A DNA stretch of 64,000 bases from the IMG/VR virus record IMGVR_UViG_3300000553_000004, positions 1-64,000 of that record; one strand, given 5' to 3'. Numbering within the stretch: the stretch's first letter is position 1; every line of letters begins with the position of its first letter. Below, piece after piece: positions 1-64,000 of the stretch. The position numbers and the translations under genes were made by a program. Below the pieces are notes generated by a model. The model was given only the letters and a program-made list of their open reading frames with translations, searched no databases and had not been told where the DNA came from.

Positions 1-260
1 CTGGAACACCAACGGCGCCTGCCCAACCACAGACTACGGCTGCGCCACAACAAACTCCTACTTCAACACCGGCGCCGGCCGCCGAACCTACTGATTTACC
101 GCCACCGCCTCTGAAATCTCCCGCCGAGAAAGAAGCCGATAAAACTGCCATAAAGACGATGTTAAAGGGAGATGACTATATGTTGGATGAAGTTACCCAA
201 TTTATACAATTCAACGCACCTCACTTAATGGAAGTCATTAAGAAGAAATTAAATTTATGA
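1..260 (+). CDS. 3' end of a Pro/Thr/Ala-rich hypothetical protein (truncated by window)
   Basis: Frame open from nt 3 (GTPTAPAQPQTTAAP...EVIKKKLNL) to TGA at 258-260, abutting next ATG; not in ORF track. Confidence 0.65.
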   Translation, partial: GTPTAPAQPQTTAAPQQTPTSTPAPAAEPTDLPPPPLKSPAEKEADKTAIKTMLKGDDYMLDEVTQFIQFNAPHLMEVIKKKLNL

Positions 261-653
261 ATGATACGAGGCAACTGCTTTGTACATTCGGTTTGGCGTC
301 CTTTTTTTAAAAATACAATAGAAGACCTTAAAAAATTCTATATTATAAATGACAATAGATTTTTTGTATTCACGAATGTAAATTCTCCGAAGGAAGTATT
401 CATCACCTATAATATTAAATGTGAAGGTCGTGAATTTCCAAAATTTCCGAATACTATTTCCATCCATAGAAAGAAACAGACCAATACTCTTTACACATTA
501 AACGCCATGAACCAAATCATCAAAGATGAAAATGGCGGTGTATTCGATAAAAAGTTTCCTGTCAATTGGGAACATTATACAGAATCGTTGATTATTACAG
601 GAACTCCATCAATTCGTATAATACCGATTGAACTTTTAGAAATAATAAATTAA
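261..653 (+). CDS. conserved large-phage hypothetical protein
   Basis: 130 aa ORF; IHRKKQTNTLYTLNAMN..ENGG motif I recall upstream of SSB in large phages. Confidence 0.65.
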   Translation: MIRGNCFVHSVWRPFFKNTIEDLKKFYIINDNRFFVFTNVNSPKEVFITYNIKCEGREFPKFPNTISIHRKKQTNTLYTLNAMNQIIKDENGGVFDKKFPVNWEHYTESLIITGTPSIRIIPIELLEIIN

Positions 654-796
654 GAAAATAAAAACTATTTTCACTTTTTATAGGTTGATTTTTGAACGAT
701 TCTGGTGTAAGTTTCATACTTATTAGGAACGAGACTTAACAATAATAGTTAACGATTGATACTAATTAATAAATTAAAAACAGAAAGAATAATTAT

Positions 797-1738
797 ATGG
801 CATTGAACATGGACAGAGTTAGAACTAAACTAGCTTCCTTCGACAAAAAAAATAAGGGCGGTAAGAAAGCTCCTACCGAACAACAATCAAAAATCAAACA
901 ATACATTTGGAAACCTGAACCAGGAAAACAAGTAATTCGTATTGTTCCATCACAGTTTACTCCTGATTTTCCATTCACAGAATTGAAATTTCATTATGAC
1001 TTCAACGGCGATAAGATAACATATCTAAGCCCCGCAAGTAAAAACAAGCCAGACCCAATCGTGGACTTGGCAAACAGACTCGAAAAAGTCAAGGAAACTT
1101 GGTTGAAGGGTCGTAAGATGCAGCCAAAATTGAGAACCTACGTTCCGATTATCGTCCGTGGTAAAGAAGAAGAGGGTGTTAAATTTTGGGGATTCGGCGT
1201 TCAAGTATATGAACAACTCATCGCAGCTCTCGACGAGCCAGAATACGGTGATATCACGGATTTGGTAAATGGTCATGATATCCAAGTGGATTTCACAACG
1301 GCAGAAGATGCCAAGAAGGATTATCCTGAAACTAAGATTCTTATCAAACCGAAGAATCGTCCGGTAATCGACCCAGAACATCCGAAGGTTAGAGAGATTC
1401 TTGAACTCATCACCAAGAAACAACCTGACATTTTTGACATCTATACGATGGCAACTTATGATGAATTGGAAGCGGCTCTTGAGGTCAAGATGGAAAATGA
1501 ACGAAGAGGGATAACCTCAGGAAGCGCACCGAGAGGCGCAGAACGAACCGTGGCCCCAGCGCCTAAGGTTGAAGAGGATGATAACGTCGTTCTCCCGTCT
1601 GATGATGACATCGAAGCGGCAACTGTTAGAGTTACCGAAGTAGTTCAACAGAAGTCTCCAACACTTCAAAAATCAAAGGCAGCTAGTGTCGAAGATTTTG
1701 AAGCCGCATTCAAGAATATCTTCCCAGAGAAGAAATAA
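797..1738 (+). CDS. single-stranded DNA-binding protein (T4 gp32-like)
   Basis: WKPEPGKQVIRIVP, KFHY, VPIIVRGKEEEGVKFWGFG motifs, acidic tail, adjacent to recombinase. Confidence 0.85.
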   Translation: MALNMDRVRTKLASFDKKNKGGKKAPTEQQSKIKQYIWKPEPGKQVIRIVPSQFTPDFPFTELKFHYDFNGDKITYLSPASKNKPDPIVDLANRLEKVKETWLKGRKMQPKLRTYVPIIVRGKEEEGVKFWGFGVQVYEQLIAALDEPEYGDITDLVNGHDIQVDFTTAEDAKKDYPETKILIKPKNRPVIDPEHPKVREILELITKKQPDIFDIYTMATYDELEAALEVKMENERRGITSGSAPRGAERTVAPAPKVEEDDNVVLPSDDDIEAATVRVTEVVQQKSPTLQKSKAASVEDFEAAFKNIFPEKK

Positions 1739-1761
1739 ATTGAATAAATAGAATTACAAAG

Positions 1762-1802
1762 TGGTGGTAAGGTAATAAAATATCTTACCACCATTCTTTT
1801 TT
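1762..1802 (+). terminator. intrinsic terminator
   Basis: TGGTGGTAAG / CTTACCACCA stem followed by TTCTTTTTT. Confidence 0.75.
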
Positions 1803-1813
1803 AGTATAAAAAA

Positions 1814-1841
1814 TTGACAACCACAATATGTCAGTTAAACT
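1814..1841 (+). promoter_or_regulatory. sigma70-type promoter
   Basis: TTGACA-16nt-TAAACT upstream of recA. Confidence 0.6.
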
Positions 1842-1872
1842 TATTATGAAAATAAGAGAAGAATAAAAATTT

Positions 1873-3030
1873 ATGGCAAAAGGAAAATCTAATCACATTG
1901 ACGGCGAAGTAACTAAGGTTCAAAAAATGGAACGTAGTGAACTTGCAGAACTGGTACATAAGGCATTGAATAAAGCATCGGCCGATGGCAGTAAAGTTGC
2001 ATACTTCTTGGATGAAGAAGAAGACCCGTCAATGGTAACGGATTGGATTTCTACGGGTTCTACTCTTTTGGATTTGGCAATTTCAAATCGAAAGAAGGGC
2101 GGTTTGCCAGTTGGAAGAATTGTTGAACTAAGTTCACAAGAAGCTGCCGGTAAGAGTTTGATTTGCGCTCACATTTTAGCGGAAACGCAGAAATTGGGTG
2201 GATATGGAGTTTTGATTGATACTGAAAATGCAGCGGCACCCGAATTTTGGGCCTCGGTTGGATTGGATGTGAAGAATCTTGGTTACATTCCTCTCTACAC
2301 GGTTGAATCCATCTTCGCCAAGATTGAAGAAGTCATTGGCATCGTAAGAAAACATGATAAGAAACAATTGGTGACTATTGTTGTTGATTCTCTTTCTCAA
2401 GCGTCAAGTGAAGTTGAAATGGAATCGGAACACGGTAAAGATGGATATAACACATCTAAATCTATTATTATCAGTAAGGCCTGTCGTAAGATTACAGGAC
2501 TGATTGGTCAACAGAGAATTCTTGTTGTATTCGTAAATCAACTTCGTATGAATTTGGCTGCAGTCGGACATCAAGATAAATGGATTGTTCCGGGTGGTAA
2601 GGCTATGGCCTTCGCCGCCTCTGTTCGCCTCCGTTTATCAAACATGGGTAAATTGAAAGGCGCTGGTCAGAAAATTATTGGCAACAAGTGTAAAGTTGTT
2701 GTGACCAAGAATCGTATGGGCCCTCCACATAGAACTGGTTTATTTGAGATTCATTATGATAGTGGTATTCAAGATTTAACGAGCTGGTTGGATTTTTTGA
2801 AGGATAATGGATTCGCTAGAAAAGACGGCGACAAGTATGCAGTTAAACTTCCAAGTGGAACTGTGAAATTAGCCACAAGAGAGTTCCTCGAAAAGATTCA
2901 CGCCGACCCTATATTCAAGGATGAAATTTATGATGTCATAGCCACGGATTATATTATGAAATACAGACCCGCCAATAGTGATATCATCGAAAATTTGTCA
3001 GTTGATGAAAACGTCGAAGACGAGGGATGA
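1873..3030 (+). CDS. recA: RecA/UvsX-like recombinase
   Basis: ISTGSTLLDLAI..GGLPVGRIVE, Walker A QEAAGKS, IVVDS, FVNQLR, KNRMGPP. Confidence 0.93.
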   Translation: MAKGKSNHIDGEVTKVQKMERSELAELVHKALNKASADGSKVAYFLDEEEDPSMVTDWISTGSTLLDLAISNRKKGGLPVGRIVELSSQEAAGKSLICAHILAETQKLGGYGVLIDTENAAAPEFWASVGLDVKNLGYIPLYTVESIFAKIEEVIGIVRKHDKKQLVTIVVDSLSQASSEVEMESEHGKDGYNTSKSIIISKACRKITGLIGQQRILVVFVNQLRMNLAAVGHQDKWIVPGGKAMAFAASVRLRLSNMGKLKGAGQKIIGNKCKVVVTKNRMGPPHRTGLFEIHYDSGIQDLTSWLDFLKDNGFARKDGDKYAVKLPSGTVKLATREFLEKIHADPIFKDEIYDVIATDYIMKYRPANSDIIENLSVDENVEDEG

Positions 3031-3033
3031 TAT

Positions 3034-3312
3034 ATGTATAAATTGTATCATTATCCAACTGAACTTGAGTATTTTTTCTTAAAAAGACCAACCATTTCAA
3101 GTATGGTAAAAATATTAAACCAACTTGGCTACCGAATGAAAGGTAATAGGATAATGGCCGACAATAACAACATCAGATGTTATCATACTACCAAATCTGA
3201 ATTTAAAATTACAAAAATTAAATTTTCAGATTCGTGTGATTGTGAAAGCGATGAGAACCAATGTTGCGACATTTGCACGGGCTGGACAAAAAATAGTAAG
3301 GATAAAAAATGA
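3034..3312 (+). CDS. hypothetical protein, Cys-rich C-terminus
   Basis: 92 aa ORF in operon context. Confidence 0.6.
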   Translation: MYKLYHYPTELEYFFLKRPTISSMVKILNQLGYRMKGNRIMADNNNIRCYHTTKSEFKITKIKFSDSCDCESDENQCCDICTGWTKNSKDKK

Positions 3313-3449
3313 GTAATTATGAACAACAAGTAATAGGGTTGTTGACAGAATTGATTAATATTTCTGATAACAGTGAACAATTAAGATTAATTGGTTCTTC
3401 ATTAGAAAATATTGAAGAACTTCTTCAAAAACTTATCGACGAGAAATAA
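3309..3449 (+). CDS. small hypothetical protein (46 aa)
   Basis: MSNYEQQVIGLLTEL...LIDEK; ATGA overlap with upstream stop; below ORF-track cutoff. Confidence 0.55.
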   Translation: MSNYEQQVIGLLTELINISDNSEQLRLIGSSLENIEELLQKLIDEK

Positions 3450-3499
3450 TTCCACATTTATTCGATGGTTTTTCGTAATACCTCTATACTTATTGGTAT

Positions 3500-4444
3500 A
3501 TGAAAAATTTAGAATCGATGGTAGATGTATGTTATCAAACATACATCAATGATGAAACAATTGTGGGGTTTGATGGTTTATTACGGTCTAAAGGATTAGG
3601 TAGTAAACGAATCATCAAACTCCGTAATCTTATCTATGAAAAATATGGTAAAGAAGAACTCATAAAGATTTATCGAAAACGGTTGACCAGACATTCTCAT
3701 AAAGTCAGACCAAAAGAAAGTTACCAACATACGGAAGAATGGAATGAGAATATTAAAAAAGGTAATATAGAATCTTGGAATAATTCAGGCGAAGAAAGAA
3801 AAGAATTATCAAGACAGAATATGTTAAAATATTGTGCGCCTAAAAGTCAATCTGATGATGCTATAAAAAAACGAGTTAAATCACGAAGTTGGTATAAACA
3901 CCATTCCAAGGAAACGATTGATAAAATCACAGAATCCAATAAAGGAAGAACTCTTACAAAAGAACATAAACAAAAATTAAGTAAGGCTAAAATTGGTAAA
4001 CCATCAAACAGAAAAGGCGAACATCATTCGGATGCTACAAAGAAAAAACTTTCTGAAATGACAAAGTTAATGTGGAAAAATGGAATCCATAAAAGAACTT
4101 TTAAATCTAAAGGACAGTTAGAAGTCATAGAAATACTAACTAAGTTGGGATATGATATTAAAGATGAATATCTAATTGACGGAAGACCATTTGACGTTTT
4201 TGTAAAAGATAAAAATTTGGTCATTGAATTTAATGGAACATTTTGGCATCGCGACCCAAGATTTTATAAAGCATTTCCTTTAAAAGAAAAATATACTGTT
4301 GATAAAGAGTGTGAAAGAGTTTGGAAGAATGATTTAGAAAAAGTTGACATTGCCAAGAAACATGGATATGATGTAAAAATTATTTGGCAATATGATTGGG
4401 AAAATTGTCCTGATAAAGTCAAATATTTAAAAGAAATTTTATGA
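3500..4444 (+). mobile_element. free-standing homing endonuclease (NUMOD3-like repeats + DUF559/Vsr-like PD-(D/E)XK domain)
   Basis: HSKETIDKI..NKG and HSDATKKKLS repeats; FDVF..LVIEFNGTFWH nuclease motif. Confidence 0.8.
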
Positions 4445-5505
4445 ACGATAAACAACCTGATATTTTCTCAATATGGGAAAATCTCAAAAAAGAGAAAGCA
4501 TTGGCCGCCGCTAATGGAATTTCTTCCGTAAAACGGAAAGAAGTTTTATTAGTTGACGGCCTCTAACGCAACACTTTTTTGAGATGTTTCATGGCCATCC
4601 CGACAATGAATGAAGACGGTCTTCACACAGGAGGAATTAGTGGTTTTCTAAAGAGTGTTGGATACGCCATCAAATCATATCAACCTGATAGATGTGTAAT
4701 TGTATTCGATGGTCACGGCGGCTCTTTTAAAAGACGAAAAATCTATTCAGATTACAAGGCCCATAAGAGAACTAAAATTCGGTTGAATAGAATATATGAA
4801 GAGAATCTTACCGATGAAGATATTTCTATGCAGAAACAACTTCAAAGGTTGGTAGCATACCTTCAAAGTCTACCAGTCAATATGTTAGCTTTGGATAATG
4901 TAGAGGCTGATGATACTATGGCTCATCTGGCTCTAGATACATTTAAAGATTGGAATACGACAATTATGTCTGCCGACAAGGATTTTCTACAAATTGTCAG
5001 TGACCACGTAAAAGTCTGGAGTCCTACTAAAAAACGATTATATAGTCCTCAAGATGTATTAAATGAATATGGGGTAAGTTCCGCCAACTTCGTTTATTTC
5101 AGAACACTTGATGGGGACGTATCCGATAATATCCCAGGCTTGCGTGGTTGTGGTTTAAAGACCATTGTAAAGGCATTCCCTATGTTGTCTGGTACTAAGG
5201 TAGAACTCGTCCAATTGAAGGAATACGCAATTCAAAACGCGGGTAAATTGAAGGTTTATGACACAATCGTCGAAAATTGGAACGATGTAGAGCGAAATTA
5301 CGCATTAATGCAGTTAACTGACACAGCATTAACTACTATGGCTCAACTACATGTACAAGAAGTTATAGATAAACCAATTCAAAAACTTAATAGATTCGAG
5401 TTAATTAAACAGATGTCGTCTGATAATTTGACAAATACCATTAATAATTTACCAAATTGGATGAACGAATGTTTTAGTAAATTAGATTCATTTGTAAAGG
5501 AATAA
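4441..5505 (+). CDS. 5'-3' exonuclease/flap endonuclease (T4 RNase H / Pol I N-domain family), interrupted by in-frame TAA at 4564-4566
   Basis: One frame from ATG 4441: LLVDGL*RNTFLRCF; downstream FDG, EADD, SADKDFLQ, GDVSDNIPG motifs. Confidence 0.85.
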
Positions 5506-5506
5506 T

Positions 5507-5935
5507 ATGACTGAAAGATTTAATTTTCGTGTTTGGAATCCCGCAGCTAATCATTTTTTAGATTTGACGCCAGGAGAATGGGGTTACTATTATCTTAGTC
5601 TCGGCGGAAAATTTATGGTTCATTATAATAAAACCGGTGTCGGTGAGCATCCATTAGGTAGAACGAAACAGGAACATCTATCATATATGGTTCCACAACA
5701 ATATTTAGGTATTAATGATAAAGCCAGAAAAGAAATGTGTGAAGGTGATATTTTAGAATGGGGGATGGGATTGATGTATGAAATAGTATGGGATAAAACA
5801 TATGCTAAATTTTATTTCCCCACAATAACAAACCAAGAAGGCGCATATAGTCTTCCAGCAGAAGAAATACGTAACGGTACAATTTGTGGTAATATTTTTG
5901 AAACTCCACATTTGAAAGATAGATTTTATGAATAG
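5507..5935 (+). CDS. YopX family protein
   Basis: FNFRVWN, QQYLGINDK..EMCEGDIL, ICGNIFETPHL. Confidence 0.8.
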   Translation: MTERFNFRVWNPAANHFLDLTPGEWGYYYLSLGGKFMVHYNKTGVGEHPLGRTKQEHLSYMVPQQYLGINDKARKEMCEGDILEWGMGLMYEIVWDKTYAKFYFPTITNQEGAYSLPAEEIRNGTICGNIFETPHLKDRFYE

Positions 5936-6218
5936 AACATTTAAAATAACAAGAGAAGACGTTTATAAATCCATAGATAGTGAGAGAACATATCAGGATA
6001 TTAGATGGAATGGAGACACCACTATAACCGATGGAATCCATCCATTATCTGAATGGTTTATGTTTATTGAAGATTATGTCGATGAGGCCAAACATATACT
6101 TTCAAGAGAGGCGGAACAGACGGCATATCCAAAGGTTGCTCATATCATGAGGAAGGTAGCAGGTATGGCAGTATGCGCCATGGAACAGAACGGCGCCCCT
6201 AAACGAGAAATTAAATAA
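5928..6218 (+). CDS. hypothetical all-alpha protein (possibly MazG-like)
   Basis: 96 aa helical ORF; function is a guess. Confidence 0.55.
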   Translation: MNRTFKITREDVYKSIDSERTYQDIRWNGDTTITDGIHPLSEWFMFIEDYVDEAKHILSREAEQTAYPKVAHIMRKVAGMAVCAMEQNGAPKREIK

Positions 6219-6258
6219 AAAAAGACGTTGAAAGATTTTATTCTCTCAACGTCTTTTT
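6219..6258. terminator. bidirectional intrinsic terminator
   Basis: AAAAAGACGTTGA / TCAACGTCTTTTT between convergent genes. Confidence 0.8.
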
Positions 6259-6269
6259 GTGCAATCGTA

Positions 6270-7193
6270 TTATCCTACCCAATTCTTAGGTGGTGTAGCA
6301 TAGTTGTTTGGAAAGCTCTGTGGTAAATTTACCGTCAGTGTATTTTCAATAGGAACTCCCATCGCAATCAACGATTCTCTACTTGCATAATAGATGTCAA
6401 TTGATTTTGCAAGACATCCACGTTCAAATGTAACGTTCTTAACCTTACTACGTTCTTTACGGCCCCACTCCGTTCCAACATCGAACGACTCACATGAATC
6501 TACGATTGTAGAAGAATAATCTGACGTCATTCCTCTTGTATTTTCTCTAGCTCCCAGAAACGCCGATTGACCCCCAGACCGTCTACTTGATGATATTTTA
6601 CCACCTTTATTCATAGAATCTGAATTTGAGCCATATAGATTCGATTCTCCGAGATTATTCGACTGGTAATTCACATTTGAAGTGTATGAAGTTCCTCCGG
6701 CTCCTGTAGAGTAGTTATAGATTTGTGATGGTGAAATTGCCCCACTATTTAAACAATACGACGCGCTAGTGGAGAATGCCGAATACCAGGGCCAGTTTGT
6801 ACTAGTCAGAACTATTGGTTCTTTTTCATAGAAAAATTTTATACCAATCACCCCACAGTTCTTTTCGGAACCGTCTTCTTTGGATTGGGCATAAGTATTT
6901 CCGTTGAATTTATAACCAAATTTAAACAATGCCCACTCATCGTCTGAGAATCTAAATCCTTTAATTTTTTCTGATGTATATGCTCCTATGATATACCCTG
7001 TATCTTTCTCATCGGCAGTTTTTCCTGTTAAAACATTTAATCCATCAACTGAACCTACGGCCAAGGTACGTTTTCCGTGGTTGTTTTTTACTTCGATTAC
7101 GTATTCAGACCCAGGATTCGCTTGGATGAATGTTTTTCCTTGAAAGCTGTATTGTTTGCAGCGACTACCATTTACAGTAATTTGTATTTCCAT
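6270..7193 (-). CDS. conserved hypothetical protein
   Basis: 307 aa; SVDGLNVLTGK, GVIGIKFF motifs, Ser/Gly-rich middle. Confidence 0.7.
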   Translation of the reverse strand: MEIQITVNGSRCKQYSFQGKTFIQANPGSEYVIEVKNNHGKRTLAVGSVDGLNVLTGKTADEKDTGYIIGAYTSEKIKGFRFSDDEWALFKFGYKFNGNTYAQSKEDGSEKNCGVIGIKFFYEKEPIVLTSTNWPWYSAFSTSASYCLNSGAISPSQIYNYSTGAGGTSYTSNVNYQSNNLGESNLYGSNSDSMNKGGKISSSRRSGGQSAFLGARENTRGMTSDYSSTIVDSCESFDVGTEWGRKERSKVKNVTFERGCLAKSIDIYYASRESLIAMGVPIENTLTVNLPQSFPNNYATPPKNWVG

Positions 7194-7370
7194 AATTCTT
7201 ATCTTTCTATTTTGAGTTTATAGTTAAGCCGACCTACATCGGATTTCACAACGAATATGCAGAAGTTGGATTATATTTTCATCATAAAAAAATAAATTAT
7301 AATTTATCAAACCAGTTATAAAAAGTTTACTATTTTGATATTTCATGTAGAGTACACACATATAAAACAT

Positions 7371-8765
7371 ATGGAAGACATTAACAATTTAAAACGATTT
7401 GGCAGTGAGTTTCAGGCAAAATGTATCGCCGGATTAGTATCCGACCAACTTTTTGTAGAACGTATTTTTGACATCTTAACCCCCGATTTCTTCGAAAGTG
7501 ATGCAAATAAATGGGTAGTTCAAACTACTATGGATTATTTTTTAAAATACAAGACGTGTCCGACGCTTCAAGTATTTGGTATTGAATCTGAAAAATTAAA
7601 GAGTGACGTTCTTAAAGTATCTATCGTCGAACAATTAAAATATGTCTATACAAGTCAAATAAAGTCCAACGACTTGCCTTTTATCAAGGAACAATTTTTG
7701 GAATTTTGTAAGAACCAAAAGATGAAGAATGCTATTATTTCTTCTACTAATTATTTGAAATTGGGGGAATTCGACCAGATTAGAAAAGTCGTAGATGAGG
7801 CTTTGAAAGCTGGTATGGAAAGAAATCTTGGTCATGAATATTTGACTGACATTGAAAAACGTATGTCTGAAATGTGTCGTGATTCTATCAAGACCAATTG
7901 GCCAGTCATCGACGTCCTATTGGATGGTGGTTTGGCAAAGGGTGAATTAGGATTTGTGGTAGCTCCTGCCGGCTCCGGTAAGTCTTGGATTTTGACTAGA
8001 CTTGGAGCGGAGGCTATGAGAGCTGGTAAAAACGTTCTTCATATTACGTTGGAGTTAAATGAAAATTACGTTGGACTTCGTTATGATAGTTGTTTTACAG
8101 GAATCAATTTTCAAGACATTCGTAAAAATATTCAAGTAGTCAAAGAAAAGATTGATTCAATTACAGGAAAATTATTTATCAAATATTTCCCAATCAAGAC
8201 GATTGCCCCACATACAATTAAGATGCATGTGGAACGCATTCAGATGTTAACGGGAACTAAGATTGATATGATAATCGTTGACTATGCTGACTTACTTAGA
8301 CCGGCAGTAGCCGAACGTAATTCAAATTCTTATAGTGAAGCCGGTTCTGTATATGAAGAATTACGAGCAGTCGCCGGTGAATTACAAATTCCAATCTGGT
8401 CGGCCTCACAGGCAAATAGAAGCGCACATGAAGAAGAAGTTATTCAAGCTCAAAATGTTGCCGACTCATATCGTAAGATTATGACGGGAGATTTTGTAAT
8501 TAGTTTGTCGAGACGTGAAGAAGATAAACAATGTGGAACTGCCCGTATTCACGTTATTAAAAATCGATTCGGAGCTGACGGTATGACTTGGCCGGCATAT
8601 TTTGACGCCGGTTGTGGCGCCATTAAGATTCTTGACCCAGGAACTCCCGAAGGTAGAGACTGTCAGGAAAGAATGAAAGCCGGAGAAGAAAAATTACAAG
8701 ATGTGGTTCGAGACAATTGGAATCAAATCAAAAAGAATAGAAAAATGGAACAAGATAACGAATAA
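7371..8765 (+). CDS. dnaB: replicative DnaB-like helicase (T4 gp41-like)
   Basis: Walker A APAGSGKS, ITLEL, IIVDYADL, SASQANR, IKNRFG; ATG 7371 preferred over TTG 7335. Confidence 0.92.
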   Translation: MEDINNLKRFGSEFQAKCIAGLVSDQLFVERIFDILTPDFFESDANKWVVQTTMDYFLKYKTCPTLQVFGIESEKLKSDVLKVSIVEQLKYVYTSQIKSNDLPFIKEQFLEFCKNQKMKNAIISSTNYLKLGEFDQIRKVVDEALKAGMERNLGHEYLTDIEKRMSEMCRDSIKTNWPVIDVLLDGGLAKGELGFVVAPAGSGKSWILTRLGAEAMRAGKNVLHITLELNENYVGLRYDSCFTGINFQDIRKNIQVVKEKIDSITGKLFIKYFPIKTIAPHTIKMHVERIQMLTGTKIDMIIVDYADLLRPAVAERNSNSYSEAGSVYEELRAVAGELQIPIWSASQANRSAHEEEVIQAQNVADSYRKIMTGDFVISLSRREEDKQCGTARIHVIKNRFGADGMTWPAYFDAGCGAIKILDPGTPEGRDCQERMKAGEEKLQDVVRDNWNQIKKNRKMEQDNE

Positions 8766-8900
8766 ATTTAATGTACCTTGAAAAAATTGAAAACTCGATT
8801 TTTTTATACAAAAATAAATAAATTCAACACATTGATACGTTTAGAAAAATAATATCCTAATTATTCTTCACGTAATACAAAAACAAAAATTTTAGGATAT

Positions 8901-11564
8901 ATGAATAGAGAAGATATGACAAAAAAGATGGATTTCAATACAATACTAACTCGATACGAAGATGTTAAAACCCAAACAACGGAAGAATATTTCAATGGAA
9001 ATCAATTTTCAATTGATGCATTTAATAAAAAATACACAGCCGAAGACGGTGAGACGTATGTCTTTGCATTAAAGCGGGTCTGTGATTATATTGCGTCGGT
9101 GGAAAAAACTGAAACATTACAAAAATATTGGAGTGAGAGGTGGTTTGATGAAATTTATAATGATTGGTGGCATCCTGCCGGTTCCATTATGCAAGGAGCA
9201 GGAACTCATAGAAAAATTTCATTGGCAAATTGTACAACTATTTCTATGGGAGCTCTTCGTGAAGGAGAAGAGTGGGATAATTTGGAATCAATCATAAAAA
9301 ACACGGCGTATACTGTGGCAAAGTGCGCCGCATATCGTCAGGGTTTAGGTGTAGATTTTAGTCGTCTTCGTCCTGCAGGAACAAAAGTTCTGAATAGCGC
9401 CAATCAATCTACCGGAACAGTTCATTGGATGAAACACATTGATGGCATTGGTTATTCTGTCGGTCAAAAAGGCCGTATTCCGGCAATGTTATTTTCTTTG
9501 AGTATTAATCATCCTGATGTCGAGGAATTTATCACCGTAAAGAGTGATTATACAAAGATTCAAAATGCTAATATCTCCGTCCAACTAACAGACAAATTTT
9601 ATAAAGCGGTAGACTCCGATTCTGACTGGGAATTATCATTCAAAGTTCCAGGAATTAAAAAAGGCGACAAGGTATTTATTGATGTTCATAGTATTGATGC
9701 TGATACTAAACGGGATAAAGATGGTAGATATTACAAGATTGCCACTCATGATAAGGTTGAAGAAATATTTTCAAAAACCGTAAGAGCTAGAAAATTGATG
9801 GAATTGATTGCAAAGAATATGCATCAAAACGCCGAGCCCGGAGTTCAAAATATTGATATCGCTAGAAAATATTCTAACTCGGATTATGTGTATGACCCTA
9901 AAGATGAATATGATTCTCGTATTTTATCTACCAACGCTTGTTCTGAACAATATCTAAGTCGTGAGTCTTTATGTGTATTGGGGTCATTGAATGTTGGTAA
10001 GTTTTCTACCTCACCTGAGATTTATATAAAACAATTGGAACGTGTCGGCGTATCCATGAATAGATTTTTGGATAACGTCAATGAATGTGAATTGGTATAT
10101 CAGACATATGCCACCCCACATCAAAAGTTAGCCATCTCCAAACTTCGTAGAACCGGAGCAGGAGTAACTAACATTGTTGGTTGGTTGTTTAAACAGAATC
10201 TTGCCTACGCAACTCCAGATGCTAATGATGCGTTCGAAGAATTTATCAGAATATTCAATTATTGGATGTATTATAACTCTGAACTAACTGGAAAGGAAAA
10301 GGGCAATTTCGGACTTTTCAATAAGGAAAAGTGGATGTCTTCTCCGTTTGTAAGTCGAGTGATTGAAGATTCTAAAGAATTGAATAAGAAATACGGCGTT
10401 CCTGTAATGACCGGTGACTATGCTAGAAATGTAACTAACAGTTCTATCGCACCGACAGGAACACTAACTTTGATGTTCCGTGATTTGGTTATGAGTTACG
10501 GTATCGAAGCTGCGTTCTTTATGTATTTTTGGAAGAGAACGAGAATGCACGGTAGTTATAAATATTATTTCAACGTTCCTAGAGTTGTCAGAGATGCGTT
10601 TGAGGCTGCTGGGTATCCGATTCCTATGAAATCTGACACTATTCGTGACGATTGGGATGGTAAACATGGTAATCCAATTGCAGAATTCATCGATAAACAC
10701 GTAGAAAAAGTCGGTATTAAATTTAAGGCATCAACCGAAATCGACCCGATTGAAAAGTTGGAATTCATGTCAAAGGTTATGAAATGGGTAGATTCGTCTA
10801 TTTCTACCACATATCTTCTCCCAATCGGTTCTGATTGGAAGTCGGTATATAAGTTCATCGTCGCCTCTCATGAAAAGGAAGTAAAATCAATCGCAGCATT
10901 TCCTGATAAGAAGATGTATGGAATTATTTCAAACATCGCCTTTAAGGAATTAGCATTTAAGTTGAAAGATGAAGGAATCGAATCCCACCATCAAAACTTC
11001 TCAGATGACGAATTGAAGGAATTGAATATATCACGACAGAAGATTGTCAAGTCCCCTACCAATGCCTCTCCTGAGAGATTGCCAGTGTTAGACGCTGACA
11101 TTCATGTAGTCAATGTAAAGGGTGAGAAGTTCTGTATTGCCGTTGGTATTCAGAACGGACAACCATATGAAATTTTTGGCGGACATCTAAATGGACTTGG
11201 TTTGAAATCCAATTTCAAGAAAGGTAAAATCTCCAAGATTAAAAATAAACAATATTCTTTGGAAATCGATGATATTACAATCGACGACTTTAGTAAACAA
11301 TTCACTCCGACAGAACAAATCATGTTCAGATTGGCGTCGACGAGTCTGAGACACGGAGTTCCTATTCAATTCATCGTTGAACAGTTACAGAAAGCTACGG
11401 AAGATATTACTTCAATGGGGTCTGCTGCTGCTAGAGTATTGAAGAAGTATATCCCTCAAGGCGAAACGGCAAAGGGCCAGGTATGTCCAAGTTGCGGTAA
11501 TGGATTGGTTTATCTCGAAGGTTGTGTATCATGTACTACGTGCGGTTGGTCTAAATGTTCATAA
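8901..11564 (+). CDS. nrdJ: class II (B12-dependent) ribonucleotide reductase with C-terminal TSCPD/Zn-ribbon
   Basis: PAGSIM, ANC, GVDFSRLRPAG, TNACSE, LGSLN, SIAPTGT; CPSC..EGC..CTTCGWSKC tail; no beta subunit nearby. Confidence 0.88.
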   Translation: MNREDMTKKMDFNTILTRYEDVKTQTTEEYFNGNQFSIDAFNKKYTAEDGETYVFALKRVCDYIASVEKTETLQKYWSERWFDEIYNDWWHPAGSIMQGAGTHRKISLANCTTISMGALREGEEWDNLESIIKNTAYTVAKCAAYRQGLGVDFSRLRPAGTKVLNSANQSTGTVHWMKHIDGIGYSVGQKGRIPAMLFSLSINHPDVEEFITVKSDYTKIQNANISVQLTDKFYKAVDSDSDWELSFKVPGIKKGDKVFIDVHSIDADTKRDKDGRYYKIATHDKVEEIFSKTVRARKLMELIAKNMHQNAEPGVQNIDIARKYSNSDYVYDPKDEYDSRILSTNACSEQYLSRESLCVLGSLNVGKFSTSPEIYIKQLERVGVSMNRFLDNVNECELVYQTYATPHQKLAISKLRRTGAGVTNIVGWLFKQNLAYATPDANDAFEEFIRIFNYWMYYNSELTGKEKGNFGLFNKEKWMSSPFVSRVIEDSKELNKKYGVPVMTGDYARNVTNSSIAPTGTLTLMFRDLVMSYGIEAAFFMYFWKRTRMHGSYKYYFNVPRVVRDAFEAAGYPIPMKSDTIRDDWDGKHGNPIAEFIDKHVEKVGIKFKASTEIDPIEKLEFMSKVMKWVDSSISTTYLLPIGSDWKSVYKFIVASHEKEVKSIAAFPDKKMYGIISNIAFKELAFKLKDEGIESHHQNFSDDELKELNISRQKIVKSPTNASPERLPVLDADIHVVNVKGEKFCIAVGIQNGQPYEIFGGHLNGLGLKSNFKKGKISKIKNKQYSLEIDDITIDDFSKQFTPTEQIMFRLASTSLRHGVPIQFIVEQLQKATEDITSMGSAAARVLKKYIPQGETAKGQVCPSCGNGLVYLEGCVSCTTCGWSKCS

Positions 11565-11621
11565 TTTATATTTAGAGTTATAGTTTTTATATATATTAAC
11601 GATAACTAAGTATAAAATATT

Positions 11622-12029
11622 ATGATAGACGGAGCCATATTAAGTGTTATTCCGCCATTAGTAGCGTCTGTATTAACCTACATCGTTTCTAATAAGAAAG
11701 CGCGCATACAACATGCGAAGGTATTAGCCGACGTTCAAAGTCAGGCTATTGAACAAGTTCAACTCGCCGAAGAGAAGATGCGAGCTGAAATTTGGATTGA
11801 ACTGGAAAAAGTTCGTGAAGAGAATGCCTCATTGCGAGCCGACATGAGATTGCAAGGTACGGAAATTTATAATCTCAAAAAACAACTGGATGCTGCCAGC
11901 CAACTAAGATTAACTTTGACTGACCAAGTTCATTCATTAGAAAATTTGGTGGGGACATACAAAGAACGTATAGTAGAATTGGAAAATAGTGTATGTGGTA
12001 ATAGTAGAAACTGTGTGCATAAATTATAA
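11622..12029 (+). CDS. N-terminal TM + coiled-coil protein (holin/spanin-like topology)
   Basis: Hydrophobic aa 5-22 then heptad repeats. Confidence 0.55.
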   Translation: MIDGAILSVIPPLVASVLTYIVSNKKARIQHAKVLADVQSQAIEQVQLAEEKMRAEIWIELEKVREENASLRADMRLQGTEIYNLKKQLDAASQLRLTLTDQVHSLENLVGTYKERIVELENSVCGNSRNCVHKL

Positions 12030-12042
12030 TGTTTTCGATGTT

Positions 12043-12375
12043 ATGAGTATGATGGATAATATTAACAGATTGATGGGTAATAAACCCAAGGCATTTTTAG
12101 TTGATGATACGTCCTCCGATTGCCGTAAAGGTGATGTGGATATTGTAAAATCCATGAATGTAGACATCGACCAATTTTCCGATTTTAATAAACTATTATT
12201 CAAACTTCGTACCAGTAAACTTAAAAAATATAAAATTGGTGTAATTCGTGAGAATGATACAAAATATCCATCACAGGTATTATTGAAATTCATAAAGTTA
12301 ATAGACCCAAGTATAAAAATCATCACTTATAAGACTGAGATGGAACTTGAAAGAAAAGTAAGACATTGTAGTTGA
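12043..12375 (+). CDS. hypothetical protein, degenerate receiver-like
   Basis: AFLVDD start motif; start codon uncertain (11989 or 12043). Confidence 0.5.
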   Translation: MSMMDNINRLMGNKPKAFLVDDTSSDCRKGDVDIVKSMNVDIDQFSDFNKLLFKLRTSKLKKYKIGVIRENDTKYPSQVLLKFIKLIDPSIKIITYKTEMELERKVRHCS

Positions 12376-12400
12376 CGTGATATAGGTTGTCGGATATACT
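12372..12400 (+). promoter_or_regulatory. sigma70-type promoter
   Basis: TTGACG-17nt-TATACT directly before Mom-like gene. Confidence 0.7.
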
Positions 12401-12402
12401 AG

Positions 12403-13185
12403 ATGTATATGTCAATTGAGAATTATTTTGATGTTACAAAGGTAATAATCAGAAAAATAAACAAAAAAATAGCCAAGAATATGATTGTAAAAAATCACTA
12501 TTCTCATAAATGGTCTTTATGCCAAGTGGCTTATGGTGTTTTCTATATTACCAACGAACAATCACCATTCTTCGATAATGTTGGTGAAAAATTGATAGGA
12601 TGTGTTATTTATGGTCAACCTGTGGGTAGGTCTGCGGCCGAATCCATATCAGAACTTATAAAAATCGATGAAGTCTTCGAATTGACTAGATTGTTCATTC
12701 ATGATGGTTATGGTAGAAATATTGAAAGTTATACAATCGGAGAATCTATGAAGATGGTAAAACGAGATTTTCCGAAAATTAGAGCTATAATTTCCTATGC
12801 TGATGGGGAACAAAATCACAAAGGGACGATTTACCAAGCGTCAAACTTCTATTATCAGGGAAATTCATCATTGGCTCTGATGCCTAATTTTTCAATCTCT
12901 TTAAAAGGACAACCATATGAATGGATGCATTCTAGGACGGTTTCTTCTACATATGGTTCTCACAATGTAGACCATATCAAAAAGTGTATAGGACATACGT
13001 TTTGGAGAAAGAAAGAGTCTACTAAACATAGATATGTCTATCTACTTGGGAGTAAAGTTGATAAGAAAAAGATTCTAAAGAATCTTAAACATGACTTTTT
13101 ACCATATCCTAAAGGAAATAATTATAAAGATGAGATTGAAGAAATTGTGGTAGATAACCCAATAGAAAATCCATTCTTTGGGTGA
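12403..13185 (+). CDS. mom: Mom-family (GNAT-fold) DNA adenine modification protein
   Basis: HYSH, FELTRL, RNIES, ISYAD.EQNHKGTIYQASNFYYQG motifs. Confidence 0.8.
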   Translation: MYMSIENYFDVTKVIIRKINKKIAKNMIVKNHYSHKWSLCQVAYGVFYITNEQSPFFDNVGEKLIGCVIYGQPVGRSAAESISELIKIDEVFELTRLFIHDGYGRNIESYTIGESMKMVKRDFPKIRAIISYADGEQNHKGTIYQASNFYYQGNSSLALMPNFSISLKGQPYEWMHSRTVSSTYGSHNVDHIKKCIGHTFWRKKESTKHRYVYLLGSKVDKKKILKNLKHDFLPYPKGNNYKDEIEEIVVDNPIENPFFG

Positions 13186-13221
13186 AGTCTTCATATTTAT
13201 AGTGATATAGACAAGACCGCT

Positions 13222-14052
13222 ATGAATGACATAAACAAATTTAGAAATATCGTCAGAGAATGTATCTCTGAAATTAAGAAGGAATCTAACCCAAAGGAAT
13301 CCCTAAAGGAATCTCTCCGTGGTATTGTACGAAGTGTCTTGAAGGAAGCGTCGACATCGACCAAGCCAGACCATACCAAGGAAGAAAAGGAAACTATTTC
13401 TAAGGGATACGAGAAGGATGGTAATCAACGATTGGATAAGACCAATGACAAACAACAGAAGGAACTTGAGACAATAGTTCATGGAATTGACCCTACTTGG
13501 GAAGCTTATTGGGACGACCATAATCAATTGATTGTACGAGCCCAGAATCTTTTATACGTTCGTATCTGTCCTCAATTTGAAGATAAATATAACGTCGATG
13601 CTATGGTAAAGTTGGTTGATAGAGTTAGAGCTATTGCGTTGTCATGGGAGCAGGTCAAAGCATTTATTAAAGCTAATTTCAGTGATTTGAAGAAAACTAC
13701 TAAGGCTGATGTATTGAAACAGACTTCTTTAGACCACTATAAAGATAGAGATGTAAACAAAAAAGAAGCCGGGCCTCGACATGATATTATAAAAAACAGA
13801 GGTGAGAAGAATAATGGTGAAGATGCTAAGATTAAAAACACCAAAAAATCTGATATGGACTATAACGAACCTCAGACCAAGAGGGACGAAGATATGCCAG
13901 ACCAACCTATGAAAAATGTGACTGACCAAGGTAAAGACCCCGAATTCAAGAACAGGGATATTAAAAAAACGGATAAAGTCAAGCCTCAGAAACATAAAGA
14001 TGATAAAAAACTCAAAGCATCTGATAAAAAGACTCCGAAGTTTAAACGTTAA
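13222..14052 (+). CDS. hypothetical, probable virion-internal protein
   Basis: IVRECISE / IVRSVLKE motifs, charged tail, ATATTTATA at 13193-13201. Confidence 0.6.
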   Translation: MNDINKFRNIVRECISEIKKESNPKESLKESLRGIVRSVLKEASTSTKPDHTKEEKETISKGYEKDGNQRLDKTNDKQQKELETIVHGIDPTWEAYWDDHNQLIVRAQNLLYVRICPQFEDKYNVDAMVKLVDRVRAIALSWEQVKAFIKANFSDLKKTTKADVLKQTSLDHYKDRDVNKKEAGPRHDIIKNRGEKNNGEDAKIKNTKKSDMDYNEPQTKRDEDMPDQPMKNVTDQGKDPEFKNRDIKKTDKVKPQKHKDDKKLKASDKKTPKFKR

Positions 14053-14071
14053 TCGTTTATCTTAAACACTC

Positions 14072-14106
14072 AATAAAACCGTGGTTAATCCCACGGTTTT
14101 TATTTT
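14072..14106. terminator. intrinsic terminator
   Basis: AAAACCGTGG / CCACGGTTTT stem with T-tract. Confidence 0.8.
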
Positions 14107-14110
14107 GCGC

Positions 14111-14227
14111 TTGACTTCTTATATGGATTTGGTATACTCTTGTAAATGGCGCAAAATTCCCGAATGGACAAAATTACCAAGTGTGTAAAAATAGACAGTT
14201 GACATTAAAAGAATTATTTGATATGAT
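14111..14227 (+). promoter_or_regulatory. tandem sigma70-type promoters
   Basis: TTGACT-16-TATACT (14111-14138) and TTGACA-17-TATGAT (14199-14227). Confidence 0.65.
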
Positions 14228-14332
14228 GGGTGTGAAGGTTATCGATAAACAAATTTAAAATGACCTGTGGATTTACGGTAAAATGTTCGATTGTAAATTC
14301 CAAATTTATAGGAACATAAAGGAAAAATAATT

Positions 14333-14740
14333 ATGAACGAAAGAAAAACACAACGAAAAAACAAGACAAAGCAGGTAATTGCGTGGCCCTCACACGATAC
14401 GTATTTTAGTATCGATACTCTAATTGAATCCAATTCCCACATGCTTACTACATCCGGCTCTGATATTACACTTCGAGTTCGATTGAATAAAGCCATCACG
14501 GAAGAAAATCTTGTGGCGGCGATTGGACAAAAGAGTTCCGGTAAAGGTAGACCTCAATTGGTATTCGCTATGAGGCCTGTCAAACAATCTGCCATCGACA
14601 AAGCCACCGCAGATGGAATATCAGTCTCTATGACTAAAATTATGCCTGTCATGGAAATAACATCACAAACGCCTACTCCTATCGTTACACAAGTAACAAA
14701 TATCACTTCCGATAAAACTCAAACAGTTAGTGTTCAATAA
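14333..14740 (+). CDS. hypothetical protein (possible winged-helix DNA binder)
   Basis: 135 aa; KGRPQLVF wing-like motif. Confidence 0.6.
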   Translation: MNERKTQRKNKTKQVIAWPSHDTYFSIDTLIESNSHMLTTSGSDITLRVRLNKAITEENLVAAIGQKSSGKGRPQLVFAMRPVKQSAIDKATADGISVSMTKIMPVMEITSQTPTPIVTQVTNITSDKTQTVSVQ

Positions 14741-14760
14741 CGTTCGATAATACCATACAT

Positions 14761-14958
14761 ATGATTAAAAAGAAAAAGTCAAAGAAACAAAAATCTAGGC
14801 CAATCGATTTACATATGTATGGTATTTTTGACAATAAAAAGAACACAGTCATAAAAATAAGTTTAGAACAGACTGATATTCAGATGGAGATAGCGTTGAT
14901 GGGCGGATTGAAGTCACATCTAGAAGAATGTGAATTCGATATAAAATTAAGTTACTGA
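14761..14958 (+). CDS. hypothetical protein
   Basis: 65 aa basic ORF. Confidence 0.55.
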   Translation: MIKKKKSKKQKSRPIDLHMYGIFDNKKNTVIKISLEQTDIQMEIALMGGLKSHLEECEFDIKLSY

Positions 14959-15468
14959 TGCATTACCCTCAAACATCATAAAAAATTTAAAGGAATTCTT
15001 TATAGTAAAATCTTCTTTGTAGTAGAAAATTGATACTTCTTTTGTTAGATGGTTCATCGTGGCTTGAATTTTTTGATTTGAACCATATACGATAGGCATA
15101 CTAAAATCCGTATCAAATAACACGGACAACACCGGCGTTAATTTAAAATAATGATAGAACTTCTCCGTTTTATTAACATAATGATATCTTAATGGTGGCT
15201 TTGAATGTTTTCCGTTTCCTTTAATGGCAATCGTCTTTTTAGGCCCCTTCTCAAAAAAGTTCTTAGAATTAATTTCATAATAAAATACCATAGAATTTTG
15301 TGGAAGTTTAACTGTTTTTATAATAGCTAAAGACCCTATTATTATAGGCATATCCATTTTCATGTCGAACAGCGCATACGAAGATGAAGTTAATTTAAAA
15401 CAGTGGAAATACGTCGGTGGTATAGTTTTTATAGTCGATTTGTCGTTGACTTTAGTTGTGATTGACAT
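14947..15468 (-). CDS. hypothetical protein with internal duplication
   Basis: Two copies of F(H)xFKLT...LFD...MPI..GS...FYY. Confidence 0.65.
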   Translation of the reverse strand: MSITTKVNDKSTIKTIPPTYFHCFKLTSSSYALFDMKMDMPIIIGSLAIIKTVKLPQNSMVFYYEINSKNFFEKGPKKTIAIKGNGKHSKPPLRYHYVNKTEKFYHYFKLTPVLSVLFDTDFSMPIVYGSNQKIQATMNHLTKEVSIFYYKEDFTIKNSFKFFMMFEGNASVT

Positions 15469-15473
15469 ATAAT
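15446..15473 (+). promoter_or_regulatory. sigma70-type promoter
   Basis: TTGACT-16nt-TATAAT, 8 nt before ATG. Confidence 0.6.
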
Positions 15474-15481
15474 ATAAGTAT

Positions 15482-16783
15482 ATGTCTGATTTTTTTAATC
15501 AACCACGAATTATAACAGAAAAAGATTTTATTTCTACGCTAAATTCCTATGCCAATAAGGCGTGTAGTCCGGCAGGAAAATATGCCCACAATGACGCATT
15601 CAAATCTGTCACAGGAGAGGATGTCTTTAAATTTGAAGAAAATAAAACTAAACTGATTAATGATTTGAATTTCCTGATTAGTTTAGATGTTGAGGAATTT
15701 ACTTTTCGTAAGAAGTGGGAAGAATTGAGAGACATAAATCCATACATTTCTAAAGTCGATGAACAAACCAAAGCCTTAATTTGGGAACCTACTGACATCA
15801 ACAATGAAGAATTGACTATTGAAGAAATCACGAATCTAAAGCCTGTAGTTGTTGTGGTAGATGATACTTTAGAACGTACTTGGACTACTTTGAGATATTA
15901 TTGTAGTAGCGCCGAATACAATCAGGCCCCTGGCCGATTCATTAAATTTCTAATAAGAGATGAAGTTACTACTAAAGTTTTAGGAGTATGTTCTATTGCC
16001 AGTGACGTTATTTCCATATCCGATAGAGATAAGTATATAGGTTGGACTCCTGAAAATAAACTCAAGGATAAGATGTTACGACATTCCGCTATTGGGACTA
16101 CCATCGTTCCGACTCAACCATTCGGTAGTAATTTTCTAGGTGGTAAACTCGTCGCCGCCATGGTCACGTCTGGCGTTGTCCGTAATGAGTGGGAATGTCC
16201 GTCTGGTGGAGATTCCAATCCAGGAAAGCTGGTTGGTATGACGACTACTAGTTTATACGGAAGACCATCGATGTATAATAGTTTAAAATGGTGGACAGAT
16301 GTGGGGGATTCAAAGGGAAAAATACCAATTAAGCCGTATGAAAAATCGTATGAAGCTTGGCATGGTTGGTTAAAACAACATAAAAAGAAAGAATATGAAG
16401 AGGCCATGACACAAAAAGAGGGTATATCAGGCCCAGTCACAGGCGCAAAGATGAGAGTCTTAAATATGATATTTAAGGCGTGTAACGTCAAACAATCTGA
16501 ATACTGTCATGGATATCAGAGAGGGGTATACTATTCTTGTTTTTATGAAAATACAAAAGAATTCCTATGTAATAAAATTACAATGGATAAATTGGTCATG
16601 AAGCCACTATTTAAAGATGACACCAAATCCATAGTGGACTGGTGGAAGCCAAGGGCTATAGAACGATATAAAAAATTAAAAGCGGCCGGACGGTTGAATC
16701 CTGAGAAGCTGTTTTATAATGATATGACTCATATGGAATATGAAGATGCTAAAAAACGTTTCTTTGATGCTGTAGGAAAATAA
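15482..16783 (+). CDS. DUF4338 / DruA-like protein (long form)
   Basis: RDKYIGW, PFGSNFLGGKLVA, TTTSLYGRPSMYN motifs recalled from DruA-like proteins. Confidence 0.7.
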   Translation: MSDFFNQPRIITEKDFISTLNSYANKACSPAGKYAHNDAFKSVTGEDVFKFEENKTKLINDLNFLISLDVEEFTFRKKWEELRDINPYISKVDEQTKALIWEPTDINNEELTIEEITNLKPVVVVVDDTLERTWTTLRYYCSSAEYNQAPGRFIKFLIRDEVTTKVLGVCSIASDVISISDRDKYIGWTPENKLKDKMLRHSAIGTTIVPTQPFGSNFLGGKLVAAMVTSGVVRNEWECPSGGDSNPGKLVGMTTTSLYGRPSMYNSLKWWTDVGDSKGKIPIKPYEKSYEAWHGWLKQHKKKEYEEAMTQKEGISGPVTGAKMRVLNMIFKACNVKQSEYCHGYQRGVYYSCFYENTKEFLCNKITMDKLVMKPLFKDDTKSIVDWWKPRAIERYKKLKAAGRLNPEKLFYNDMTHMEYEDAKKRFFDAVGK

Positions 16784-16789
16784 AAATGG

Positions 16790-17392
16790 TTAAATTAAAA
16801 TCCAACCATATGACGTTTTACTTTTACCTTGTATAAGATTGTTTATAGCTCCTCGACAATAACTAAATTTTTTACAAAAATCATATCGCCTTCCGTAAAA
16901 TATTTCTTCGGATTTAATGTTTTTGAATGTATAGTTAGTTTGGTCTAAATGTTTATTATCATCTATGTTAATTTTTTTGCCCTTCATTGGCGAACGACGT
17001 CCTTTAAGTTTTTTAGATATTTTAAGTTTTGTTTTTTTGGAATGTTTATATCCTAATGTTCCTCCGCCTGTAGCTGAGAAACTTAAATTATAACAAATAT
17101 TACGTCGATTATTTCTAATTTCATTTAAATATTTTTGTTCTTGTTCTACAAGTTTTTCAATTGGTAATTCTTCAATAATAAAAAATTCAAAATTCGACTC
17201 TCCATATTTATTCCAAGCATTTTGGAGATATTTATTTTCGTGATTATTATTTCTAAGACGATTAATGTGTTCTTTCCATCGTCCATACGTTCCTAAAATA
17301 TTATCCGACCTACCGATATAGTATTTTCCGTTAATTTTATTTATAATTTTATAAATTCCACTTATTTTTATATCTTGACAATAGTTATTCAT
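16790..17392 (-). mobile_element. GIY-YIG homing endonuclease (Seg-like, NUMOD tail)
   Basis: SGIYKIINKINGKYYIG, HENKYLQNAWNKYG, EQKYL; ATG at 17392 preferred to the longer ORF call. Confidence 0.88.
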
Positions 17393-17447
17393 AATGATAT
17401 AAATATCAAGTTGTAAGCAGAACATATAGAAAACATGAAATAATAAT

Positions 17448-17609
17448 ATGGGTCGCACATTTCGAAATAATGATAGGTGGAAGAAGGACAAACATGACCA
17501 GAACTTCCGTAACAGTAAGAAATTCAAAGAACTTAAAGATGGTTATATCCATCCAAAGGCAAACTTACCAAAAGTAGACGCAGAACCAATTGAATCCGAT
17601 GATAATTAA
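17448..17609 (+). CDS. small basic protein (53 aa)
   Basis: MGRTFRNNDRWKKDKHDQNFR...; follows TTGACA-17-TATAAA promoter; not in ORF track. Confidence 0.6.
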   Translation: MGRTFRNNDRWKKDKHDQNFRNSKKFKELKDGYIHPKANLPKVDAEPIESDDN

Positions 17610-17838
17610 TATAATTAGTATAGTCTTTTTTCTACTGTTCTCAGTGTGGACTATTTTGTCAGCGTTTTTGATTCGTGGTAACGCCGATAAAATAAAACAA
17701 TTAGACGCTGCCAATAAGAAACTTATAAACGATATAAATTCTTTACAGAGAAATCAGAATATGATAGTATCTTCGTTTAAGGAATTGAATCGTATTATAA
17801 GAAAACATGACAAAGGAACTAAAAAAATCGGTAGATAA
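17599..17838 (+). CDS. small membrane protein with coiled coil
   Basis: N-terminal TM helix. Confidence 0.6.
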   Translation: MIINIISIVFFLLFSVWTILSAFLIRGNADKIKQLDAANKKLINDINSLQRNQNMIVSSFKELNRIIRKHDKGTKKIGR

Positions 17839-18340
17839 ACCTAAGACTCGTAAGAAAAAAGAAGAAGGGACTATAAAGGGGATAGGACTGTTTGACCACA
17901 TCAAACATATACGAACTATTCAAGACCCCGATTATTTTAAAGGTCTTACCGACTTAGATAAGAAGTCTTTTAATCATTTCATGATTTTAAAGTCTTTGAG
18001 TATGAATCCTGAAATTTTGGAAGAAGTTTCTACGTTATTCAAGTATTTTGATAAAATCCCCTCCCCACAATTTTACCAACTAATGATTGGTGGTATAATT
18101 CCACCAGACAATTCTAGAAAATTTTATCCTTGGGTAAAGTCTAAGAAAAAACCATATAACGAAAAGTTAATCGAATTGATTTGTACTTATTTTGAAATCT
18201 CAAGTAGTGAGGCAGTTGAATACGTTTCAATATTATCATTAACTGAGTCAGGTAAAAAAGAATTAGAAGAACTTTGTAGAAATTATGGATTGACTGACAA
18301 AGAAGTCGAATCCGCTTTGAAAGGAAACGATAATGAATAA
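17807..18340 (+). CDS. clamp loader small subunit (T4 gp62-like)
   Basis: FNHFMILKSLSM, KFYPWVKSK, YFEISSSEAVEY pattern. Confidence 0.7.
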   Translation: MTKELKKSVDKPKTRKKKEEGTIKGIGLFDHIKHIRTIQDPDYFKGLTDLDKKSFNHFMILKSLSMNPEILEEVSTLFKYFDKIPSPQFYQLMIGGIIPPDNSRKFYPWVKSKKKPYNEKLIELICTYFEISSSEAVEYVSILSLTESGKKELEELCRNYGLTDKEVESALKGNDNE

Positions 18341-19040
18341 ACCAATTGTAATCGGTGTCGGTGGATTTGCAAGAGCAGGTAAGGATACCTTTGTAAAAGT
18401 TGCACGTAAGATTTTGGAACGGAATGGATATACAACGAGACGATTGGCATTCGCCGATGTTTTAAAAGATGAACTGGCTCCATTCATACAAAATTATTAC
18501 GGTATAAACGTATGGACGGATAACACTGATGAAAAATCGTTGATACGTCCTTTGTTAGTCGCACACGGTTGCCAAAAGAGAATTCAAACGGAGGGTCAAT
18601 ATTGGATTGATAATATTGATAAGGAGATAAATAAGGAAATCGTTCATTATGAATCTTTCACTGAAAGAGATTTGATACAAAAACATGTGATATTCATTAG
18701 TGATTGTAGATTTCCAAATGAGGTGAGTTGGGCACATCAGAAGTGGGGTGGTTGGTTTGTACACTTAAAGAAATATACAAATATACCCCTTTATAGTAAA
18801 ACGGGCGATAGGGATGGTTTATTTAAAAAATATGATGGCGCCCCTAATGAAGAAGAGGCTAAAAATGACCCGATTTGTATGAAAGATGCAGATTCTCGGT
18901 TGGAGTTGGAAAATGTAATCGAACGAGAACTAAGATTAAGTGGTATTAAAATTACTACTGAGTCGTTGGTAGACAATACTTATCTCAATGAAGAGATTAA
19001 ACTATGTCTAACCAAGTGTCCTTTTTTGACTATCCAGTAA
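18333..19040 (+). CDS. deoxynucleoside monophosphate kinase
   Basis: GVGGFARAGKDT P-loop, FADVLK, ISDCRFPNE. Confidence 0.85.
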   Translation: MNKPIVIGVGGFARAGKDTFVKVARKILERNGYTTRRLAFADVLKDELAPFIQNYYGINVWTDNTDEKSLIRPLLVAHGCQKRIQTEGQYWIDNIDKEINKEIVHYESFTERDLIQKHVIFISDCRFPNEVSWAHQKWGGWFVHLKKYTNIPLYSKTGDRDGLFKKYDGAPNEEEAKNDPICMKDADSRLELENVIERELRLSGIKITTESLVDNTYLNEEIKLCLTKCPFLTIQ

Positions 19041-19777
19041 AACCCAATTCATTAATATATTTGGTGGAATGTTCTACACCTGAACAGAATCGATTGTTTA
19101 GGAATACTATTGACAAATATCATAGTTACGTCAAATACAAAGACTCGCCTACTAGAAATATTCGGTGGTTAGTATATGAAGTGGGTAGTGGTAATCATAT
19201 AGGCGCAATAGGATTGTCATCTGCAACTATAGGAGTTAATGTTAGAGATAGTTTTATTGGTTGGGATACTAATACAAAAATTAAAAATCTGTGTCATTTG
19301 GCTAATAATTCTAGATTCTGCTTGGCTACTCCAAATATAACAATTAAAAATTCCGCGTCTTCTACATTAAAACAACTCAGGATTGAAGGAGCCAAACGGT
19401 GGAAGTCTAAATACAATGACGATTTAATCTTATTAGAGACATTTGTTCAACCGGAACGTGCGGAAGACTACAAAGAACATAAATTGAGAAATGGCTCGTG
19501 TTATTTGGCTGATAATTGGACTATGGTAGGAGAAACTCAAGGACATCATATTAGAAAAACTCCTATGAGACTCTGGGAGAAGGAAACCGGCGAAAGGGGT
19601 AGATTGGCTAGGGAACATCCGGAAGAGTGTCTTAAAAAGTATGCCAGCTACTTAGGCGGACATACTGATTCGGGTTATAATGTGACTAAGACGGCCAAGA
19701 AGATTATGTTCTTAAAACCATTAGTTAAAGATTGGAAAGATAGACTTAATCACCTAGTAACAGACGAAAGTAATTGA
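19004..19777 (+). CDS. DUF4338 domain protein (short form)
   Basis: YHSY, RDSFIGW, ANNSRF, KNSAS, LLETFV, GSCYLADNW..VGETQG. Confidence 0.8.
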   Translation: MSNQVSFFDYPVKPNSLIYLVECSTPEQNRLFRNTIDKYHSYVKYKDSPTRNIRWLVYEVGSGNHIGAIGLSSATIGVNVRDSFIGWDTNTKIKNLCHLANNSRFCLATPNITIKNSASSTLKQLRIEGAKRWKSKYNDDLILLETFVQPERAEDYKEHKLRNGSCYLADNWTMVGETQGHHIRKTPMRLWEKETGERGRLAREHPEECLKKYASYLGGHTDSGYNVTKTAKKIMFLKPLVKDWKDRLNHLVTDESN

Positions 19778-20040
19778 TTATTAAGGAAGAAACAAAATTT
19801 ATTTTCATTTGGCGCTTTTGAGAATAATTGTGGCGAAAATGACTGAGCCCTCGACGCAAATGCTATATAATGTTGTTTACATTGATTAAATCGTTTCGTT
19901 TTTGCGTCGGATGAATCACACGGACACATTCTTGATAACATATCCATACAAGTAATTAGATTTTGAGTTTCCGGACATAATCCTACCAATCCATTTCCCA
20001 ATAACCAACCATTAACATCTGATGGCGCGTTGAAATTCAT
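19750..20040 (-). CDS. Cys-rich hypothetical protein
   Basis: MNFNAPSD... start 20040; CPCD motif. Confidence 0.55.
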   Translation of the reverse strand: MNFNAPSDVNGWLLGNGLVGLCPETQNLITCMDMLSRMCPCDSSDAKTKRFNQCKQHYIAFASRAQSFSPQLFSKAPNENKFCFFLNNQLLSSVTR

Positions 20041-20411
20041 TATGATAATTTTAATAATGATGTAACTACTCCATATGATACGAGTGATAGAATACAAATG
20101 GTTGGTATAAAAGCTAACAGTATTAGATTTAACGTAAATGTGGTTAGAGTTGTACAAATAAATAAAGATAACCATACTGATAAACATAATGGACATGATG
20201 CCATATTAGTAAAGAAGTTGTTATATTTTATTTTCAAAAATGTAGGATAATTTATACTGACCGGCATTTGGTCGAGTCTCATTTTATAAAACTCGTCAAT
20301 CATTAAAAATTCTGACAATCCGATAAGAGTTCCCCATTCTATTATTGCATCTGATTTGAGCCAGATTAATAGAATTATAGCTATAAGATTTGCCAAAACT
20401 ATGATTATCAT
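20040..20411 (-). CDS. membrane protein (DUF1360-like CPLC motif)
   Basis: Several TM helices; SCPLCLSVW. Confidence 0.6.
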   Translation of the reverse strand: MIIIVLANLIAIILLIWLKSDAIIEWGTLIGLSEFLMIDEFYKMRLDQMPVSINYPTFLKIKYNNFFTNMASCPLCLSVWLSLFICTTLTTFTLNLILLAFIPTICILSLVSYGVVTSLLKLS

Positions 20412-20418
20412 GTTGATT

Positions 20419-21678
20419 TTAAGTAGACGCTTTTACTTTTTCGTGAATTTCAAATAAAGCATCTGTACAATACATATCGGAGTCGGGTAGCTTCCTTAAT
20501 TGATTTGTATAATAATTATCATTATTATCTATAATTTTATTTTGAAAGGTCGTTAATCCTCTGATATCGAATGAGAATATATCATATTCAAATGTACCAA
20601 TTTCTCCACTATCTTTGATGATTTTTGCCAGGCTAGTTATGACTGGAAAGTTTTCCTGAGTCAATCGTTTTGAGTCGAATGTCAATAAAATTTCATTAGT
20701 CTTTTCATCTGTCAATTTCTTAACTCTCTTAGTTAAATCGAATGGCGTTCCTGGTTGTATTTTGGATATAAAATCAGTAACATCCAAATCAGTATATACG
20801 GCATTACACCACGGTTCTAACATACCCAATAAATTAGGTGTACAATTATTTACTACGAATCCGATATCATATTTATTTTGTATGATTGGATAACAATTTT
20901 CATCATTTTCAATCCAAGACCCCCATTTACGAAGGTAGTGGGACATATTTTTAGCGCAACATAATTTATAAAACATGTCATCTTTTTTAACTTCCTTAGT
21001 CCATCTATGTCCTCTACAAGTAAAATGATACACAAAAGCATCTCGACTTTGATTGATTTCAAATCCTTTTAAAATCATTCTCTGAAAGATATCACTATCT
21101 TCATAAGGGAATGGCGCAAATAATTTGTCATGCCCTCCGATATCTAAGAAGTCTTGTTTGTACATTGCCCACGGAGCGAAAATTCCTCTTGTAATAACTC
21201 CCTTATTTTCTGGTAATTGTTGTAACTCCTTACAATAATCATAAAACTCCTGTTCTTTGAAATCTTCAACGTATGTTCCAAAGTCTTTGACAATCTTCTC
21301 TTTGCCTGGAGGATGTAATGGCGGCTCAATTCTAGTTGCCGCAACTACCCCATGTGGTTTTAACCACTTCATGATATTTTCGACGTAATTTGGGCCACAG
21401 ACCATATCGGCATGGAAAATGGTAAATATTTCATTCTTTGCCATTTCTATACCTTTATCATAAAGAACCGTATGTCCCACTTGTTTAGTATTATTACGAG
21501 AGTAAACCGTGTTCAAATCACGTATCATTACTTCTGAAATATACCACTCGTCCGTTTCATCTTCCGAATTATCATCAAGAATGATGATTTCTTCGGTTGG
21601 ATAGAATTTACGAATGCTATTATACGCTAGTATTAGGTATGGTAGATTATTTCTTGTTGGTATTATGAATGATATCAT
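20419..21678 (-). CDS. GT2-family glycosyltransferase
   Basis: ISFIIPTRN, ILDDNSED, HADM, YEDSDIFQRM, VYHF. Confidence 0.88.
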   Translation of the reverse strand: MISFIIPTRNNLPYLILAYNSIRKFYPTEEIIILDDNSEDETDEWYISEVMIRDLNTVYSRNNTKQVGHTVLYDKGIEMAKNEIFTIFHADMVCGPNYVENIMKWLKPHGVVAATRIEPPLHPPGKEKIVKDFGTYVEDFKEQEFYDYCKELQQLPENKGVITRGIFAPWAMYKQDFLDIGGHDKLFAPFPYEDSDIFQRMILKGFEINQSRDAFVYHFTCRGHRWTKEVKKDDMFYKLCCAKNMSHYLRKWGSWIENDENCYPIIQNKYDIGFVVNNCTPNLLGMLEPWCNAVYTDLDVTDFISKIQPGTPFDLTKRVKKLTDEKTNEILLTFDSKRLTQENFPVITSLAKIIKDSGEIGTFEYDIFSFDIRGLTTFQNKIIDNNDNYYTNQLRKLPDSDMYCTDALFEIHEKVKAST

Positions 21679-21680
21679 AT

Positions 21681-22535
21681 CTATTGATTGTAAAATTTTT
21701 GTATTAACGTGTTTAATTCTAAATCCGAAATTTTTTGTTTTTCTCTAATTTTTATGGACAGTAATGGTTTAATATAATTTTGATATTTTAAAAATTTATT
21801 ACCTGATTCTGTCACCACAATATTTTTTAAAATGTATTGTGATGTGTTATATTTTTTTGCCGTGTGTATTAAATATGTATCGTCGGGACCATACGAACCC
21901 ATTTCTTCCGGAAATTTTATTTTTTTTAATAACGATGATTTTATAAGATTAAACCAACCCGCTCCCATTTTAATATGGTCATTTCTAAATACGGACACTT
22001 CGATATCATTGAATTCATAATCTAAAGAAAATAAATCGAAATTGTCTCTATGATTATGTGATTCTTTCAAAAATTTTTCATTTACTATACAATCCCACGA
22101 ATCGTCCCAATATTTTATAATTTGTGGGGTTAGAATAAAATAATCGTCCTTAATTTTTGATGCGGCGTCTATCATATATGGTAGAGTTAAATGTGAAAAA
22201 TACACATCAGAATCTAACCAAATTATAAAGTCCTGTTCTTTATCGCACGTATCTCTTTTTTTATCTATAGCCCCCTGTATCATTTCATTTGTATCGAAAT
22301 TTACTGAGAAATAGTAAGACAATTTCATTTTAAGATAATTGAATTTATCTATAAAGTAATTTTTTGATATTTTACTATAGTTCCAATCGATTAACTTATC
22401 TGACACGTTCATTGTAATATCGAATATGACAGAATTATTTTTGATGTAATATGAAGATTCTATGTGTTTATTAACTTGACGTTCCAATTCGTCTATTTCC
22501 CACGGTTGTATATATTGGACAATTCTAAATATCAT
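21681..22535 (-). CDS. GT-A fold glycosyltransferase
   Basis: IWLDSD DxD motif, YGPDDT. Confidence 0.7.
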   Translation of the reverse strand: MIFRIVQYIQPWEIDELERQVNKHIESSYYIKNNSVIFDITMNVSDKLIDWNYSKISKNYFIDKFNYLKMKLSYYFSVNFDTNEMIQGAIDKKRDTCDKEQDFIIWLDSDVYFSHLTLPYMIDAASKIKDDYFILTPQIIKYWDDSWDCIVNEKFLKESHNHRDNFDLFSLDYEFNDIEVSVFRNDHIKMGAGWFNLIKSSLLKKIKFPEEMGSYGPDDTYLIHTAKKYNTSQYILKNIVVTESGNKFLKYQNYIKPLLSIKIREKQKISDLELNTLIQKFYNQ

Positions 22536-23320
22536 ACTAATACAATTTCATGTTTCTGAACCAACCATTCAGGAATATACAAACCACTAACATCTTTATC
22601 TTTGTAATTTGGCCCAAACCAAGGGTCGGGTATTATAATTTTTCCTTTTTTATCATTGAGATAACCGCCCCACCAAGCGAATGTGGAGTTGGATAAAATT
22701 AAATTTTTCATTTGAGTCATCATGTATAATTGAACGAATGGATTGCCTTCAACATATACAATTTCATCAAATTCATTTTCTGTACATATATTATTTTTAC
22801 ACCAAGGAATATCATCACTGAATATGAAAATTTGATTAACATCTAAAATTTCACTAAAAGCATCGGCATAATATTTCATTGAAAGGACGCAGTGATTATG
22901 TTGAAGTGGAATGTAATCTCCCCGTCTTACACTTATACCAAGACTATTCTCCGTTATTTTATATTTTGACGTCTGGTCTACAATTTCATTCTTAAACTTG
23001 AAATATTTGTTGATTAATTTATCTCTAATATTGTCAAAATATTTATATGATTGATAGAAACCATGTAATTCCAAATCATCCTTCACATCGACGGGAATAT
23101 AATCAAATGTAGCTTGGTTGAATGTGTTTGGTAGGAGTATATCTTGAAATTTGAAATCATAATCAAACCCACTCATGTCGGAGTTTATATCTCCCCTATG
23201 ACCGGCATGTGATTTAGTTGGTAATACGAAATCTGAACCGACCCGTTCCGCTACTTCTATGGTAGTCGCAGTCTGAAACATGTTGTTTCCTAATCTGCCC
23301 ATGAATTTACAACTTATCAT
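22532..23320 (-). CDS. GT11 alpha-1,2-fucosyltransferase-like protein
   Basis: GRLGNNMFQ, GFYQSYKYF, SVRRGDY, FSDDIPWC, SNSTFAWWG. Confidence 0.9.
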   Translation of the reverse strand: MISCKFMGRLGNNMFQTATTIEVAERVGSDFVLPTKSHAGHRGDINSDMSGFDYDFKFQDILLPNTFNQATFDYIPVDVKDDLELHGFYQSYKYFDNIRDKLINKYFKFKNEIVDQTSKYKITENSLGISVRRGDYIPLQHNHCVLSMKYYADAFSEILDVNQIFIFSDDIPWCKNNICTENEFDEIVYVEGNPFVQLYMMTQMKNLILSNSTFAWWGGYLNDKKGKIIIPDPWFGPNYKDKDVSGLYIPEWLVQKHEIVLV

Positions 23321-23946
23321 ATAGAAGCTTCACGTTTTTTAATTACACATAGACTTTTGTAAAAATGAATATATTCCATATGATGTTCAAAGTATGATAG
23401 AGATTGTTCGCCTATTTCTTTAGTTCCAACAAAACTCTTACCATTCAACATTACATCATCGACCAACCCCTTTAGAAAATTCACTCCGGTTTGCGTTCCG
23501 CCCGCCCAATTGTTAGCATACGACGTGTGGAGGTCTTCTATGAAATAAAGCCCGCCTGGCTTTAATAGGGGGAATGCCGTACGGAATGTGATTATTTGAT
23601 GATTCCAAGCATGGCTACCATCATCTATAATAATTGATAATGGGGCGTTTTCCTTGGCAATTGTATATAACAAAACTTCATCTGTTTGTGACCCGATATA
23701 AACCCTCTTACGTCCACCGGCATATTTGGCGCAGTCTGGATTGATATCCAATCCAATGATATTAGAAAACGGACAATAAGCTTCCCATAATTTTAATGAC
23801 TCTCCCTCAAACACTCCTATTTCTAGGAAGTTCATTGTATCATTTTTTAATTTTAAAAGATAATCATCATAGATTTCGGTATATTCATGACTACCAATTC
23901 CTTTATCCGTATTAAAATTCTTAGCTAATTCCGATAGTTGTTTCAT
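23317..23946 (-). CDS. class I SAM-dependent (sugar O-)methyltransferase
   Basis: TDKG..H.Y, LEIGV, IIIDDGSH, YFIED. Confidence 0.85.
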   Translation of the reverse strand: MKQLSELAKNFNTDKGIGSHEYTEIYDDYLLKLKNDTMNFLEIGVFEGESLKLWEAYCPFSNIIGLDINPDCAKYAGGRKRVYIGSQTDEVLLYTIAKENAPLSIIIDDGSHAWNHQIITFRTAFPLLKPGGLYFIEDLHTSYANNWAGGTQTGVNFLKGLVDDVMLNGKSFVGTKEIGEQSLSYFEHHMEYIHFYKSLCVIKKREASI

Positions 23947-24839
23947 AGTTGTATTAAATGTTTTAGTTTATTTTTATCAATGTTTGGTGGGTATGTCACG
24001 AACTGATATTCATTATGAGCTGGCCAAAATCCCCACTTTTTGAAGAAATTCTGAGCTCCTCTTTGTTCATATATTTTTGAACGGTCTGACCGTACAATTT
24101 CATCTGTAGGAAAGTTACTTTTATCCGAACGACTTCCAAAATGAAACACGACGGAATTTGTGGTCGTTATGAATTTTAATCCCGCTAATTGCATACGAAT
24201 AAATAAATCGGCATCTTCCCAGTATGCTGGAGCATAAATTGGGTCATTTCCTCCGAAATAATCCCAATCAGATTTACGAACCAATCCAGATACACCCTCC
24301 CCTTTATTGACTTCAACATCAGGATTTAGTTTAGAAAATTCTTCTGCGTAGTAGATGAATGTCGGGTCATCAAAATCGTCATATTTGTATCCAAAGAATT
24401 CATATGGAAAGAAACAAGTTCCAGGTCTATCATCTTCCTTGAAACAATTGGGTTGGAATCTTTGAGAACTTACCCACAAACTTTCATTTGGATACTTTTC
24501 AAACACTTTAAGACAGTTCAAATCCCAATTTCTAGAAACAAACATATCAGCGTGTAAGAACATGATATACTCCGTTTTGACGTGTTTGGCGCACTCATTC
24601 ATACCACCACCAATACCCTTGGTTTTTTCTTCCGAATTATCTTCATTAAACCAACTTAAATTATATTTTTCTGTATTCTTAACTAACCACTCATACGTCC
24701 CATCTGTACAATTTTCTGCAAAGATAATAAGAGGAGCGTCCTTAAAATGTGAGTATGTTCGCACGGAATGAATTGCCAATTTGAGATAATTCAAATTGTT
24801 ACAACATCCTATACAAAATGAGATTGGGGATTTATTCAT
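23943..24839 (-). CDS. GT2-family glycosyltransferase
   Basis: ENCTDGT, HADM, WEDADLFIRM, VFHFGS; paralog of 20419. Confidence 0.85.
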   Translation of the reverse strand: MNKSPISFCIGCCNNLNYLKLAIHSVRTYSHFKDAPLIIFAENCTDGTYEWLVKNTEKYNLSWFNEDNSEEKTKGIGGGMNECAKHVKTEYIMFLHADMFVSRNWDLNCLKVFEKYPNESLWVSSQRFQPNCFKEDDRPGTCFFPYEFFGYKYDDFDDPTFIYYAEEFSKLNPDVEVNKGEGVSGLVRKSDWDYFGGNDPIYAPAYWEDADLFIRMQLAGLKFITTTNSVVFHFGSRSDKSNFPTDEIVRSDRSKIYEQRGAQNFFKKWGFWPAHNEYQFVTYPPNIDKNKLKHLIQL

Positions 24840-25465
24840 AACACCATTCTATCTCGTTTTAACCAGAAAGAATCGGATTGAGTTCCACGTAGTAATACAA
24901 ACATTATTTCGACATATCCATGAGCATTTAACCATTCTTTTACTTCTTGATATAAAGATTGACCTTTCCAAAATTCTTTATGTTCTAATTCGATTTGAAG
25001 TGATTGTAATTTATCTAAATGATTCCCAAATGATTTCAATACATTTAATGCTGCGCCTTCCACGTCTATTTTGGCAATGTCTATAGTCTGTAGTCCTGTA
25101 GATTCTATGAATTCATCCATTCTTACACAATCCACCGATATGATATCATTTTTATTTCCTTCCGTTCTTTCTAATAAAGAGGATGCTCCTGTATTTTCTT
25201 TTTCAATACAAAAATTTGCAACGCCAGATATGTCACTGACTGCGTTGTTATATAGATTCATATTAGGATAATCTCTAAGTATATTCGTAGCTGAATCTGG
25301 ATTTGGTTCAAATATGTAACATGAACTATCGGACAATTGAAATGAATTAGCCAATGATTTAGCATCATGACCATCTCTACTACCAATCTCAATTATATTT
25401 TTTGGTATTATATTAGAGTGTTCTCTAATTCCGAGATTGATAAAATTTAAATCGTATCGCCACAT
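24836..25465 (-). CDS. FkbM-family methyltransferase
   Basis: IEIGS, FEPNP, NNAVSD, KIDVEGA. Confidence 0.88.
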   Translation of the reverse strand: MWRYDLNFINLGIREHSNIIPKNIIEIGSRDGHDAKSLANSFQLSDSSCYIFEPNPDSATNILRDYPNMNLYNNAVSDISGVANFCIEKENTGASSLLERTEGNKNDIISVDCVRMDEFIESTGLQTIDIAKIDVEGAALNVLKSFGNHLDKLQSLQIELEHKEFWKGQSLYQEVKEWLNAHGYVEIMFVLLRGTQSDSFWLKRDRMVL

Positions 25466-25468
25466 ATT

Positions 25469-26275
25469 TTAATATTTTACTGGTAGTCCTGATGAAGATT
25501 GCATTACTACGCCTAAGTAGTTATGTGACCAATGTTCTTCTGTATACCCCTGTTGTTTAAATTGTTGATATTCTGGAAGGTAATGAAACACCTTGAATAT
25601 CGGTTCTATCGGCCACAACTCAATTGGCTTCTTAACCAACAACCATTCACCATACCAAGTAAATTCACTTGATATTGTATTTATCAATCCATCAAAAGTC
25701 AAGTTATTTGGTTTAATATATTCTTCCTCCAAACTTCGCCAAACTTTTGAAGACCAAATGACAGGAACAGGCCCAAAATCATACAACCTACCTTTCCTAT
25801 CAAATAATTCTTGAATTGGAGTTCTACACTCGGCGAACGATGCTTGTGGGTCATATCCAAGATACTGGTCTTTATATTTTACAGTCCATTGGAATAAATC
25901 TTTTTGTTCATGCATCACCGTATATGGGATTGAATCGGTTACAAGAAAGTCCTTATAATAGAAGTCTTTTATAAAATAAGAATCTGAATCTAATACTACA
26001 TAATTTTCGGTTTGAATGGTTTTCCAAAATATCATCTTAACAATTTGTTGATTCTTCCACGATTGACATAAAGATTCATGTATAAGTTCTTCATCATGTA
26101 TAAGATAGTATCCATCGGAACCTAACTTAGATTTGAACAATTGAAAATCTTCTTTTGGAACTGAGATATATAATGGTATTTTATCTTTATTATGTTTGAC
26201 GCTAGATTCCAAGAGTAATTTACATCTCTCAACATCACGACTAAATGATTTACAATATAGAACTAATTTATTCAT
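25469..26275 (-). CDS. GT-like protein (DUF6492-like)
   Basis: WKNQQIVK, VLDSDSYF DxD motif. Confidence 0.65.
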   Translation of the reverse strand: MNKLVLYCKSFSRDVERCKLLLESSVKHNKDKIPLYISVPKEDFQLFKSKLGSDGYYLIHDEELIHESLCQSWKNQQIVKMIFWKTIQTENYVVLDSDSYFIKDFYYKDFLVTDSIPYTVMHEQKDLFQWTVKYKDQYLGYDPQASFAECRTPIQELFDRKGRLYDFGPVPVIWSSKVWRSLEEEYIKPNNLTFDGLINTISSEFTWYGEWLLVKKPIELWPIEPIFKVFHYLPEYQQFKQQGYTEEHWSHNYLGVVMQSSSGLPVKY

Positions 26276-27002
26276 ATTTATATCCCATCGATTTAGATTT
26301 TAACTGATTCACCCTATCAGTTAATCCCGCTTCCATAAAATGTTTATCCATTTCTTGTTGGGCAAGTATATTATAATTTGACATATTAGGATTGTCTTTT
26401 ATTGTACCGTTTCCAATGTGAACTATAGGTAACCAATCACAAACTCCAATTTTCCAATTATTATCTTCGCATATTATACCTGTCATTAAATCTTGAACCC
26501 ATCCGTATTTACTACCAAATCCACCCACTTTCTGTGCGAATTCTCGTTTCATAAGCGCACATTGATAATCCACGAATGGAACGGTTCGTAATTCTGTAGA
26601 ATTCCAACAATGCATCTGTTTCCAGAAACATTGATTTTTCTCAGGTTGAATAACGCACGGCGACACTATCATTAAATCATCACGTTTAAACAACTGTTCT
26701 TTTAAAGTTTTAATGAAATTATAACCGTGAATTATTAAATCTGAATTTAATAGAACGAATGAATCGTAGTCAGTATTTTCTAAAAATAATTGAATGGACA
26801 TGTCTAACCCACCGCCATAACATACATTTTCTTCTACTCTATATGTGGTATATTTACTAGATTTACCTACATCACTACCGTTGTCTATGACTATCAAATC
26901 ATAATCGTCATGTTCATATGGTTTTAACATCTCATACAAATTATCAGTATAATGTATTGTATTGTAATGTAATATGGCAACTAAAGTTTTATTCATAATC
27001 AT
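26268..27002 (-). CDS. GT2-like glycosyltransferase
   Basis: VIDNGS, ENVCYGGG, LLNSD. Confidence 0.8.
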   Translation of the reverse strand: MIMNKTLVAILHYNTIHYTDNLYEMLKPYEHDDYDLIVIDNGSDVGKSSKYTTYRVEENVCYGGGLDMSIQLFLENTDYDSFVLLNSDLIIHGYNFIKTLKEQLFKRDDLMIVSPCVIQPEKNQCFWKQMHCWNSTELRTVPFVDYQCALMKREFAQKVGGFGSKYGWVQDLMTGIICEDNNWKIGVCDWLPIVHIGNGTIKDNPNMSNYNILAQQEMDKHFMEAGLTDRVNQLKSKSMGYKYE

Positions 27003-27598
27003 TTTCTGTAAACAAACATAACATCATCGGACCTGTTTTTTAACTTACGAGTGTCAATGATTTCTACTTCTGGATTTAACGCCTTTAATAGAACTTCATC
27101 TTTATCCAAATCCTGAACATCTTCTATGATGTACAATCCTCCTTTTTTTAATTTAGGAAAATAAATTGGAAATCTTAAAACTTGATGCTCTACTTCATGA
27201 CTGGCGTCGTCTATGATTATATCAAATTCTAAATTTGAGAAATATTTATCTATGATGGACGCATCATTTGCGTCGTATATGATGGGGGTGACATCCTCCG
27301 AAAATTTAAGGGCATTTCTATTATCTATACCATAGATATTGGCTTTATCAAAATACGCTCTCCATAATGCTAAACTATATCCAAAGTCGATTCCTATTTC
27401 TAGTATATTTATTTGTTTATTTCGATATGGTTTTAATAATTTAGCATAACTATCTACATATGCGTGAGTAGTTCCTTTGTCAGTTTTATATCCAAGATTT
27501 AAAACTGCTTCGTAAATTTCTTGAAACGTTTTATTATTATCAACGATATCTTTGATTTTCGGTTTATATGCGGTTTGATTTATAATCCATTCACTCAT
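26999..27598 (-). CDS. class I SAM-dependent methyltransferase
   Basis: TDKGTTH.Y, LEIGI, IIIDDASH; paralog of 23317. Confidence 0.85.
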   Translation of the reverse strand: MSEWIINQTAYKPKIKDIVDNNKTFQEIYEAVLNLGYKTDKGTTHAYVDSYAKLLKPYRNKQINILEIGIDFGYSLALWRAYFDKANIYGIDNRNALKFSEDVTPIIYDANDASIIDKYFSNLEFDIIIDDASHEVEHQVLRFPIYFPKLKKGGLYIIEDVQDLDKDEVLLKALNPEVEIIDTRKLKNRSDDVMFVYRK

Positions 27599-28272
27599 AA
27601 TATTTTATGTCCTTTATTGTCATCCTCACTGAATTGTTTATTATATCGTAGATTTGTTTGTATTTGTGTTTCTATAGTTTTATCGTGATATAACGCTAAT
27701 TCTTCTTGAGCTGGTAGAAATGAATACGCCGAGTGACCTGTAATGGTTTCGTGTAATTTTCTATTCCATTTTATTCTATTTACATCTCGTTTGTAAATTC
27801 TACTTTGATAGTCGGGCCAATTTACAATGGGTCTGTTTTCACATGTAGGAGATGTAGTTAATTTCCATCCCCACATTTTAGTGTGTTCGGTTGTAACTCC
27901 CCTGAAATCATTGATTCTGGGAACGTATATCATTTCCATCATCAAATTCGTTTCGATGATTTCTCTAATATTAAAGATTAGGGTATCAGATGGATTTTCG
28001 TCCGAATCAATCTGAAATACCCAATCTCCTGTACATTTTTCATTACCGAAATTTTTATGTGTTCCATAATCACCATCTAATTTATGAAGATACACAAAAA
28101 CGTCTGGATTTTTACATACATCTGTAAGTATTTTTATAGTAGTAGGATTGTCCGAATAATCATCTACGATTACTATTTCATCCCCATCTGCTCTATTGTT
28201 AACCAACTTTTCCAATAATCGTATCAACGTATCAGTCTCGTTATGGACGGTAATAAGATATGATAATTTCAT
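27595..28272 (-). CDS. GT2-family glycosyltransferase
   Basis: LSYLITVHNE, VDDYSD, IDSDE, WPDYQSRIY, LHETI. Confidence 0.88.
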   Translation of the reverse strand: MKLSYLITVHNETDTLIRLLEKLVNNRADGDEIVIVDDYSDNPTTIKILTDVCKNPDVFVYLHKLDGDYGTHKNFGNEKCTGDWVFQIDSDENPSDTLIFNIREIIETNLMMEMIYVPRINDFRGVTTEHTKMWGWKLTTSPTCENRPIVNWPDYQSRIYKRDVNRIKWNRKLHETITGHSAYSFLPAQEELALYHDKTIETQIQTNLRYNKQFSEDDNKGHKIL

Positions 28273-28274
28273 GA

Positions 28275-29618
28275 TTATGCCGATTTATTTTCACTAATTT
28301 CCATTGGTTTAATCACTTTCTTCAATTTAGGAAGAATCAGTTTTTGTTCGGTGGCAAACTTCGGAACATTATTGTCCAAGAATTCCCACAATTTTTTATC
28401 CATTGCCTGTAATGAGAAGTTAACTTCATTCTGTTTACGAAGTTCTTCTGATTTTTCAAGATGTGGTCTATAAAAATGAAAACAACTTTTCATTGATTCT
28501 GATGCCTTTTGGTAATTGACATTGAACCACGAACTATCTTTAATTAACCACTCATTTACACACTCAGCAGGCAACGTTGCCAAATCACCGTCAAGTAATT
28601 TACATAACTTACCGTCCAAGAAATCTAAATGACCACTCCAATTAGAAGCCAGAACGGGTTTGCCACTCAATGATGATAATAGTAATGGCATACCAAATCC
28701 TTCACCATGAGTGAATGAGATGTGGGCTTTAATCTTCGTATGATTATACAAAGCGTTCATTTCTGATTCCGTTAATTCTCCATATAAAAGATAAACGTTT
28801 GGAAGGTCGGTAGTTAATTTTTCTTTTTGAACTATTTCTCTGACAGTTTTCAATCGATTAATCATGTCATGTTTATCCATATTACAAATGGCCGCCCCGC
28901 TGGTCTTTATAATCAAGGCCGGTTTTGGTTTGGCTCCCATATTGGAGAATGTAGTTAGGAATGTTTTAATTAGATTCCCAATGTCTTTACGGTCATTGAA
29001 TAATCCACCGTTTGTCCACTGACCGACGAAGAGAAAATTGAAATCCTCTTTAACGACTGATAGTTCGGCTTCTACATTTGGCTCTGTAGGTTTGCCGACT
29101 CCATAGATGGATGTGTCTACTCCCCAGAACAAATCTTCCATAGGCTTTAATGATTTTAATTCCTGTCCTGGAATTATTTGATTTGTCTGCTGGTCGGTTT
29201 TATTATAGGATGCTTTCTCAAACACCATCTTAGCGTGTTTAGACGTAACCAAATTGCAATTCATACGATTCAACCCCTCAACCCAATCTGGCTTGGCTAC
29301 TGTAGTCTCAATACCAGCAGTAATACCGATGTTGAATTTGGCAGGAGCCTGGAATTCATTTGGTATTGAACATTGAATAAACAATTCCGGTTGTTTGTTT
29401 ATTGGTTGTCTTACGACTTTTTTATAGAGCTCTTGTTCAATTGGGTCGGTGATGTCGGACGCAAGATACTTTCTAGAACATCCACCCCAACGAGTAGGAA
29501 CTACCATTAAATCGTATTTATCATATCGGAATAGGCTCTTCGCCAACGCCAATCCTAAATCTCCATATCCGCTACGAGTCCACATTGGACTCTGAAATAT
29601 ACACAGTGGTTTACTCAT
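28275..29618 (-). CDS. GT4-like (GT-B) glycosyltransferase
   Basis: TRSGYG, FLFVGQW, THGEGFGMPLL..SGKPV; start MSKPL at 29618. Confidence 0.85.
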   Translation of the reverse strand: MSKPLCIFQSPMWTRSGYGDLGLALAKSLFRYDKYDLMVVPTRWGGCSRKYLASDITDPIEQELYKKVVRQPINKQPELFIQCSIPNEFQAPAKFNIGITAGIETTVAKPDWVEGLNRMNCNLVTSKHAKMVFEKASYNKTDQQTNQIIPGQELKSLKPMEDLFWGVDTSIYGVGKPTEPNVEAELSVVKEDFNFLFVGQWTNGGLFNDRKDIGNLIKTFLTTFSNMGAKPKPALIIKTSGAAICNMDKHDMINRLKTVREIVQKEKLTTDLPNVYLLYGELTESEMNALYNHTKIKAHISFTHGEGFGMPLLLSSLSGKPVLASNWSGHLDFLDGKLCKLLDGDLATLPAECVNEWLIKDSSWFNVNYQKASESMKSCFHFYRPHLEKSEELRKQNEVNFSLQAMDKKLWEFLDNNVPKFATEQKLILPKLKKVIKPMEISENKSA

Positions 29619-29620
29619 AA

Positions 29621-30295
29621 TTATATTATTTGTTTTTCTCTTTCTCTGACGAGGTTTTCGTATTTTGGTTGAGTCGGCGTTGCCGCTCCGGCTTCTTTCC
29701 ATTTATCAAGGATATTTGACTTTCCTATATCATGATATGGACTTTTGTCATCAAACTTTCTAGCGGCCGCGTCGGTTGACTCGACTACCGGAACTTTACT
29801 TCTTAATTTGATTAATTCTGATTCCGTTTGTGAATGTGTAGCAGAAATTTTAATTTCATTAGTAGAACCGAATCCGCCTTGTCCACGTTCGGTTTCATTT
29901 AAATTATCTACAACACTAATTTGAACATTATTATAGAATTCAAAAATGATTTGAGCTATCGGAACTTCTTTTCCATCTTTCACTAAGGGAAGATTTAATT
30001 CTTCTTGTCCAAGATTGATTAGAACAACTCCGACTTCGCCTCTATAATCTTCATCGATTACTCCGGCCAATACGTCTAATCCATTTTTAAAAGCCAATCC
30101 ACTTCTGGGAGCTATACGACCATACATCCCATATGGGATGGCCATCGATAGTCCCGTTTTAAACAGCTTTCTTTCAAGTGGTTTTAGTGTATATCTTTCA
30201 ATTGAATAGAGGTCGTAACCTGCTGATTTAGGACTTCCTTTTGTTGGAATCGTAGCTAAATCATTTAGTTTTTTTATTTGTAATGTAACACTCAT
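29621..30295 (-). CDS. dut: trimeric dUTPase with C-terminal extension
   Basis: AGYDL, PRSG, GVIDEDYRGE, AQ, RGQGGFGST motifs I-V. Confidence 0.93.
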   Translation of the reverse strand: MSVTLQIKKLNDLATIPTKGSPKSAGYDLYSIERYTLKPLERKLFKTGLSMAIPYGMYGRIAPRSGLAFKNGLDVLAGVIDEDYRGEVGVVLINLGQEELNLPLVKDGKEVPIAQIIFEFYNNVQISVVDNLNETERGQGGFGSTNEIKISATHSQTESELIKLRSKVPVVESTDAAARKFDDKSPYHDIGKSNILDKWKEAGAATPTQPKYENLVREREKQII

Positions 30296-30328
30296 ATAAA
30301 ACCTATTATATCTAATTTAACTAATTTT

Positions 30329-31810
30329 TCAAGTTATTATATCTAATTGTAGTTTTATTTTTTCTTGGTCTATCACGGGAATTTCAAATCCCATACCACC
30401 TGGCATTAAGTTGCCGACGTAATCCTTTTCCGTAAATACACCAAACGTTTTCACAGGTTTGAAATTCTTCAAGGTATAATCCATACAAGTGACGAACTGA
30501 TTACACATATTTTCGGAATTGATTCCACCTTCATTTAAGGCCCATTGGCGACCTTTCAAACCTAAGAGTTCACGTTTATCTGCTCCGGCCAGATACCAAT
30601 ACATCATACCTTCAGCGGCATCTTGCCAACGAGACATATCATCAAAGATATATGGCGTCGGTATTGACCCTTGAACACATTGAGAAGTAGGATACACCGG
30701 ATATGCCCATACACCATGTTTCTTATATTTACCAACATTGTTGGAACCGAAGTGTAATCCGAATTCAATAGGCGAACCGTCATCTTGAACTTGTCCGGTT
30801 TGGTCTTGAAGGCCGCCGGTGACAGATACTATGATAGGAGTTCCTGCCATAAGAGACTCTGCGGTCGACAATCCAAATCCTTCGTTAGATGATAAATTGA
30901 TTGTAATATCTGCGATGTTATATATCACATTCATGTCTTCCGGTGTATATTTTGCAACAGAAAATAGAACATCATATTCAGGACAGAATGCTTCTTTTAC
31001 TGCTAATAAGTCCGTACCGGCATCTTGACGAACCTCGGTATGAAGAACTAATACACATTTAGCGGCCTGTTCTTTTGTAAGGTTATCACAAAATGCTTTG
31101 TAAGCCAACATGATGTTACTAGTTCTCTTTCTCTGAACGTTTCTCGAATTGTAAAAAATTACAAATTCATAATCTTTATTTCCAAACAACTCTTTACGTT
31201 TCTTTTTCAAGATTGAGTCGTCGGTAGGAATTGGATAGAACATTTTACTATTAATTCCGTGTGGAACATAATGTAATACGGTTTTATCATTTGTATTCTC
31301 AGAATCAACTGTGGATACTTTATCAGGTCCCAAAACCCATTTGTTGATGTTATAGGTTTGTTTACTGATGGACATTAATAAGTCACATGATTCATAGTAT
31401 GGTTTATTATACATTGGATACGGGACGTCATCCCAGATGTTAAGATACGTCAGTGGAATCTTCGAACGAATTTGTCGTTCAATGGCATACAACCAGCCCC
31501 AAAATCTAGGGTCTGTAAAGTGCATTATTGCGTCTGGCTTTTCTCTGTCCATGATATTGAAGAGAAGTTCCTCGTTGCCATATCCATCGACGGGATACAA
31601 CGTTACCTTCGCGTCTGCAACTCCGGTCAACTGTGCGGTCGCAGAATCCATATTAATTACCTTGCCTTTGTCTGGATGTTGAATTGCCCCTGCGATTTGA
31701 ACCCAATCGTAATTTGCGACGGTTCCGAGGACAAGTTCCCTTGACATAGTGGCTACGCCAGAATGCATTCTTAAATCATCTGACAACAATAGAATTTTTG
31801 GTTTTGACAT
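30329..31810 (-). CDS. GT4-like (GT-B) glycosyltransferase
   Basis: SDD..MHSG, RNVQRK, SSNEGFGLSTAESLMAGTPII. Confidence 0.88.
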   Translation of the reverse strand: MSKPKILLLSDDLRMHSGVATMSRELVLGTVANYDWVQIAGAIQHPDKGKVINMDSATAQLTGVADAKVTLYPVDGYGNEELLFNIMDREKPDAIMHFTDPRFWGWLYAIERQIRSKIPLTYLNIWDDVPYPMYNKPYYESCDLLMSISKQTYNINKWVLGPDKVSTVDSENTNDKTVLHYVPHGINSKMFYPIPTDDSILKKKRKELFGNKDYEFVIFYNSRNVQRKRTSNIMLAYKAFCDNLTKEQAAKCVLVLHTEVRQDAGTDLLAVKEAFCPEYDVLFSVAKYTPEDMNVIYNIADITINLSSNEGFGLSTAESLMAGTPIIVSVTGGLQDQTGQVQDDGSPIEFGLHFGSNNVGKYKKHGVWAYPVYPTSQCVQGSIPTPYIFDDMSRWQDAAEGMMYWYLAGADKRELLGLKGRQWALNEGGINSENMCNQFVTCMDYTLKNFKPVKTFGVFTEKDYVGNLMPGGMGFEIPVIDQEKIKLQLDIIT

Positions 31811-31824
31811 AACTTAATAGAATT

Positions 31825-32028
31825 TTATGAACTGAATGAACCTGAAGAACTTAGGACTGGAATAACGAAGTTATTCGCCAATGTACGAAATGAAGAGTCA
31901 TCTACATAGAGATGAATGCATTTGTCCACGAACGTTTGAAGTGTGAGATTGTTTTGGATTCCGAGAATCTTAAAGGAATCATATAATCCCTTTTCAATCT
32001 TTACGGTAGTTGCGATTTTTATTTTCAT
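31825..32028 (-). CDS. small ribbon-helix-helix-like DNA-binding protein
   Basis: TTVKIEKGLYDSFK..LTLQTFVDKCIHLY pattern, head of GT operon. Confidence 0.55.
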   Translation of the reverse strand: MKIKIATTVKIEKGLYDSFKILGIQNNLTLQTFVDKCIHLYVDDSSFRTLANNFVIPVLSSSGSFSS

Positions 32029-32131
32029 ATATCAACGTAACAACATTAAACCATACTAATGTAGTTACGTTAATAATATATATGTTTTATTACCATAAGC
32101 CTGAAAATCCGTTTTTTTATTTTTAAGAAGA

Positions 32132-32719
32132 TTAACCCATTCTCAACTGTCGTGGGTCTTCCGCAGAAAGAAACTCACGGATGCTATCGGCCCTAATATA
32201 AATGTCTTGATGACCTATTTCAATGGTTACTTGAGAATCCTCTGGAGCATCTGGGATTTGTTTGCCTACCCATCCCTGAACCGTTCGTAATGCCGATTTT
32301 GGTGATACACGATTAAAAATCTGAACGGTTATGTTAGGTTTGCCTGTATTTGTGGTTTTTACTATGGTCATCACTCTGGCTAATATAGCATTTTCTATAC
32401 ATTTCCAAATCTCTAAATAGTTATCGTCGTTGCCCGTATCATTCATGTCTGCAGGAATACCAAAAAGCGCTCTATTATCCAATGCTAACGCATATCCATA
32501 GTGGTCAACCCCGCCTCCAAGACCATTACTACCTTCCATTTCCATACTAGCATCGGCCAATTTACCATTTTTCATGATAAAGTATCCACGAGTACCGGCC
32601 ATACGACCTTGTTTAACCGTAGATATTTGTTTCCAATTATCCACCAATTTAGGGCCCTTTGGTTCATTTAGTTCTTTTAGAATGAACTTTATAAGTGGTT
32701 TTAGTTTGTTCTTGGTCAT
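32132..32719 (-). CDS. hypothetical, probable virion-internal protein
   Basis: LIKFILKELNE N-terminus; ATATTTAT 5 nt before ATG. Confidence 0.6.
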   Translation of the reverse strand: MTKNKLKPLIKFILKELNEPKGPKLVDNWKQISTVKQGRMAGTRGYFIMKNGKLADASMEMEGSNGLGGGVDHYGYALALDNRALFGIPADMNDTGNDDNYLEIWKCIENAILARVMTIVKTTNTGKPNITVQIFNRVSPKSALRTVQGWVGKQIPDAPEDSQVTIEIGHQDIYIRADSIREFLSAEDPRQLRMG

Positions 32720-32731
32720 AACAGATAAATA

Positions 32732-32932
32732 TTATGATTTTGTTCTATTATCTATTATATTAGCTAAAAGTATGTAATAACAAGGTTGGCAGATGTGGAT
32801 TTTTTCGACTTGACATATATCGTCATTATGGATTTTTGGTGGCGGAGAAAATAACAATGCTCCTGGAAATTTCAATGGAAGTCTACAACGAAAACAACTA
32901 AATTTTATTTTTTTATTGGATTCTTTTTTCAT
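32732..32932 (-). CDS. small Zn-finger protein
   Basis: CFRC ... CQPC. Confidence 0.55.
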   Translation of the reverse strand: MKKESNKKIKFSCFRCRLPLKFPGALLFSPPPKIHNDDICQVEKIHICQPCYYILLANIIDNRTKS

Positions 32933-32937
32933 ACTAG

Positions 32938-33864
32938 TTAATCTTGTTCTTCTTTTGGAATATCGCTCTTAGCATCACAGTTGGTTCCTTTATGTGGGCA
33001 ATATTTACAATTTTTCTTTGCCTTGCCTGGATTTTTAAGATATACGGACGTTTCTGTAACATAGCTACCCTCCGAAGTAAAACATTCGGTAACAAATTCG
33101 GCAAATCTATTCAACGCCTTAGCTACCATCGGCTGATTATTTTTTGGAATAAAAGTCTGAATGCGGCTCTGTGGAAATGTATATTTTTCCCACAATTTTC
33201 TTCTTAAAATAAAGAACTCAACATCAATCAAGTCTATGTTAACGTCGTATTTTCTACTAAAGAATGCTTTGTAAAGTAGAATCTGTGCGACCTTTGATTC
33301 ATCGTCTTTTTGATAATGATTCCACCCATTAGTTGAAGTTTTAATATCAATGATTCTATATCTACCGGTTGATTTTTCTTTTAATACTAAATCGATATAA
33401 CAGACGAATTCTACATTTTGTTTAATTGGCATGATGATTTCATCCTCAACACTAACAAATTCATATTTACTTGACGGAAAGTGTTTGATTCGATTCGCTA
33501 CATTAGTGAATGCGATAATAATATTTTTAGCATCTTCAACATATTCGGTGTGAATTTCCGCAGTAATTTCTACTGGCTTAGCTTTCTTTTCACCACCGGA
33601 AAGTTCTCGGTCGAACGCAGCTAAGAAAATAGCATTCAAGTCGTGTTTATCTGCATCCTTTGCGGATTTTTTATACAACGTTTCGATGTATAGTTGAATA
33701 CATTCATGCATAGCCGTTCCGAAACAGGTGCTAACACTGTCTTCAAATGTTCTAAGGCCCTTTACATGGTCAAGAAACCATCGATGTCTACAATGAAACC
33801 AGTTGGAAAATTGTGAGTATGAAACTCTACGTTTGTTGCCTTTTGGGGTGGAATTTTTTGCCAT
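32938..33864 (-). CDS. PD-(D/E)XK (Cas4/RecB-like) exonuclease
   Basis: SYSQ, C, YIDLV, IIDIKTS, Q.LLY, CKYC..C; start MAKNS inferred from TTGACA-17-TAAAGT upstream. Confidence 0.82.
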   Translation of the reverse strand: MAKNSTPKGNKRRVSYSQFSNWFHCRHRWFLDHVKGLRTFEDSVSTCFGTAMHECIQLYIETLYKKSAKDADKHDLNAIFLAAFDRELSGGEKKAKPVEITAEIHTEYVEDAKNIIIAFTNVANRIKHFPSSKYEFVSVEDEIIMPIKQNVEFVCYIDLVLKEKSTGRYRIIDIKTSTNGWNHYQKDDESKVAQILLYKAFFSRKYDVNIDLIDVEFFILRRKLWEKYTFPQSRIQTFIPKNNQPMVAKALNRFAEFVTECFTSEGSYVTETSVYLKNPGKAKKNCKYCPHKGTNCDAKSDIPKEEQD

Positions 33865-33957
33865 AGGTAAAACTTTATCAGTATTAACAGGTATTGTCAA
33901 ATATTTATAAAGAATGAAAATTCGTCCTTGTAAATGTGGGTGAATGATATATAATGT

Positions 33958-34656
33958 ATGATTATGAAAAATATAAGAATGTTGTTGTTAAACTTGTTGG
34001 TGATTGTTAATATGCCGGAATTGTCTCTAAGTCAAGACTATACGAATGGGGTGTATGTAGAGAACGGTAAAACCACTGAGATTGATAAATCCATACATGA
34101 AATCACACCTACCAATTCTCCTGAAATTTTATATTTCTCAAACGACTTGATTGTAAAGGTGAATACGAATAGTGATTTTGTAATAAACAGTTTTTTTCAA
34201 GACATCAAGAATACGAATTCTACTCCTGAAAAGATAAAATCAACAACTCATAATTTTTCTGCTACATTAAATAATGGTATAATCATAGTGACTTATTCTG
34301 GAGGCGATGAAAATTCTTCTTGTGTAATTTCAACTCCATACACCGACCACGAACTATCAAGGGGAACGTTTTATTTTCAGGTAACTGACGGTAGAGTCAT
34401 AGTGTTCACTTTGGACGGCTCGGTAAAATCCAATGGAAATTCGAGAAATGGAACTACCACGCCTACGGGATATGCAGTGATAGCGATTCAGAATAATATC
34501 GGCATTTTAGACTCTAAAGTTTCTTTTTATACTGATAAAGTGAAACAGGCAGTGATAGATAAATTAGTGATTGAGTCTAAGGATATTACGAATTTAAAAA
34601 ATTCTACTGTTTTTATAAGAATCAACGGCAAAATCATTGGCGTTGTTATAAATTGA
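33958..34656 (+). CDS. secreted FecR-like beta-domain protein
   Basis: Signal-like N-terminus; ISTP..LSRGTFYFQV..V.TLDGSV. Confidence 0.55.
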   Translation: MIMKNIRMLLLNLLVIVNMPELSLSQDYTNGVYVENGKTTEIDKSIHEITPTNSPEILYFSNDLIVKVNTNSDFVINSFFQDIKNTNSTPEKIKSTTHNFSATLNNGIIIVTYSGGDENSSCVISTPYTDHELSRGTFYFQVTDGRVIVFTLDGSVKSNGNSRNGTTTPTGYAVIAIQNNIGILDSKVSFYTDKVKQAVIDKLVIESKDITNLKNSTVFIRINGKIIGVVIN

Positions 34657-34680
34657 CTTAATCTTTTATATCGGTATAAT
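34653..34680 (+). promoter_or_regulatory. sigma70-type promoter
   Basis: TTGACT-16nt-TATAAT. Confidence 0.6.
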
Positions 34681-34687
34681 TGGTAAA

Positions 34688-34990
34688 ATGAGACTTAGCC
34701 AATTACAATTATTAGATGATTCGGAGATTTCACTTCTTCTATACGTCGTAAATGTATTAGACCCAATACAATCTCCAAAAGTTGATATGGAAAATCCAAA
34801 AAATATTTTGTGGATTCGTCACGACGCATTACTTTGGAAATTATCCCAACATCATTCAAAATTAACCGAATCCGGTAAAGAGGTTTTTAAGAGTTTAATG
34901 ACCAAATTAAATAAATCTCCTGTACAAGAACATATAGATTATGAACATTCCACAAACACAACACTTACACAGTCAGAGTTTCAATTCTAA
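34688..34990 (+). CDS. hypothetical protein
   Basis: 100 aa ORF after promoter. Confidence 0.6.
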   Translation: MRLSQLQLLDDSEISLLLYVVNVLDPIQSPKVDMENPKNILWIRHDALLWKLSQHHSKLTESGKEVFKSLMTKLNKSPVQEHIDYEHSTNTTLTQSEFQF

Positions 34991-35252
34991 ATTCGTAGAA
35001 TTTGTTTGGAAGTTTCCAATTGATAAAGTCAATGCTAAAACAAAATTTCCATTTGATTCAAAATTAGTGACCATATTACTTGTTTGTAATATTGATAAAG
35101 ATGGTAATGTGATTGTCGAACCGTGGTTGCATGATGAATTTGATAATCGTGATATGTATGTCACAAATGACGTAGGTATAAACGATTTTATTTCAAATGA
35201 AGAATTGGAACAATTGAAGATGGATACAATAAAATATTTGAAAATTTCCTAA
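34941..35252 (+). CDS. hypothetical protein
   Basis: 103 aa ORF. Confidence 0.55.
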   Translation: MNIPQTQHLHSQSFNSKFVEFVWKFPIDKVNAKTKFPFDSKLVTILLVCNIDKDGNVIVEPWLHDEFDNRDMYVTNDVGINDFISNEELEQLKMDTIKYLKIS

Positions 35253-35283
35253 CGTTTTATATCCTAACGATATACTTATTACT

Positions 35284-35439
35284 ATGGGTCGCAATAAATT
35301 AAACCGAACGGATGAAGAAATACGAGAACAAAATCGTATTCGTCAAAGGAGATTTTATGACAAGCATAGTAAACGAATCAGAAAAGAAAAACTTAGAAAA
35401 TATTACGAAAAAAAGGAAGTATCCAATAAAGGTAGTTGA
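35284..35439 (+). CDS. 51 aa basic helical peptide overlapping homing endonuclease
   Basis: MGRNKLNRTDEEIREQNRIRQRRFYDKHSKRIRKE; homolog at 49469; not in ORF track. Confidence 0.7.
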   Translation: MGRNKLNRTDEEIREQNRIRQRRFYDKHSKRIRKEKLRKYYEKKEVSNKGS

Positions 35440-36124
35440 CGGAAAGAAAATTTGGTATAAGTTTTGTCCTAATTGTAATAGAGAACAACAATATTCTACT
35501 TTAAGAGCCGCATCACACGCCACGAAGAGAAATAAACAATGTTTGTTTTGTAAAAATAAAGAAGATGGGAATCCATTTTTCGGCAAACACCATACTATAG
35601 AACATAGAGAAAATTTATCTAAAAAACAATTGGTTAGTTGTTCTTATCGTTATAAAAGAGTTGGTAAAAATCCTGATAAAATTAATAAACGATGTAAATT
35701 TTGTGAAAATGAATTTAAAGTTATAAAGTCATTGCATTTACAAAAATATTGTAAATATGAGTGTGCGTTAAAAGATAATTTTGGATTTCAACCATTCAAA
35801 AAAACTAAACCTGAAAGAAAGTTTGAAGAGTGGCTTAAAATCAACAATATAGATTATAAATCATCATTTCAGTTAAAAGGAAAATTATACGATTTTTATA
35901 TACCATCTAAAAATATATTGGTTGAAATTGATGGAATTTATTGGCATGGAAAAAATTTAAAATATGATGAACTGAATGAAACACAAAAAAGAAATAGAAT
36001 TAATGATAATAGAAAAACTTGTATTGCCAAGGAAAATGGTTATACTCTGATAAGAATTTGGGAAGATGAAATAGAGGACAAAACGTGTATCAAAATATTT
36101 ACATTTCAAGAAAAGATAATATAG
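35312..36124 (+). mobile_element. homing endonuclease (Zn-finger + DUF559-like PD-(D/E)XK)
   Basis: CPNC, CLFC, CKFC; YDFYI..LVEIDGIYWH; overlaps polymerase start. Confidence 0.8.
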
Positions 36125-38826
36125 TTCATTTGTGGGATGATATGGCGGGATATCGGACGTTCCCATATGAAAAGTATGCTTATAAACGTCATCCAGGCGG
36201 CAACTTCAAATCTCTTTATGGAGATGAATTAGTCAGAGTTGTAAATTATAATGATAAAGACTCTAATCTATTTGAGTCTGATGTTCCCGCTGACATGCGT
36301 GTATTATTAGATTATTATCCCGATTCAGACGAACCATCTACAGGAAATAAAATAGGCGTGATTGATATCGAAATATCTACCGAAGGTGGATTCTCTACTC
36401 CTGACTTGGCAGAACAGCCTATTACAAGTATATCTCTTTACGACTTTGTTACTAGAACGTGTTTCGTTTTTGTTATTGATAAAGAGAGTAAGGTAGAAAA
36501 GAACGAACTAGAAGTAGACCCTTGGTTGCCTTTGGAATGGAAGGTACAGAGTGAAGAAGAAAATAAAAAAATCAAAATCGTCACATTGCCTTATGATAAT
36601 GAAGATGATATGTTGATGAGTTTCATGGATAAATGGCAAGAATGTGCATTTACGATTGTGACAGGATGGAATGTCGACTTCTTCGATATGCCGTATCTAT
36701 ACAACCGCTTGAAGAAGTGTTTGACGGCCAAGGCAGCTAAATGTCTATCTCCGATTGGAGTTTGTTATCTAAATACCCATAGTAAAAAATTGACTATCGC
36801 CGGTGTATCCGTTATGGATTACATCTTATTGTATAAGAAATTCTTGGCTGGTAAAATGGAACCTACTTGGGCATTAGGGCCGATTGGAAAAAAGGTCGTC
36901 GGATTTGGTAAGGTTCAATACCACGGAAATCTAAATGATTTATACAAAACGGATATTAAAAAATTCTTAGAATACAACATTACAGACGTAAAGATTGTAG
37001 TCGCTATTGATGTTAAATTGAAGTTGATTGACCTCTATAGAACCATCTGTCACGTAGGTCATGTTCCATACGAGAGTTTCCATATGCCTGCGAGATATCT
37101 CGACGGCGCATCATTAATGTATCTCCATAGAAACGGCGTCATAGCTCCGAACAAACCGGCTGGTGGACGCGAGGAATATGAGGATAGTATGGAGGATGGT
37201 GAAGAAGGGTTCTCAGGGGCATTTGTTAAAGAACCTGTTCCTGGTAGATATGATTGGGTATTCGATTTGGATTTGACTTCCATGTATCCAAATATCATCA
37301 TTTCTTTAAATATTTCGCCTGAGACTAAGGTCGGTAAAATTATTAAAGCTGAATATAATGATGATTGTAAAGTTGAGAAACGTCGTGGCATCTTAAAAGA
37401 AATCGATGAAATGAAGACGGAGATGAAAGACCGTCTTTGGTCAAGTGAAGATGGTAAGGAAGAATATATTCAACGTCGTTGTCGTGAATTTGATATGGAG
37501 TATCATGTTCGTGAGAAATTGGAAAACTATCATCTTGGAACGACTGAATATAAGAAGGATGAGTTTAGGAATTTAATTAAAGATGCCAATTACTCTCTTA
37601 GTTCTAACGGCGTTCTTTATCGTAGAGATAAGCCCGGAGTTGTACCGACGTTGTTGCAATTATGGTTCCAACAACGTAAGGATATGAGAAAGAAGGCGTC
37701 AGAGTTTAGAAAAGCTGGAAATGTCGAAAAGTATAATTTCTATAATCAACGTCAACAAGTTCAAAAGATTTTGTTGAATTCATTCTACGGTGTATTGGGA
37801 CTTCCGATATTTCGATTCTACGATGTAGATAACGCCGAGGCTGTAACCATGTCCGGCGTCGATATCATTCAGACCACATCCAAAGCCATCAACATTTATT
37901 ACAAGAATGCGTTGGAAGTTGAGACTGGTGACTGGGTAATCTACAGTGATACCGACTCTTGTTTCGTCGATGCCGTTCCGATTATCAAAAAGAGATTTCC
38001 TGATTTGGATTTCAATAATGACGATGAAATGACAAAGGCAATTATGAGTGTCACCACGGAAGTACAGACCTACGTTAATAAATTCTATGACATTATGGCA
38101 AAGAGATTCTTTAATCTTGATGCTCATACATTTGATGCCAAACAGGAAGTTATTAGTAAGTCGTCCTTTTGGTTGGCTAAGAAACGGTATGCTCAGTGGA
38201 TTATTCACAAAGAAGGACATCTATTAGAAAAACCGGAATTAGAAGTAAAGGGTATTGACGTTGTTAGAACTTCATTCCCAATGGCATTTCGTAAATTCAT
38301 GGATTTATTTCTAAGAAAGTTATTAACTTCCGCCCCAAAATCGGAAATAGATGCAATGATTTTAAAAGTAAAGGAAGAAGTTAAAACTTTGCCTGTTCTT
38401 GAAATAGCGAAAAATACATCGGTGAAATTTGTAAGTCAAGACGGAACTAAAAATTATAATCCGGAAAGTAGAAGACCATTACACTTTGAAAGTAAAACTC
38501 CCGCCCAAGCCAAAGCGGCATTGGCCTATAATGATTTAATTGTTAAGATGGGATTAGAAAAAACATGTGAACCAATCTATCATGGAAGTAAAATTAAATG
38601 GGTATATCTTCAAGACAATGGATATGGACTCGATGCTATCGCTATGAAAGGTGATGGTAATGACGCAGACGAATTATTAAAATTCATAGATACTCACGTC
38701 GATAGAAAGAAAATGTTTGAAAATGAACTCAAGAGTAAGTTATCTGACTTCTACGATGTTTTGAGATGGGCATTCCCCAACCCATCCGTCGCAACGGCTT
38801 CAAACTTTTTTGATTTTGGTGGATGA
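36085..38826 (+). CDS. polB: family B DNA polymerase with 3'-5' exonuclease (T4 gp43-like)
   Basis: DIE, GWNVDFFD, YNITD; DLTSMYP, KILLNSFYG, YSDTDS, KKRY, KGID. Confidence 0.96.
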   Translation: MYQNIYISRKDNIVHLWDDMAGYRTFPYEKYAYKRHPGGNFKSLYGDELVRVVNYNDKDSNLFESDVPADMRVLLDYYPDSDEPSTGNKIGVIDIEISTEGGFSTPDLAEQPITSISLYDFVTRTCFVFVIDKESKVEKNELEVDPWLPLEWKVQSEEENKKIKIVTLPYDNEDDMLMSFMDKWQECAFTIVTGWNVDFFDMPYLYNRLKKCLTAKAAKCLSPIGVCYLNTHSKKLTIAGVSVMDYILLYKKFLAGKMEPTWALGPIGKKVVGFGKVQYHGNLNDLYKTDIKKFLEYNITDVKIVVAIDVKLKLIDLYRTICHVGHVPYESFHMPARYLDGASLMYLHRNGVIAPNKPAGGREEYEDSMEDGEEGFSGAFVKEPVPGRYDWVFDLDLTSMYPNIIISLNISPETKVGKIIKAEYNDDCKVEKRRGILKEIDEMKTEMKDRLWSSEDGKEEYIQRRCREFDMEYHVREKLENYHLGTTEYKKDEFRNLIKDANYSLSSNGVLYRRDKPGVVPTLLQLWFQQRKDMRKKASEFRKAGNVEKYNFYNQRQQVQKILLNSFYGVLGLPIFRFYDVDNAEAVTMSGVDIIQTTSKAINIYYKNALEVETGDWVIYSDTDSCFVDAVPIIKKRFPDLDFNNDDEMTKAIMSVTTEVQTYVNKFYDIMAKRFFNLDAHTFDAKQEVISKSSFWLAKKRYAQWIIHKEGHLLEKPELEVKGIDVVRTSFPMAFRKFMDLFLRKLLTSAPKSEIDAMILKVKEEVKTLPVLEIAKNTSVKFVSQDGTKNYNPESRRPLHFESKTPAQAKAALAYNDLIVKMGLEKTCEPIYHGSKIKWVYLQDNGYGLDAIAMKGDGNDADELLKFIDTHVDRKKMFENELKSKLSDFYDVLRWAFPNPSVATASNFFDFGG

Positions 38827-38897
38827 TAATATCTATATATCCGTTGTAGAAATGTATAAAGTTGCCCAATTGTAATAGTTCGATATAATTCATACTT

Positions 38898-39140
38898 ATG
38901 AAATCCAAAGAGACGACATTCACCATAACTTGTACAATGAAAACTCGTTGGGTTCCACATTTCCTCAGTATGTTAAAATATATGCAACAATTGGGTAATC
39001 TTGGTGGTTCTAGAAAAGTAGCATTATATTCAGATGGTGATGGAGATTTCAGACCAAAATTTCAATGGGGCACAACTCTATCTGATGTTGCCGTTCCCAT
39101 AGAGGACAATCGAGGAAACCGATTGTATGACGCCGGATAA
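38898..39140 (+). CDS. hypothetical protein
   Basis: 80 aa; DGDGDFRP motif. Confidence 0.6.
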   Translation: MKSKETTFTITCTMKTRWVPHFLSMLKYMQQLGNLGGSRKVALYSDGDGDFRPKFQWGTTLSDVAVPIEDNRGNRLYDAG

Positions 39141-39151
39141 AAAACCAAATT

Positions 39152-39691
39152 ATGACACAAAAAAAGAAGGGTAAAGTATTTAACTTCAAAGACCAGATGC
39201 GCATAGGCGACATCGGAGAATCTGATTTTATTAAAATATACGAAAAACTGAAACCAGTTAAGAGTATAAAGGATAGAAAGATTGATTTTACTCTAAATAA
39301 TGGCAAAACCGTAGAATTAAAGACGGATAGTTATTCTATGGAAAAGACTATAAATTTCTTTATGGAAAAGAATACTATATTGCCTGATGCTAGGGAACTA
39401 TTAGGTGGCCCATGGCGTTCTCATGACCATAAGATAGATTATTTTGTATATTATTACATGAATGACAAAGTGTTTTTTTGGTTTGAACCTAAATCCCTTT
39501 GTAAATTTTTAGACAAGTATATAAAATCTAATAAGATTAAACCTATTTCAATTCCAAACCGAGACGGTAAGGGAAACATCTTTCGTTCATATGGATATAA
39601 AATTCCACGTGCGGATATAGTTGATGTCCTTTTACGAGAACATAAGATTGAGATAGATTATAAAATTGAAGAGAAGAAAAAAGAATCTTGA
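39152..39691 (+). CDS. PD-(D/E)XK-like nuclease
   Basis: GDIGE, IDF, VELKTD. Confidence 0.6.
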   Translation: MTQKKKGKVFNFKDQMRIGDIGESDFIKIYEKLKPVKSIKDRKIDFTLNNGKTVELKTDSYSMEKTINFFMEKNTILPDARELLGGPWRSHDHKIDYFVYYYMNDKVFFWFEPKSLCKFLDKYIKSNKIKPISIPNRDGKGNIFRSYGYKIPRADIVDVLLREHKIEIDYKIEEKKKES

Positions 39692-39724
39692 CTTTTTACA
39701 TGATGGGGTAGATAATACCTTATT

Positions 39725-40285
39725 ATGGCAGATGAAATTCAACCAGTTCAAAGTAGATTTAAAATTTCATATAAATCTATTTTCGACATTCCCGCCGACG
39801 CATACGTAAATACAATAAATTGTATTGGTGTGATGGGAGCCGGAATAGCTTTAGAATTTAAGAATCGTTACCCGAAGATGTATGGACATTATAAAAATCA
39901 ATGTTCCACACATGCAATTCGTCCTGGCGATTGTTACGCATATCATGAGAATGGGTTATATCTTCTTGGCCTTGCGGTAAAGGACGACTGGCGTCACTGG
40001 AGTACACTAGAATGGTTGGAATCATCAATCAAGTCACTTAAACTAGTTTTATTGGAAAATGATATCAAATCTGTCAATCTTCCTTTGCCGGGTGGAAAAA
40101 ATGGAAGACGTGGGCCTTTCGGCAAAGTACCAGGATTTACTCCGCCACCTGAAAGGGAAGATATAAAAGTTCTCGTTGGAAAAGAATTAATACCATTCGC
40201 AGATAAATTCGGTATTGATATAACTCTCTGTTTACCGGATGAGGCTCCCAAAATAGCTCAGATGACATTGGAAAATTTCATGTGA
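39725..40285 (+). CDS. macrodomain (DarG/Poa1-like ADP-ribose hydrolase)
   Basis: DAYVNTINCIGVMGAGIALEFK.RYP; own TTGACT-17-GATAAT promoter. Confidence 0.85.
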   Translation: MADEIQPVQSRFKISYKSIFDIPADAYVNTINCIGVMGAGIALEFKNRYPKMYGHYKNQCSTHAIRPGDCYAYHENGLYLLGLAVKDDWRHWSTLEWLESSIKSLKLVLLENDIKSVNLPLPGGKNGRRGPFGKVPGFTPPPEREDIKVLVGKELIPFADKFGIDITLCLPDEAPKIAQMTLENFM

Positions 40286-40358
40286 GTGACTTTTAAAATA
40301 AATAGACAAGATATACGTGGTGTGATATAGTTCATAAACAATTAACAAATACAAAAAT

Positions 40359-41111
40359 ATGGAAAAGAAAAAAATCGAAACATTTATAAAAAAGTACAAT
40401 TTAGGTGGAACTATTAACTCCGTCATTTGGACTAATGACAAAGAAGACTTAACGGTAACTGCTATTACGTCTGATAAAAAATTATTCGCCTCTGTCCAAT
40501 TAGAAAAGGGCGCCGTCGGATTTATTGATGGAGTAGAAGTCGGAGTTCTCACCACGGAACAACTTAAAAAGATGTTGACTCCATTGGAAGATAATATTTC
40601 TTTGACATTGGATGTAGATGAAAACGATAAAACGAGAGTTCGACAAATCCTACTCGGTGACACTAAGATTGATTCCAACTACGTGACATCAGAGCCGACC
40701 GCTATTGATGGAGTCCCTTCGATGAAATCAATTCCGCCGTTTGAAGTTGAGATTGTACTTGATGAAACATTTATCACGGCATTTAATAAATCATTCTCGG
40801 CATTGGGTGATGATGGAACCCTTTTTACACTCATCATGAGTAATAAGAAGAAGACATTGCAATTGGTTTTGGGATATAAACAAAATCTATCAAATCGTAT
40901 CGCCATCGATGTCACGACGGTCGCCGGTAAAGATTCTGTAAAGAATCCAATCAGCTTCACGGCTAAAAGTTTAAAGGAAATTCTCTCCGCAAATGGTGAA
41001 GTTGAAAATCCTGTATTAAAGGTGTCAGAAGCTGGATTGGCTAGCATTTCTTACAATAAAGATGGATTCAAGAGTCAATATTACTTGGTAAAAGTTGATG
41101 TTGAAGATTAA
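40359..41111 (+). CDS. DNA polymerase sliding clamp (gp45-like)
   Basis: 250 aa beta-rich, directly upstream of clamp loader; FIKKYNLGG N-terminus. Confidence 0.75.
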   Translation: MEKKKIETFIKKYNLGGTINSVIWTNDKEDLTVTAITSDKKLFASVQLEKGAVGFIDGVEVGVLTTEQLKKMLTPLEDNISLTLDVDENDKTRVRQILLGDTKIDSNYVTSEPTAIDGVPSMKSIPPFEVEIVLDETFITAFNKSFSALGDDGTLFTLIMSNKKKTLQLVLGYKQNLSNRIAIDVTTVAGKDSVKNPISFTAKSLKEILSANGEVENPVLKVSEAGLASISYNKDGFKSQYYLVKVDVED

Positions 41112-41150
41112 TAATTTGTTCGACGGTAAACACACACAAAAAAGGAAAAC

Positions 41151-41315
41151 ATGAGTAATACAAATAAAGTATATGGTCTGTTCTATAAAGACCACGGAAA
41201 TTGGAGAACGGCTAATAATAACGTTTATACGTTACAAACCGCCCGTTCTACTAAGACAAAAGTCGCTAAGACTTTGAAGAGCCGTGTAATTATTCGCAGA
41301 GTTATATTCGCCTAA
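41151..41315 (+). CDS. small basic protein (54 aa)
   Basis: AAGGA RBS, MSNTNKVYGLFYK...; not in ORF track. Confidence 0.55.
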   Translation: MSNTNKVYGLFYKDHGNWRTANNNVYTLQTARSTKTKVAKTLKSRVIIRRVIFA

Positions 41316-41329
41316 TAAAAAGAAACGAT

Positions 41330-42310
41330 ATGGACTTCATTGAAGAGAGCAGAAAACCAAAGAAAGACCATTCACTGTGGGTAGAAAGGTATAGACCTTC
41401 CACTATGGACAGGTATATTGGTAATGATAGTGTAAAGGAGACATTTTCGCAGTTCATAAAGAAAGGCGATATCCCCCACGTTCTTCTGTTCGGCCCCGCC
41501 GGTACAGGTAAAACTTCGTTGGCAAAACTTTTAACAAAGAACATTAACTGTGATGTGATGTATATAAACGCATCCGACCAGAATAGTGTTGACGATGTTA
41601 GAGTTAAGATGAAGAATTACGCCTGTTCGGCGGGCTTCAAACCATTAAAAGTAATCATTCTCGATGAGGCTGATAGATTGTCACCTGAGGCGCAAGGCGC
41701 TTTAAGAAATATGACAGAAACCTATTCCGCCCATACGAGATTCATTTTAACGTGTAATTACGTGGAAAAAATTATAGCTCCATTGTCTTCAAGGATGCAG
41801 ACGTTTGAAATAAAGCCGGTATCAAAGAAGGATGTGGCATTAAGGTTGGTAGAGATTTTACAGATTGAAAAGGTATCATTCACACAGGAAGATGTCATTT
41901 TCATTGTAAATACATACTATCCTGATATAAGAAAGGTAATCAACTTTGCCCAACAATCATCGATAGAAACTACTGATGATGAAGGCAATGTATCATTGAA
42001 AATTAAGATTTCCAAAGAAAATGCAGTAGAGACTGATATGTTGAATCGACTTACCGATTTGTTAAAAACTCCACAGAAAGCCGGAGTATTTGATGAGATT
42101 CGACAACTCACTACGGAATTCGATTCATCATCGTTGGAAACGGTCGTTCATCATCTTTTCGAGAAGGTAGACGATTATGCTAAAGGTAAGGAAGCATTAA
42201 TTATATATGAATTAGGTGAACTTAACTGGCAAATGCAGCTAGTTATACCAAAGGTCAGGGACATAACGTTTCTGGCGTGTATTTACAAAATACTCAAACA
42301 TTTAAAATAA
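41330..42310 (+). CDS. clamp loader large subunit (RFC/gp44-like AAA+)
   Basis: WVERYRP, GPAGTGKT, INASD, LDEAD, LTCNY. Confidence 0.93.
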   Translation: MDFIEESRKPKKDHSLWVERYRPSTMDRYIGNDSVKETFSQFIKKGDIPHVLLFGPAGTGKTSLAKLLTKNINCDVMYINASDQNSVDDVRVKMKNYACSAGFKPLKVIILDEADRLSPEAQGALRNMTETYSAHTRFILTCNYVEKIIAPLSSRMQTFEIKPVSKKDVALRLVEILQIEKVSFTQEDVIFIVNTYYPDIRKVINFAQQSSIETTDDEGNVSLKIKISKENAVETDMLNRLTDLLKTPQKAGVFDEIRQLTTEFDSSSLETVVHHLFEKVDDYAKGKEALIIYELGELNWQMQLVIPKVRDITFLACIYKILKHLK

Positions 42311-42320
42311 GAAAACAATT

Positions 42321-42569
42321 ATGGAACTACCAAAAAGAATGCCGGAAAAGATGGAACATCGTAGAATTCTCGGAGAATTTTATGATATCAACAAAAACAA
42401 ACAATGGTTCAATAGAGCCGAACTCGTTGAATTACACCCAAGTCACATGAAGCCTACGATTGAAATTTATTGTGATTATAATCCAGTCTTGGAGATGAAA
42501 GAAATTCTTCAATTCGCCGGTAATTATAATATCGCCATCGAAGTCTTGGCTCGGTCACATCAGGGTTAA
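42321..42569 (+). CDS. hypothetical protein
   Basis: 82 aa ORF. Confidence 0.55.
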   Translation: MELPKRMPEKMEHRRILGEFYDINKNKQWFNRAELVELHPSHMKPTIEIYCDYNPVLEMKEILQFAGNYNIAIEVLARSHQG

Positions 42570-42577
42570 GTTAAAAT

Positions 42578-43117
42578 ATGACTAATTTGTTACATAAGAC
42601 TAGAGTCTATTTGGTTGGTCAGATGCAATATATGGACGGGTCTTCGTGGAGAGATACGGTATCAAAATCATTAAGTGATATTGGTGTTGTAGTATTTAAT
42701 CCATATAACCATCCATTTGTTAATTCTACCAAGGAAGATAATGATGCTAGAACGAAGCTTGGTCAATTAATTAAAGATAAAAATTACGATGAGGTTACTG
42801 ATGTTGTTAAGAAAATCAGAGCCGAAGATTTACGATGTGTAGATTTATGTGATTTTATCTTTTGTTATATAAATCCAAAATATAATACTTGCGGGACGTG
42901 GGAAGAGTTATTTTGGGCTAACAGAATGAAAAAGCCAATATTCCTATGTATTGAGGGCGGGAAAGATGCATGTCCGTTATGGATGTATGGTGTTTTACCT
43001 CATAAATACATTTACTCATCGATAGATGATGCCTTGACGGTCATACATGATATAAATCTAGGTAATAAAGTGTTAGATTCTGATAGATGGAGACTTTTGC
43101 GAGAAGAGTTTCGTTAA
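42578..43117 (+). CDS. nucleoside 2-deoxyribosyltransferase-like protein
   Basis: VYLVG, FNP, EDL..V..CD, GTWEEL..A. Confidence 0.75.
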   Translation: MTNLLHKTRVYLVGQMQYMDGSSWRDTVSKSLSDIGVVVFNPYNHPFVNSTKEDNDARTKLGQLIKDKNYDEVTDVVKKIRAEDLRCVDLCDFIFCYINPKYNTCGTWEELFWANRMKKPIFLCIEGGKDACPLWMYGVLPHKYIYSSIDDALTVIHDINLGNKVLDSDRWRLLREEFR

Positions 43118-43123
43118 TTACAC

Positions 43124-43154
43124 AAAACCGACATTAAACGATGTCGGTTTTTTT
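43124..43154 (+). terminator. intrinsic terminator
   Basis: AAAACCGACAT / ATGTCGGTTTT + T-tract. Confidence 0.8.
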
Positions 43155-43200
43155 CTGCATCTGTATAAGGTTTCTTTTGTTTATCCACTATTTATACGGT

Positions 43201-43902
43201 ATGGCAAAAGAAACAATCATAGAAAATAGTTTTGAGGGTGGCCCTGGCGGTGGCGGCAGTATGAATTATGGTGGTTCCTATGGAACTCCTAATAGTAGTA
43301 CCCAAGACATGTCTAAGTTTTCTTCTTCCGATAAGACTACCAACCATATGGCGTCTAATACGGAATCAACGTCATCTGCTATGATGCAACCGCCTGACCG
43401 TCCTGATAGAATCGGTAGAAATTCAAATACTGTGAGTAATACACCGGACACAGGAACGACGGTAAAACTAACCAAACCCAACACCATCAGTCCTGATACG
43501 GCCTATGATGTCCAGAAGTCTCAGAAACCGTTAGACCCTGAGAAACAACTTGACCCACAAGTCGACCAGATTTTTAAAAAGAAACAAACTCCTTCTCCTG
43601 ATGAGATTATGTCTGCTCTTCAATATGAATTGGGTAATATGGTTAAAAAAGATAAATTTATAGCGAAACAAACGGTTCTCAATAATATGAAGACCGACCC
43701 ACATTATTATAGTAGGCTTGATATGTTAAACATTGATGATAAAAAAATGAAAATACCGGAAACAGTAAATGAAGACACATTCTCAAAAACTAAAGCAGTT
43801 CTTGATGAAATGATAGCCAATAAAAAGAAATCGGTGTGTATAGCCGAAACTCCTGAGATAAATAAAATATTTAAAGATTTATACAATAGACGACGTGGTT
43901 AA
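43201..43902 (+). CDS. hypothetical, probable virion-internal protein
   Basis: Start MAKETIIE at 43201, 4 nt after CTATTTATA; low complexity. Confidence 0.65.
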   Translation: MAKETIIENSFEGGPGGGGSMNYGGSYGTPNSSTQDMSKFSSSDKTTNHMASNTESTSSAMMQPPDRPDRIGRNSNTVSNTPDTGTTVKLTKPNTISPDTAYDVQKSQKPLDPEKQLDPQVDQIFKKKQTPSPDEIMSALQYELGNMVKKDKFIAKQTVLNNMKTDPHYYSRLDMLNIDDKKMKIPETVNEDTFSKTKAVLDEMIANKKKSVCIAETPEINKIFKDLYNRRRG

Positions 43903-43910
43903 TTTGATAT

Positions 43911-44549
43911 ATGAAGATTAAATCTTTAATACCAACCGCGATGTTGGAGAATTTAGTTCCTTATGATAAAAGTAAGGATACCACCGTAGTTGATACGAAG
44001 GGTGATTATAAAATCTATGCTAGAGGTATAGATGATTCCGGTTCTGTAAAGAAATATGATAATTTAGAAGATGTTGTTAGATTTCTTAAACCTAGAGATA
44101 GTGGTCCAGAATATAGGAGAAATGGCGGATTACAAGATGAATATACTCAATATGCATTTGAAGGATTCGATTGGTCTGATATATTAGATGGGCCGCCTGC
44201 CGACCATAATACAAAATATAAGATTCATTTGAGGGATTTGCCTTTAAAGTTGAACTGGGTCCATAAAAAAATGGATTATAGTGATAAATGGGACCCCAAG
44301 AGTACGCCCGATAGCGGGCCTTATACTGATATGTGGAGTGGATACGAGGGAGGGGATTCTGGATACGATTATACCGGTCAGATATATAGAATTAAATACG
44401 ATGGAGGATACCAAGTTCAAGGAGGCGGGCCAAATGGATTATATGCTAAATATAACACCGTCAAGACATTGGAAGATGCTAAAAAACAGGCCGTAGAACT
44501 AACTTTAGCTTACAGAAAACTTCTAAAAGACAAATACGGCGGCCGGTAA
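43911..44549 (+). CDS. hypothetical, probable virion-internal protein
   Basis: MKIKSLIPTAMLE leader. Confidence 0.6.
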   Translation: MKIKSLIPTAMLENLVPYDKSKDTTVVDTKGDYKIYARGIDDSGSVKKYDNLEDVVRFLKPRDSGPEYRRNGGLQDEYTQYAFEGFDWSDILDGPPADHNTKYKIHLRDLPLKLNWVHKKMDYSDKWDPKSTPDSGPYTDMWSGYEGGDSGYDYTGQIYRIKYDGGYQVQGGGPNGLYAKYNTVKTLEDAKKQAVELTLAYRKLLKDKYGGR

Positions 44550-44593
44550 TAAGAAAAAGGGCGATTACCAGTTTAATCGAATATTTATATGTT

Positions 44594-46354
44594 ATGAACT
44601 ATTATCGAGATTTCTTCAAAAATAAAAAGGCTACTGCGAAAGATATTCAAAATCTTCTTCCAGAAGGCGTTACCAACGTAGAATTTAAAAGAGCTATTCT
44701 CATCGAGAATCGAATGACCAACGATATATTTATCGCCGCTAAGATTGCAAGTCGCAATTTAAACGAAGATGTAAACTATTATAAGAAACTATACGAAGAA
44801 TTCGGCGCCGAAGAGGAATCGATAGAAGGAGACATTGAAACTCCGGAATCCGAAGTAGACGTTGCAGATGAATATGATGACAATGATGGACTTCCAAAAA
44901 TGGGTGGCGCTTTAGCAGTTCCTCATCTCGGACAGCCAATCATGATGGGTAAGATTATTCAAGTTGGTGGTATCGGCGGAGGCCCAGCCTCAGGCGAACA
45001 ATCCGGTATGACGGCAGTTCAATCTCCTGGAGATAAAGAACCAGTAACCGCAGGTGGAAAGAAAGTCGATAGTTCTCTCGCATCTAAAACTGTTGGTGGT
45101 GAAGTTGTAGCCGGTGAAGGACAGAAACAAGGTGGATTAAATACTAAAGGAACGATATCTTCTACTAGTAAATTGGCAGAAGGTAAAAAGAGAATCGGTA
45201 AAATCGTAAAAGAAGTATTGAAAGAAATTAAATTTAATAAAGAAACTGGTAAATGGACAAAAATTAATGAAGACGTCAACATGAAAATGGGAGCTTCCTA
45301 CAAGAAAGTTCAGCCAAGAATGTATGATGTCCAGTCGGACGACAGAGCCAGAACAAATCAGTATGAACCAGAAATTACTGAAATGTATGACGAAGAAGAA
45401 GTAACAAAGATGAATGAACGTTATGTTGAATTGGCAAACGAACATCGTAATTTGAATGAATCTGAATTATCAGAAATGAAGACTCTTCGTGAAAAAATCG
45501 ATAGACTTTCTGAAAACAATTGGATTCAAAAAGCAGTGAAACATCCAGGCCGTTGCGCTCACATGGGTAGTCCTGAATGTCCGAAGGGAAGTCCTCAGTA
45601 TAATTTGGCAAAAAGATTTAAAAAGGGAGATATTCACAAAGCCAATGTAAGTGAAGATGGAGAACGAAGTGACCACGAAATAGCTTCCACCGAAACGAAT
45701 CCAAACGATTACGAAAAGTGTGATGGTTGTGGAAAACAAAATTATATGTGTGATTGTCCATCCAAACATGGAGAAGAAGAATATATGGGCCATGATGGGT
45801 TTGGTAAAGAACAGAACGAAAATGAAATGGAACATCCTGATGACGCACGTGAAAGACATCAATTTCAACGTGGTATTGATAGAACCAACCGTAGGAATCC
45901 TCAGAGATATGAATGTCCTACCTGTAAGACTCCGAATGCTTTGAGTCATGACCAGAAACAAAAGGGATATCAATGTAATCGATGCGCCGACTCAGAAGAA
46001 GGGGCATTCCAAGAAAACGTGGACATGAAGATGGGTCCATCTTACAAAACCGTTCAAGATAGAATGTATGACGTTCAATCCGATGACAGAGCCAGAACAA
46101 ATCAATACAATCCTAAATTAAGCGAAGTCGGTGGGGGTGCAACTCAAGATAGTTCTTATAGAACAATTAAAAATGGAAATTTACCACAAGACCCAAAAAC
46201 TCGTCATAAAGGCGACGTGGATGAAGGTAAGGTAAGTAAAGTTTCAAAAACTATATCTAAGGGTCAGAAGCCAAAATCTTCAATGCATGCCCAAAATCTT
46301 AAACATCAGAAGCCAAAAAAGACTTCTAGTGGTGTTCACAAAAGAAAATCTTAA
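44594..46354 (+). CDS. low-complexity multi-segment protein with two Cys clusters and a 34 aa repeat
   Basis: 586 aa; ATATTTATA 4 nt before ATG; many LxE/IxE motifs. Confidence 0.7.
   Translation: MNYYRDFFKNKKATAKDIQNLLPEGVTNVEFKRAILIENRMTNDIFIAAKIASRNLNEDVNYYKKLYEEFGAEEESIEGDIETPESEVDVADEYDDNDGLPKMGGALAVPHLGQPIMMGKIIQVGGIGGGPASGEQSGMTAVQSPGDKEPVTAGGKKVDSSLASKTVGGEVVAGEGQKQGGLNTKGTISSTSKLAEGKKRIGKIVKEVLKEIKFNKETGKWTKINEDVNMKMGASYKKVQPRMYDVQSDDRARTNQYEPEITEMYDEEEVTKMNERYVELANEHRNLNESELSEMKTLREKIDRLSENNWIQKAVKHPGRCAHMGSPECPKGSPQYNLAKRFKKGDIHKANVSEDGERSDHEIASTETNPNDYEKCDGCGKQNYMCDCPSKHGEEEYMGHDGFGKEQNENEMEHPDDARERHQFQRGIDRTNRRNPQRYECPTCKTPNALSHDQKQKGYQCNRCADSEEGAFQENVDMKMGPSYKTVQDRMYDVQSDDRARTNQYNPKLSEVGGGATQDSSYRTIKNGNLPQDPKTRHKGDVDEGKVSKVSKTISKGQKPKSSMHAQNLKHQKPKKTSSGVHKRKS
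45269..46114 (+). repeat. two copies of a 102-nt coding repeat (45269-45370, 46013-46114)
   Basis: EDVNMKMGASYKKVQPRMYDVQSDDRARTNQYEP vs ENVDMKMGPSYKTVQDRMYDVQSDDRARTNQYNP. Confidence 0.9.
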
Positions 46355-46365
46355 GCATTTTCAAT

Positions 46366-48156
46366 GTGTCTAATGACAAATCACAAAAGAAACTGAGTCC
46401 TTATCTTCGTCAAATGGCGATACGAGAGGGACTCAGTTTTAGTGATTATATGGATGATTCGGTTCCCGCCGATGTAAAGCCCGTCTATTCCCTAACTCCG
46501 ATGGAAGAGGATACTTCGTCTGGTAATTTGTATGATGGTTGGTTAGATAAAGATGGGAATTTTATATCAACTAAGGGAGAGAGTCATTTAAGTTGCGCCA
46601 AAGATTATCTAAAATCTAAAAACATAAATTATAGTAAATTTGGTGAATACGGTGAAATGTATAAATTGGGATTTGTACGAGTTAAACCTAATTGGTTTGG
46701 TAAAAAATTATCATTTGAATATTATGGTAATACTCCAACAAATTCACAAATCAGATTCTTAAAAAATTATTGTATAGAGAAGGGTTGGAGATTGATGGAT
46801 GACAGTAAACATGAATACGTCGATTTGAATGAATCTATAAATGAAGACGATTTTCCTACCCAAGCCAAAGATTTATTTAAAGGAATTTGGGAAGACATTC
46901 TTCAAAAAAATGTACAATATTGGTTAGACCCACAGGGTAGATTTAATAAAGCAGGAAATGGCGGGCATCAAGAATGGGCTATGGCTTATCTTGATAAACA
47001 TAAAATACCATATGACTGGACCGACCCATATAGAAACGAACCAAATTCGGAAGGGTTGATGGGCCTTTATCATGCTTTATATGGTAAAAAATTCATGAGA
47101 ATAGCTATTGATAGTAGGGGTATCTATGCTACAAATGACTTAGATTCTCCTAATAATATGCAGATGAGAAATCTTAAAGATAGCGCAATTGAAAGTGATT
47201 TGCCATTGTGGGTTAACGGAAAGAGAGTCGATTTAATGGAAGGCAATCCTACGGATTTAAGTGAGGTCGTAGTAGATTCTGATAATAATACTATAAAACC
47301 ACGCAGTTGTTATTGGTTAGACCCATTCGGAAAATTTAATAAAACCGTACATCATCATACTTGGGCATACAAACATCTCGGAGATATAGATGATTCAGTT
47401 GATGTCTACGATGCTATGTATAAAGCGGGATTTGTTAGAGTAGTCACGTATTCGGATGTCATGTTTTTTGAATATAAGGAAGGACATAAACCGACCAATT
47501 TACAAATGAGAAGTCTCAGAGACGCCGCTATAGAATTTGGATTTACGTTGTACGATTCTACTTCTTTGATATATGTGGATTTAATGGAATCAAAATACGT
47601 AGATAAGGGTAAGAGACAACTATTTATTGAGAGTATGAATCCTGATAACATTGATGAATTTAAGTCTCATTTGGCAAAACTATTTGCATATTTGCAAAAA
47701 GAATTACAATTGAAGACTATTCCGAAGGTAAAACTCATATCGGATGATAAGAATGCTGATAAAATCTTAGGTAAGACGGCTTATTATAATCCCGACGCAA
47801 AGGAGATAGTTTTATACATTACCAGCCGTCATCAAAAAGATATTTTACGTTCGTTCGCACATGAAGTGATACATCATTGGCAACATGAAAATGAAAAATT
47901 ACAAGCAGGTGAATCCGGTACAAAACGAGGCGAAGGAGCCAGCGACCCACAATATGCCCAAAAGAATCCTTGGTTACGTCAAATGGAAAAACAAGCATAC
48001 TTACTCGGTAATATGCTTTTTCGTGACTGGGAAGACCAAAAGAAAGCCAGTGATAAAAAGAGTTGTAAGAGTGGAGATGACAACAAACGTAAATCTAATA
48101 AAGGAGTTGTAGAAAAAACGTCTTTAATTGGAGTTGATTATCCACCGAGGAGATGA
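46366..48156 (+). CDS. protein with three repeated ~90 aa domains and C-terminal HEXXH metallopeptidase-like domain
   Basis: WLDxxGxF..H..A..Y..GF.R repeats; RSFAHEVIH. Confidence 0.75.
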   Translation: MSNDKSQKKLSPYLRQMAIREGLSFSDYMDDSVPADVKPVYSLTPMEEDTSSGNLYDGWLDKDGNFISTKGESHLSCAKDYLKSKNINYSKFGEYGEMYKLGFVRVKPNWFGKKLSFEYYGNTPTNSQIRFLKNYCIEKGWRLMDDSKHEYVDLNESINEDDFPTQAKDLFKGIWEDILQKNVQYWLDPQGRFNKAGNGGHQEWAMAYLDKHKIPYDWTDPYRNEPNSEGLMGLYHALYGKKFMRIAIDSRGIYATNDLDSPNNMQMRNLKDSAIESDLPLWVNGKRVDLMEGNPTDLSEVVVDSDNNTIKPRSCYWLDPFGKFNKTVHHHTWAYKHLGDIDDSVDVYDAMYKAGFVRVVTYSDVMFFEYKEGHKPTNLQMRSLRDAAIEFGFTLYDSTSLIYVDLMESKYVDKGKRQLFIESMNPDNIDEFKSHLAKLFAYLQKELQLKTIPKVKLISDDKNADKILGKTAYYNPDAKEIVLYITSRHQKDILRSFAHEVIHHWQHENEKLQAGESGTKRGEGASDPQYAQKNPWLRQMEKQAYLLGNMLFRDWEDQKKASDKKSCKSGDDNKRKSNKGVVEKTSLIGVDYPPRR

Positions 48157-48157
48157 T

Positions 48158-48532
48158 ATGCTTCTTGGTGATATTTTAAAACAAATTCTTCGAGAGTGGC
48201 ATGTCCATCATCAATTAGAAAATTATTGGCTTAGTAAAGATGGAAAGGGAGTAAAGGTTAATAATCACGAATCGTATGCTATGCTTCTTTCTAAATTTAT
48301 TTACGAACATCGTGACAAAGCATATGAATGGATGTATCACCAAGGATGGGCTAGAATCATAATAGAAAATGGTGATATGTATATTCAGACCGACTATGAC
48401 AATGCTAAGAACGTAAAGTTAACCCCCGAACAAAAAGATTGGATATTAGGCAAAGTTTATATCTATCCTAAAGATGATAATGGAGAAGAATTAAGAGTTG
48501 TAAACGTATATGGAAAGAGCATCAAATTATGA
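48158..48532 (+). CDS. single-copy homolog of the 46366 repeat domain
   Basis: MLLGDILKQILRE leader; YWLSKDG..H..A..MYHQGWARI. Confidence 0.65.
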   Translation: MLLGDILKQILREWHVHHQLENYWLSKDGKGVKVNNHESYAMLLSKFIYEHRDKAYEWMYHQGWARIIIENGDMYIQTDYDNAKNVKLTPEQKDWILGKVYIYPKDDNGEELRVVNVYGKSIKL

Positions 48533-48915
48533 ATGATACAAATAATCAATTAAGTTTTGAATTTGACGAATACCCTGAAATGCCCAACGTTCTTGGACAA
48601 ATAATTTCTCAAAAAAGTTCCACAGTTATTAAAGACGGTGCTTTTGACCCACATCAATTGATGTTAAAAAAGAAACTAACCGATTCAGGTGAGAGTGTTG
48701 ATTTGACACCAAAACAAAGTTGGCCTGACCAAGATATCAAAGCTTTAGAAGATTTTTGTAAAAAGTATGGCCTTATAGGATTTAATTGTGGTAGAATGTC
48801 GCCTATAGCCGCACTATCTTTATTAAAACAAAAAATGGGTGTGATTGATACTCCTGTAGAAAATAGAGTCACATATTCAGATGTCATGAATAAGAAAATG
48901 CTTCTGAAAGGTTAA
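48529..48915 (+). CDS. hypothetical protein
   Basis: 128 aa ORF. Confidence 0.6.
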   Translation: MNDTNNQLSFEFDEYPEMPNVLGQIISQKSSTVIKDGAFDPHQLMLKKKLTDSGESVDLTPKQSWPDQDIKALEDFCKKYGLIGFNCGRMSPIAALSLLKQKMGVIDTPVENRVTYSDVMNKKMLLKG

Positions 48916-49396
48916 GTTTTGGAGTTTCAAAAATATTGCCAATGATTGTCCAATCTTGACTTATTGATTTCCAATAACTTCCATCGTATAATGATTGTGG
49001 ATTGTGTTCTTCAATTTTACCACATAAAGAGGAAATTAAATCTTTATTTTTAACTCCCCAAGCCAACATAGTTGGTGTATAGAAATCATCACAGTCGTTT
49101 ATTTTATCAAATACCACTTCTCCAATCCAAGTGATAGTTTTTGGTTCTCCTAAAATTGGATTGTTGTAATCACAATGATTGTATGTTTTTCCTACTACAA
49201 CCTTTTCGAATTTGATGATATCACCTTCATAGATTTCTATTTCGTTTTTATTTTTTAAACCTGTATATTGTTGGATAACAGAATCTTTTGGTATGGCTAT
49301 TGTTCTCTCCAATCCAATAATTTCAGTCAAATGCATGTAATAAAATCTATTTGTATTACTATCCCAACACCTAAAATTTAATTCTCTATTTTTCAT
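48884..49396 (-). CDS. YopX family protein
   Basis: LNFRCWD, QQYTGLKNK...EIYEGDI, IIGNIFETP. Confidence 0.85.
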   Translation of the reverse strand: MKNRELNFRCWDSNTNRFYYMHLTEIIGLERTIAIPKDSVIQQYTGLKNKNEIEIYEGDIIKFEKVVVGKTYNHCDYNNPILGEPKTITWIGEVVFDKINDCDDFYTPTMLAWGVKNKDLISSLCGKIEEHNPQSLYDGSYWKSISQDWTIIGNIFETPKLNLSEAFSYS

Positions 49397-49430
49397 GACG
49401 TTTTATTCTATGACATTATATTTATATCAT

Positions 49431-50210
49431 ATGAATGGAGAAATGTCAACAACAAAGGAAAATGTTATATGGGAAGAAAAAAACTTAATCGAACCAGAGA
49501 AGAACTTCTTGAACAACAACGTAGTCGGGCCAAAAGATATTACGAACGAAATAAAGAACGTCTCAACAAAGAAAGTATGGAACGATATTGGGAAAGTAAG
49601 CGGAATATACAAGATAATTAATAAGATTAACGGTAAATATTATGTTGGGTCATCTAACGATTTATTTTATAGAATTAAACATAGACACCTTAATTCGTTA
49701 CTTAAAAATACACACCCAAATAAATATCTTCAAAATGCGTGGAATAAATATGGGTTAGACAATTTTCAATTTATAATTGTTGAATATGTTGAACCACAAA
49801 AATTGTTGGTGATTGAACAGATGTATTTGGATAAAGCGAAAATAAATAAAGATTCTTATAATTTGAGTTTTGATTCCACAAAAGTAGAAATGACAATTGA
49901 AACGAGAAAAAAGATAGGCAATTCTCACAGAGGAAAGTTTGGTGAATTAGCATCACATTATGGAATGTTTCATACAGATGAAACTAAAAATTTAATTAAA
50001 CAAAAAACTATAGAAAATACGCCAAGGGGAAAATTACATCCTTTATACGACCATAGAATTTATAAATTTTATAATAGACAAACAAATGAAACGTTTATAG
50101 GAACTCAAAATGAATTCTATAAAAGATATAAATTGACACAATCTAAAGTAAATTTGGTAGTTAATGGAATAAGAAAATCCCACAAAAATTGGTTGTTGAT
50201 GAATAAATAA
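49431..50210 (+). mobile_element. GIY-YIG homing endonuclease
   Basis: SGIYKIINKINGKYYVG, HPNKYLQNAWNKYG, NUMOD-like HTDETK; start uncertain. Confidence 0.88.
49469..49621 (+). CDS. 50 aa basic helical peptide nested in GIY-YIG ORF
   Basis: MGRKKLNRTREELLEQQRSRAKRYYERNKERLNKE; homolog of 35284. Confidence 0.7.
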   Translation: MGRKKLNRTREELLEQQRSRAKRYYERNKERLNKESMERYWESKRNIQDN

Positions 50211-50225
50211 TTACTATTTATAGAT

Positions 50226-51287
50226 ATGAAAAATAATAAGTTTTTTTACGGTTTTATTTCGGCTATCATCTTCATGTTAGCTGTAGGTTGTTCCAGTTTA
50301 TTAGACAATAATCAAGGAATATTTGGTAAGGCTCAAATGGCCAACGATAAGGTTGATGCTAAGATTCGTATTGTAGAGAATCAACAAGCCCAAGTCAATG
50401 AAGATAAATTAGCTCACATCGGAGCATGGGCCCAAGGCGGAGTAGAACACTCATTAGACAAGATTACCACTAATATTCCAGTAGAAGTAATCGTTGCAAA
50501 AGAAATGAATGCTAGAGTCGAAGCTTTAGCAGGAAAACCAGATTTCAAAGAAGTAGAATTAATCAAAACTATAGTTGATAGTTTACTATCCCAAGTCAAA
50601 GACACTAGAGTTTCAGGTGAAAAGGCTTTAGCTGAAAAAGACAAACAAATAGCCGCTATACAAACTCAAGATAAACAGTTAATTGTACAGAGAGAAAATG
50701 AGATTGCAAGTGCGTTGATACAATCTGATTCAAATGCAAAAGTTGCAGACCAATATAAAGCTACTCTAAATGATATGGATAAATGGGGTGGATTGGGCGC
50801 TGTGTGGTATGGTATTCATAAATTCGTAGTTCGCATGGCATGGGTTTTGGGTATTGGTGGAGTATTGTTCCTCATCCTAAGACTTCTAGCATCGGCAAAC
50901 CCAATTGCAGGCGCCATATTCAGTATATTTGACCAGATAGGCAGTTGGGCCATTAATACCATTGCCGTTATTTTTCCAAAAGCATTGTCGATTGCCGGTA
51001 ATGTATCAGTTGCAATATTTAATGATACTAAATCTGCCCTATCATCAATCGTCGATTCGGTTGAGACTGTAAAATTACAACAACAGGCAACTGGAACACC
51101 GGCAACAATTGAAGATTTATTAAATACCGCCGAGGTAAGTATGACGCCGGCAGACAAGGCGATTATAGAAAAAATCAAACTTCAATTGAATTGGATAAAA
51201 CCGTCCACCACGTCTACTGTGGTAATTCCTACTCCTACCACACCGACCACGGTAGTACCCTCTACCACAACAAATACAACGACTTAA
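50226..51287 (+). CDS. lipoprotein with coiled coil and C-proximal TM segment
   Basis: Lipobox AVG-C22; heptads; AWVLGIGGVLFLILRLLA. Confidence 0.65.
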   Translation: MKNNKFFYGFISAIIFMLAVGCSSLLDNNQGIFGKAQMANDKVDAKIRIVENQQAQVNEDKLAHIGAWAQGGVEHSLDKITTNIPVEVIVAKEMNARVEALAGKPDFKEVELIKTIVDSLLSQVKDTRVSGEKALAEKDKQIAAIQTQDKQLIVQRENEIASALIQSDSNAKVADQYKATLNDMDKWGGLGAVWYGIHKFVVRMAWVLGIGGVLFLILRLLASANPIAGAIFSIFDQIGSWAINTIAVIFPKALSIAGNVSVAIFNDTKSALSSIVDSVETVKLQQQATGTPATIEDLLNTAEVSMTPADKAIIEKIKLQLNWIKPSTTSTVVIPTPTTPTTVVPSTTTNTTT

Positions 51288-51378
51288 CCCGTTATAATAA
51301 GTCATTATAGATATAATAACTTGTAATTTACTCAATCCTGAGTCATAATACGATTGTTGACACTACATATAGTGTAAT

Positions 51379-51672
51379 ATGAACAAATTATATATACAAG
51401 ACGCTACGATAGGACAGTATGTTACCTTCAATACGGTACAAGAACTGGTTCTTTATTTAAATTCAATGATTCCGAGGGCATTTAATATGCCTAGGGACAA
51501 GTATGTCCAGAATCTTATAGATTTAGGATATGGATATGACGACCGTGACGGCGTGACTCTTACAAGAGCTATGGCGGAACAGTTTAACATTGGTGTCATT
51601 AAAAATAATACCTACGTCAGAACTGATGTTCATTCTATCTCCCGTTTCCAACAGGAAGAATACGGAGATTAA
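51379..51672 (+). CDS. hypothetical protein
   Basis: 97 aa ORF. Confidence 0.6.
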   Translation: MNKLYIQDATIGQYVTFNTVQELVLYLNSMIPRAFNMPRDKYVQNLIDLGYGYDDRDGVTLTRAMAEQFNIGVIKNNTYVRTDVHSISRFQQEEYGD

Positions 51673-51698
51673 ATTAAACCCGGTCATTTTTTAAACGA

Positions 51699-53324
51699 AT
51701 GATAAAGTTAGACATTCAATGGAGTGACCCGTATCAATGGGAAAATAAAGACGGCGAACTCATGTGGCGCCGAATGTGGAAAATTCCAAACGACTACCGT
51801 ACTCCGTTTTTTACCTTTTGGAATACTGCAAAGTATAATTTGTGGAGTCAAGGATTTTCTATATCCAAGATAGACGCCGATTGGTATTTATATGAAACTA
51901 AAACGGGAGTTGAAAACTTCGTTGAAATAAATGGGGAGAAACCTCCTACGCCACCGGAGCCAGAACAATTCTGGCTACCTCCCTATAAAGTTAAAAATGA
52001 GAGCGGACTTCGACCTTGGCAAGTAGAAGCTGTAAGTAAACTTGTTACTGCTATAAATACTACTGGCTGTGCGATAGATGGGTCGGATGTAGGTGTTGGA
52101 AAGACTTATACTGCGTGTGGTGTTGCCCGTGAACTTGGAATGAAGATTCTTGTAATATGTCCAAAGGCGGTTATAACTCCTTGGAATGTTGTCATAAAAG
52201 ACCACTTCAAACTGAAAAATGATTTAGTTGGTGTAATCAATTATGACCAAATTCGTATAGGCAAGACCGACTCTCCGTTTGCATCTTATATAGAAAATAG
52301 AAAAACTCACAAGAAAAAATTCACTTGGAAAATCCCAAAGAATACTTTGATAGTATGGGATGAATCTCAGAAGTTAAAGAATTGGACAACCAAAAATTCC
52401 AAGACTTGTATGGAAGCTCTGAAACAGAATTATAAAATGTTATTTTGTTCAGCCACCAACGCTACTAATCCATTAGAGTTACGAACCGTAGGAACTTGTT
52501 TACAGTTATTCAAAAATTCTACAGCATACTATCAGTGGTGTTATGAGCATGGTGTATCCAAAGGTAGATATGGGTTGGAATTTACAAAGGATACAACTCT
52601 AAGACAGAAAGTATTAAAAAAACTTCATACTGATATATTCGTAAATCGTGGAGTAAGACTTTCCCGTGATACGATTCCGAATTTCCCCGCATCTGAAATT
52701 ATAGCCGACTGTTATAACATGGATGACGTTGATGTTAATAAGATTAATACTGCCCACGCCAGTATGAAGAAAGAATTGGCAAAACTGGCAAAATTATCAA
52801 AATCAGATAAAACTAGTGAGTTGACTGCCATTCTGAGAGCGAGACAACAGATAGAATTAGTAAAAGTCCCATTATTCATAGATATGATTGAAGAGGGATT
52901 GGAAAATGGAATGTCTATTGTGGTATTTGTTAATTTTACAGAAACCTTACAAGCCTTGGCTAAGAGATTAAATATTTTATGTATCTTCGATGGTAAGACT
53001 AAAGATTCTGTCAGACAACAAAGTGTTGAGGATTTTCAATCTGGCAAAGAAAAAGTTATTTTGGTGAATATTCAATCCGGCGGCGCCGGTTTATCTCTAC
53101 ATGATATACATGGGTTAAATCCTCGCATGGCTTTAATATCTCCTAGTTATTCTGCGGTATTAATGCGACAAGCTACCGGAAGAGTATGGAGAGAAAATGC
53201 AAAGAGTAAAAGTATTCAAAAAATTGTATTCGTTGCAAATACAGTTGAAGAGCAGGTATGTGATACCGTGAAGGAAAAGCTTAAAAATCTCGACCTTCTT
53301 AATGACGGAGATTTGAGTTTATGA
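51699..53324 (+). CDS. SF2 (SNF2-like) helicase
   Basis: LRPWQ, GVGKT, WDESQ, SAT, GGAGLSL, QATGRVWR. Confidence 0.88.
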   Translation: MIKLDIQWSDPYQWENKDGELMWRRMWKIPNDYRTPFFTFWNTAKYNLWSQGFSISKIDADWYLYETKTGVENFVEINGEKPPTPPEPEQFWLPPYKVKNESGLRPWQVEAVSKLVTAINTTGCAIDGSDVGVGKTYTACGVARELGMKILVICPKAVITPWNVVIKDHFKLKNDLVGVINYDQIRIGKTDSPFASYIENRKTHKKKFTWKIPKNTLIVWDESQKLKNWTTKNSKTCMEALKQNYKMLFCSATNATNPLELRTVGTCLQLFKNSTAYYQWCYEHGVSKGRYGLEFTKDTTLRQKVLKKLHTDIFVNRGVRLSRDTIPNFPASEIIADCYNMDDVDVNKINTAHASMKKELAKLAKLSKSDKTSELTAILRARQQIELVKVPLFIDMIEEGLENGMSIVVFVNFTETLQALAKRLNILCIFDGKTKDSVRQQSVEDFQSGKEKVILVNIQSGGAGLSLHDIHGLNPRMALISPSYSAVLMRQATGRVWRENAKSKSIQKIVFVANTVEEQVCDTVKEKLKNLDLLNDGDLSL

Positions 53325-53719
53325 AAAATTATATGAAAATGTCAAAAATTAAAAAGATTATTGTAAAGTGTCAAGATTTTTGGACGGATGAAATAGAAAT
53401 TGATTCCGATGTCTTTGATGACGTTTATATTGAGGCCGCTACTAGAGCGGTGGAGTCTAGAATTAATTTACCGGATTTTAAATTGACGGTAATGTTAGTT
53501 TGTTGGGAAAAGAAAAATTTTAGTAAACCTGAAAAACATTTTGGATACAATACATATCAAATTCTGATTAATGGGGCATTTCATAACAAAGCTGAAGTAT
53601 TCAGACAGAATTGTATAAAACTTAATGGGTTGGATATGAAAAAAGAAAATTTGAAAGGAAATAATGCATATGGAAACCCAACAAACGGGCAGCCAAATTC
53701 TGGGTCACTTGGAGAGTAA
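53321..53719 (+). CDS. hypothetical protein
   Basis: 132 aa ORF. Confidence 0.6.
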   Translation: MKNYMKMSKIKKIIVKCQDFWTDEIEIDSDVFDDVYIEAATRAVESRINLPDFKLTVMLVCWEKKNFSKPEKHFGYNTYQILINGAFHNKAEVFRQNCIKLNGLDMKKENLKGNNAYGNPTNGQPNSGSLGE

Positions 53720-54398
53720 AGTTCTTGAAATCGTAGTAAAAGAATTAAACGAAATCAAGAAAAAAGTATCCAATATAGAAAATAATAAGATATTGGAGGA
53801 ATTAAAACTTCCGGAAGAAGATTTGTTGGCAATGGGGGTTATAAAGCCAACTGAACCGAGGATTAAAAAAGGCCGAGGCGCTAGGCCATTACTTGAGTCG
53901 GAAATAAAAGAAGCTCAAGAACATGCGACTAATGCGATTGGTTGCGCCAAGTATTTAGGCATAGGATATAATTGTTATAAGAAGTGGGCAAAATTCCATA
54001 ATTTATTTAAAGTCAATCCGTGGGGTAAGGGTGATAAAAAAAATTATTGGGCGCCCGACAAAGGAAAATACCCACTAAATCAGATTCTCGAAGGCAAGTT
54101 TCCAGATTATCCAATTTATAGATTAAAGGACTTAGTTATACGAAGTGGTATAAAAAAGGCAATCTGTGAAAATTGTGGATTTGGCGAACGTCGTATAACC
54201 GACAATAAAATGCCATTATTGATTAGCTTCAAGGATGGTAACGAAAAAAATCACGTATTGGATAACATCGAACTGTTATGTTATAACTGTATGTTTCTGA
54301 TGGGCCGTGGGTATATACGTAGGGGTAAAGTTGAATTCAATTTCATAGACCCAGACCGAATTCAAGGTTCTACTCAAAATATTGCGGCTCGGTTCTAA
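53664..54398 (+). CDS. HTH-like + degenerate HNH/Zn-finger protein
   Basis: CAKYLGIGYN; CENC...FKDGNEKNHVLDNIELLCYNC. Confidence 0.65.
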   Translation: MHMETQQTGSQILGHLESKVLEIVVKELNEIKKKVSNIENNKILEELKLPEEDLLAMGVIKPTEPRIKKGRGARPLLESEIKEAQEHATNAIGCAKYLGIGYNCYKKWAKFHNLFKVNPWGKGDKKNYWAPDKGKYPLNQILEGKFPDYPIYRLKDLVIRSGIKKAICENCGFGERRITDNKMPLLISFKDGNEKNHVLDNIELLCYNCMFLMGRGYIRRGKVEFNFIDPDRIQGSTQNIAARF

Positions 54399-54418
54399 TC
54401 CTGTATATTTATTGATAG

Positions 54419-54889
54419 ATGCAATCCACTGACCATATTTTGGCAAAAGAAGGTATTTTAACTACTTTCTCAATCGCTAAAAAAGTTACTGCGAAGGATG
54501 TCAAAAAACTTCGTGATAAGATAAAGTCTACGAAGATGGATGCTAATAAATTACAAGAATTATTAAAAGAATCAATAATTAAAGAAACTGAAAAGAATTT
54601 ACTGACACAGGCGATTCCTGGATTAATAGTCGGTAGTGTAGAAGAAGCAGAAGAAAAAAAGAGGATAATGGAATTAACGTTTTTTGCATCGATGATATCT
54701 AAAAAGTTATCTGAAAAAAACATTGATAAATATCACTCATGTTATATCATAAATGCTATAGTAAATATGTTAGGATTAACTGAGGATAATTTCGATGAAT
54801 TCCATAAAAAATTTTCAAAATTTAAAGACGGAGATAAAGGCGGAACCAAAGACGGAGAACAACCCGAAGATGGATTGGGAGAACTCTGA
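54419..54889 (+). CDS. hypothetical protein
   Basis: ATATTTATT 5 nt before ATG. Confidence 0.6.
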   Translation: MQSTDHILAKEGILTTFSIAKKVTAKDVKKLRDKIKSTKMDANKLQELLKESIIKETEKNLLTQAIPGLIVGSVEEAEEKKRIMELTFFASMISKKLSEKNIDKYHSCYIINAIVNMLGLTEDNFDEFHKKFSKFKDGDKGGTKDGEQPEDGLGEL

Positions 54890-54996
54890 TTGGTATAAAG
54901 AATGGCTTAGATTAGCTCATTTACACCAACCATCAAGAATTAAATACGGTTGTTGGTATTACGATAATTTCGATAGAAAGTATAAATACATTTACC

Positions 54997-56046
54997 ATGA
55001 GACATAAAAAAGATACGGATATTAGATTAGCTTTGATTTTTAAGGATTTCGCCGCTTGGGTGAGGTCTAGTTGCGTGGGATTGAATGTGGCAGGATTCAC
55101 AACCGCAAAATATTTAAGACATCACGGAATTGAAACTGCGGTATTTCCCGTTCGTCATAATGTGGATGTGGTAAATTCTATCGACCGCTATAATGATACA
55201 AATAAAAAGAGACTGACTCATGTAGTAATATCAGCTCCTTGGTTAAGTGAACATGATATGAAGAATTTAATATGTCATTTTCCTGATATAGAGTTTGTTG
55301 TGTTATCACATTCTAATGTTGGATTTTTACAAGCAGACCCATGTGGAGTAGAATTATTTAGAAGATACGCAGAATTATCTAAGACATATAAAAATCTAAG
55401 GGTGGGTGGAAATTGTACTAGATTTATAAAATGGTTTGAAGTGGCTTATAAAGAATCTTGTGTATGTTTGCCGAATATTTATCCGGTTGAACGTATCAGT
55501 CATAAACGATGGGATGGAATTTCTCCAATTAAGATTGGGGCATTCGGAGCCATTAGACCGGAGAAGAATTTTATGACTGCCGCAGCAGGTGCATTGGCAA
55601 TACAATCGATGACAGGCATTCCGATTGAACTTCATATGTCAACGGGTGGAGATGGATGTAAATCATCTACATTACCTGCGATAGTACAAATGACTGAGAA
55701 CATTGAGGGTGTTACATTAGTCCGACATGATTGGAATAACTGGGACCAATTTATTAAACTCATCGCGGAGATGGATTTGTTGATACAAGTTTCATATACA
55801 GAATCATTTAACATGGTTACTGCTGATGGAGTTTCGGTTGGAGTTCCAACTGTAGTATCACCTGTAATTTTTTGGGCTCCTGAATCTTGGATGGCCAATC
55901 CAGACGATTCATTAGAAGTGGCCGAAGTTGGTGTTAGATTATTAATGGAAGACCAGAAACATATTGGGTCGGATGCATTGATAAATAATAACAATAAAGC
56001 ATTGAAATATTGGATTGATTTTCTTAAAACCGATAGAACTAATTAA
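54997..56046 (+). CDS. GT4-like (GT-B) glycosyltransferase
   Basis: GAIRPEKN, SYTESFNMVTAD..SVGVP. Confidence 0.7.
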   Translation: MRHKKDTDIRLALIFKDFAAWVRSSCVGLNVAGFTTAKYLRHHGIETAVFPVRHNVDVVNSIDRYNDTNKKRLTHVVISAPWLSEHDMKNLICHFPDIEFVVLSHSNVGFLQADPCGVELFRRYAELSKTYKNLRVGGNCTRFIKWFEVAYKESCVCLPNIYPVERISHKRWDGISPIKIGAFGAIRPEKNFMTAAAGALAIQSMTGIPIELHMSTGGDGCKSSTLPAIVQMTENIEGVTLVRHDWNNWDQFIKLIAEMDLLIQVSYTESFNMVTADGVSVGVPTVVSPVIFWAPESWMANPDDSLEVAEVGVRLLMEDQKHIGSDALINNNNKALKYWIDFLKTDRTN

Positions 56047-56104
56047 AATTTCTGTTATTAGAATATAATTAAATCTAACGTTTCTCCATATCTACGTATT
56101 GGAT

Positions 56105-57268
56105 ATGAAGATTAAAAACATTCAAGATATTGTTCGTCCCGAGGGGACTGTAGTATTCGTAACTGGCGTCACCGGTCAAGATGGTAGTCACATGATAGAT
56201 TATCTCATCCGTGAGACAAATGTACATGTTATAGGCGGCGCAAGGCGATTGAGCGTTGAGAATCATATCAATCTACGTCATCTTGAGAATGAATCCAGAT
56301 TTCAATTGGTAAACTTCGATTTAACCGACTCCCATTCAATTTATAAAATCGTAGAACATGCGAAGCCTGATTATTTTATCAATTTCGCGGCTCAAAGTTT
56401 TGTAGCCTCTTCATGGGACTTTGCCCGACAGACTTGGGAATGTAATTCTACGGCTGTATTAGATTGTTTGGAAGCCATCAAAAGACTAGCTCCTAATTGT
56501 AGATTCTATAACGCCGGCTCTTCGGAAGAGTTTGGAAACGTTGCCTATTCACCACAAGATGAAAACCATCCGGCAAGACCCAGAAGCCCTTACGGCGCAT
56601 CTAAATCTGCGGCCAGAACGTTAGTCAAGGTTTATAGGGAATCATATGGTATATACGCTGTACAAGGTTGGTTGTTCAATCACGAAGGAACTCGTCGTGG
56701 CGAAGAATTCGTTACTCGTAAGATTACACAAGCCGTCGCCGGAATCTTCAATGCTATTGCAAATGATACTCCGATAGTTCCCTTAGAACTCGGTAATATC
56801 GATGCTTATCGTGATTGGTCAGATGCTGAAGATGTCATGGATGGGGTATGGAGAATGTTGAATCAGGAAAAATATCTTAATGAAACTATGCAGAAGAATT
56901 TTCATGAAAGAAATCCAGGTAGTAACTGTATAGTTGGTATTGATTTCTCAAGAGGATTCACACCAAAAGATTACGTCGTCGGAACTGGTGAAAAACACAC
57001 CATCAGAGAATTTGTTGAAAAGTCATTTTCTTTGGTAAATTTGAATGGTGAGTGGTCTGGTAAGGGAGTTGACGAAGTTTATACAGTAAATGGACAAATT
57101 TTAATGAAAATTAATCCAAAGTTTTATCGTCCTGCTGAAGTTGAATCATTAATTGCCAATCCTACAAAAATTAAAGAAGAATTGGGTTACGTGTCAAAAA
57201 CTACCTTTGAAGGTCTTGTTGATAAAATGTTGAGTAATGACTTGACACTAATTAAGCCTGTGGTATAA
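56105..57268 (+). CDS. gmd: GDP-mannose 4,6-dehydratase
   Basis: TGVTGQDG, NFAAQSFV, SSEEFG, SPYGASK, FNHE, EEFVTRKI, RDWSDA, RPAEV. Confidence 0.93.
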   Translation: MKIKNIQDIVRPEGTVVFVTGVTGQDGSHMIDYLIRETNVHVIGGARRLSVENHINLRHLENESRFQLVNFDLTDSHSIYKIVEHAKPDYFINFAAQSFVASSWDFARQTWECNSTAVLDCLEAIKRLAPNCRFYNAGSSEEFGNVAYSPQDENHPARPRSPYGASKSAARTLVKVYRESYGIYAVQGWLFNHEGTRRGEEFVTRKITQAVAGIFNAIANDTPIVPLELGNIDAYRDWSDAEDVMDGVWRMLNQEKYLNETMQKNFHERNPGSNCIVGIDFSRGFTPKDYVVGTGEKHTIREFVEKSFSLVNLNGEWSGKGVDEVYTVNGQILMKINPKFYRPAEVESLIANPTKIKEELGYVSKTTFEGLVDKMLSNDLTLIKPVV

Positions 57269-57277
57269 TTCCATCCT

Positions 57278-57928
57278 ATGAAAAGTGGATTAACATATAT
57301 TATATTTGTCATTGACCGCTCTGGTTCAATGAGTTCAATTAGAGCTGACATGATTGGTGGATTTAATACATTCATCAAATCACAACGGGATGCAAACATT
57401 GGCGATTGCCGTGTCTTTGCATATAAATTCGATACCGATTATGAGACTTTGTTCGAAAATCTCGAACTAGCGTCCGTACCAATGTTGACTTATGCCAATT
57501 ATCAACCAAGAGGCGGAACGGCTCTCTATAATTCTCTAGGAAAGACTGTTGTAGATATGGGCATCAAATTGTCCTCATTGCCGGAATCTGAACGTCCTGA
57601 GAAGGTTTTGATTGTTACCATTACCGATGGTGAAGACAATGAGACTCTTGTTAATTACAAGGATGCTAGATTTTCTGCTGAAGACGTCAAGGAAATGACT
57701 AAACATCAAACTGAAAAGTATAAGTGGGATTTCGCTTATATCGGAGCCAATCAAGATGCTTGGTCAGTTGGTAGTTCTATGGGAGTGACTAATAATCTTA
57801 ATTATGTCGCATCGGCGGCTGGAACTGCCGGAGCATTTAAGTCTCTATCCAGTAGTACATTATCATATCGCTCGTCAAATCAAGCATTTGCGTTTGCCGA
57901 CTCAACTCCGCCAAGTAACGTAATTTAA
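57278..57928 (+). CDS. vWA domain protein
   Basis: MIDAS DRSGSM, PRGGTALY, ITDGEDN, YIGAN. Confidence 0.88.
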   Translation: MKSGLTYIIFVIDRSGSMSSIRADMIGGFNTFIKSQRDANIGDCRVFAYKFDTDYETLFENLELASVPMLTYANYQPRGGTALYNSLGKTVVDMGIKLSSLPESERPEKVLIVTITDGEDNETLVNYKDARFSAEDVKEMTKHQTEKYKWDFAYIGANQDAWSVGSSMGVTNNLNYVASAAGTAGAFKSLSSSTLSYRSSNQAFAFADSTPPSNVI

Positions 57929-58104
57929 TCACGATTAAAAAATCGAATAAGTCTATTAAAGAACTGAGACAGGCCCTTAGCGGTAACACGCTTTCGGCCT
58001 GTTTCCTTTTTGTAGAAATCCACAATCGATTTTTCTATTTCAATTTGAATTACCGTCATATCTCCATTACGTATTTCTATTATTCGATTGGTGTATTTTT
58101 TCAT
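57925..58104 (-). CDS. small basic protein (59 aa)
   Basis: MKKYTNRIIEIRNG...FYKKETGRKRVT; not in ORF track. Confidence 0.55.
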   Translation of the reverse strand: MKKYTNRIIEIRNGDMTVIQIEIEKSIVDFYKKETGRKRVTAKGLSQFFNRLIRFFNRD

Positions 58105-58135
58105 AACTTATTTTAATTAATAATTAGTTCAATGC

Positions 58136-58175
58136 AAAAACAAACCCCTGTTATTTCTAACAGAGGTTTGTTTTT
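58136..58175. terminator. intrinsic terminator
   Basis: AAAAACAAACC.CTGTTA / TAACAG.GGTTTGTTTTT. Confidence 0.75.
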
Positions 58176-58197
58176 GTTATATTGAGAAGACTGCTCC

Positions 58198-58884
58198 CTA
58201 TGCCATAGAACTCTCAACGGTAGCTAAGTGTGGGAGATGTGCCTTCCACGTAGGGTGTTTAATATCACGAATCATTTCCATCGCCGTCATCGACTTAGGA
58301 GCCTTCGGTTGACGAATCAACTTCAACCCAATTTCATGATTGAATTTGTTGCCCTTCTTGGAATTGATTTCCTTAGAAGTAAGCGCCAAATTCTCCCACA
58401 CGTCCCTACCACCCCTAGACTTAGGTGTAATATGGTCGACCGTGGCTTCGTCCCTGTTCAAGTGTTTGCCGGTGTATTGGTCAACGCCGCCGTCTCGGAG
58501 GTAAATTGCATCGTTAGATGGTTTGCCTCTGAAACTCTTACGAGGCATCTTGTGATAGTTTTTTGCAATCAAAACAGTAGGAGCTCTCATAATCTTCTGA
58601 CCTTGATTTCCGTAATGGATTGCGTCTTGCATTTCCCATGAACGGACGGGCAATTGAATCCACTCTGTCCAGTTTACTGGTCTGGCGGTAAGTGGTTCAT
58701 TCAAAGGCGAACCATGTTCGTCTAAGATATAATTGCCATTTTCATCCTGTTCGTAAATAAAATCCAATGCTAGAGCAGATTCACCCGCGGCTAAATCTAC
58801 AATTGCCTTTGCAACTGTGGAGATGCCTACTGCCTGCCAGCCTGAATTTAACTTCAAGACGATTGTTCTGTTGATTACACTCAT
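58198..58884 (-). CDS. HNH endonuclease (McrA-like)
   Basis: VLKLN, IYLRD..DQYTG, TVDHITPKSRGG..WENL..N.KKGN. Confidence 0.88.
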   Translation of the reverse strand: MSVINRTIVLKLNSGWQAVGISTVAKAIVDLAAGESALALDFIYEQDENGNYILDEHGSPLNEPLTARPVNWTEWIQLPVRSWEMQDAIHYGNQGQKIMRAPTVLIAKNYHKMPRKSFRGKPSNDAIYLRDGGVDQYTGKHLNRDEATVDHITPKSRGGRDVWENLALTSKEINSKKGNKFNHEIGLKLIRQPKAPKSMTAMEMIRDIKHPTWKAHLPHLATVESSMA

Positions 58885-58985
58885 ATTATTGTTTCGTTTA
58901 TTGTTCTATCTCATATGTTTATGTTTATTTTTATTTTAAACTTACCCCAAGATTCTACCACGTTTACTATTATTGTCAAGCGTAA

Positions 58986-59606
58986 TTATAAAATCACGTC
59001 CACCAGACCATAATCCAGACACGTTTTTGCATCCATACACAAATCGTGACTCAGAATATCATCTAGTTCCGAAAATTCAAATTTGGTTTTCTTTAAATAA
59101 ACCCCCTTGATTAAATTCATTAATAATTCAAGATTTTTGATTTCATCTTTGAATTGCATATAATTTCCCCACAGTCCGGAACTGACTTGATGAACCAACA
59201 TACATGAACTTTTTGTTATGTATCGTCTTGCGCCTACCGATGATATCAAAGTGGCTGCCGACGCTACCATGCCTTCACAGTATGTATCAATCGGAATAGG
59301 ATTATCAACGATTTTATCAACAGCTGACATACCGGCGAATATATCTCCGCCATCACTACAAATATGAATTTCAATCCTCGGTGGTTCTGGTAAATTCAAA
59401 CTAAACTGAATCATTTTCATCTGCCTAGTCAAGTCGTCAATTTGTCTTATTAAATTGAGAACGCTATCTTTATTTACTTCACTATAGAAATAAATCCTAT
59501 TACCAATAGGCGAAGATTCGTAAGACTTTTCCAATGTGATAATCTTTGGAGACTCATCAGCATCAACCTCACCGCCGTTGTTTTGATATTTCCAGTTACT
59601 TCTCAT
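58986..59606 (-). CDS. ClpP-like serine protease
   Basis: ICSDGGD, GMVASAAT (Ser), LVHQ (His), A..CLDYGLVD. Confidence 0.82.
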   Translation of the reverse strand: MRSNWKYQNNGGEVDADESPKIITLEKSYESSPIGNRIYFYSEVNKDSVLNLIRQIDDLTRQMKMIQFSLNLPEPPRIEIHICSDGGDIFAGMSAVDKIVDNPIPIDTYCEGMVASAATLISSVGARRYITKSSCMLVHQVSSGLWGNYMQFKDEIKNLELLMNLIKGVYLKKTKFEFSELDDILSHDLCMDAKTCLDYGLVDVIL

Positions 59607-59622
59607 ATCAATAAATAGAAAG

Positions 59623-59649
59623 CCCGTAGTGAAATGTATCCACTACGGG
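59623..59649 (-). terminator. hairpin, probable terminator
   Basis: CCCGTAGTG / CACTACGGG followed on minus strand by T-rich run. Confidence 0.6.
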
Positions 59650-59674
59650 TTGTTACGCCAATTTTAATTTCAAA

Positions 59675-60529
59675 CTACTTTAAATCGCAAGATTTATGGA
59701 TAGTTAGTGCGCCATTCTCATAAATGGCGTAGTTTTGAGAGCCAGGATGAGTATCAAGACACAGATTATATGACGTAGTTTCCGTCAAAGTTGGGGTGAA
59801 AAGAAATTTATCACCTAATGTTGTATTAATGCTAACATCCCCCATAGGGAGGACTCCATATTGGTCTGCCCCATGCGCTACTACCACCCACTTCACCGAA
59901 CGTTGTGGTGTATGTCCAACAATTTGATGGATGCCTCTGATTGGGCCAAACTCTTGATTCCAGTCACACCACAATAATCCTCCATAATTGCATGAACGGT
60001 ACGACCGAGAGAATCCAGCGCAAGTGAACCAGTGTTCTTCATTTGCATACAGATTCTTTATCGCTTGAATTGAATCTCGCTCTAATTTTTCAACAACATC
60101 ACTTAATTTAGCTTTGGTAATTGTTGAAGAATTTAAACTATCAGGATTAATCCAAGACGGATGGACGCCCGCATGACTTAATAACCATTTATTGTCGAGG
60201 ACGTGAAAAAACTTTAATTTTTCCCAATCTTCTATGGTAACGATGTCATTTATGGCAATAGATTTAAAATCGGTATAACCAGAACACCGAGTTCGAAAAT
60301 TCTTATTGAACCAATAATGTGAGTCGTGATTTCCGCATAGATGGATTCGATTTTTCGTATTGATGGATTGAACGAACCATTTAGCTACGTCTGAAATTAT
60401 ATCGACGTCATCATGAAAATCATCAAAATAATCGCCCAAAAATATTGTCATATCTGGGGCGACTTTTGATATAATATTTTCAACCAAATTACATCGGTTG
60501 TGTACATCAGGTAGTATTAGATATTTCAT
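59675..60529 (-). CDS. calcineurin-like metallophosphoesterase
   Basis: DVH, GDYFD, GNHD, SHAG, VGHT. Confidence 0.9.
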   Translation of the reverse strand: MKYLILPDVHNRCNLVENIISKVAPDMTIFLGDYFDDFHDDVDIISDVAKWFVQSINTKNRIHLCGNHDSHYWFNKNFRTRCSGYTDFKSIAINDIVTIEDWEKLKFFHVLDNKWLLSHAGVHPSWINPDSLNSSTITKAKLSDVVEKLERDSIQAIKNLYANEEHWFTCAGFSRSYRSCNYGGLLWCDWNQEFGPIRGIHQIVGHTPQRSVKWVVVAHGADQYGVLPMGDVSINTTLGDKFLFTPTLTETTSYNLCLDTHPGSQNYAIYENGALTIHKSCDLK

Positions 60530-60568
60530 AATCTATTATTATAACACAACCATCGTAGAAGTCAAGCT

Positions 60569-60748
60569 TCAGAGTCCTGGTCCTTGGCCGCCGTCTCCGG
60601 GCCCCCACCAACTACCGTGGTCTTGAAACATTCCATCGCCAAATTGTTTTGGTTTCCTTGGTCGGCCTGGACTTTTCTTTCTCTTAATTGGATTGGCTAA
60701 CCAATATGTTAATCCGACTATAGTTATGACAGATAATATTATTTCCAT
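60569..60748 (-). CDS. 59 aa membrane-anchored AT-hook peptide
   Basis: MEIILSVITIVGLTYWLA + KRKKSPGRPRKPK; not in ORF track. Confidence 0.6.
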   Translation of the reverse strand: MEIILSVITIVGLTYWLANPIKRKKSPGRPRKPKQFGDGMFQDHGSWWGPGDGGQGPGL

Positions 60749-60752
60749 AATT

Positions 60753-61253
60753 TTACAAGGTTATTATTAATTTCTTTTCTTTCTTTTCCCAACCGGCTTT
60801 GTTCATGTCTTCTTCGGTCATGATACTAATATCATCGTCAGACTGCATGAATAGAACACAAATTTGATTTTGTTTTAGTTTTTCCTGTCTCGGGTGAAGA
60901 ACTTGATTGGCAATGGCTCTTTGCATCATTTGAATACGTATCGGGTCTTGAACATTAAGTTTAATCAATACGACTGAATTTTTTGGAAGATTATCGAAGT
61001 CAATTGTATTACCCCACTTCACTATGCTCTCTATTCCTACTGGTGGAGTAGTGTCATCTGGTAGTTGCCATGTTTTTGTTACATCCCCACCTGGCATATG
61101 CGCAATATGCTTAGGTTGCCATACCACTCCCAATTCTTCACTATGAATCCACTGTCCTTTATCTGTTTGAGATTTTTCATTTAGTTCATCGATGAGTTTT
61201 ATAACTCGTTCCGACGCCGTTTGTTTTTCTGGCTTTGGTGTAATATTTTTCAT
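60753..61253 (-). CDS. hypothetical protein
   Basis: 166 aa ORF. Confidence 0.6.
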   Translation of the reverse strand: MKNITPKPEKQTASERVIKLIDELNEKSQTDKGQWIHSEELGVVWQPKHIAHMPGGDVTKTWQLPDDTTPPVGIESIVKWGNTIDFDNLPKNSVVLIKLNVQDPIRIQMMQRAIANQVLHPRQEKLKQNQICVLFMQSDDDISIMTEEDMNKAGWEKKEKKLIITL

Positions 61254-61256
61254 AAA

Positions 61257-61727
61257 TTACTTGACAATTACTTTATCAACTTCTTGACTGGTAGGTCGTT
61301 CATACTTGGCTACAAATCTATCGATAATTTCGTTTCCAACGTGTCTTTCACGTTGCGCATCTCTGCGGTAGAGTTCTTCCTTCGGAACTTCAAATGCCAC
61401 GGCGATAATGTAGGCTCCGGCGCCACGTCCCATGTTAATCCAATCTTTACGTGACTTCCTATTAACGTTGGTAGCATCAATCATGGCGCTTTTATCAGCC
61501 TTTAGAGTCTCCGACACCTTACGTCGTGCGATACCAAATGCAGCCGCTGAGACTGACTGGTCAGCTTCTCCTGAACCTATCTTAGCTCGGATTGCATCGG
61601 TAGAGACGTATTCAATGTTATTCTCTTCGGAAAATTTCTTTCCCCAAGTAGATTTACCACTTGCAGGTGGCCCCACGAGAAGGATTAGTGCCTTTTTCTT
61701 TTGTCCGCCTATTTCTAATTTATTCAT
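61257..61727 (-). CDS. P-loop polynucleotide-kinase-like protein (AAA_33 type)
   Basis: GPPASGKST, STDAIR, IDATN, RDAQR. Confidence 0.85.
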   Translation of the reverse strand: MNKLEIGGQKKKALILLVGPPASGKSTWGKKFSEENNIEYVSTDAIRAKIGSGEADQSVSAAAFGIARRKVSETLKADKSAMIDATNVNRKSRKDWINMGRGAGAYIIAVAFEVPKEELYRRDAQRERHVGNEIIDRFVAKYERPTSQEVDKVIVK

Positions 61728-62076
61728 TGAGTAATTGGGTTTTGTCTCTGTAATTTGTTAAGAGACTTTGTATATTTATTTTACCAACAGGATTCATCGA
61801 ATGGACTTGAAAGTCTGGCAATGGTTGTTCAGTCTTCATACAAAATTCGACTAACCATTTCGCACAGTCATATCCTGTCTTTTCTGTGTATTGACTTACA
61901 TTTGGATTGCCGTAATGTTCCCATGCCAAATCGTGGTCAAATGATATGAATTGAGGAAGTCCCTTTTTAAGTATCAGACGAACGAATTGGTTATAGTCCC
62001 TAGCCGTTTCCCACACACGAATATCTTGCAGGAATTTATTAGCATCACGAACATCATCTAAAAATAAATTATACAT
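61720..62076 (-). CDS. cyclic-phosphate-processing receiver-like domain protein
   Basis: LFLDDVR, ISFDHDL, TGYDCAKWL, HSMNPVG. Confidence 0.8.
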   Translation of the reverse strand: MYNLFLDDVRDANKFLQDIRVWETARDYNQFVRLILKKGLPQFISFDHDLAWEHYGNPNVSQYTEKTGYDCAKWLVEFCMKTEQPLPDFQVHSMNPVGKINIQSLLTNYRDKTQLLNE

Positions 62077-62104
62077 ACTTTACTATATCAGTTGAATACA
62101 ACCA

Positions 62105-62110
62105 TGTCAA
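62105..62110 (-). promoter_or_regulatory. -35 box of sigma70-type promoter (TTGACA-17-TATAGT, 62082-62110)
   Basis: Minus-strand consensus match before 61720-62076. Confidence 0.55.
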
Positions 62111-62115
62111 CTTAA

Positions 62116-63168
62116 TTATTGTTTATAATTTTGGTTGATTAATTTCAAGCTCCACTCCTTCCCTATGGAGGGGGAATAGAAAGGAATTGTCGGGGCTACT
62201 ACCATCCCCTCAGCCGGTTTACCGTTTGTAGACCAGACTTGTGAATCTGCCAATTGTCTAAAATATTCTATGTTATGAATAGTTTTATCAAATTGACAAA
62301 CTTCTATAATATCCACCATCGGCAATTGTAACTGTTCACACATAGCCTTCAAATCATAGAATCCCAAGATTTCTCTCTTATCCAAATCCTTGATTCTAAA
62401 TACACGGATTTCCGGTTCTTTTAACTCCATAGTATTACCATTGAGTTTAGGTCCGATAGACTCTGCTTGAATGGCTAAATTTTTACCAAGGGCAATTAAC
62501 TTGTTCTTTATGTCGTATTTTGTAACAGAAAACCAGGGAAATCCACTACCCTCTTTCAATTCAAATCTACGAGAACAGGCTTTAAATTCTCCACCAGAAA
62601 AATTCGGATTGGTATTATAAATGAATGTGGTACTACTACCATCAGTCTTTTGGGTGATATAAATCTCTTTACCGTGTAATTCCTCTAAAGATTTGGAATT
62701 ACTTAACATATTATCCTCATCGGAGATGGAAATGAGACTGGTAGGAAATCCTCCAGCAGCATCACCTCGGGTAGATAAATCGAGCGGTCGTTCGTATTTT
62801 GTTATACCAAGTATTTCAGAAACATCGTCACCTTCTTCGGCAATTATTTCACGTTCATTACCATCACCATCAAACCCAACACGTTCAGGTAAAATTGAAA
62901 TCGGACAAACCAATCCACTCGAAGGCGCTCCCTTGAATCTAGCATTCCAAATTCTGAATTTTTGTCGTCTCATGAACTCAAAGTAAGGATTACTCTCGGG
63001 TACAATAGAATCGATGGCAATAAAAACCACTAACTCACCATCCTTATATTGACCTTTCGGTATTACCACAGGCCATTCCATAACTTTACCAACTTCAAGC
63101 TTTTCAACATCCTCATTAGGATGTCTCTGAATTGAGTGTAATCTCTGTATTGTCGCTAATTTGTTCAT
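62116..63168 (-). CDS. ATP-dependent RNA ligase (Rnl2-like)
   Basis: TQKTDGSS (motif I), CSRR, QAE..G, EGMV, LKLIN..Y. Confidence 0.88.
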   Translation of the reverse strand: MNKLATIQRLHSIQRHPNEDVEKLEVGKVMEWPVVIPKGQYKDGELVVFIAIDSIVPESNPYFEFMRRQKFRIWNARFKGAPSSGLVCPISILPERVGFDGDGNEREIIAEEGDDVSEILGITKYERPLDLSTRGDAAGGFPTSLISISDEDNMLSNSKSLEELHGKEIYITQKTDGSSTTFIYNTNPNFSGGEFKACSRRFELKEGSGFPWFSVTKYDIKNKLIALGKNLAIQAESIGPKLNGNTMELKEPEIRVFRIKDLDKREILGFYDLKAMCEQLQLPMVDIIEVCQFDKTIHNIEYFRQLADSQVWSTNGKPAEGMVVAPTIPFYSPSIGKEWSLKLINQNYKQ

Positions 63169-63169
63169 A

Positions 63170-63823
63170 TCAATATTTACAATATCTTTTCTCGTATTTA
63201 ACTAAAGGTGTGATTAGATTATATCTATCATCCTTTTGTAATTCCATCACAAAGAATTGAGCGTTCCTCGGATTTCTCAAAAACTCAAATTCTTCAACGG
63301 TCATGTGGAACCACCTCATCAAGAATACTCTTAGGGTCATACCATGCGTCACTATTATACAATTTTTGGCGCAATTCGGTTTTTTAAAATCTCGGTGTAA
63401 TGTTTCAAGAAATGTACTAACTCTATCAAATACATCTGCGCAACTTTCTCCACCATGAAATCTATAATAAAAATGACCAAAGGCATTTCTCTCTTCTTCG
63501 GTGTCGTAGTCATATCCACTAGCTCTTATTTTACCACACCATTCTTGTTCACGTATTCTTGGGTCTTCTCTTTTGTCTTTCAAATTCAAAAGAAACGGTT
63601 CTATACATTCAAACGTCTGTCTCGTTCTGTAAAATGGAGAAACGTATGCGGTCGACGTTTCTTTACCAATTATTTTACAAATCTCACTTCCAGCTTCCGT
63701 CGCTTGTAATTTTCCCTTGTCGGTAAGATTAACAGCATAATCGGGTTTGGTTTTATAAATCTCTTTACTTACATTACCTTCCGATTCAGCATGACGTAAT
63801 AATATAATTCTTTTAGGCTTCAT
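63170..63823 (-). CDS. histidine phosphatase (phosphoglycerate mutase-like)
   Basis: LLRHAES, SPFYRTRQT, IREQE, GES, VTHG. Confidence 0.9.
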   Translation of the reverse strand: MKPKRIILLRHAESEGNVSKEIYKTKPDYAVNLTDKGKLQATEAGSEICKIIGKETSTAYVSPFYRTRQTFECIEPFLLNLKDKREDPRIREQEWCGKIRASGYDYDTEEERNAFGHFYYRFHGGESCADVFDRVSTFLETLHRDFKKPNCAKNCIIVTHGMTLRVFLMRWFHMTVEEFEFLRNPRNAQFFVMELQKDDRYNLITPLVKYEKRYCKY

Positions 63824-64000
63824 CTTCTTTACTCTCTCCGATGTCTTGCATCAATCTTTTGTTTATTTTCGTCGATAAAAATTCCACTTCAAATGGATTT
63901 GGGTTATTCAATAAATCACTCGGCTTACCATATCCATCAAGGTTGGTCTTCAACAAATAATACACACACTGAACGTGTAGATGTTCGAATACATTACCAT
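63813..64000 (-). CDS. 3' end of hypothetical protein (truncated)
   Basis: Open frame to TAA at 63813-63815 overlapping phosphatase start. Confidence 0.5.
   Translation of the reverse strand, partial: GNVFEHLHVQCVYYLLKTNLDGYGKPSDLLNNPNPFEVEFLSTKINKRLMQDIGESKEDEA

Follow-up and report, generated by a model that had tools for sequence, protein, structure and literature searches.

A candidate stop-hop site at the junction of a homing-endonuclease cassette in phage 5'-3' exonuclease genes

An in-frame stop codon interrupts an otherwise intact 5'-3' exonuclease gene in an uncultured phage genome (IMG/VR record IMGVR_UViG_3300000553_000004, positions 1 to 64,000; this 64,000-nucleotide stretch is referred to here as the window). 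The stop is part of six extra bases that mark the edge of a mobile homing-endonuclease cassette, and inserts of this kind recur in the same gene of many uncultured phages. Comparative sequence evidence suggests that ribosomes most likely hop over the stop, which would be the first natural short "stop-hop". The hop and its product are inferred from sequence alone.

The insert had been flagged in a first-pass annotation of the window, and this observation is confirmed. That annotation listed several mechanisms without choosing one, and its interpretation is supported in part. Of its proposals, ribosomal stop-hopping or bypass and target-site escape linked to the upstream homing endonuclease fit the comparative data, whereas a group I intron remnant or micro-splicing, a weak local hairpin and an ordinary two-piece enzyme are not supported. 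It also treated the gene as essential, which is an assumption.

The interrupted exonuclease gene

The exonuclease frame begins at ATG 4441 on the plus strand and reads ...KEVLLVDGL, followed by TAA at 4564-4566 and then by RNTFLRCFMAIPT..., continuing in the same frame to the stop TAA at 5503-5505. The N-terminal piece (4441-4563, 41 codons) holds the first catalytic Asp (GAC 4555-4557), which aligns with D18 of Taq polymerase, and ends with CTC (Leu, 4561-4563), the variable position x of the VDGx motif. The 6-nt insert (4564-4569) consists of TAA and CGC (4567-4569). The C-terminal piece (4570-5505) starts with AAC, which encodes an invariant Asn, and is intact over 311 codons. All invariant columns of the family alignment are present in the window (the D of VDG, FDG, VEADD, SADKD and LDGDVSD); the first Asp lies in the N-terminal piece and the remainder in the C-terminal piece.

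Pfam PF02739 scored 100.9 bits (cut-off 34.3) on the downstream piece alone and 106.7 bits when the stop was read through. The C-terminal H3TH/SAM-fold domain (PF01367) gave a weak match of 28 bits against a cut-off of 40, although close homologs carry a precomputed PF01367 hit. About 100 full-length homologs (57-93% identical) all read VDG[M/Y/T/L/F]NTF with no gap, so the window, which reads VDGL*RNTF, has exactly two extra codons. A blastn search of the locus against GenBank phages found no match, and tblastn found only relatives at or below 41% identity (Microcystis and Flavobacterium phages and one uncultured huge phage), so no cultured model exists.

The six bases are not an assembly error. 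Separately assembled Logan contigs of four different freshwater runs and samples cover 4300-4594 or more with 0 differences and 0 gaps; these were contigs rather than raw reads, and rare variants are not excluded. Two further public contigs (L133 and L291) are identical, and analogous inserts occur in dozens of unrelated assemblies. We found nothing in favor of an artefact, and this explanation is effectively refuted. The record, rated 62% complete by CheckV, holds one copy of the family and no intact paralog.

Interrupted alleles in related phages

The interruption is not a private defect. We identified 26 distinct interrupted alleles in 85 locus records (47 distinct sequences) from related phage contigs. 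Each carries an insert of 4, 5, 6, 7 or 8 nt at the identical codon boundary, and every insert starts with a stop codon: TAA in 7 alleles, TAG in 10 and TGA in 9. The codon before the stop encodes Leu or Tyr in 25 of 26 alleles and Phe in one. In 17 of 26 alleles the stop is followed by C, which is a weak termination context.

Of the 26 alleles, 15 are in frame and 11 are out of frame, so readthrough cannot be the common mechanism. For the in-frame allele of the window, decoding without a 6-nt hop remains possible but unlikely, either by near-cognate or suppressor readthrough of UAA (product VDGL-x-RNTF) or by a 3-nt hop over the stop (product VDGLRNTF); the enzyme would then carry one or two extra residues beside the catalytic Asp. 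The in-frame insert, the in-frame state of 15 of 26 alleles and the poor match of its CGC to CUC are in favor of this reading. However, the 11 out-of-frame sister alleles share the same hairpin, stop position and cassette, and none of the approximately 100 full-length homologs has an insertion in this loop. Among 19 tRNAs there is none with a UUA anticodon, and the only suppressor-like tRNA has a CUA anticodon and would read UAG only.

The bases flanking the stop suggest a hop. The 3 nt before the resume codon AAY match codon x at 2 or more of 3 positions in 21 of 26 alleles, against 0-1 alleles in any other register (permutation P < 5e-5), and 12 alleles are Leu-stop-Leu. The alleles are not phylogenetically independent, and the codon match could partly reflect how the insert arose. 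The allele of the window is the weakest 6-nt case, as its proposed landing codon CGC matches CTC at positions 1 and 3 only.

A two-piece enzyme, in which the 41-aa N-terminal peptide (helix, strand beta-1 and the catalytic Asp) would associate non-covalently with a separately initiated C-terminal piece, is unlikely. In its favor, 9 of 26 alleles have a start codon overlapping or just before the junction (e.g., TAGTG, TTGA and ATG), and phage Aeh1 nrdA, split by MobE, is cited as a precedent. However, 17 of 26 alleles, including that of the window, have no ATG, GTG or TTG upstream of the invariant Asn in the C-terminal frame. The next start lies 3 to 88 codons downstream, and in some alleles 26 to 88 codons; in the window, it is TTG 4579, three codons past the Asn. 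Yet the first 25 codons after the insert show a dN/dS of 0.04 in the clade described below. The matched flanking codons would also be unexplained.

The downstream piece is under strong purifying selection. Within the TTG|TAGTG clade (19 haplotypes), dN/dS is 0.04 for the first 25 codons after the insert and 0.08 for the rest, at pS 0.39-0.51. Comparison of the window with its nearest uninterrupted relative (P0001/L278) gave a dN/dS of 0.04 at a pS of 0.57 for the C-terminal piece. A metagenome scan for the exact allele found only the window's own contig and one identical contig, with 7 other hits being chance matches; the allele was found in one population only and without sequence variation, so these estimates do not measure selection on this allele since the insert arose.

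An upstream hairpin and a mobile cassette

A long RNA hairpin (4503-4561, 59 nt) lies inside the N-terminal piece, and its 3' strand ends on the first base of CTC. Its MFE is -32.5 kcal/mol (z -5.7; 0 of 200 shuffles were as stable), and it is the most stable of 391 ORF-stop-ORF junctions in the genome. An equivalent hairpin of roughly 55-60 nt abuts the codon before the stop in 46 of 47 interrupted sequences, against 3 of 59 uninterrupted ones (MFE -27.8 against -18.6 kcal/mol, p = 3e-11). The closing helix shows covariation (GC/AU, and GC/UA/AU/GU/UG). In the window this helix has a C·A mismatch, which is compensated by a register shift and by the most stable hairpin of all. A hairpin as such is not unique to interrupted genes, as uninterrupted alleles of one clade also carry a strong conserved hairpin, ending about 15 nt further upstream.

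The first-pass annotation had placed the stop in the loop of a weak hairpin (4552-4558/4567-4572). This structure is absent from the MFE and centroid structures once the upstream strand is included; the GUUGACG bases pair instead inside the much stronger 59-nt hairpin. Other local hairpins were artefacts of cutting the sequence at -48. An enrichment of [AST][VI][TDN] at -19 to -17 at first resembled a nascent-peptide signal. However, these codons show no synonymous variation and covary with the Asp-Gly codons: they form the 5' strand (NCCRUCA) of the closing helix, i.e., an RNA rather than a peptide signal. A genome-wide search for further sites of this kind found none. The one hit of a helix-based scan looked like an ordinary gene junction, and the next-best candidates of a junction and hairpin scan lie inside a long ORF or among short ORFs.

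Directly upstream, at 3500-4444 on the plus strand, is an intact free-standing homing endonuclease gene (314 aa), whose stop overlaps the exonuclease start (ATGA). Its product has a NUMOD3 motif (Pfam, 29.2 bits) and a Vsr-like/PD-(D/E)xK-like C-terminal nuclease domain (weak Vsr and MTES_1575 matches), and it matched PHROG 3339 "homing endonuclease" (E 6e-12). A PDB sequence search gave only spurious DARPin repeats. Homologs (40-65% identical) lie directly upstream in 33 of 85 interrupted loci and 0 of 74 uninterrupted loci.

Several lines of evidence indicate a mobile cassette with a sharp boundary at the insert. Against P0001, pN is 0.27 in the N-terminal piece but 0.043 downstream, and nucleotide identity jumps from 0.55-0.67 to 0.78-0.96 at the insert; the N-terminal piece is thus foreign relative to the rest of the gene. 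Pairs with about 99% identical C-terminal pieces fall to about 60% identity exactly 5' of the insert, and the N-terminal piece is 1-5% divergent where the flanks are 8-24% divergent. On the C-piece tree, the interrupted state needs at least 16 changes, 12 of them forced by well-supported branches. The N-piece tree needs 5, but it is confounded by the hairpin columns and is not used as independent evidence.

Removal of the extra bases from mRNA by protein-assisted micro-splicing or editing is very unlikely. RNA repair genes are said in the first-pass annotation to lie in the window, and the hairpin could be a recognition element. However, there is no known precedent for excising 4-8 nt from bacterial or phage mRNA, and the take-off and landing codon match is a translational rather than a splicing signature. 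A search of 4350-4750 gave no Rfam hit at E <= 1. The insert is only 6 nt, and its borders, which had been compared with those of a group I intron remnant, are explained by the cassette junction.

A proposed short bypass and its relation to known systems

We propose that the six bases are the right-hand junction of a mobile cassette consisting of the endonuclease gene, a replacement N-terminal coding segment (4441-4563) that folds into a long hairpin, and a short gap starting with a stop codon. In this view, the cassette has moved into the 5'-3' exonuclease gene of many related freshwater and marine phages. The insert probably destroys the endonuclease's own target, the conserved VDGxNTF-coding DNA, and so would protect the carrier genome. 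The gene would still be expressed as one polypeptide by a programmed short translational bypass. With peptidyl-tRNA-Leu on CUC 4561-4563 and UAA in the A site, the tRNA would unpair, the mRNA would slide 6 nt, and the tRNA would re-pair at CGC 4567-4569, with decoding resuming at AAC 4570 to give the canonical VDGLNTF. The hairpin, re-zipping behind the ribosome, is proposed to drive the forward slide; pairing of mRNA leaving the ribosome has been proposed as the driver of forward bypassing (bioRxiv 10.1101/2024.12.09.627546).

We consider this explanation more likely than not. The reality of the insert, its recurrence as 26 alleles, the matching flanking codons, purifying selection, hairpin covariation, the linkage of the endonuclease to interrupted alleles and the sharp cassette boundary are established by our analyses, whereas the hop itself, its single-polypeptide product, the role of the hairpin, and the target and selective cleavage of the endonuclease are inferences. 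An unlikely alternative is that the window's allele is non-functional or decaying, i.e., that the cassette moved in, the hop works poorly or not at all, and a host 5'-nuclease compensates. The window combines the worst landing match among the 6-nt alleles with the closing-helix mismatch, and T4 RNase H is dispensable. On the other hand, the C-terminal piece and the endonuclease ORF are intact, dN/dS against P0001 is low, the hairpin shows compensating changes, and the population is seen unchanged in many freshwater runs.

Efficient translational bypassing in bacteria and phages has essentially one studied family, the T4 gene 60 cassettes, and a 2016 review states that shorter natural counterparts, including in-frame stop hops, were long expected but that none was known (PMC5009743). 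A broader reading, about as likely as not, is that these alleles are the first natural, evolutionarily maintained stop-hops: a family of 4-8 nt programmed bypass sites, non-homologous to gene 60, driven by a conserved hairpin and carried as the immunity junction of a VSR-like homing-endonuclease cassette in flap-endonuclease genes of uncultured large phages. This would mean that pairing an endonuclease with a bypass junction evolved at least twice. The window's locus and its 25 sister alleles offer a natural allelic series, with five gap lengths, all three stop codons, matched and mismatched landing codons and a covarying hairpin, that would make directly testable what drives forward sliding, how much re-pairing is needed and how the resume frame is set. 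Such genes are currently annotated as a 41-43 aa ORF plus a truncated exonuclease, or as pseudogenes. The locus also suggests that homing endonucleases can protect their carriers by placing untranslated bases inside highly conserved coding targets.

The closest known system is the T4 gene 60 bypass with its MobA cassette (Bonocora et al. 2011, as cited in Manning & Atkins, bioRxiv 10.1101/2022.08.31.505936). There too, the endonuclease gene lies immediately upstream and overlaps a cassette-borne N-terminal coding segment of about 40-46 codons, and the take-off codon sits just after an invariant Asp-Gly of a metal-binding motif and is followed directly by a stop. A landing codon, matched at family level but only at positions 1 and 3 in the window, lies 5' of the resume codon, the cassette ends at the landing codon, the endonuclease is often lost while the gap is kept, and VSR-like endonucleases replace MobA in some cassettes. 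However, the gap is 4-8 nt here, against 50 nt in T4 and 20 nt in the shortest reported case. The target is a flap endonuclease gene rather than the topoisomerase II large-subunit gene, the endonuclease has NUMOD3 and Vsr-like domains rather than being MobA (HNH), and it sits upstream of the gene start, so the gene is not split in two by it. There is no take-off stem-loop or mini-SD within the gap, no nascent-peptide signal was found and no sequence homology was seen; the 5' hairpin, whose geometry differs from that of the gene 60 take-off stem-loop, is conserved with covariation, whereas the 5' stem-loop is not conserved among gene 60 cassettes. The present cassette is an analog and not a member of the MobA-type family.

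Synthetic stop-hops in E. coli (Weiss et al. 1987 and O'Connor et al. 1989, as cited in PMC5009743) likewise have matched codons flanking a stop, so that 9 nt specify one amino acid (e.g., CUU UAG CUA), and +5 and +6 hops were also seen. Those sites are engineered and inefficient, whereas the present ones are natural, conserved under selection and paired with a large upstream hairpin. In the programmed +1 frameshift of prfB (RF2), a Leu codon is also followed by a stop and then C (CUU UGA C), and a stimulator acts on the mRNA-exit side of the ribosome and favors forward movement. RF2, however, uses a +1 slip onto an overlapping codon and an SD:anti-SD duplex, while the re-pairing proposed here is non-overlapping at +4 to +8 and the proposed stimulator is an intramolecular hairpin. 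In genes in pieces such as Aeh1 nrdA/MobE, a free-standing endonuclease is also associated with interruption of a conserved replication-related gene, but both pieces have their own start codons and assemble, whereas most alleles here lack a start for the second piece. Finally, the mitochondrial byp elements of Magnusiomyces capitatus are also short mobile inserts in coding sequence that are skipped by ribosomes between matched or near-matched codons, but they are 27-55 nt long, mitochondrial, present in many genes and not associated with an endonuclease cassette.

A stop-containing insertion that recurs in exonuclease genes

From ATG 4441, one frame reads 41 codons ending in LLVDGL. A TAA codon follows at 4564-4566, and the same frame then continues as RNTFLRCF through to the stop at 5503-5505. 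The downstream piece is a clear 5'-3' exonuclease / flap endonuclease, scoring 100.9 bits against PF02739 (cut-off 34.3), with a weaker match to PF01367. The window represents the first 64 kb of a 214.7-kb viral contig rated 62% complete, and this contig holds only one copy of the family. About 100 full-length homologs (57-93% identical) all read VDG-x-NTF with no gap, so the window has exactly two extra codons. The Asp of this motif aligns with D18 of Taq polymerase, the first metal ligand, and every other family-invariant residue is present downstream.

The first-pass annotation had reported a 6-nt insertion with a stop codon at this site, and that observation held. Contigs assembled separately from four freshwater runs and samples cover the site with no difference and no gap, and two other public contigs are identical, although minority variants cannot be excluded because the comparison was made with contigs. 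More than 20 runs hold the locus; no RNA run was listed. The interpretation offered in the same annotation, which named ribosomal bypass beside site-specific readthrough and a two-piece enzyme, was supported in part, as described below.

The interruption is not confined to this locus. Some homologs on long contigs begin exactly at NTF, and their DNA shows an N-terminal 43-codon ORF ending in VDGY, a stop, and a shifted frame. Pattern scans of IMG/VR, together with these look-ups, gave 85 locus records holding 26 different alleles. The inserts are 4 nt (1 allele), 5 nt (2), 6 nt (15), 7 nt (5) or 8 nt (3) long, and all are located between codon x of VDGx and the invariant Asn codon. Every insert begins with a stop codon, which is TAA in 7 alleles, TAG in 10 and TGA in 9. 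Eleven alleles are out of frame, so readthrough cannot be the shared mechanism. For the in-frame allele of the window, however, readthrough or a 3-nt hop remains possible. With regard to suppression, ARAGORN calls a tRNA with anticodon CUA, an amber-suppressor type labelled 'Pyl', on the same viral contig outside the window, along with 18 other tRNAs, including Leu-UAG and Leu-UAA, and a tmRNA-like gene (207801-207876; also 200712-201103). The CUA tRNA cannot read the UAA of the window, but it hints at TAG suppression or recoding somewhere in this phage.

Matched codons, absence of restart codons, and selection

The three bases immediately preceding the resume codon AAY match codon x at two or more positions in 21 of 26 alleles, whereas in any register shifted by 1-3 nt this holds for 0-1 alleles. 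Permuting the landing triplets among alleles gives a mean of 10.5 (P < 5e-5). Twelve alleles are Leu-stop-Leu, for example CTT TAG CTG and TTG TAG TTA. [quoted passage not shown] Seventeen of the 26 stops are followed by C, which is a weak termination context. The allele of the window, CTC TAA CGC, matches only at positions 1 and 3 and is the weakest of the 6-nt alleles.

Codon x, the proposed take-off codon, is Leu or Tyr in 25 of 26 interrupted alleles and never Met or Thr, although Met and Thr are common at this position in uninterrupted genes. In bacteria, Leu and Tyr tRNAs are both class II, with a long variable arm. This bias may be a coincidence, or it may matter for holding the tRNA during the hop.

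The data do not fit two ordinary, separately translated pieces. In 17 of 26 alleles, including that of the window, no ATG, GTG or TTG lies in the downstream frame between the last stop and the invariant Asn, and the next start is 3 to 88 codons further on. Nor do the genes appear to be decaying. In the largest clade (codon x TTG, insert TAGTG; 19 haplotypes), dN/dS is 0.04 at pS 0.39 for the first 25 codons after the insert and 0.08 at pS 0.51 for the rest. For the window compared with its nearest uninterrupted relative (P0001), the C-terminal piece has pS 0.57 and dN/dS 0.04. The exact allele of the window was found in one lake population only, with no variation, and partial loss of function remains possible for it.

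A conserved RNA hairpin before the insert

Interrupted alleles initially seemed to share a peptide motif 17-19 residues before x. Its codons, however, show no synonymous variation; they read NCC-RTC-A and are complementary to T-GAY-GGN, which contains the Asp-Gly codons, with GTC/GAC switching together to ATC/GAT. RNAalifold predicts this helix on its own. In the alignment used (A2), pair 13-63 is GC in 21 sequences and AU in 9, and pair 10-66 uses GC, UA, AU, GU and UG. Overall, 91.5% of cells pair, and 0 of 500 shuffles reach the observed covariation. The helix closes a hairpin of about 55-60 nt whose 3' strand ends 0-3 nt before the take-off codon.

Bases -10 to -4 pair far upstream in 46 of 47 interrupted and 3 of 59 uninterrupted sequences, and the MFE over -66 to -1 is -27.8 against -18.6 kcal/mol, respectively (p = 3e-11). 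In the window, the hairpin is located at 4503-4561, with an MFE of -32.5 kcal/mol and z of -5.7. It is the most stable of the family, a register shift compensates its one mismatch, and it ranks first among 391 ORF-stop-ORF junctions in the genome. A hairpin is not exclusive to interrupted genes: uninterrupted exonuclease genes of a clade of roughly 50% identity (locus records L020, L025, L034, L038, L043, L048, L070 and L079) carry a strong hairpin (-27 to -31 kcal/mol) in the same N-terminal coding region, about -66 to -16 nt before codon x. Its sequence differs among them while pairing is kept, but it ends about 15 nt further upstream. It may be the ancestral structure that the cassette version extends.

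A mobile cassette and an inferred translational bypass

The endonuclease gene of the window (3500-4444) encodes a NUMOD3 motif and a Vsr-like domain. A homolog lies directly upstream of the exonuclease gene, usually overlapping its start, in 33 of 85 interrupted and 0 of 74 uninterrupted loci. Other interrupted loci have lost the endonuclease. Locus L005 keeps only its last residues (EYLKQIL), which are fused to a small Cys-rich ORF (L005:3697-3876; window 3034-3312; motif CDC....QCCDICTGW) conserved upstream of the cassette, a footprint of endonuclease deletion. In loci of the TTG/TAGTG clade that lack the endonuclease (L075:2300-2380 and its equivalent in L100), a perfect, terminator-like inverted repeat (TTTTCCACA...TGTGGAAAA) is located just upstream of the N-terminal piece, inside the foreign segment.

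On a tree of C-terminal pieces, the interrupted state needs at least 16 changes, 12 of them forced by well-supported branches. Pairs whose C-terminal pieces are about 99% identical fall to about 60% identity exactly at the insert. Within the TTG/TAGTG clade, the N-terminal piece is 1-5% divergent, while both flanks are 8-24% divergent, and an endonuclease-sized indel of about 900 nt is polymorphic. For the window, nucleotide identity to P0001 and to a further comparison sequence, P0003, jumps from 0.55-0.69 to 0.78-0.96 at the site. So the cassette is composed of the endonuclease (often later lost), a replacement N-terminal piece with the hairpin, and the gap, and it ends at the landing codon.

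A second free-standing endonuclease ORF of the window (35312-36124, 270 aa) has a C-terminus resembling that of the 3500-4444 protein and overlaps by 40 nt the GTG start of an uninterrupted 913-aa ORF (36085-38826) that, judged by eye, looks like a family-B DNA polymerase. A third, weaker copy of the nuclease domain lies at 134163-134402 of the genome. In two relatives (L005:1019-3690 and L280:1-2672), the RecA/UvsX-like gene is called as two RecA_N pieces (252 and 275 aa), and between them lies a 347-351 aa ORF (faint DUF559, Vsr-like) plus small ORFs. This is another endonuclease-associated interruption just upstream of the exonuclease gene, whereas the RecA-like gene of the window (1873-3030) is intact.

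The insert, its recurrence, the codon match, the selection, the hairpin covariation and the cassette boundary are shown by the sequences, but the hop, its product, the role of the hairpin and any cleavage target of the endonuclease are inferred only. We propose that, with peptidyl-tRNA-Leu on CUC and UAA in the A site, the tRNA unpairs, the mRNA slides 6 nt, the tRNA re-pairs at CGC, and Asn is decoded at 4570. Literature searches revealed no such case in a flap-endonuclease gene. At take-off, the last 12-15 nt or so of the 3' strand of the hairpin would be inside the ribosome. After a hop of 4-8 nt, the helix end would lie 4-8 nt from the P-site codon, which is the spacing tolerated for an SD duplex, but this point is speculative. 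The architecture parallels that of T4 mobA/gene 60. In this view, zipping up of the hairpin as the mRNA exits would pull the message forward, which is the driver currently proposed for gene 60 (bioRxiv 10.1101/2024.12.09.627546).

What the first reader, a model, noticed from the sequence alone, without database searches (positions are those of the whole stretch)
12403..19777. Three distinct Mom/DUF4338-type proteins within 7.5 kb: candidate multi-enzyme DNA hypermodification or anti-defence set
Seen: a Mom-like protein (12403), a long DruA-like protein (15482) and a short DUF4338 protein (19004). All share an N-terminal H/Y-S segment, a run of hydrophobic strands, and the Mom and short DUF4338 proteins share a late G.CY/IY.A.N(W/F)...G motif. 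Established: Mu Mom is a GNAT-fold adenine modifier; DUF4338 is the DruA component of Druantia defence. Inference: the three are divergent paralogous acyl/carbamoyl-methyl transferases acting on different bases or contexts, a pathway not described as a unit to my knowledge.
Basis: inference. Interest (0 to 1): 0.7.

Follow-up and report, generated by a model that had tools for sequence, protein, structure and literature searches.

The report
Mom and DruA-type enzymes in jumbo phage
A large freshwater phage carries, inside its DNA-replication gene block, three anciently diverged relatives of the phage Mu DNA-modifying enzyme Mom; one keeps Mom's catalytic residues under the 'DruA/DUF4338' label and another is a full-length copy of the bacterial defence protein DruA, which links these two families and suggests how the uncharacterised one may work.

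Summary
All three ORFs are real and correctly placed. They are a Mom homologue (12403-13185), a full-length DruA homologue (15482-16783) and a short DUF4338 protein (19004-19777). Both DUF4338 proteins are predicted to have a GNAT fold, and Mu Mom (PDB 8bv8) is their nearest solved structure.

With diverse profiles, the short DUF4338 family aligns to Mom at E 1.9e-13. The alignment superposes Mom's functionally important His/Tyr, Arg111, Ser124 and Tyr159. Of 101 diverse DUF4338 proteins, 39 also hit Pfam Mom and none hits any other GNAT family.

The long protein is a structural orthologue of the founding Druantia type I DruA (E 1.2e-15, full length). Like true DruA, it lacks those Mom-type residues.

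The set is not an operon. The genes are dispersed in a T4-like replication module, but the order is kept in about 36-40 related viral contigs. A complete 365 kb relative has six such genes, and the window's own genome has a fourth.

Best reading: these are parallel nucleic-acid acyl/aminoacyl-transferases serving anti-restriction. Mom and the short DUF4338 are probably active. The orphan DruA's role is unclear. No biochemistry was done, so function is inferred.

The parts
12403..13185 (+). Mom homologue (P0001, 260 aa). It has a GNAT core and the beta6-beta7 insertion at about residues 154-208. It keeps H32/Y33, R96, S109 and Y144, which correspond to Mu H58/Y59, R111, S124 and Y159.
   Evidence: Pfam Mom E 7e-46 and PHROG 1384. 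phmmer to PDB 8bv8 gives E 3.5e-9, and the residue map comes from that alignment. There are 701 metagenomic homologues.
13222..14052 (+). Conserved ORF of unknown function (276 aa), immediately downstream of Mom and syntenic with it.
   Evidence: No Pfam, PHROG or PADLOC hit. The protein atlas gave nothing usable. tblastn finds it next to Mom in most related loci.
14333..14740 (+). Conserved small ORF (135 aa), function unknown, syntenic.
   Evidence: No family hit. Present in most related loci.
14947..15468 (-). Conserved ORF (173 aa), function unknown, divergent from the DruA gene.
   Evidence: No significant family hit. Syntenic in related loci.
15482..16783 (+). Full-length DruA homologue (P0002, 433 aa). 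Layout: N-terminal helical domain 1-118, GNAT core about 119-355, C-terminal helices. It has the DruA-type motifs 'RD..IGW', 'QPFG.N.LGGKL' and 'TTSLYG..S.YN.LK.W'. It lacks the Mom-type His/Tyr, Arg and Ser.
16790..17527 (-). GIY-YIG/NUMOD3 homing endonuclease inserted between the DruA gene and the clamp-loader gene. It is a mobile passenger, not part of the set.
   Evidence: Pfam GIY-YIG and NUMOD3, PHROG 314. A full copy occurs only in near-identical contigs. Elsewhere there are about 28-aa remnants or nothing.
17807..18340 (+). gp62-like clamp-loader small subunit. It is first in a translationally coupled string with the next two genes.
   Evidence: PHROG 225 E 4e-13. In cyanophage S-SM2 the DruA homologue also sits directly upstream of gp62.
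18333..19040 (+). dNMP kinase. Its start overlaps the stop of the gp62-like gene by 8 nt, and its stop overlaps the start of the short DUF4338 gene by 37 nt.
   Evidence: PHROG 139 E 6e-14. Coordinates.
19004..19777 (+). Short DUF4338 protein (P0003, 257 aa). It is a GNAT core with a two-helix beta6-beta7 insertion. It keeps H40/Y42, R104, N116/S119, T146-F147 and Y167..N171-W172, which align with Mom's key residues.

Best explanation
The three genes encode three old, separately conserved lineages of one GNAT branch, Mom plus DUF4338/DruA. A clade of freshwater jumbo myophages of about 215-365 kb with T4-like replisome genes carries them as fixed parts of its replication and nucleotide-metabolism module. 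Each genome has 4-6 such genes.

What is shown:
- Common fold and ancestry of the three proteins.
- The short DUF4338 family is the sequence bridge between Mom and DruA and keeps Mom's functionally important residues.
- The long protein is a full-length orphan DruA.
- Gene order is conserved across related contigs.

What is inferred:
- The Mom homologue modifies adenine N6 in double-stranded phage DNA after replication, using an aminoacyl-tRNA donor. In Mu this is Gly-tRNA(Gly), giving 6-NcmdA. The result would be protection from restriction.
- The short DUF4338 protein is a second active enzyme with Mom-like chemistry, acyl or aminoacyl transfer from an ester donor to a nucleic-acid amine. 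It would differ in donor, base or sequence context. It is co-translated with the dNMP kinase and the clamp-loader subunit.
- The long DruA homologue has a glycine-rich beta4-alpha3 loop instead of Mom's Asn..Ser. It either uses another donor such as acyl-CoA or is a non-catalytic nucleic-acid-binding protein. Its role is separate from Mom's.
- The enzymes act in parallel, as a layered anti-restriction and anti-defence repertoire, not as steps of one pathway.
For: Family membership.

Fold:
- P0003 and P0002 AF2 models have pLDDT 78 and 86.

Sequence bridge:
- Diverse DUF4338 profile versus diverse Mom profile: probability 98.0%, E 1.9e-13. The alignment superposes H/Y, R111, S124 and Y159.
- Most of these positions are kept in 96-98% of 118 representatives; Y42 is kept in 86% and N116 in 71%.
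- 39 of 101 diverse DUF4338 proteins also hit Pfam Mom, and none hits another GNAT family.
- One DUF4338/Mom pair is detectable by plain BLASTP, E 8e-4.

DruA identity of P0002:
- Foldseek E 1.2e-15, full length, to P0DW34.
- Alignment with DruA of two DruABCDE operons.
- DruA-type versus short-type profiles: 99.3%, E 1e-20.

Conservation:
- 36 of 41 related loci with enough upstream DNA keep the long gene, the gp62-like gene and the short gene in order; dNMP kinase was detected at about 30 of them. Mom lies 9-11 kb upstream in at least 18 of 27 loci.
- A 100% complete 365 kb relative has 3 Mom-family and 3 DruA-family genes.
- A second, distant phage lineage (L051, L052) also has Mom and a short DUF4338 within 2-4 kb.

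Mom mechanism and key residues: PMC13219725.

The genome encodes two tRNA-Gly genes just beyond the window. This is circumstantial.
Against: No biochemical or sequencing-signal evidence for any modification. All public runs holding this phage are short-read contigs.

For the Mom homologue, Mu R151 was reported essential but is not conserved in P0001. It is E136 by alignment, with H139/K140 nearby. The 'H.G.IYQA' form is typical of most Mom homologues.

GNAT enzymes with the same fold act on proteins, tRNAs and small molecules. Shared residues do not fix the acceptor. The Mom authors themselves state that substrates could not be predicted from structure.

The long DruA type lacks the Mom residues and occurs in cyanophages and pelagiphages without Mom or the short type. 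Its inclusion in a 'modification set' is weak.

Co-occurrence within one clade can be explained by descent alone.
Confidence: 0.55

Rival explanations
1. Only the Mom homologue modifies DNA. The two DUF4338 proteins are GNAT acyltransferases with non-DNA targets, such as host or phage proteins, aminoacyl-tRNAs (as in AtaT/TacT-type toxins) or small molecules. They would serve host takeover or regulation of replication and translation.
For: The GNAT fold is promiscuous in acceptor. The Aravind group reads the DUF4338 domain fused to DndF as a co-effector that may target proteins (PMC10853773). The short gene is co-translated with replication genes rather than with Mom. The long type occurs without Mom in cyanophages.
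Against: The short family shares with Mom exactly the residues that distinguish Mom from CoA-dependent GNATs, namely Arg on beta4 and Asn..Ser in place of the pyrophosphate loop. About a quarter of diverse DUF4338 proteins are fused to DDE transposases, which is a DNA context. Mom and the short DUF4338 co-locate in a second phage lineage.
Confidence: 0.22
2. The long protein is a counter-defence decoy. As an orphan DruA copy it would bind or titrate DruB-E of the host's Druantia type I system, or mimic its signal. It would have nothing to do with DNA modification.
For: It matches the founding DruA structurally over the full length, including the non-catalytic N- and C-terminal parts. No DruE hallmark (MZB/DUF1998) is found in the window's genome or in a complete relative.
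Against: It sits at a fixed place in the replisome cluster, upstream of gp62, from marine cyanophages to this freshwater clade, at only 24-32% identity. This looks like an old, stable function rather than a patchy arms-race gene. DruA-model hits were nearly absent in 301 genomes of one candidate host phylum, but the host is unknown.
Confidence: 0.12
3. One reading: the three enzymes form one sequential hypermodification pathway that builds a single complex base.
For: Conserved co-occurrence in one clade and a second lineage with Mom and a short DUF4338 close together. A dNMP kinase is translationally coupled to the short gene.
Against: The genes are not adjacent. They are separated by unrelated replication genes and a homing endonuclease. 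Each family occurs alone in other phages. Mu Mom needs no partner enzyme (PMC13219725). All three would catalyse the same type of step, acyl transfer, which is unusual for a linear pathway.
Confidence: 0.08

Closest known systems
Bacteriophage Mu Mom (PDB 8bv8; Pfam PF25680): a Gly-tRNA(Gly)-dependent GNAT that makes 6-NcmdA on dsDNA
   Same: P0001 is a family member (E 7e-46). It has the beta6-beta7 insertion and H/Y, R111, S124 and Y159 equivalents. P0003 shares the fold, an insertion at the same place and the same residues. Mom is the top solved structure for both P0003 and P0002.
   Different: P0001 is about 28% identical to Mu-type Mom and lacks Mu R151. There is no Com-like regulator gene upstream. 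P0003 carries the DUF4338-specific 'RD..IGW' motif between beta3 and beta4, which Mom lacks, and it does not reach the Pfam Mom threshold. P0002 lacks the key residues. No activity was measured for any of them.
DruA of Druantia type I (Swiss-Prot P0DW34; PADLOC DruA1; DruABCDE operons on P. putida pKF715A and N. watsonii pNWAT01)
   Same: P0002 matches over the full length in structure and shares the motifs 'GR..(Y/F)L', 'RD..IGW', 'LGGKL' and 'TTS..G..S.YN.LK'.
   Different: About 24% identity. It is an orphan: no druB-E and no DruE-type helicase hallmark in the genome or in a complete relative. It is encoded in a phage replisome cluster, not a defence island. P0003 matches DruA only through the shared core (E 4e-10; PADLOC E 2.5e-6 over residues 27-99).
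DruA-like / 'putative cytoplasmic protein' (T4-like GC 1216) of marine T4-like cyanophages and pelagiphages (S-SM2, S-PRM1, S-SCSM2R ORF152, Mosig EXVC030M, HTVC008M)
   Same: These are orthologues of P0002 at 26-32% identity with the same motifs. In S-SM2 the gene has the same position directly upstream of gp62. They were already noted as DruA-like (Phold preprint) or as structurally Mom-like (PMC12801897).
   Different: Those phages have no detectable Mom or short DUF4338. The present clade combines all three types and multiplies them.
Broad DUF4338 family in bacteria and archaea (2,844 clusters at 50% identity), including transposase fusions and the DndF N-terminal domain
   Same: P0003 carries the family's near-invariant residues.
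   Different: P0003 belongs to a stand-alone subfamily of about 250 aa, seen here mainly on large uncultured viral contigs, with its own C-terminal extension. It is absent from isolate phages.

Membership tests
Mom family (PF25680), tested for P0001 | Scores above the curated Pfam threshold over the whole domain | tested here: met
   156.8 bits against a cut-off of 27.1, covering profile positions 2-202 of 202.
Mom family (PF25680), tested for P0001 | Residues needed for Mu Mom activity: R111, S124, R151; also H58, Y59, Y159 | tested here: inconclusive
   R96, S109, H32, Y33 and Y144 are present. The R151 position is E136, as in most non-Mu Mom homologues, which have 'H.G.IYQA'.
Mom family (PF25680), tested for P0001 | HTH-like insertion between beta6 and beta7, essential in Mu | tested here: met
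   An insertion of about 55 residues (154-208) aligns with Mu 166-210. The second Mom-like gene of the genome lacks it.
Mom family (PF25680), tested for P0001 | tRNA-dependent formation of 6-NcmdA on dsDNA | not testable with these tools
   Needs expression with LC-MS, or an in vitro assay.
Mom family, tested for P0003 and P0002 | Recognised by the Mom profile | tested here: not met
   Neither protein hits PF25680 at E <= 0.1. They are relatives of Mom, not members. The P0003 family reaches Mom only profile to profile.
DUF4338/DruA Pfam family (PF14236) | Scores above the curated threshold | tested here: met
   P0002 83.5 bits and P0003 77.5 bits, against a cut-off of 27.
Druantia type I DruA, tested for P0002 | Full-length DruA architecture: N-terminal helical domain, GNAT core, C-terminal helices | tested here: met
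   Foldseek to P0DW34: query 48-433 against 8-392, TM 0.64/0.68, E 1.2e-15. PADLOC DruA1 E 4e-19. Alignment with operon-encoded DruA.
Druantia type I system | druA followed by druB, druC, druD and the large DruE helicase | tested here: not met
   Neighbours are a homing endonuclease, a clamp-loader gene and a dNMP kinase. No MZB/DUF1998 hallmark in G000 or in the complete relative G307. Contrast the operons.
Druantia type I DruA, tested for P0003 | Full-length DruA architecture and DruA-type motifs (LGGKL, TTS..G) | tested here: not met
   Only the core matches (PADLOC E 2.5e-6 over residues 27-99). It has NNSRF, N..S and ETF instead of the DruA-type motifs.
GNAT superfamily | GNAT fold | tested here: met
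GNAT superfamily | Acyl-CoA pyrophosphate-binding loop Q/R-x-x-G-x-G/A | tested here: inconclusive
   P0001 and P0003 have Asn..Ser at this place. P0002 has a glycine-rich 'QPFGSNFLGGK' loop that resembles the canonical motif. This was judged by eye, and no binding test was done.

The most novel reading that the evidence does not exclude
DUF4338/DruA proteins in general are Mom-type nucleic-acid modifiers. The short, Mom-like subfamily would transfer aminoacyl or acyl groups from charged tRNA to DNA bases. DruA would be the writing or marking module of Druantia type I, occupying the place that the DruM methylase holds in type II. Phages such as this one would then carry orphan copies to write the same or competing marks on their own DNA, so a jumbo phage with 4-6 such enzymes would display several previously unseen aminoacyl-derived DNA modifications.
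Probability: 0.15. Interest if true: 0.85.

Novelty: new variant of a known kind. Interest (0 to 1): 0.55.

Why it matters
DruA is the first gene of Druantia type I, and DUF4338 is a large family of at least 2,844 clusters at 50% identity. Neither has a known activity.

This work shows that the short DUF4338 type is the specific sister of Mom and keeps the residues that Mom needs for tRNA-dependent DNA aminoacylation. That gives a concrete biochemical hypothesis that can be tested with the assays just published for Mom.

The phage clade offers natural material for such tests. It has up to six members per genome, including Mom with and without the essential insertion, a short DUF4338 and one or two DruA copies. 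It may therefore hold new DNA modifications useful for restriction-resistant DNA.

If the DUF4338 proteins turn out not to act on DNA, the finding reduces to a family expansion of GNAT enzymes in a jumbo phage, which is of modest interest.

Tried and rejected
- hhalign with shallow clade-only alignments (Neff about 1.9) did not link Mom to either DUF4338 protein (E 0.14 and 0.19). The link appeared only with diverse profiles. DruA-type versus Mom stayed non-significant even then, so that relation rests on structure and on the short family as intermediate.
- megablast of the region against isolate phages gave no match. tblastn of P0003 against isolate phages also gave no match.
- The T4 late-promoter motif TATAAATA is not enriched: 14 found against 11.3 expected, with none placed upstream of the three genes. 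Expression timing could not be inferred.
- Public reads: only short-read freshwater metagenome contigs hold the phage. No modification signal could be sought, and read laying was not used.
- The protein atlas gave nothing for the conserved ORF next to Mom.
- The genome-contig scan with the long-type alignment returned only phage-like contigs binned into MAGs. A DruA-model search of 301 genomes of one phylum gave one partial hit. Bona fide DruA operons were finally obtained from plasmids.
- PADLOC scan of ten mid-length DUF4338 representatives: only one gave a weak, partial DruA-model hit (E 6e-7) and none resembled true DruA. The short-type relatives are therefore a different subfamily.
- Complex prediction was not used, because no protein-protein binding is claimed.
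- An alternative genetic code was considered because the genome has a tRNA(CUA). It was rejected for this region, since all ORFs are open under table 11.

Full report
**What is in the sequence**

The window is the first 64 kb of a 214.7 kb IMG/VR viral contig that CheckV rates 62% complete. It was assembled from freshwater metagenomes.

- P0001 (12403-13185, 260 aa) is a clear Mom-family protein: Pfam PF25680 E 7e-46 and PHROG 1384 'Mom-like DNA modification protein' E 1e-49.
- P0002 (15482-16783, 433 aa) exceeds the Pfam DruA/DUF4338 threshold with E 2e-23.
- P0003 (19004-19777, 257 aa) does so with E 1e-21.

The genes between and around them are a T4-like replication and nucleotide-metabolism module.
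- gp32-like gene, a RecA/UvsX-type recombinase, a 5'-3' exonuclease (RNase H-like), a DnaB-like (gp41-type) helicase and the ribonucleotide reductase large subunit lie upstream.
- A gp62-like clamp-loader subunit (17807-18340) and a dNMP kinase (18333-19040) overlap each other by 8 nt. The kinase overlaps the start of P0003 by 37 nt.
- A GIY-YIG homing endonuclease lies on the opposite strand (16790-17527).
- Three conserved ORFs have no recognisable family: 13222-14052, 14333-14740 and 14947-15468(-).

A fourth family member lies outside the window at about 196 kb. It is a second Mom-like gene, 46% identical to P0001 over the core, but it lacks the beta6-beta7 insertion.

**Are the three related, and how?**

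Pairwise BLASTP links only the two DUF4338 proteins (E 4e-8 over 61 residues). Mom gives nothing against either. Clade-only alignments A1, A2 and A3 confirm the DUF4338 pair (hhalign 97.5%, E 6e-12) but not the link to Mom.

Structure prediction with these alignments gave usable models: P0003 with pLDDT 78 and P0002 with pLDDT 86. Both have the GNAT fold.
- For P0003 the best of 350,542 PDB chains is Mu Mom, 8bv8 (Foldseek E 9e-7). Generic GNATs start at 2e-5.
- The margins in Z are modest. The extra 30-40 aligned residues fit a shared insertion between beta6 and beta7.

I then built diverse profiles.
- A whole-library HMM search with A1 found 2,844 DUF4338 clusters at 50% identity. I aligned 118 of them.
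- I assembled 17 diverse Mom proteins: a Mu-type Mom from PhiR68_1, phages of Polaribacter, Listeria, Proteus, Vibrio and Arthrobacter, the archaeal virus HGTV-1, and the clade's own.
- hhalign of these two profiles gives probability 98.0% and E 1.9e-13 over 127 columns.

The alignment puts the following residues in register.

| P0003 | P0001 | Mu Mom |
|---|---|---|
| H40 / Y42 | H32 / Y33 | H58 / Y59 |
| R104 | R96 | R111 |
| N116 / S119 | N106 / S109 | S124 (the serine) |
| T146-F147 | S131-Y132 | not mapped |
| Y167..N171-W172 | Y144..N148-F149 | Y159 (the tyrosine) |

According to Silva et al. 2026 (PMC13219725), R111 and S124 are essential, and H58, Y59 and Y159 are important for Mom activity. 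Mapping Mu numbering onto the 8bv8 chain (offset 9) was checked through the S124A mutation, which is visible in the chain.

Most of these positions are kept in 96-98% of the 118 diverse DUF4338 representatives; Y42 (86%), N116 (71%), F147 (66%) and N171 (64%) are less strictly conserved.

As a specificity control I scanned 101 diverse DUF4338 proteins against all of Pfam. Of these, 99 hit DruA, 39 also hit Mom (best E 1.8e-11), and none hit any other GNAT family. In one distant viral contig a DUF4338 protein and a Mom protein are even detectable by plain BLASTP (E 8e-4).

The DUF4338 family, in its short Mom-like form, is therefore the specific sister of Mom and not just another GNAT.

**The long protein is a true DruA and differs**

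P0002 matches the PADLOC DruA1 model (E 4e-19 over 250 positions), whereas P0003 matches it only marginally.

Against Swiss-Prot AlphaFold models, P0002 aligns over its whole length with the founding DruA of E. coli UMEA 4076-1 (P0DW34): E 1.2e-15, TM 0.64/0.68, and every other hit has E > 0.009. P0003 matches the same entry through the core only (E 4e-10).

I fetched two bona fide DruABCDE operons, from P. putida pKF715A and N. watsonii pNWAT01. In the alignment, P0002, its pelagiphage and cyanophage homologues and the operon DruA proteins share 'RD..IGW', 'LGGKL' and 'TTS..G..S.YN.LK'.

At the positions of Mom's His/Tyr, Arg and Ser they have Ser/Ser, a gap or Thr, and Gly. The beta4-alpha3 loop is glycine-rich ('QPFG.N.LGGK'). 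To my eye this recalls the acyl-CoA pyrophosphate loop of classical GNATs. That is an inference and was not tested.

DruA-type and short-type profiles are strongly related (99.3%, E 1e-20). DruA-type versus Mom is not significant at the sequence level.

The three window proteins thus form a chain: Mom, then short DUF4338, then DruA.

**Conservation and context**

A scan of IMG/VR with A1 gave 58 loci. tblastn of the window's proteins on them shows a conserved order in relatives down to about 52% identity:

Mom, orf13222, ..., orf14333, orf14947(-), DruA-long, (homing endonuclease), gp62-like, dNMP kinase, DUF4338-short.

- The long gene is present in 36 of 41 loci with enough upstream DNA; dNMP kinase was detected at about 30 of those 36.
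- Mom lies within 10 kb in 18 of 27 loci with full flanks. In one more case it lies just outside the flank.
- Whole-record searches give the counts below.

| Record | Size | CheckV completeness | DruA-family genes | Mom-family genes |
|---|---|---|---|---|
| G307 | 365 kb | 100% | 3 (two DruA-type, one short) | 3 (two with the insertion, one without) |
| G308 | 279 kb | 79% | 2 | 2 |
| G306 | 123 kb | 41% | 2 | 1 |
| G304 | 124 kb | 45% (fragment) | 1 (short) | 0 |
| G305 | 96 kb | 27% (fragment) | 1 (short) | 0 |

- None of G000, G307 and G308 has the MZB/DUF1998 hallmark of DruE. The phage DruA copies are therefore orphans.
- Isolate phages have the long type only in marine T4-like cyanophages and pelagiphages, at 26-32% identity. 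In S-SM2 it lies between gp44 and gp62, the same side of gp62 as here. Those phages have no detectable Mom or short type.
- Conversely, a second, distant viral lineage (L051, L052) has a short DUF4338 and one or two Mom genes within 2-4 kb.
- The nearest isolate by recombinase is Microcystis phage Mel-JY01, at 47% identity.
- The genome encodes 19 tRNAs, among them two tRNA-Gly genes 1.4 kb beyond the window end. This is suggestive given Mom's donor, but tRNA-Gly is common in phages.

**Interpretation**

Shown:
- The proteins share fold and ancestry.
- The short DUF4338 type conserves Mom's key residues.
- P0002 is a DruA.
- The genes are orphans, syntenic, and multiplied across the clade.

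Inferred:
- P0001 modifies adenine in dsDNA using an aminoacyl-tRNA, as Mu Mom and two metagenomic homologues do (PMC13219725).
- P0003 catalyses the same type of transfer with another specificity.
- P0002 does something else.

The arrangement argues for parallel enzymes rather than a pathway. The genes are dispersed, each family occurs alone elsewhere, and Mu Mom needs no partner.

The rivals are scored in their own section.

**Comparison with the literature held**

- DUF4338 was called a GNAT domain in passing by Aravind's group (PMC10853773).
- DruA-like proteins in six Synechococcus phages were noted by the Phold authors.
- One cyanophage paper labelled the P0002 homologue 'methylcarbamoylase mom' from structural similarity (PMC12801897).
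- No paper in the searchable library mentions DruA or DUF4338 together with Mom.
- I found none that describes the residue-level correspondence, the split of DUF4338 into a Mom-like type and a DruA-type subfamily, or the 4-6-gene repertoire of this phage clade. The library is incomplete, so this is absence in what was searched.

**Verdict**

The parts are known families, while the link between them and the repertoire are new. This is a new variant of a known kind, with interest 0.55.

Noticed in passing
window 20419-33900 (- strand): About 14 co-directional genes. Most are glycosyltransferases: three GT2, a GT11 fucosyltransferase-like gene at 22532-23320, and GT1/GT4 genes at 28275-29702 and 30329-31810, the latter also hitting 'GT4-conflict'. 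The cluster also has methyltransferases (FkbM 24836-25465; 23317-23946) and DUF6492. It is a glycan-building cluster directly abutting the short DUF4338 gene. Whether it acts on host surface, virion proteins or DNA is unknown.
   Followed up: partly
window 16790-17527 (-): A GIY-YIG/NUMOD3 homing endonuclease is inserted between the DruA gene and the gp62-like gene. A full copy occurs only in near-identical contigs (L005, L006). Other relatives show about 28-aa remnants or nothing, so it looks like a recently mobile element.
   Followed up: partly
window 3500-4444 (+): A second homing-endonuclease-like ORF (NUMOD3 plus weak Vsr/MTES-type nuclease hits) lies between the recombinase and the 5'-3' exonuclease (RNase H-like) genes.
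   Followed up: no
G000 contig about 195.9-196.8 kb (L004:1105-2007, -): A second Mom-like gene (300 aa). It has the Mom core with the H/Y, Arg, Ser and Tyr residues, but it lacks the beta6-beta7 insertion that is essential in Mu Mom, and it has a C-terminal extension of about 130 aa. An insertion-less 181-aa orthologue exists in the complete relative G307.
   Followed up: partly
G000 contig 64.5-65.7 kb, 200.7 kb and 207.8-213.4 kb: 19 tRNA genes, including tRNA-Gly(UCC) and tRNA-Gly(GCC) just past the window end. There is also a tRNA with anticodon CUA (amber-reading) and a tmRNA. ORFs in the window are open under table 11.
   Followed up: no
Protein representatives P0363-P0512: About a quarter of 101 diverse DUF4338 proteins are fused to DDE transposase domains (Tn5-like, IS66, DDE_5). 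Two carry LAGLIDADG domains. This recurrent link between the domain and mobile DNA is not explained.
   Followed up: no
L051 (6291-10330) and L052 (1892-8212): Smaller, distant viral contigs also place a short DUF4338 gene within 2-4 kb of one or two Mom-like genes. The L052 DUF4338 and Mom proteins are 23% identical over 138 residues (BLASTP E 8e-4).
   Followed up: partly
L037-L039, L042, L043 (records G304, G305): A sub-clade keeps the gp62-like gene, the dNMP kinase and the short DUF4338 string, but shows no DruA-long gene and no Mom in the DNA available. The records are 27-45% complete fragments, so loss cannot be told from incompleteness.
   Followed up: partly
G000 contig 76166-77017 (+): A canonical-looking ThyA family gene (Pfam Thymidylat_synt E 1e-86, full length). 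No ThyX was found. It was not examined for hydroxymethylase-type substitutions.
   Followed up: no

What the first reader, a model, noticed from the sequence alone, without database searches (positions are those of the whole stretch)
35272..49621. Shared short basic ORF overlapping two unrelated homing endonucleases in the same relative frame
Seen: 35284-35439 (MGRNKLNRTDEEIREQNRIRQRRFY...) and 49469-49621 (MGRKKLNRTREELLEQQRSRAKRYY...) are clear homologs. Each overlaps the 5' end of a nuclease ORF of a different family (DUF559-like and GIY-YIG), and in both the nuclease lies in the +1 frame relative to the peptide, with that frame open through most or all of the overlap. At 35284 the ATG lies 3 nt after the late-type motif. 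Inference: a portable regulatory/targeting module for mobile nucleases: +1 frameshift fusion giving an N-terminal DNA-binding helix, translational coupling that throttles a toxic nuclease, or a small inhibitor. Both are missed by the ORF track.
Basis: partly seen in the sequence, partly recalled or inferred. Interest (0 to 1): 0.7.

Follow-up and report, generated by a model that had tools for sequence, protein, structure and literature searches.

The report
Small basic gene nested in homing endonucleases
A conserved gene for a ~50-residue, very basic, helical protein sits inside the first codons of mobile phage nuclease genes of at least three unrelated families, always one base out of frame with the nuclease, and the evidence favours two separately started overlapping genes over a frameshift fusion.

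Summary
The 215-kb freshwater phage genome holds six copies of the peptide gene. Each lies over the 5' end of a homing-endonuclease ORF (four GIY-YIG, one DUF559/Vsr-like, one HNH), and the nuclease is always in the +1 frame. In 80 loci from uncultivated phages, all but one of about 62 out-of-frame nucleases are in the +1 frame. The peptide frame is under strong purifying selection (omega about 0.1). The +1 frame over it is almost free in sequence (omega about 0.6) but strongly depleted of stops (28 seen, at least 53 expected). All 60 long +1 ORFs have their own ATG: 43 lie 5-77 nt upstream of the peptide ATG and 17 lie inside the peptide ORF. No conserved shift site exists. Rare relatives are in-frame fusions or ATGA-coupled genes. 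My reading is a portable cassette: a promoter-like element, then two closely spaced start codons in two frames. One gives an unannotated basic single-helix protein; the other gives the nuclease with a dispensable leader. A programmed +1 frameshift is not needed and is not supported. The peptide's biochemical role (nucleic-acid binding, regulator or accessory) is inferred, not shown. No Pfam, PHROG or PDB relative was found.

The parts
35247..35269 (+). Direct repeat TCCTAACG x2 at 15-nt spacing, part of the promoter-like element that travels with the cassette
   Evidence: A 15-nt-spaced direct repeat is the best upstream repeat in 30 of 74 loci, against about 5% of shuffles. The box sequence differs between cassette lineages.
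35270..35283 (+). -10-like motif (TATACTTATTACT) ending 2-5 nt before the peptide ATG; suggests a leaderless or near-leaderless mRNA (inferred)
   Evidence: In most loci the first ATG lies 5-8 nt after a TATTTAT or TATACT-type motif.
35284..35439 (+). Peptide gene A (51 aa, basic, predicted single long helix)
35345..35352 (+). Shine-Dalgarno-like AAAGGAGA, 4 nt before the +1-frame ATG at 35357; it is encoded by the conserved RRF codons of the peptide
   Evidence: The homologous locus L063 has its only +1 ATG at the same offset (+73).
35312..36124 (+). Nuclease A ORF (DUF559/Vsr-like, with Zn-finger-like CxxC motifs) in the +1 frame. Candidate starts are 35312 and, more likely, 35357. Its 3' end overlaps the listed start of the DNA polymerase ORF (GTG at 36085).
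49395..49414 (+). Direct repeat ATGAC x2 at 15-nt spacing (promoter-like element)
49419..49427 (+). -10-like motif TATTTATAT, 3 nt before the first ATG (49431), which is in the nuclease frame
49431..50210 (+). Nuclease B ORF (GIY-YIG with a NUMOD3-like motif) in the +1 frame. Likely starts are 49431 or 49443. The first ~55-58 codons are a leader that overlaps the whole peptide gene; GIY begins at 49602.
   Evidence: PHROG homing-endonuclease profiles begin at the GIY motif, not at the leader.
49469..49621 (+). Peptide gene B (50 aa), nested in the nuclease B ORF

Best explanation
This is a portable two-gene homing-endonuclease cassette. A promoter-like element (two 15-nt-spaced direct repeats plus a TATTTAT-type -10 motif) is followed within a few bases by the first ATG. 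Two overlapping ORFs are then read from two start codons that lie mostly within 5-45 nt of each other, in different frames. Frame 0 gives a ~50-aa, highly basic protein predicted to be one long alpha-helix. Frame +1 gives the nuclease. The nuclease's first 10-70 codons are a leader with almost no sequence constraint, kept free of stop codons where it crosses the peptide gene. Shown: the frame relation, strong purifying selection on the peptide frame, stop depletion and universal ATGs in the +1 frame, and linkage to three nuclease families. Inferred: both proteins are made by independent initiation; because the two start codons lie within roughly one ribosome footprint they compete, which sets a peptide-to-nuclease ratio and limits nuclease dose; and the peptide is a nucleic-acid-binding accessory or regulatory factor for the cassette, acting in trans here and as an N-terminal domain in the rare in-frame fusions. 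The '+1 only' regularity is largely forced by the peptide's Lys/Arg/Glu/Asn/Tyr composition, which fills the +2 frame with stops (about 4 per locus).
For: Six of six copies in the genome have the nuclease in +1. Among 80 IMG/VR loci, 71 have a +1 ORF of at least 100 codons continuing from the peptide end. Of 67 non-redundant loci, 60 (61 with L078) have a +1 nuclease and one has a +2 nuclease. Three more distant homologues and three contigs from metagenome-assembled genomes follow the same rule. The +1 ORFs are GIY-YIG (27), NUMOD3-bearing (30), DUF559/Vsr (3) and HNH types (5). Substitution classes give omega about 0.10-0.12 for the peptide frame and about 0.6-0.7 for the +1 frame; this also holds in loci where the peptide gene lies wholly inside the nuclease ORF. 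There are 28 +1 stops in 62 loci. Expected numbers are 170 with nuclease codon usage, 61 with the peptides' pooled usage, and 52.8 +/- 3.3 (minimum 44) on within-locus synonymous permutation. Leu codons CTT and CTC replace TTA where TTA would create a +1 stop; +2 stops are not depleted. All 60 long +1 ORFs have an ATG: 43 upstream of the peptide ATG, 17 inside the peptide ORF (null 8.3 of 17; none of 2000 resamplings reached 17). L071 has the classical ATGA stop-start overlap, which shows that separate products occur. A peptide-less GIY-YIG gene in the same genome starts right after the same -10-like motif, 11 codons before SGIY. AlphaFold2 predicts one helix over residues 10-48 with pLDDT 89. 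In-frame fusions to HNH and PD-(D/E)XK nucleases link the peptide functionally to the nuclease.
Against: There are no transcript, ribosome-profiling or proteomic data; no RNA run was listed. Start sites and a leaderless mRNA are therefore inferred from sequence only. In one HNH subclass (L088-like) the nuclease frame continues with in-frame repeats of the same YY..NK-type motif, as if the peptide were its displaced first repeat. This keeps a fusion product conceivable. Loci are related by descent, so the counts are not independent events. No binding partner or nucleic-acid target was identified: the complex prediction gave no verdict and fold and profile searches gave nothing. It is unexplained why a long junk leader is preferred (43 of 60 loci) over a start near the peptide's end.
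Confidence: 0.6

Rival explanations
1. Recoding fusion: ribosomes that start at the peptide ATG shift +1 (or the RNA polymerase slips on an A run) near the end of the peptide ORF. This would give a nuclease with an N-terminal basic helix, while the unshifted peptide acts as a regulator, as in IS1/IS3 OrfA-OrfAB.
For: The +1 relation is constant. In-frame fusions of the same domain to HNH and PD-(D/E)XK nucleases exist (P0044, P0142, L007). A runs are present: A8 at 35407-35414 at the A junction, and A7 at codons 3-5 in most loci. L088-type nucleases continue with the same kind of repeat in the +1 frame.
Against: There is no conserved shift site, and the A8 run at locus A is absent from its homologue L063. 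In some GIY-YIG loci (L049, L056, L076, L077) the GIY motif is encoded over the peptide's RY(L/W) codons, so the junction would have to move upstream. The peptide stop lies downstream of GIY, so a stop-stimulated shift cannot work. All +1 ORFs have their own ATG, and the frame is kept open far upstream, which a late shift would not require. No in-frame fusion with an intact GIY-YIG domain is found among 216 clusters. The composition of the peptide alone explains why only +1 can be open.
Confidence: 0.12
2. The peptide is a protein partner of the nuclease, either an inhibitor or antitoxin-like brake or a required subunit, and binds it directly.
For: The two genes are strictly linked, and domain fusions occur in some relatives, which often marks interacting proteins.
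Against: The partners belong to three unrelated catalytic folds with different architectures, so a common protein interface is unlikely. The only shared piece, the +1 leader, is nearly unconstrained (omega about 0.6) and is partly or wholly absent in class I loci.
Confidence: 0.1
3. Only the act of translating the short ORF matters (a cis-acting regulatory ORF); the peptide itself has no function.
For: The start codons lie within a ribosome footprint of each other. Overlap-based control of homing-endonuclease translation is known in T4 (PMC2988022).
Against: Amino-acid sequence is strongly conserved over deep divergence (omega about 0.1; invariant Y25 and Y40). The same domain is used in frame in other nucleases.
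Confidence: 0.05
4. Chance resemblance or an assembly artefact.
For: None found.
Confidence: 0.01

Closest known systems
C (controller) protein and restriction endonuclease gene pairs of type II R-M systems (e.g. PvuII; PMC2997769)
   Same: A small regulator gene lies immediately upstream of, and overlaps, the gene of a potentially toxic nuclease. Repeated boxes lie just upstream of the small gene's start, and translation of the two genes is independent.
   Different: C proteins are helix-turn-helix proteins of about 80 aa, and the overlap is about +/-20 nt at the C gene's end. Here the protein is a ~50-aa single basic helix with no HTH. It is often nested wholly inside the nuclease ORF, the nuclease start is often the upstream one, and DNA binding is unproven.
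Expression control of T4 seg/mob and intron homing endonucleases (PMC2988022)
   Same: Free-standing GIY-YIG and HNH endonuclease genes have starts that overlap an upstream ORF by 11-24 bp or by ATGA-type overlaps, and late-promoter-proximal starts keep nuclease levels low.
   Different: In T4 the upstream ORF is a resident phage gene, and control is by RNA hairpins or autorepression by the nuclease itself. Here a dedicated conserved small gene and its promoter-like element travel with the nuclease, and no convincing RNA structure was found.
IS1/IS3 OrfA-OrfAB transposases (established knowledge, not tested here)
   Same: A small basic N-terminal ORF overlaps a catalytic ORF in another frame in a selfish element, and the small product can act alone.
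   Different: Those use -1 frameshifting on an A6G or A7 heptamer, and OrfB lacks its own efficient start. Here the relation is +1, no conserved heptamer lies at the junction, and every catalytic ORF has an ATG.
Endonuclease VII-like HNH proteins with N-terminal YY..NK(E/D)-type helical repeats (phrog_1035; P0142, P0044)
   Same: The peptide is one to two units of the same basic Tyr-containing motif. In P0142 three units precede the HNH domain in frame.
   Different: In the window the unit is a separate ORF, out of frame, and is also attached to GIY-YIG and PD-(D/E)XK nucleases. The function of the repeat is not established in either case.

Membership tests
GIY-YIG homing endonuclease (ORF at 49431-50210) | GIY-YIG catalytic domain | tested here: met
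   PF01541, 30.7 bits against a cut-off of 22.6. PHROG homing-endonuclease families, E = 3e-31.
GIY-YIG homing endonuclease (ORF at 49431-50210) | Catalytic domain at the very N-terminus of the protein | tested here: not met
   GIY starts about 57 codons after the first ATG, and PHROG profiles begin at residues 51-54 of the 255-aa version. A peptide-less paralogue starts 11 codons before SGIY.
DUF559/Vsr-like PD-(D/E)XK endonuclease (ORF at 35357-36124) | DUF559/Vsr nuclease domain | tested here: met
   PF04480, 23.1 bits against a cut-off of 20.6. Vsr is below its cut-off. PHROG endonuclease families, E = 6.5e-20.
Programmed +1 ribosomal frameshift (prfB-type) | Conserved shift-prone codon followed by a stop or slow codon at the junction | tested here: not met
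   No common motif at codons 37-50 in about 65 loci. The peptide stop lies after the GIY codons, and the junction position varies.
Programmed +1 ribosomal frameshift (prfB-type) | Downstream frame has no start of its own | tested here: not met
   60 of 60 long +1 ORFs have an ATG with no stop before the nuclease domain.
Programmed +1 ribosomal frameshift (prfB-type) | A trans-frame protein is made | not testable with these tools
   No RNA or proteomic data; no RNA run was listed.
IS1/IS3-type OrfA-OrfB recoding | Catalytic ORF in the -1 frame with an A6G or A7 heptamer in the overlap | tested here: not met
   The frame relation is +1 in all but one out-of-frame locus, and no conserved heptamer lies at the junction.
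C-protein-controlled nuclease operon | Small gene upstream of and overlapping the nuclease gene | tested here: met
C-protein-controlled nuclease operon | Helix-turn-helix (Xre-like) regulator | tested here: not met
   AlphaFold2 predicts a single helix over residues 10-48. No Pfam, PHROG or PDB match.
C-protein-controlled nuclease operon | Repeated operator boxes at the promoter that are bound by the small protein | tested here: inconclusive
   15-nt-spaced direct repeats with lineage-specific sequence are present. Binding cannot be tested here.
T4-type overlap or coupling of a free-standing endonuclease gene with an upstream ORF | Endonuclease start within or next to the end of the upstream ORF | tested here: met
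   Locus F, L064 and L073 (ATG at +121), L086, L087, and L071 (ATGA). Not met in the 43 loci where the nuclease ATG lies upstream of the peptide ATG.

The most novel reading that the evidence does not exclude
The peptide is a new kind of portable controller for selfish nucleases. In this reading the basic helix binds the cassette's own lineage-specific 15-nt tandem repeats, or its own 5' mRNA. Together with the dual-frame pair of start codons, this would time and dose nuclease production in any host phage. Alternatively, a low-level trans-frame product supplies the nuclease with this DNA-binding helix.
Probability: 0.2. Interest if true: 0.8.

Novelty: new variant of a known kind. Interest (0 to 1): 0.62.

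Why it matters
Homing endonucleases are the main selfish genes of large phages, and several have been turned into genome-engineering tools. How free-standing ones control a dangerous enzyme while moving between genomes is known only for a few T4 cases. This finding shows a widespread, unannotated small-protein family: 216 clusters at 50% identity, almost all from viral or metagenomic contigs, named only 'hypothetical protein' by their sources. It is tied to nucleases of three catalytic folds through a conserved dual-coding arrangement. It is also a clean natural example of long-term maintenance of two reading frames with very unequal constraint. Annotation pipelines need to handle it: they either miss the peptide or call the nuclease with a wrong start.

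Tried and rejected
- Phage GenBank searches with the DNA and with the peptide found nothing.
- Pfam, PHROGs and PDB sequence searches, and Foldseek against PDB, gave no family for the peptide. The ESM Atlas returned only unnamed 'hypothetical' clusters.
- No RNA run was listed for the locus, so transcription, slippage and start sites could not be examined.
- Complex prediction of the peptide with the GIY-YIG ORF returned no verdict (score 0.00). It counts neither for nor against binding.
- The sigma-70 consensus scan was no better than shuffles. The promoter-like element rests on conservation across loci instead.
- RNA folding gave z = +0.8 at locus B. At locus A it gave z = -2.3, with an 8-bp pairing of the 5' end to CAUAGUAA. 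No conserved structure is claimed.
- I considered a -1 slip from the nuclease frame into the peptide frame on A_AAA_AAC at peptide codons 3-6. I rejected it as a general mechanism because loci A, D and E lack the run.
- I considered transcriptional slippage on the same A7 run. I rejected it because loci with TTA at codon 6 would terminate at once.
- I did not test covariation between the promoter boxes and peptide residues, because the two are adjacent and co-inherited.
- The first related-loci run failed because no stretch was conserved enough, and was repeated with closer sequences. That search pattern (MGRKKLN) biases the IMG/VR sample towards one branch of the family. Loci D, E and F and L085-L087 partly offset this.
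Full report
**1. The observation**

The window is the first 64 kb of a 214,733-bp, 38% G+C genome. Many freshwater metagenome runs hold its sequence. They are 50% identical over 44 ungapped residues, E = 4e-14. The ORF overlapping the first has DUF559 and Vsr matches; the one overlapping the second has a GIY-YIG domain. Both match PHROG homing-endonuclease families. In both, the nuclease is in the +1 frame relative to the peptide. Contigs assembled from several other public runs are identical across both regions, with no gaps, so a homopolymer or assembly error is excluded.

**2. Extent within the genome**

A tblastn search and a profile search of all six frames find exactly six copies:
- A: 35284, + strand
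- B: 49469, + strand
- C: 210140, - strand
- D: 169806, - strand
- E: 191229, - strand
- F: 206189, - strand

C, D and E precede GIY-YIG ORFs and F precedes an HNH ORF. All six nucleases are in +1. The apparent conservation of the peptide tails (RNIQDN and similar) is simply GIYKII read one base earlier. The genome also has about eight endonuclease-like genes without the peptide. One of them, a GIY-YIG gene at 17362-16793 (-), starts directly after the same -10-like motif and only 11 codons before SGIY.

**3. Extent elsewhere**

- A profile of the 44-residue core found 216 clusters (50% identity representatives) at E <= 0.001 among 1.84 billion proteins. Nearly all are 44-60 aa.
- Sources name them 'hypothetical protein', and none has a Pfam domain.
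- One genome per species for about 185,000 prokaryote species gave only three hits, all on short contigs of metagenome-assembled genomes.
- A pattern scan of IMG/VR gave 80 loci on contigs of 5-354 kb.
- In 71 of the 80, an ORF of at least 100 codons continues in the +1 frame from the end of the peptide.
- After removing near-duplicates and adding the six own loci there are 67 loci. Of these, 60 (61 with L078) have a +1 nuclease.
- The exceptions are informative. L007/L009 is a full-length in-frame fusion of the peptide to treble-clef zinc fingers and a PD-(D/E)XK domain. L029/L030 is an in-frame remnant. L071 has the nuclease in +2, started by an ATGA stop-start overlap. L011 and L051 are decayed.
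- Pfam on 61 of the +1 ORFs gives GIY-YIG 27, NUMOD3 30, DUF559/Vsr 3 and HNH families 5.
- Three more distant peptide homologues (L085-L087) and the three contigs from metagenome-assembled genomes also have the next ORF in +1.

**4. Which frames are read**

*Substitutions.* Among pairs 70-97% identical I classed substitutions by their effect in each frame. Changes synonymous in the peptide frame but not in +1 are 3.1-fold over-represented. Changes synonymous only in +1 are at 0.58. This gives omega about 0.12 for the peptide frame and about 0.7 for +1. The result holds where the peptide gene lies wholly inside the nuclease ORF: omega 0.10-0.11 against about 0.6. The peptide frame therefore encodes a real, constrained protein.

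*Stop codons.* The +1 frame is nevertheless kept open. There are 28 stops in codons 1-41 of 62 loci, and 43 loci are fully open. Expected numbers are:
- 170 stops with nuclease codon usage
- 61 with the peptides' own pooled usage
- 52.8 +/- 3.3 (minimum 44) when synonymous codons are permuted within each locus

The cause is visible in codon choice. Leu6 and Leu13 use CTT and CTC instead of the otherwise dominant TTA, which would create TAA in +1. The +2 frame has about four stops per locus and is not depleted. Any ORF overlapping this Lys/Arg/Glu/Asn/Tyr-rich gene by more than a few codons can therefore only be in +1. The striking frame regularity is thus largely a consequence of composition and is not in itself evidence for recoding.

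**5. Start codons**

Every one of the 60 long +1 ORFs has an ATG with no stop before the nuclease domain. They fall into two classes:
- **Class II (43 loci; B, C, D and E belong here).** The ATG lies 5-77 nt, median about 20 nt, upstream of the peptide ATG. It is usually the first ATG after the -10-like motif.
- **Class I (17 loci; A and F belong here).** The peptide ATG is the first one, and the nuclease ATG lies inside the peptide ORF at +28/+31, +40, +73 or +121.

With synonymous resampling only 8.3 +/- 1.8 of the 17 class I loci would have such an ATG, and none of 2000 trials reached 17. At locus A the ATG at 35357 is preceded by AAAGGAGA. The homologue L063 has its only +1 ATG at the same offset.

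There is no shared shift-prone sequence at the junction. In L049, L056, L076 and L077 the GIY motif is encoded over the peptide's own RY(L/W) codons. The peptide stop always lies after the GIY codons. Among 216 clusters there is no in-frame fusion to an intact GIY-YIG domain. I conclude that the nuclease is started independently and that a programmed +1 frameshift is neither required nor indicated. A minor trans-frame product cannot be excluded. The L088-type HNH nucleases, whose own frame continues with the same kind of Tyr-Tyr/Asn-Lys repeat, keep that idea alive.

**6. The upstream element**

All loci share a promoter-like element. It has a direct repeat of 5-12 nt at 15-nt spacing, which is the best upstream repeat in 30 of 74 loci against about 5% of shuffles. 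A TATTTAT or TATACT-type motif follows, 5-8 nt before the first ATG. The repeated box differs between cassette lineages (TGACG, TTCAC, CTAACG, CCAACG, CTAATG and others), even within one phage. In this genome a related motif is found mainly before endonuclease genes. The short distance to the ATG suggests a leaderless or near-leaderless mRNA. This is an inference; a plain sigma-70 consensus scan is uninformative.

**7. The peptide**

AlphaFold2 with 74 aligned sequences predicts one helix over residues 10-48 (mean pLDDT 89) behind a basic N-terminal arm, MGRKKLNRT. M1, Y25 and Y40 are invariant; G2, R3, K4, K5, L6, N7, R8, E12 and R20 are nearly so. There is no Pfam, PHROG, PDB-sequence or Foldseek relative.

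The motif recurs in frame, up to three times, before the HNH domain of endonuclease VII-like proteins (P0142, P0044; phrog_1035) and before a PD-(D/E)XK nuclease (L007). A very basic Tyr-bearing helix that works as an N-terminal nuclease domain most plausibly binds nucleic acid. Whether the target is DNA in general, the cassette's own repeats or its mRNA is unknown.

**8. Mechanism proposed**

The cassette carries its own promoter-like element and two start codons within about one ribosome footprint, in two frames. One gives the conserved basic helix protein. The other gives the nuclease with a dispensable leader.

- Shown: the anatomy, the selection pattern, and the linkage to three nuclease families.
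- Inferred: the two starts compete, so that nuclease dose is limited; the mRNA is leaderless, which would make expression independent of host-specific ribosome-binding signals; and the peptide has a nucleic-acid-binding accessory or regulatory role.

The closest analogues are:
- the C-protein/restriction-endonuclease overlapping gene pairs (PMC2997769)
- the overlap-based and promoter-based control of T4 seg/mob genes (PMC2988022)
- formally, IS1/IS3 OrfA-OrfB

It is a member of none of these. There is no helix-turn-helix, the small ORF belongs to the mobile element rather than to the host phage, and the frame relation and lack of a heptamer do not fit the IS model.

**9. Verdict**

The 'portable module' reading is supported, the frameshift-fusion reading is not, and the throttle and regulator readings remain open. 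I found no paper describing this family or arrangement. I rate it a new variant of a known kind (control of selfish nucleases by gene overlap and a small co-encoded protein), of moderate to high interest. What the peptide does remains open, and simple reporter, mass-spectrometry and gel-shift experiments can answer it.

Noticed in passing
window 16793-17420 (- strand): A peptide-less GIY-YIG homing-endonuclease gene starts (MNNYCQDIKISGIY...) one base after the same TATTTATATCAT motif. Its first 11 residues resemble the +1-frame junction (C.DI.KISGIY) of the peptide-bearing genes, as if the peptide module were an insertion between the ATG and this segment.
   Followed up: partly
window 35247-35283 and 49395-49430; loci L005-L090 upstream of the peptide ATG: The cassette promoter region carries 15-nt-spaced direct repeats whose box sequence is lineage-specific (TGACG, TTCAC, CTAACG, CCAACG, CTAATG) and differs between cassettes within one phage. 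It is a candidate operator; binding is untested.
   Followed up: partly
window 36085-36124: Nuclease A's ORF ends 40 nt inside the listed start (GTG at 36085) of the family-B DNA polymerase gene, so the cassette sits directly in front of, and overlaps, an essential replication gene.
   Followed up: no
whole genome (G000), e.g. 4154-4405, 77157-77723, 84945-86680, 89781-90155, 134145-134411, 201176-201718: The 215-kb genome carries about 14 endonuclease-like genes (GIY-YIG, HNH, DUF559-like). Only six have the peptide gene.
   Followed up: partly
proteins P0062, P0104, P0140, P0144: These proteins of 187-263 aa have the same N-terminal motif (MPR.K.Y.T.EE...RYY.RN), no nuclease domain and no Pfam match. 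Their composition suggests a non-phage, possibly eukaryotic, origin. Their source was not examined.
   Followed up: no
proteins P0121, P0134, P0137: The peptide core is fused in frame to a ~70-aa Cys-rich (zinc-ribbon-like) domain without a recognisable nuclease.
   Followed up: no
protein P0111: A GIY-YIG domain is followed in frame by the peptide core at its C-terminus. This may be a truncated endonuclease read into the next cassette's peptide gene (tandem cassettes).
   Followed up: no
window 35279-35376: At locus A the 5' end (UUACUAUG, including the peptide AUG) can pair perfectly with CAUAGUAA just downstream of the nuclease AUG at 35357. The fold z-score is -2.3. Conservation in L063 was not checked.
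   Followed up: no
L085:1616-2404: The +1 nuclease ORF behind a distant peptide homologue is interrupted by a single in-frame stop, so gene callers split it in two. It is either a decaying copy or something else.
   Followed up: no
peptide codons 7, 9, 19, 21, 24, 25, 28, 32 across loci: C-ending codons (AAC, TAC, ACC, ATC, TCC) and CGA for Arg are enriched in the peptide gene relative to the nuclease bodies. This may reflect high expression of the peptide or a preference for hydrophilic residues in the +1 leader.
   Followed up: no
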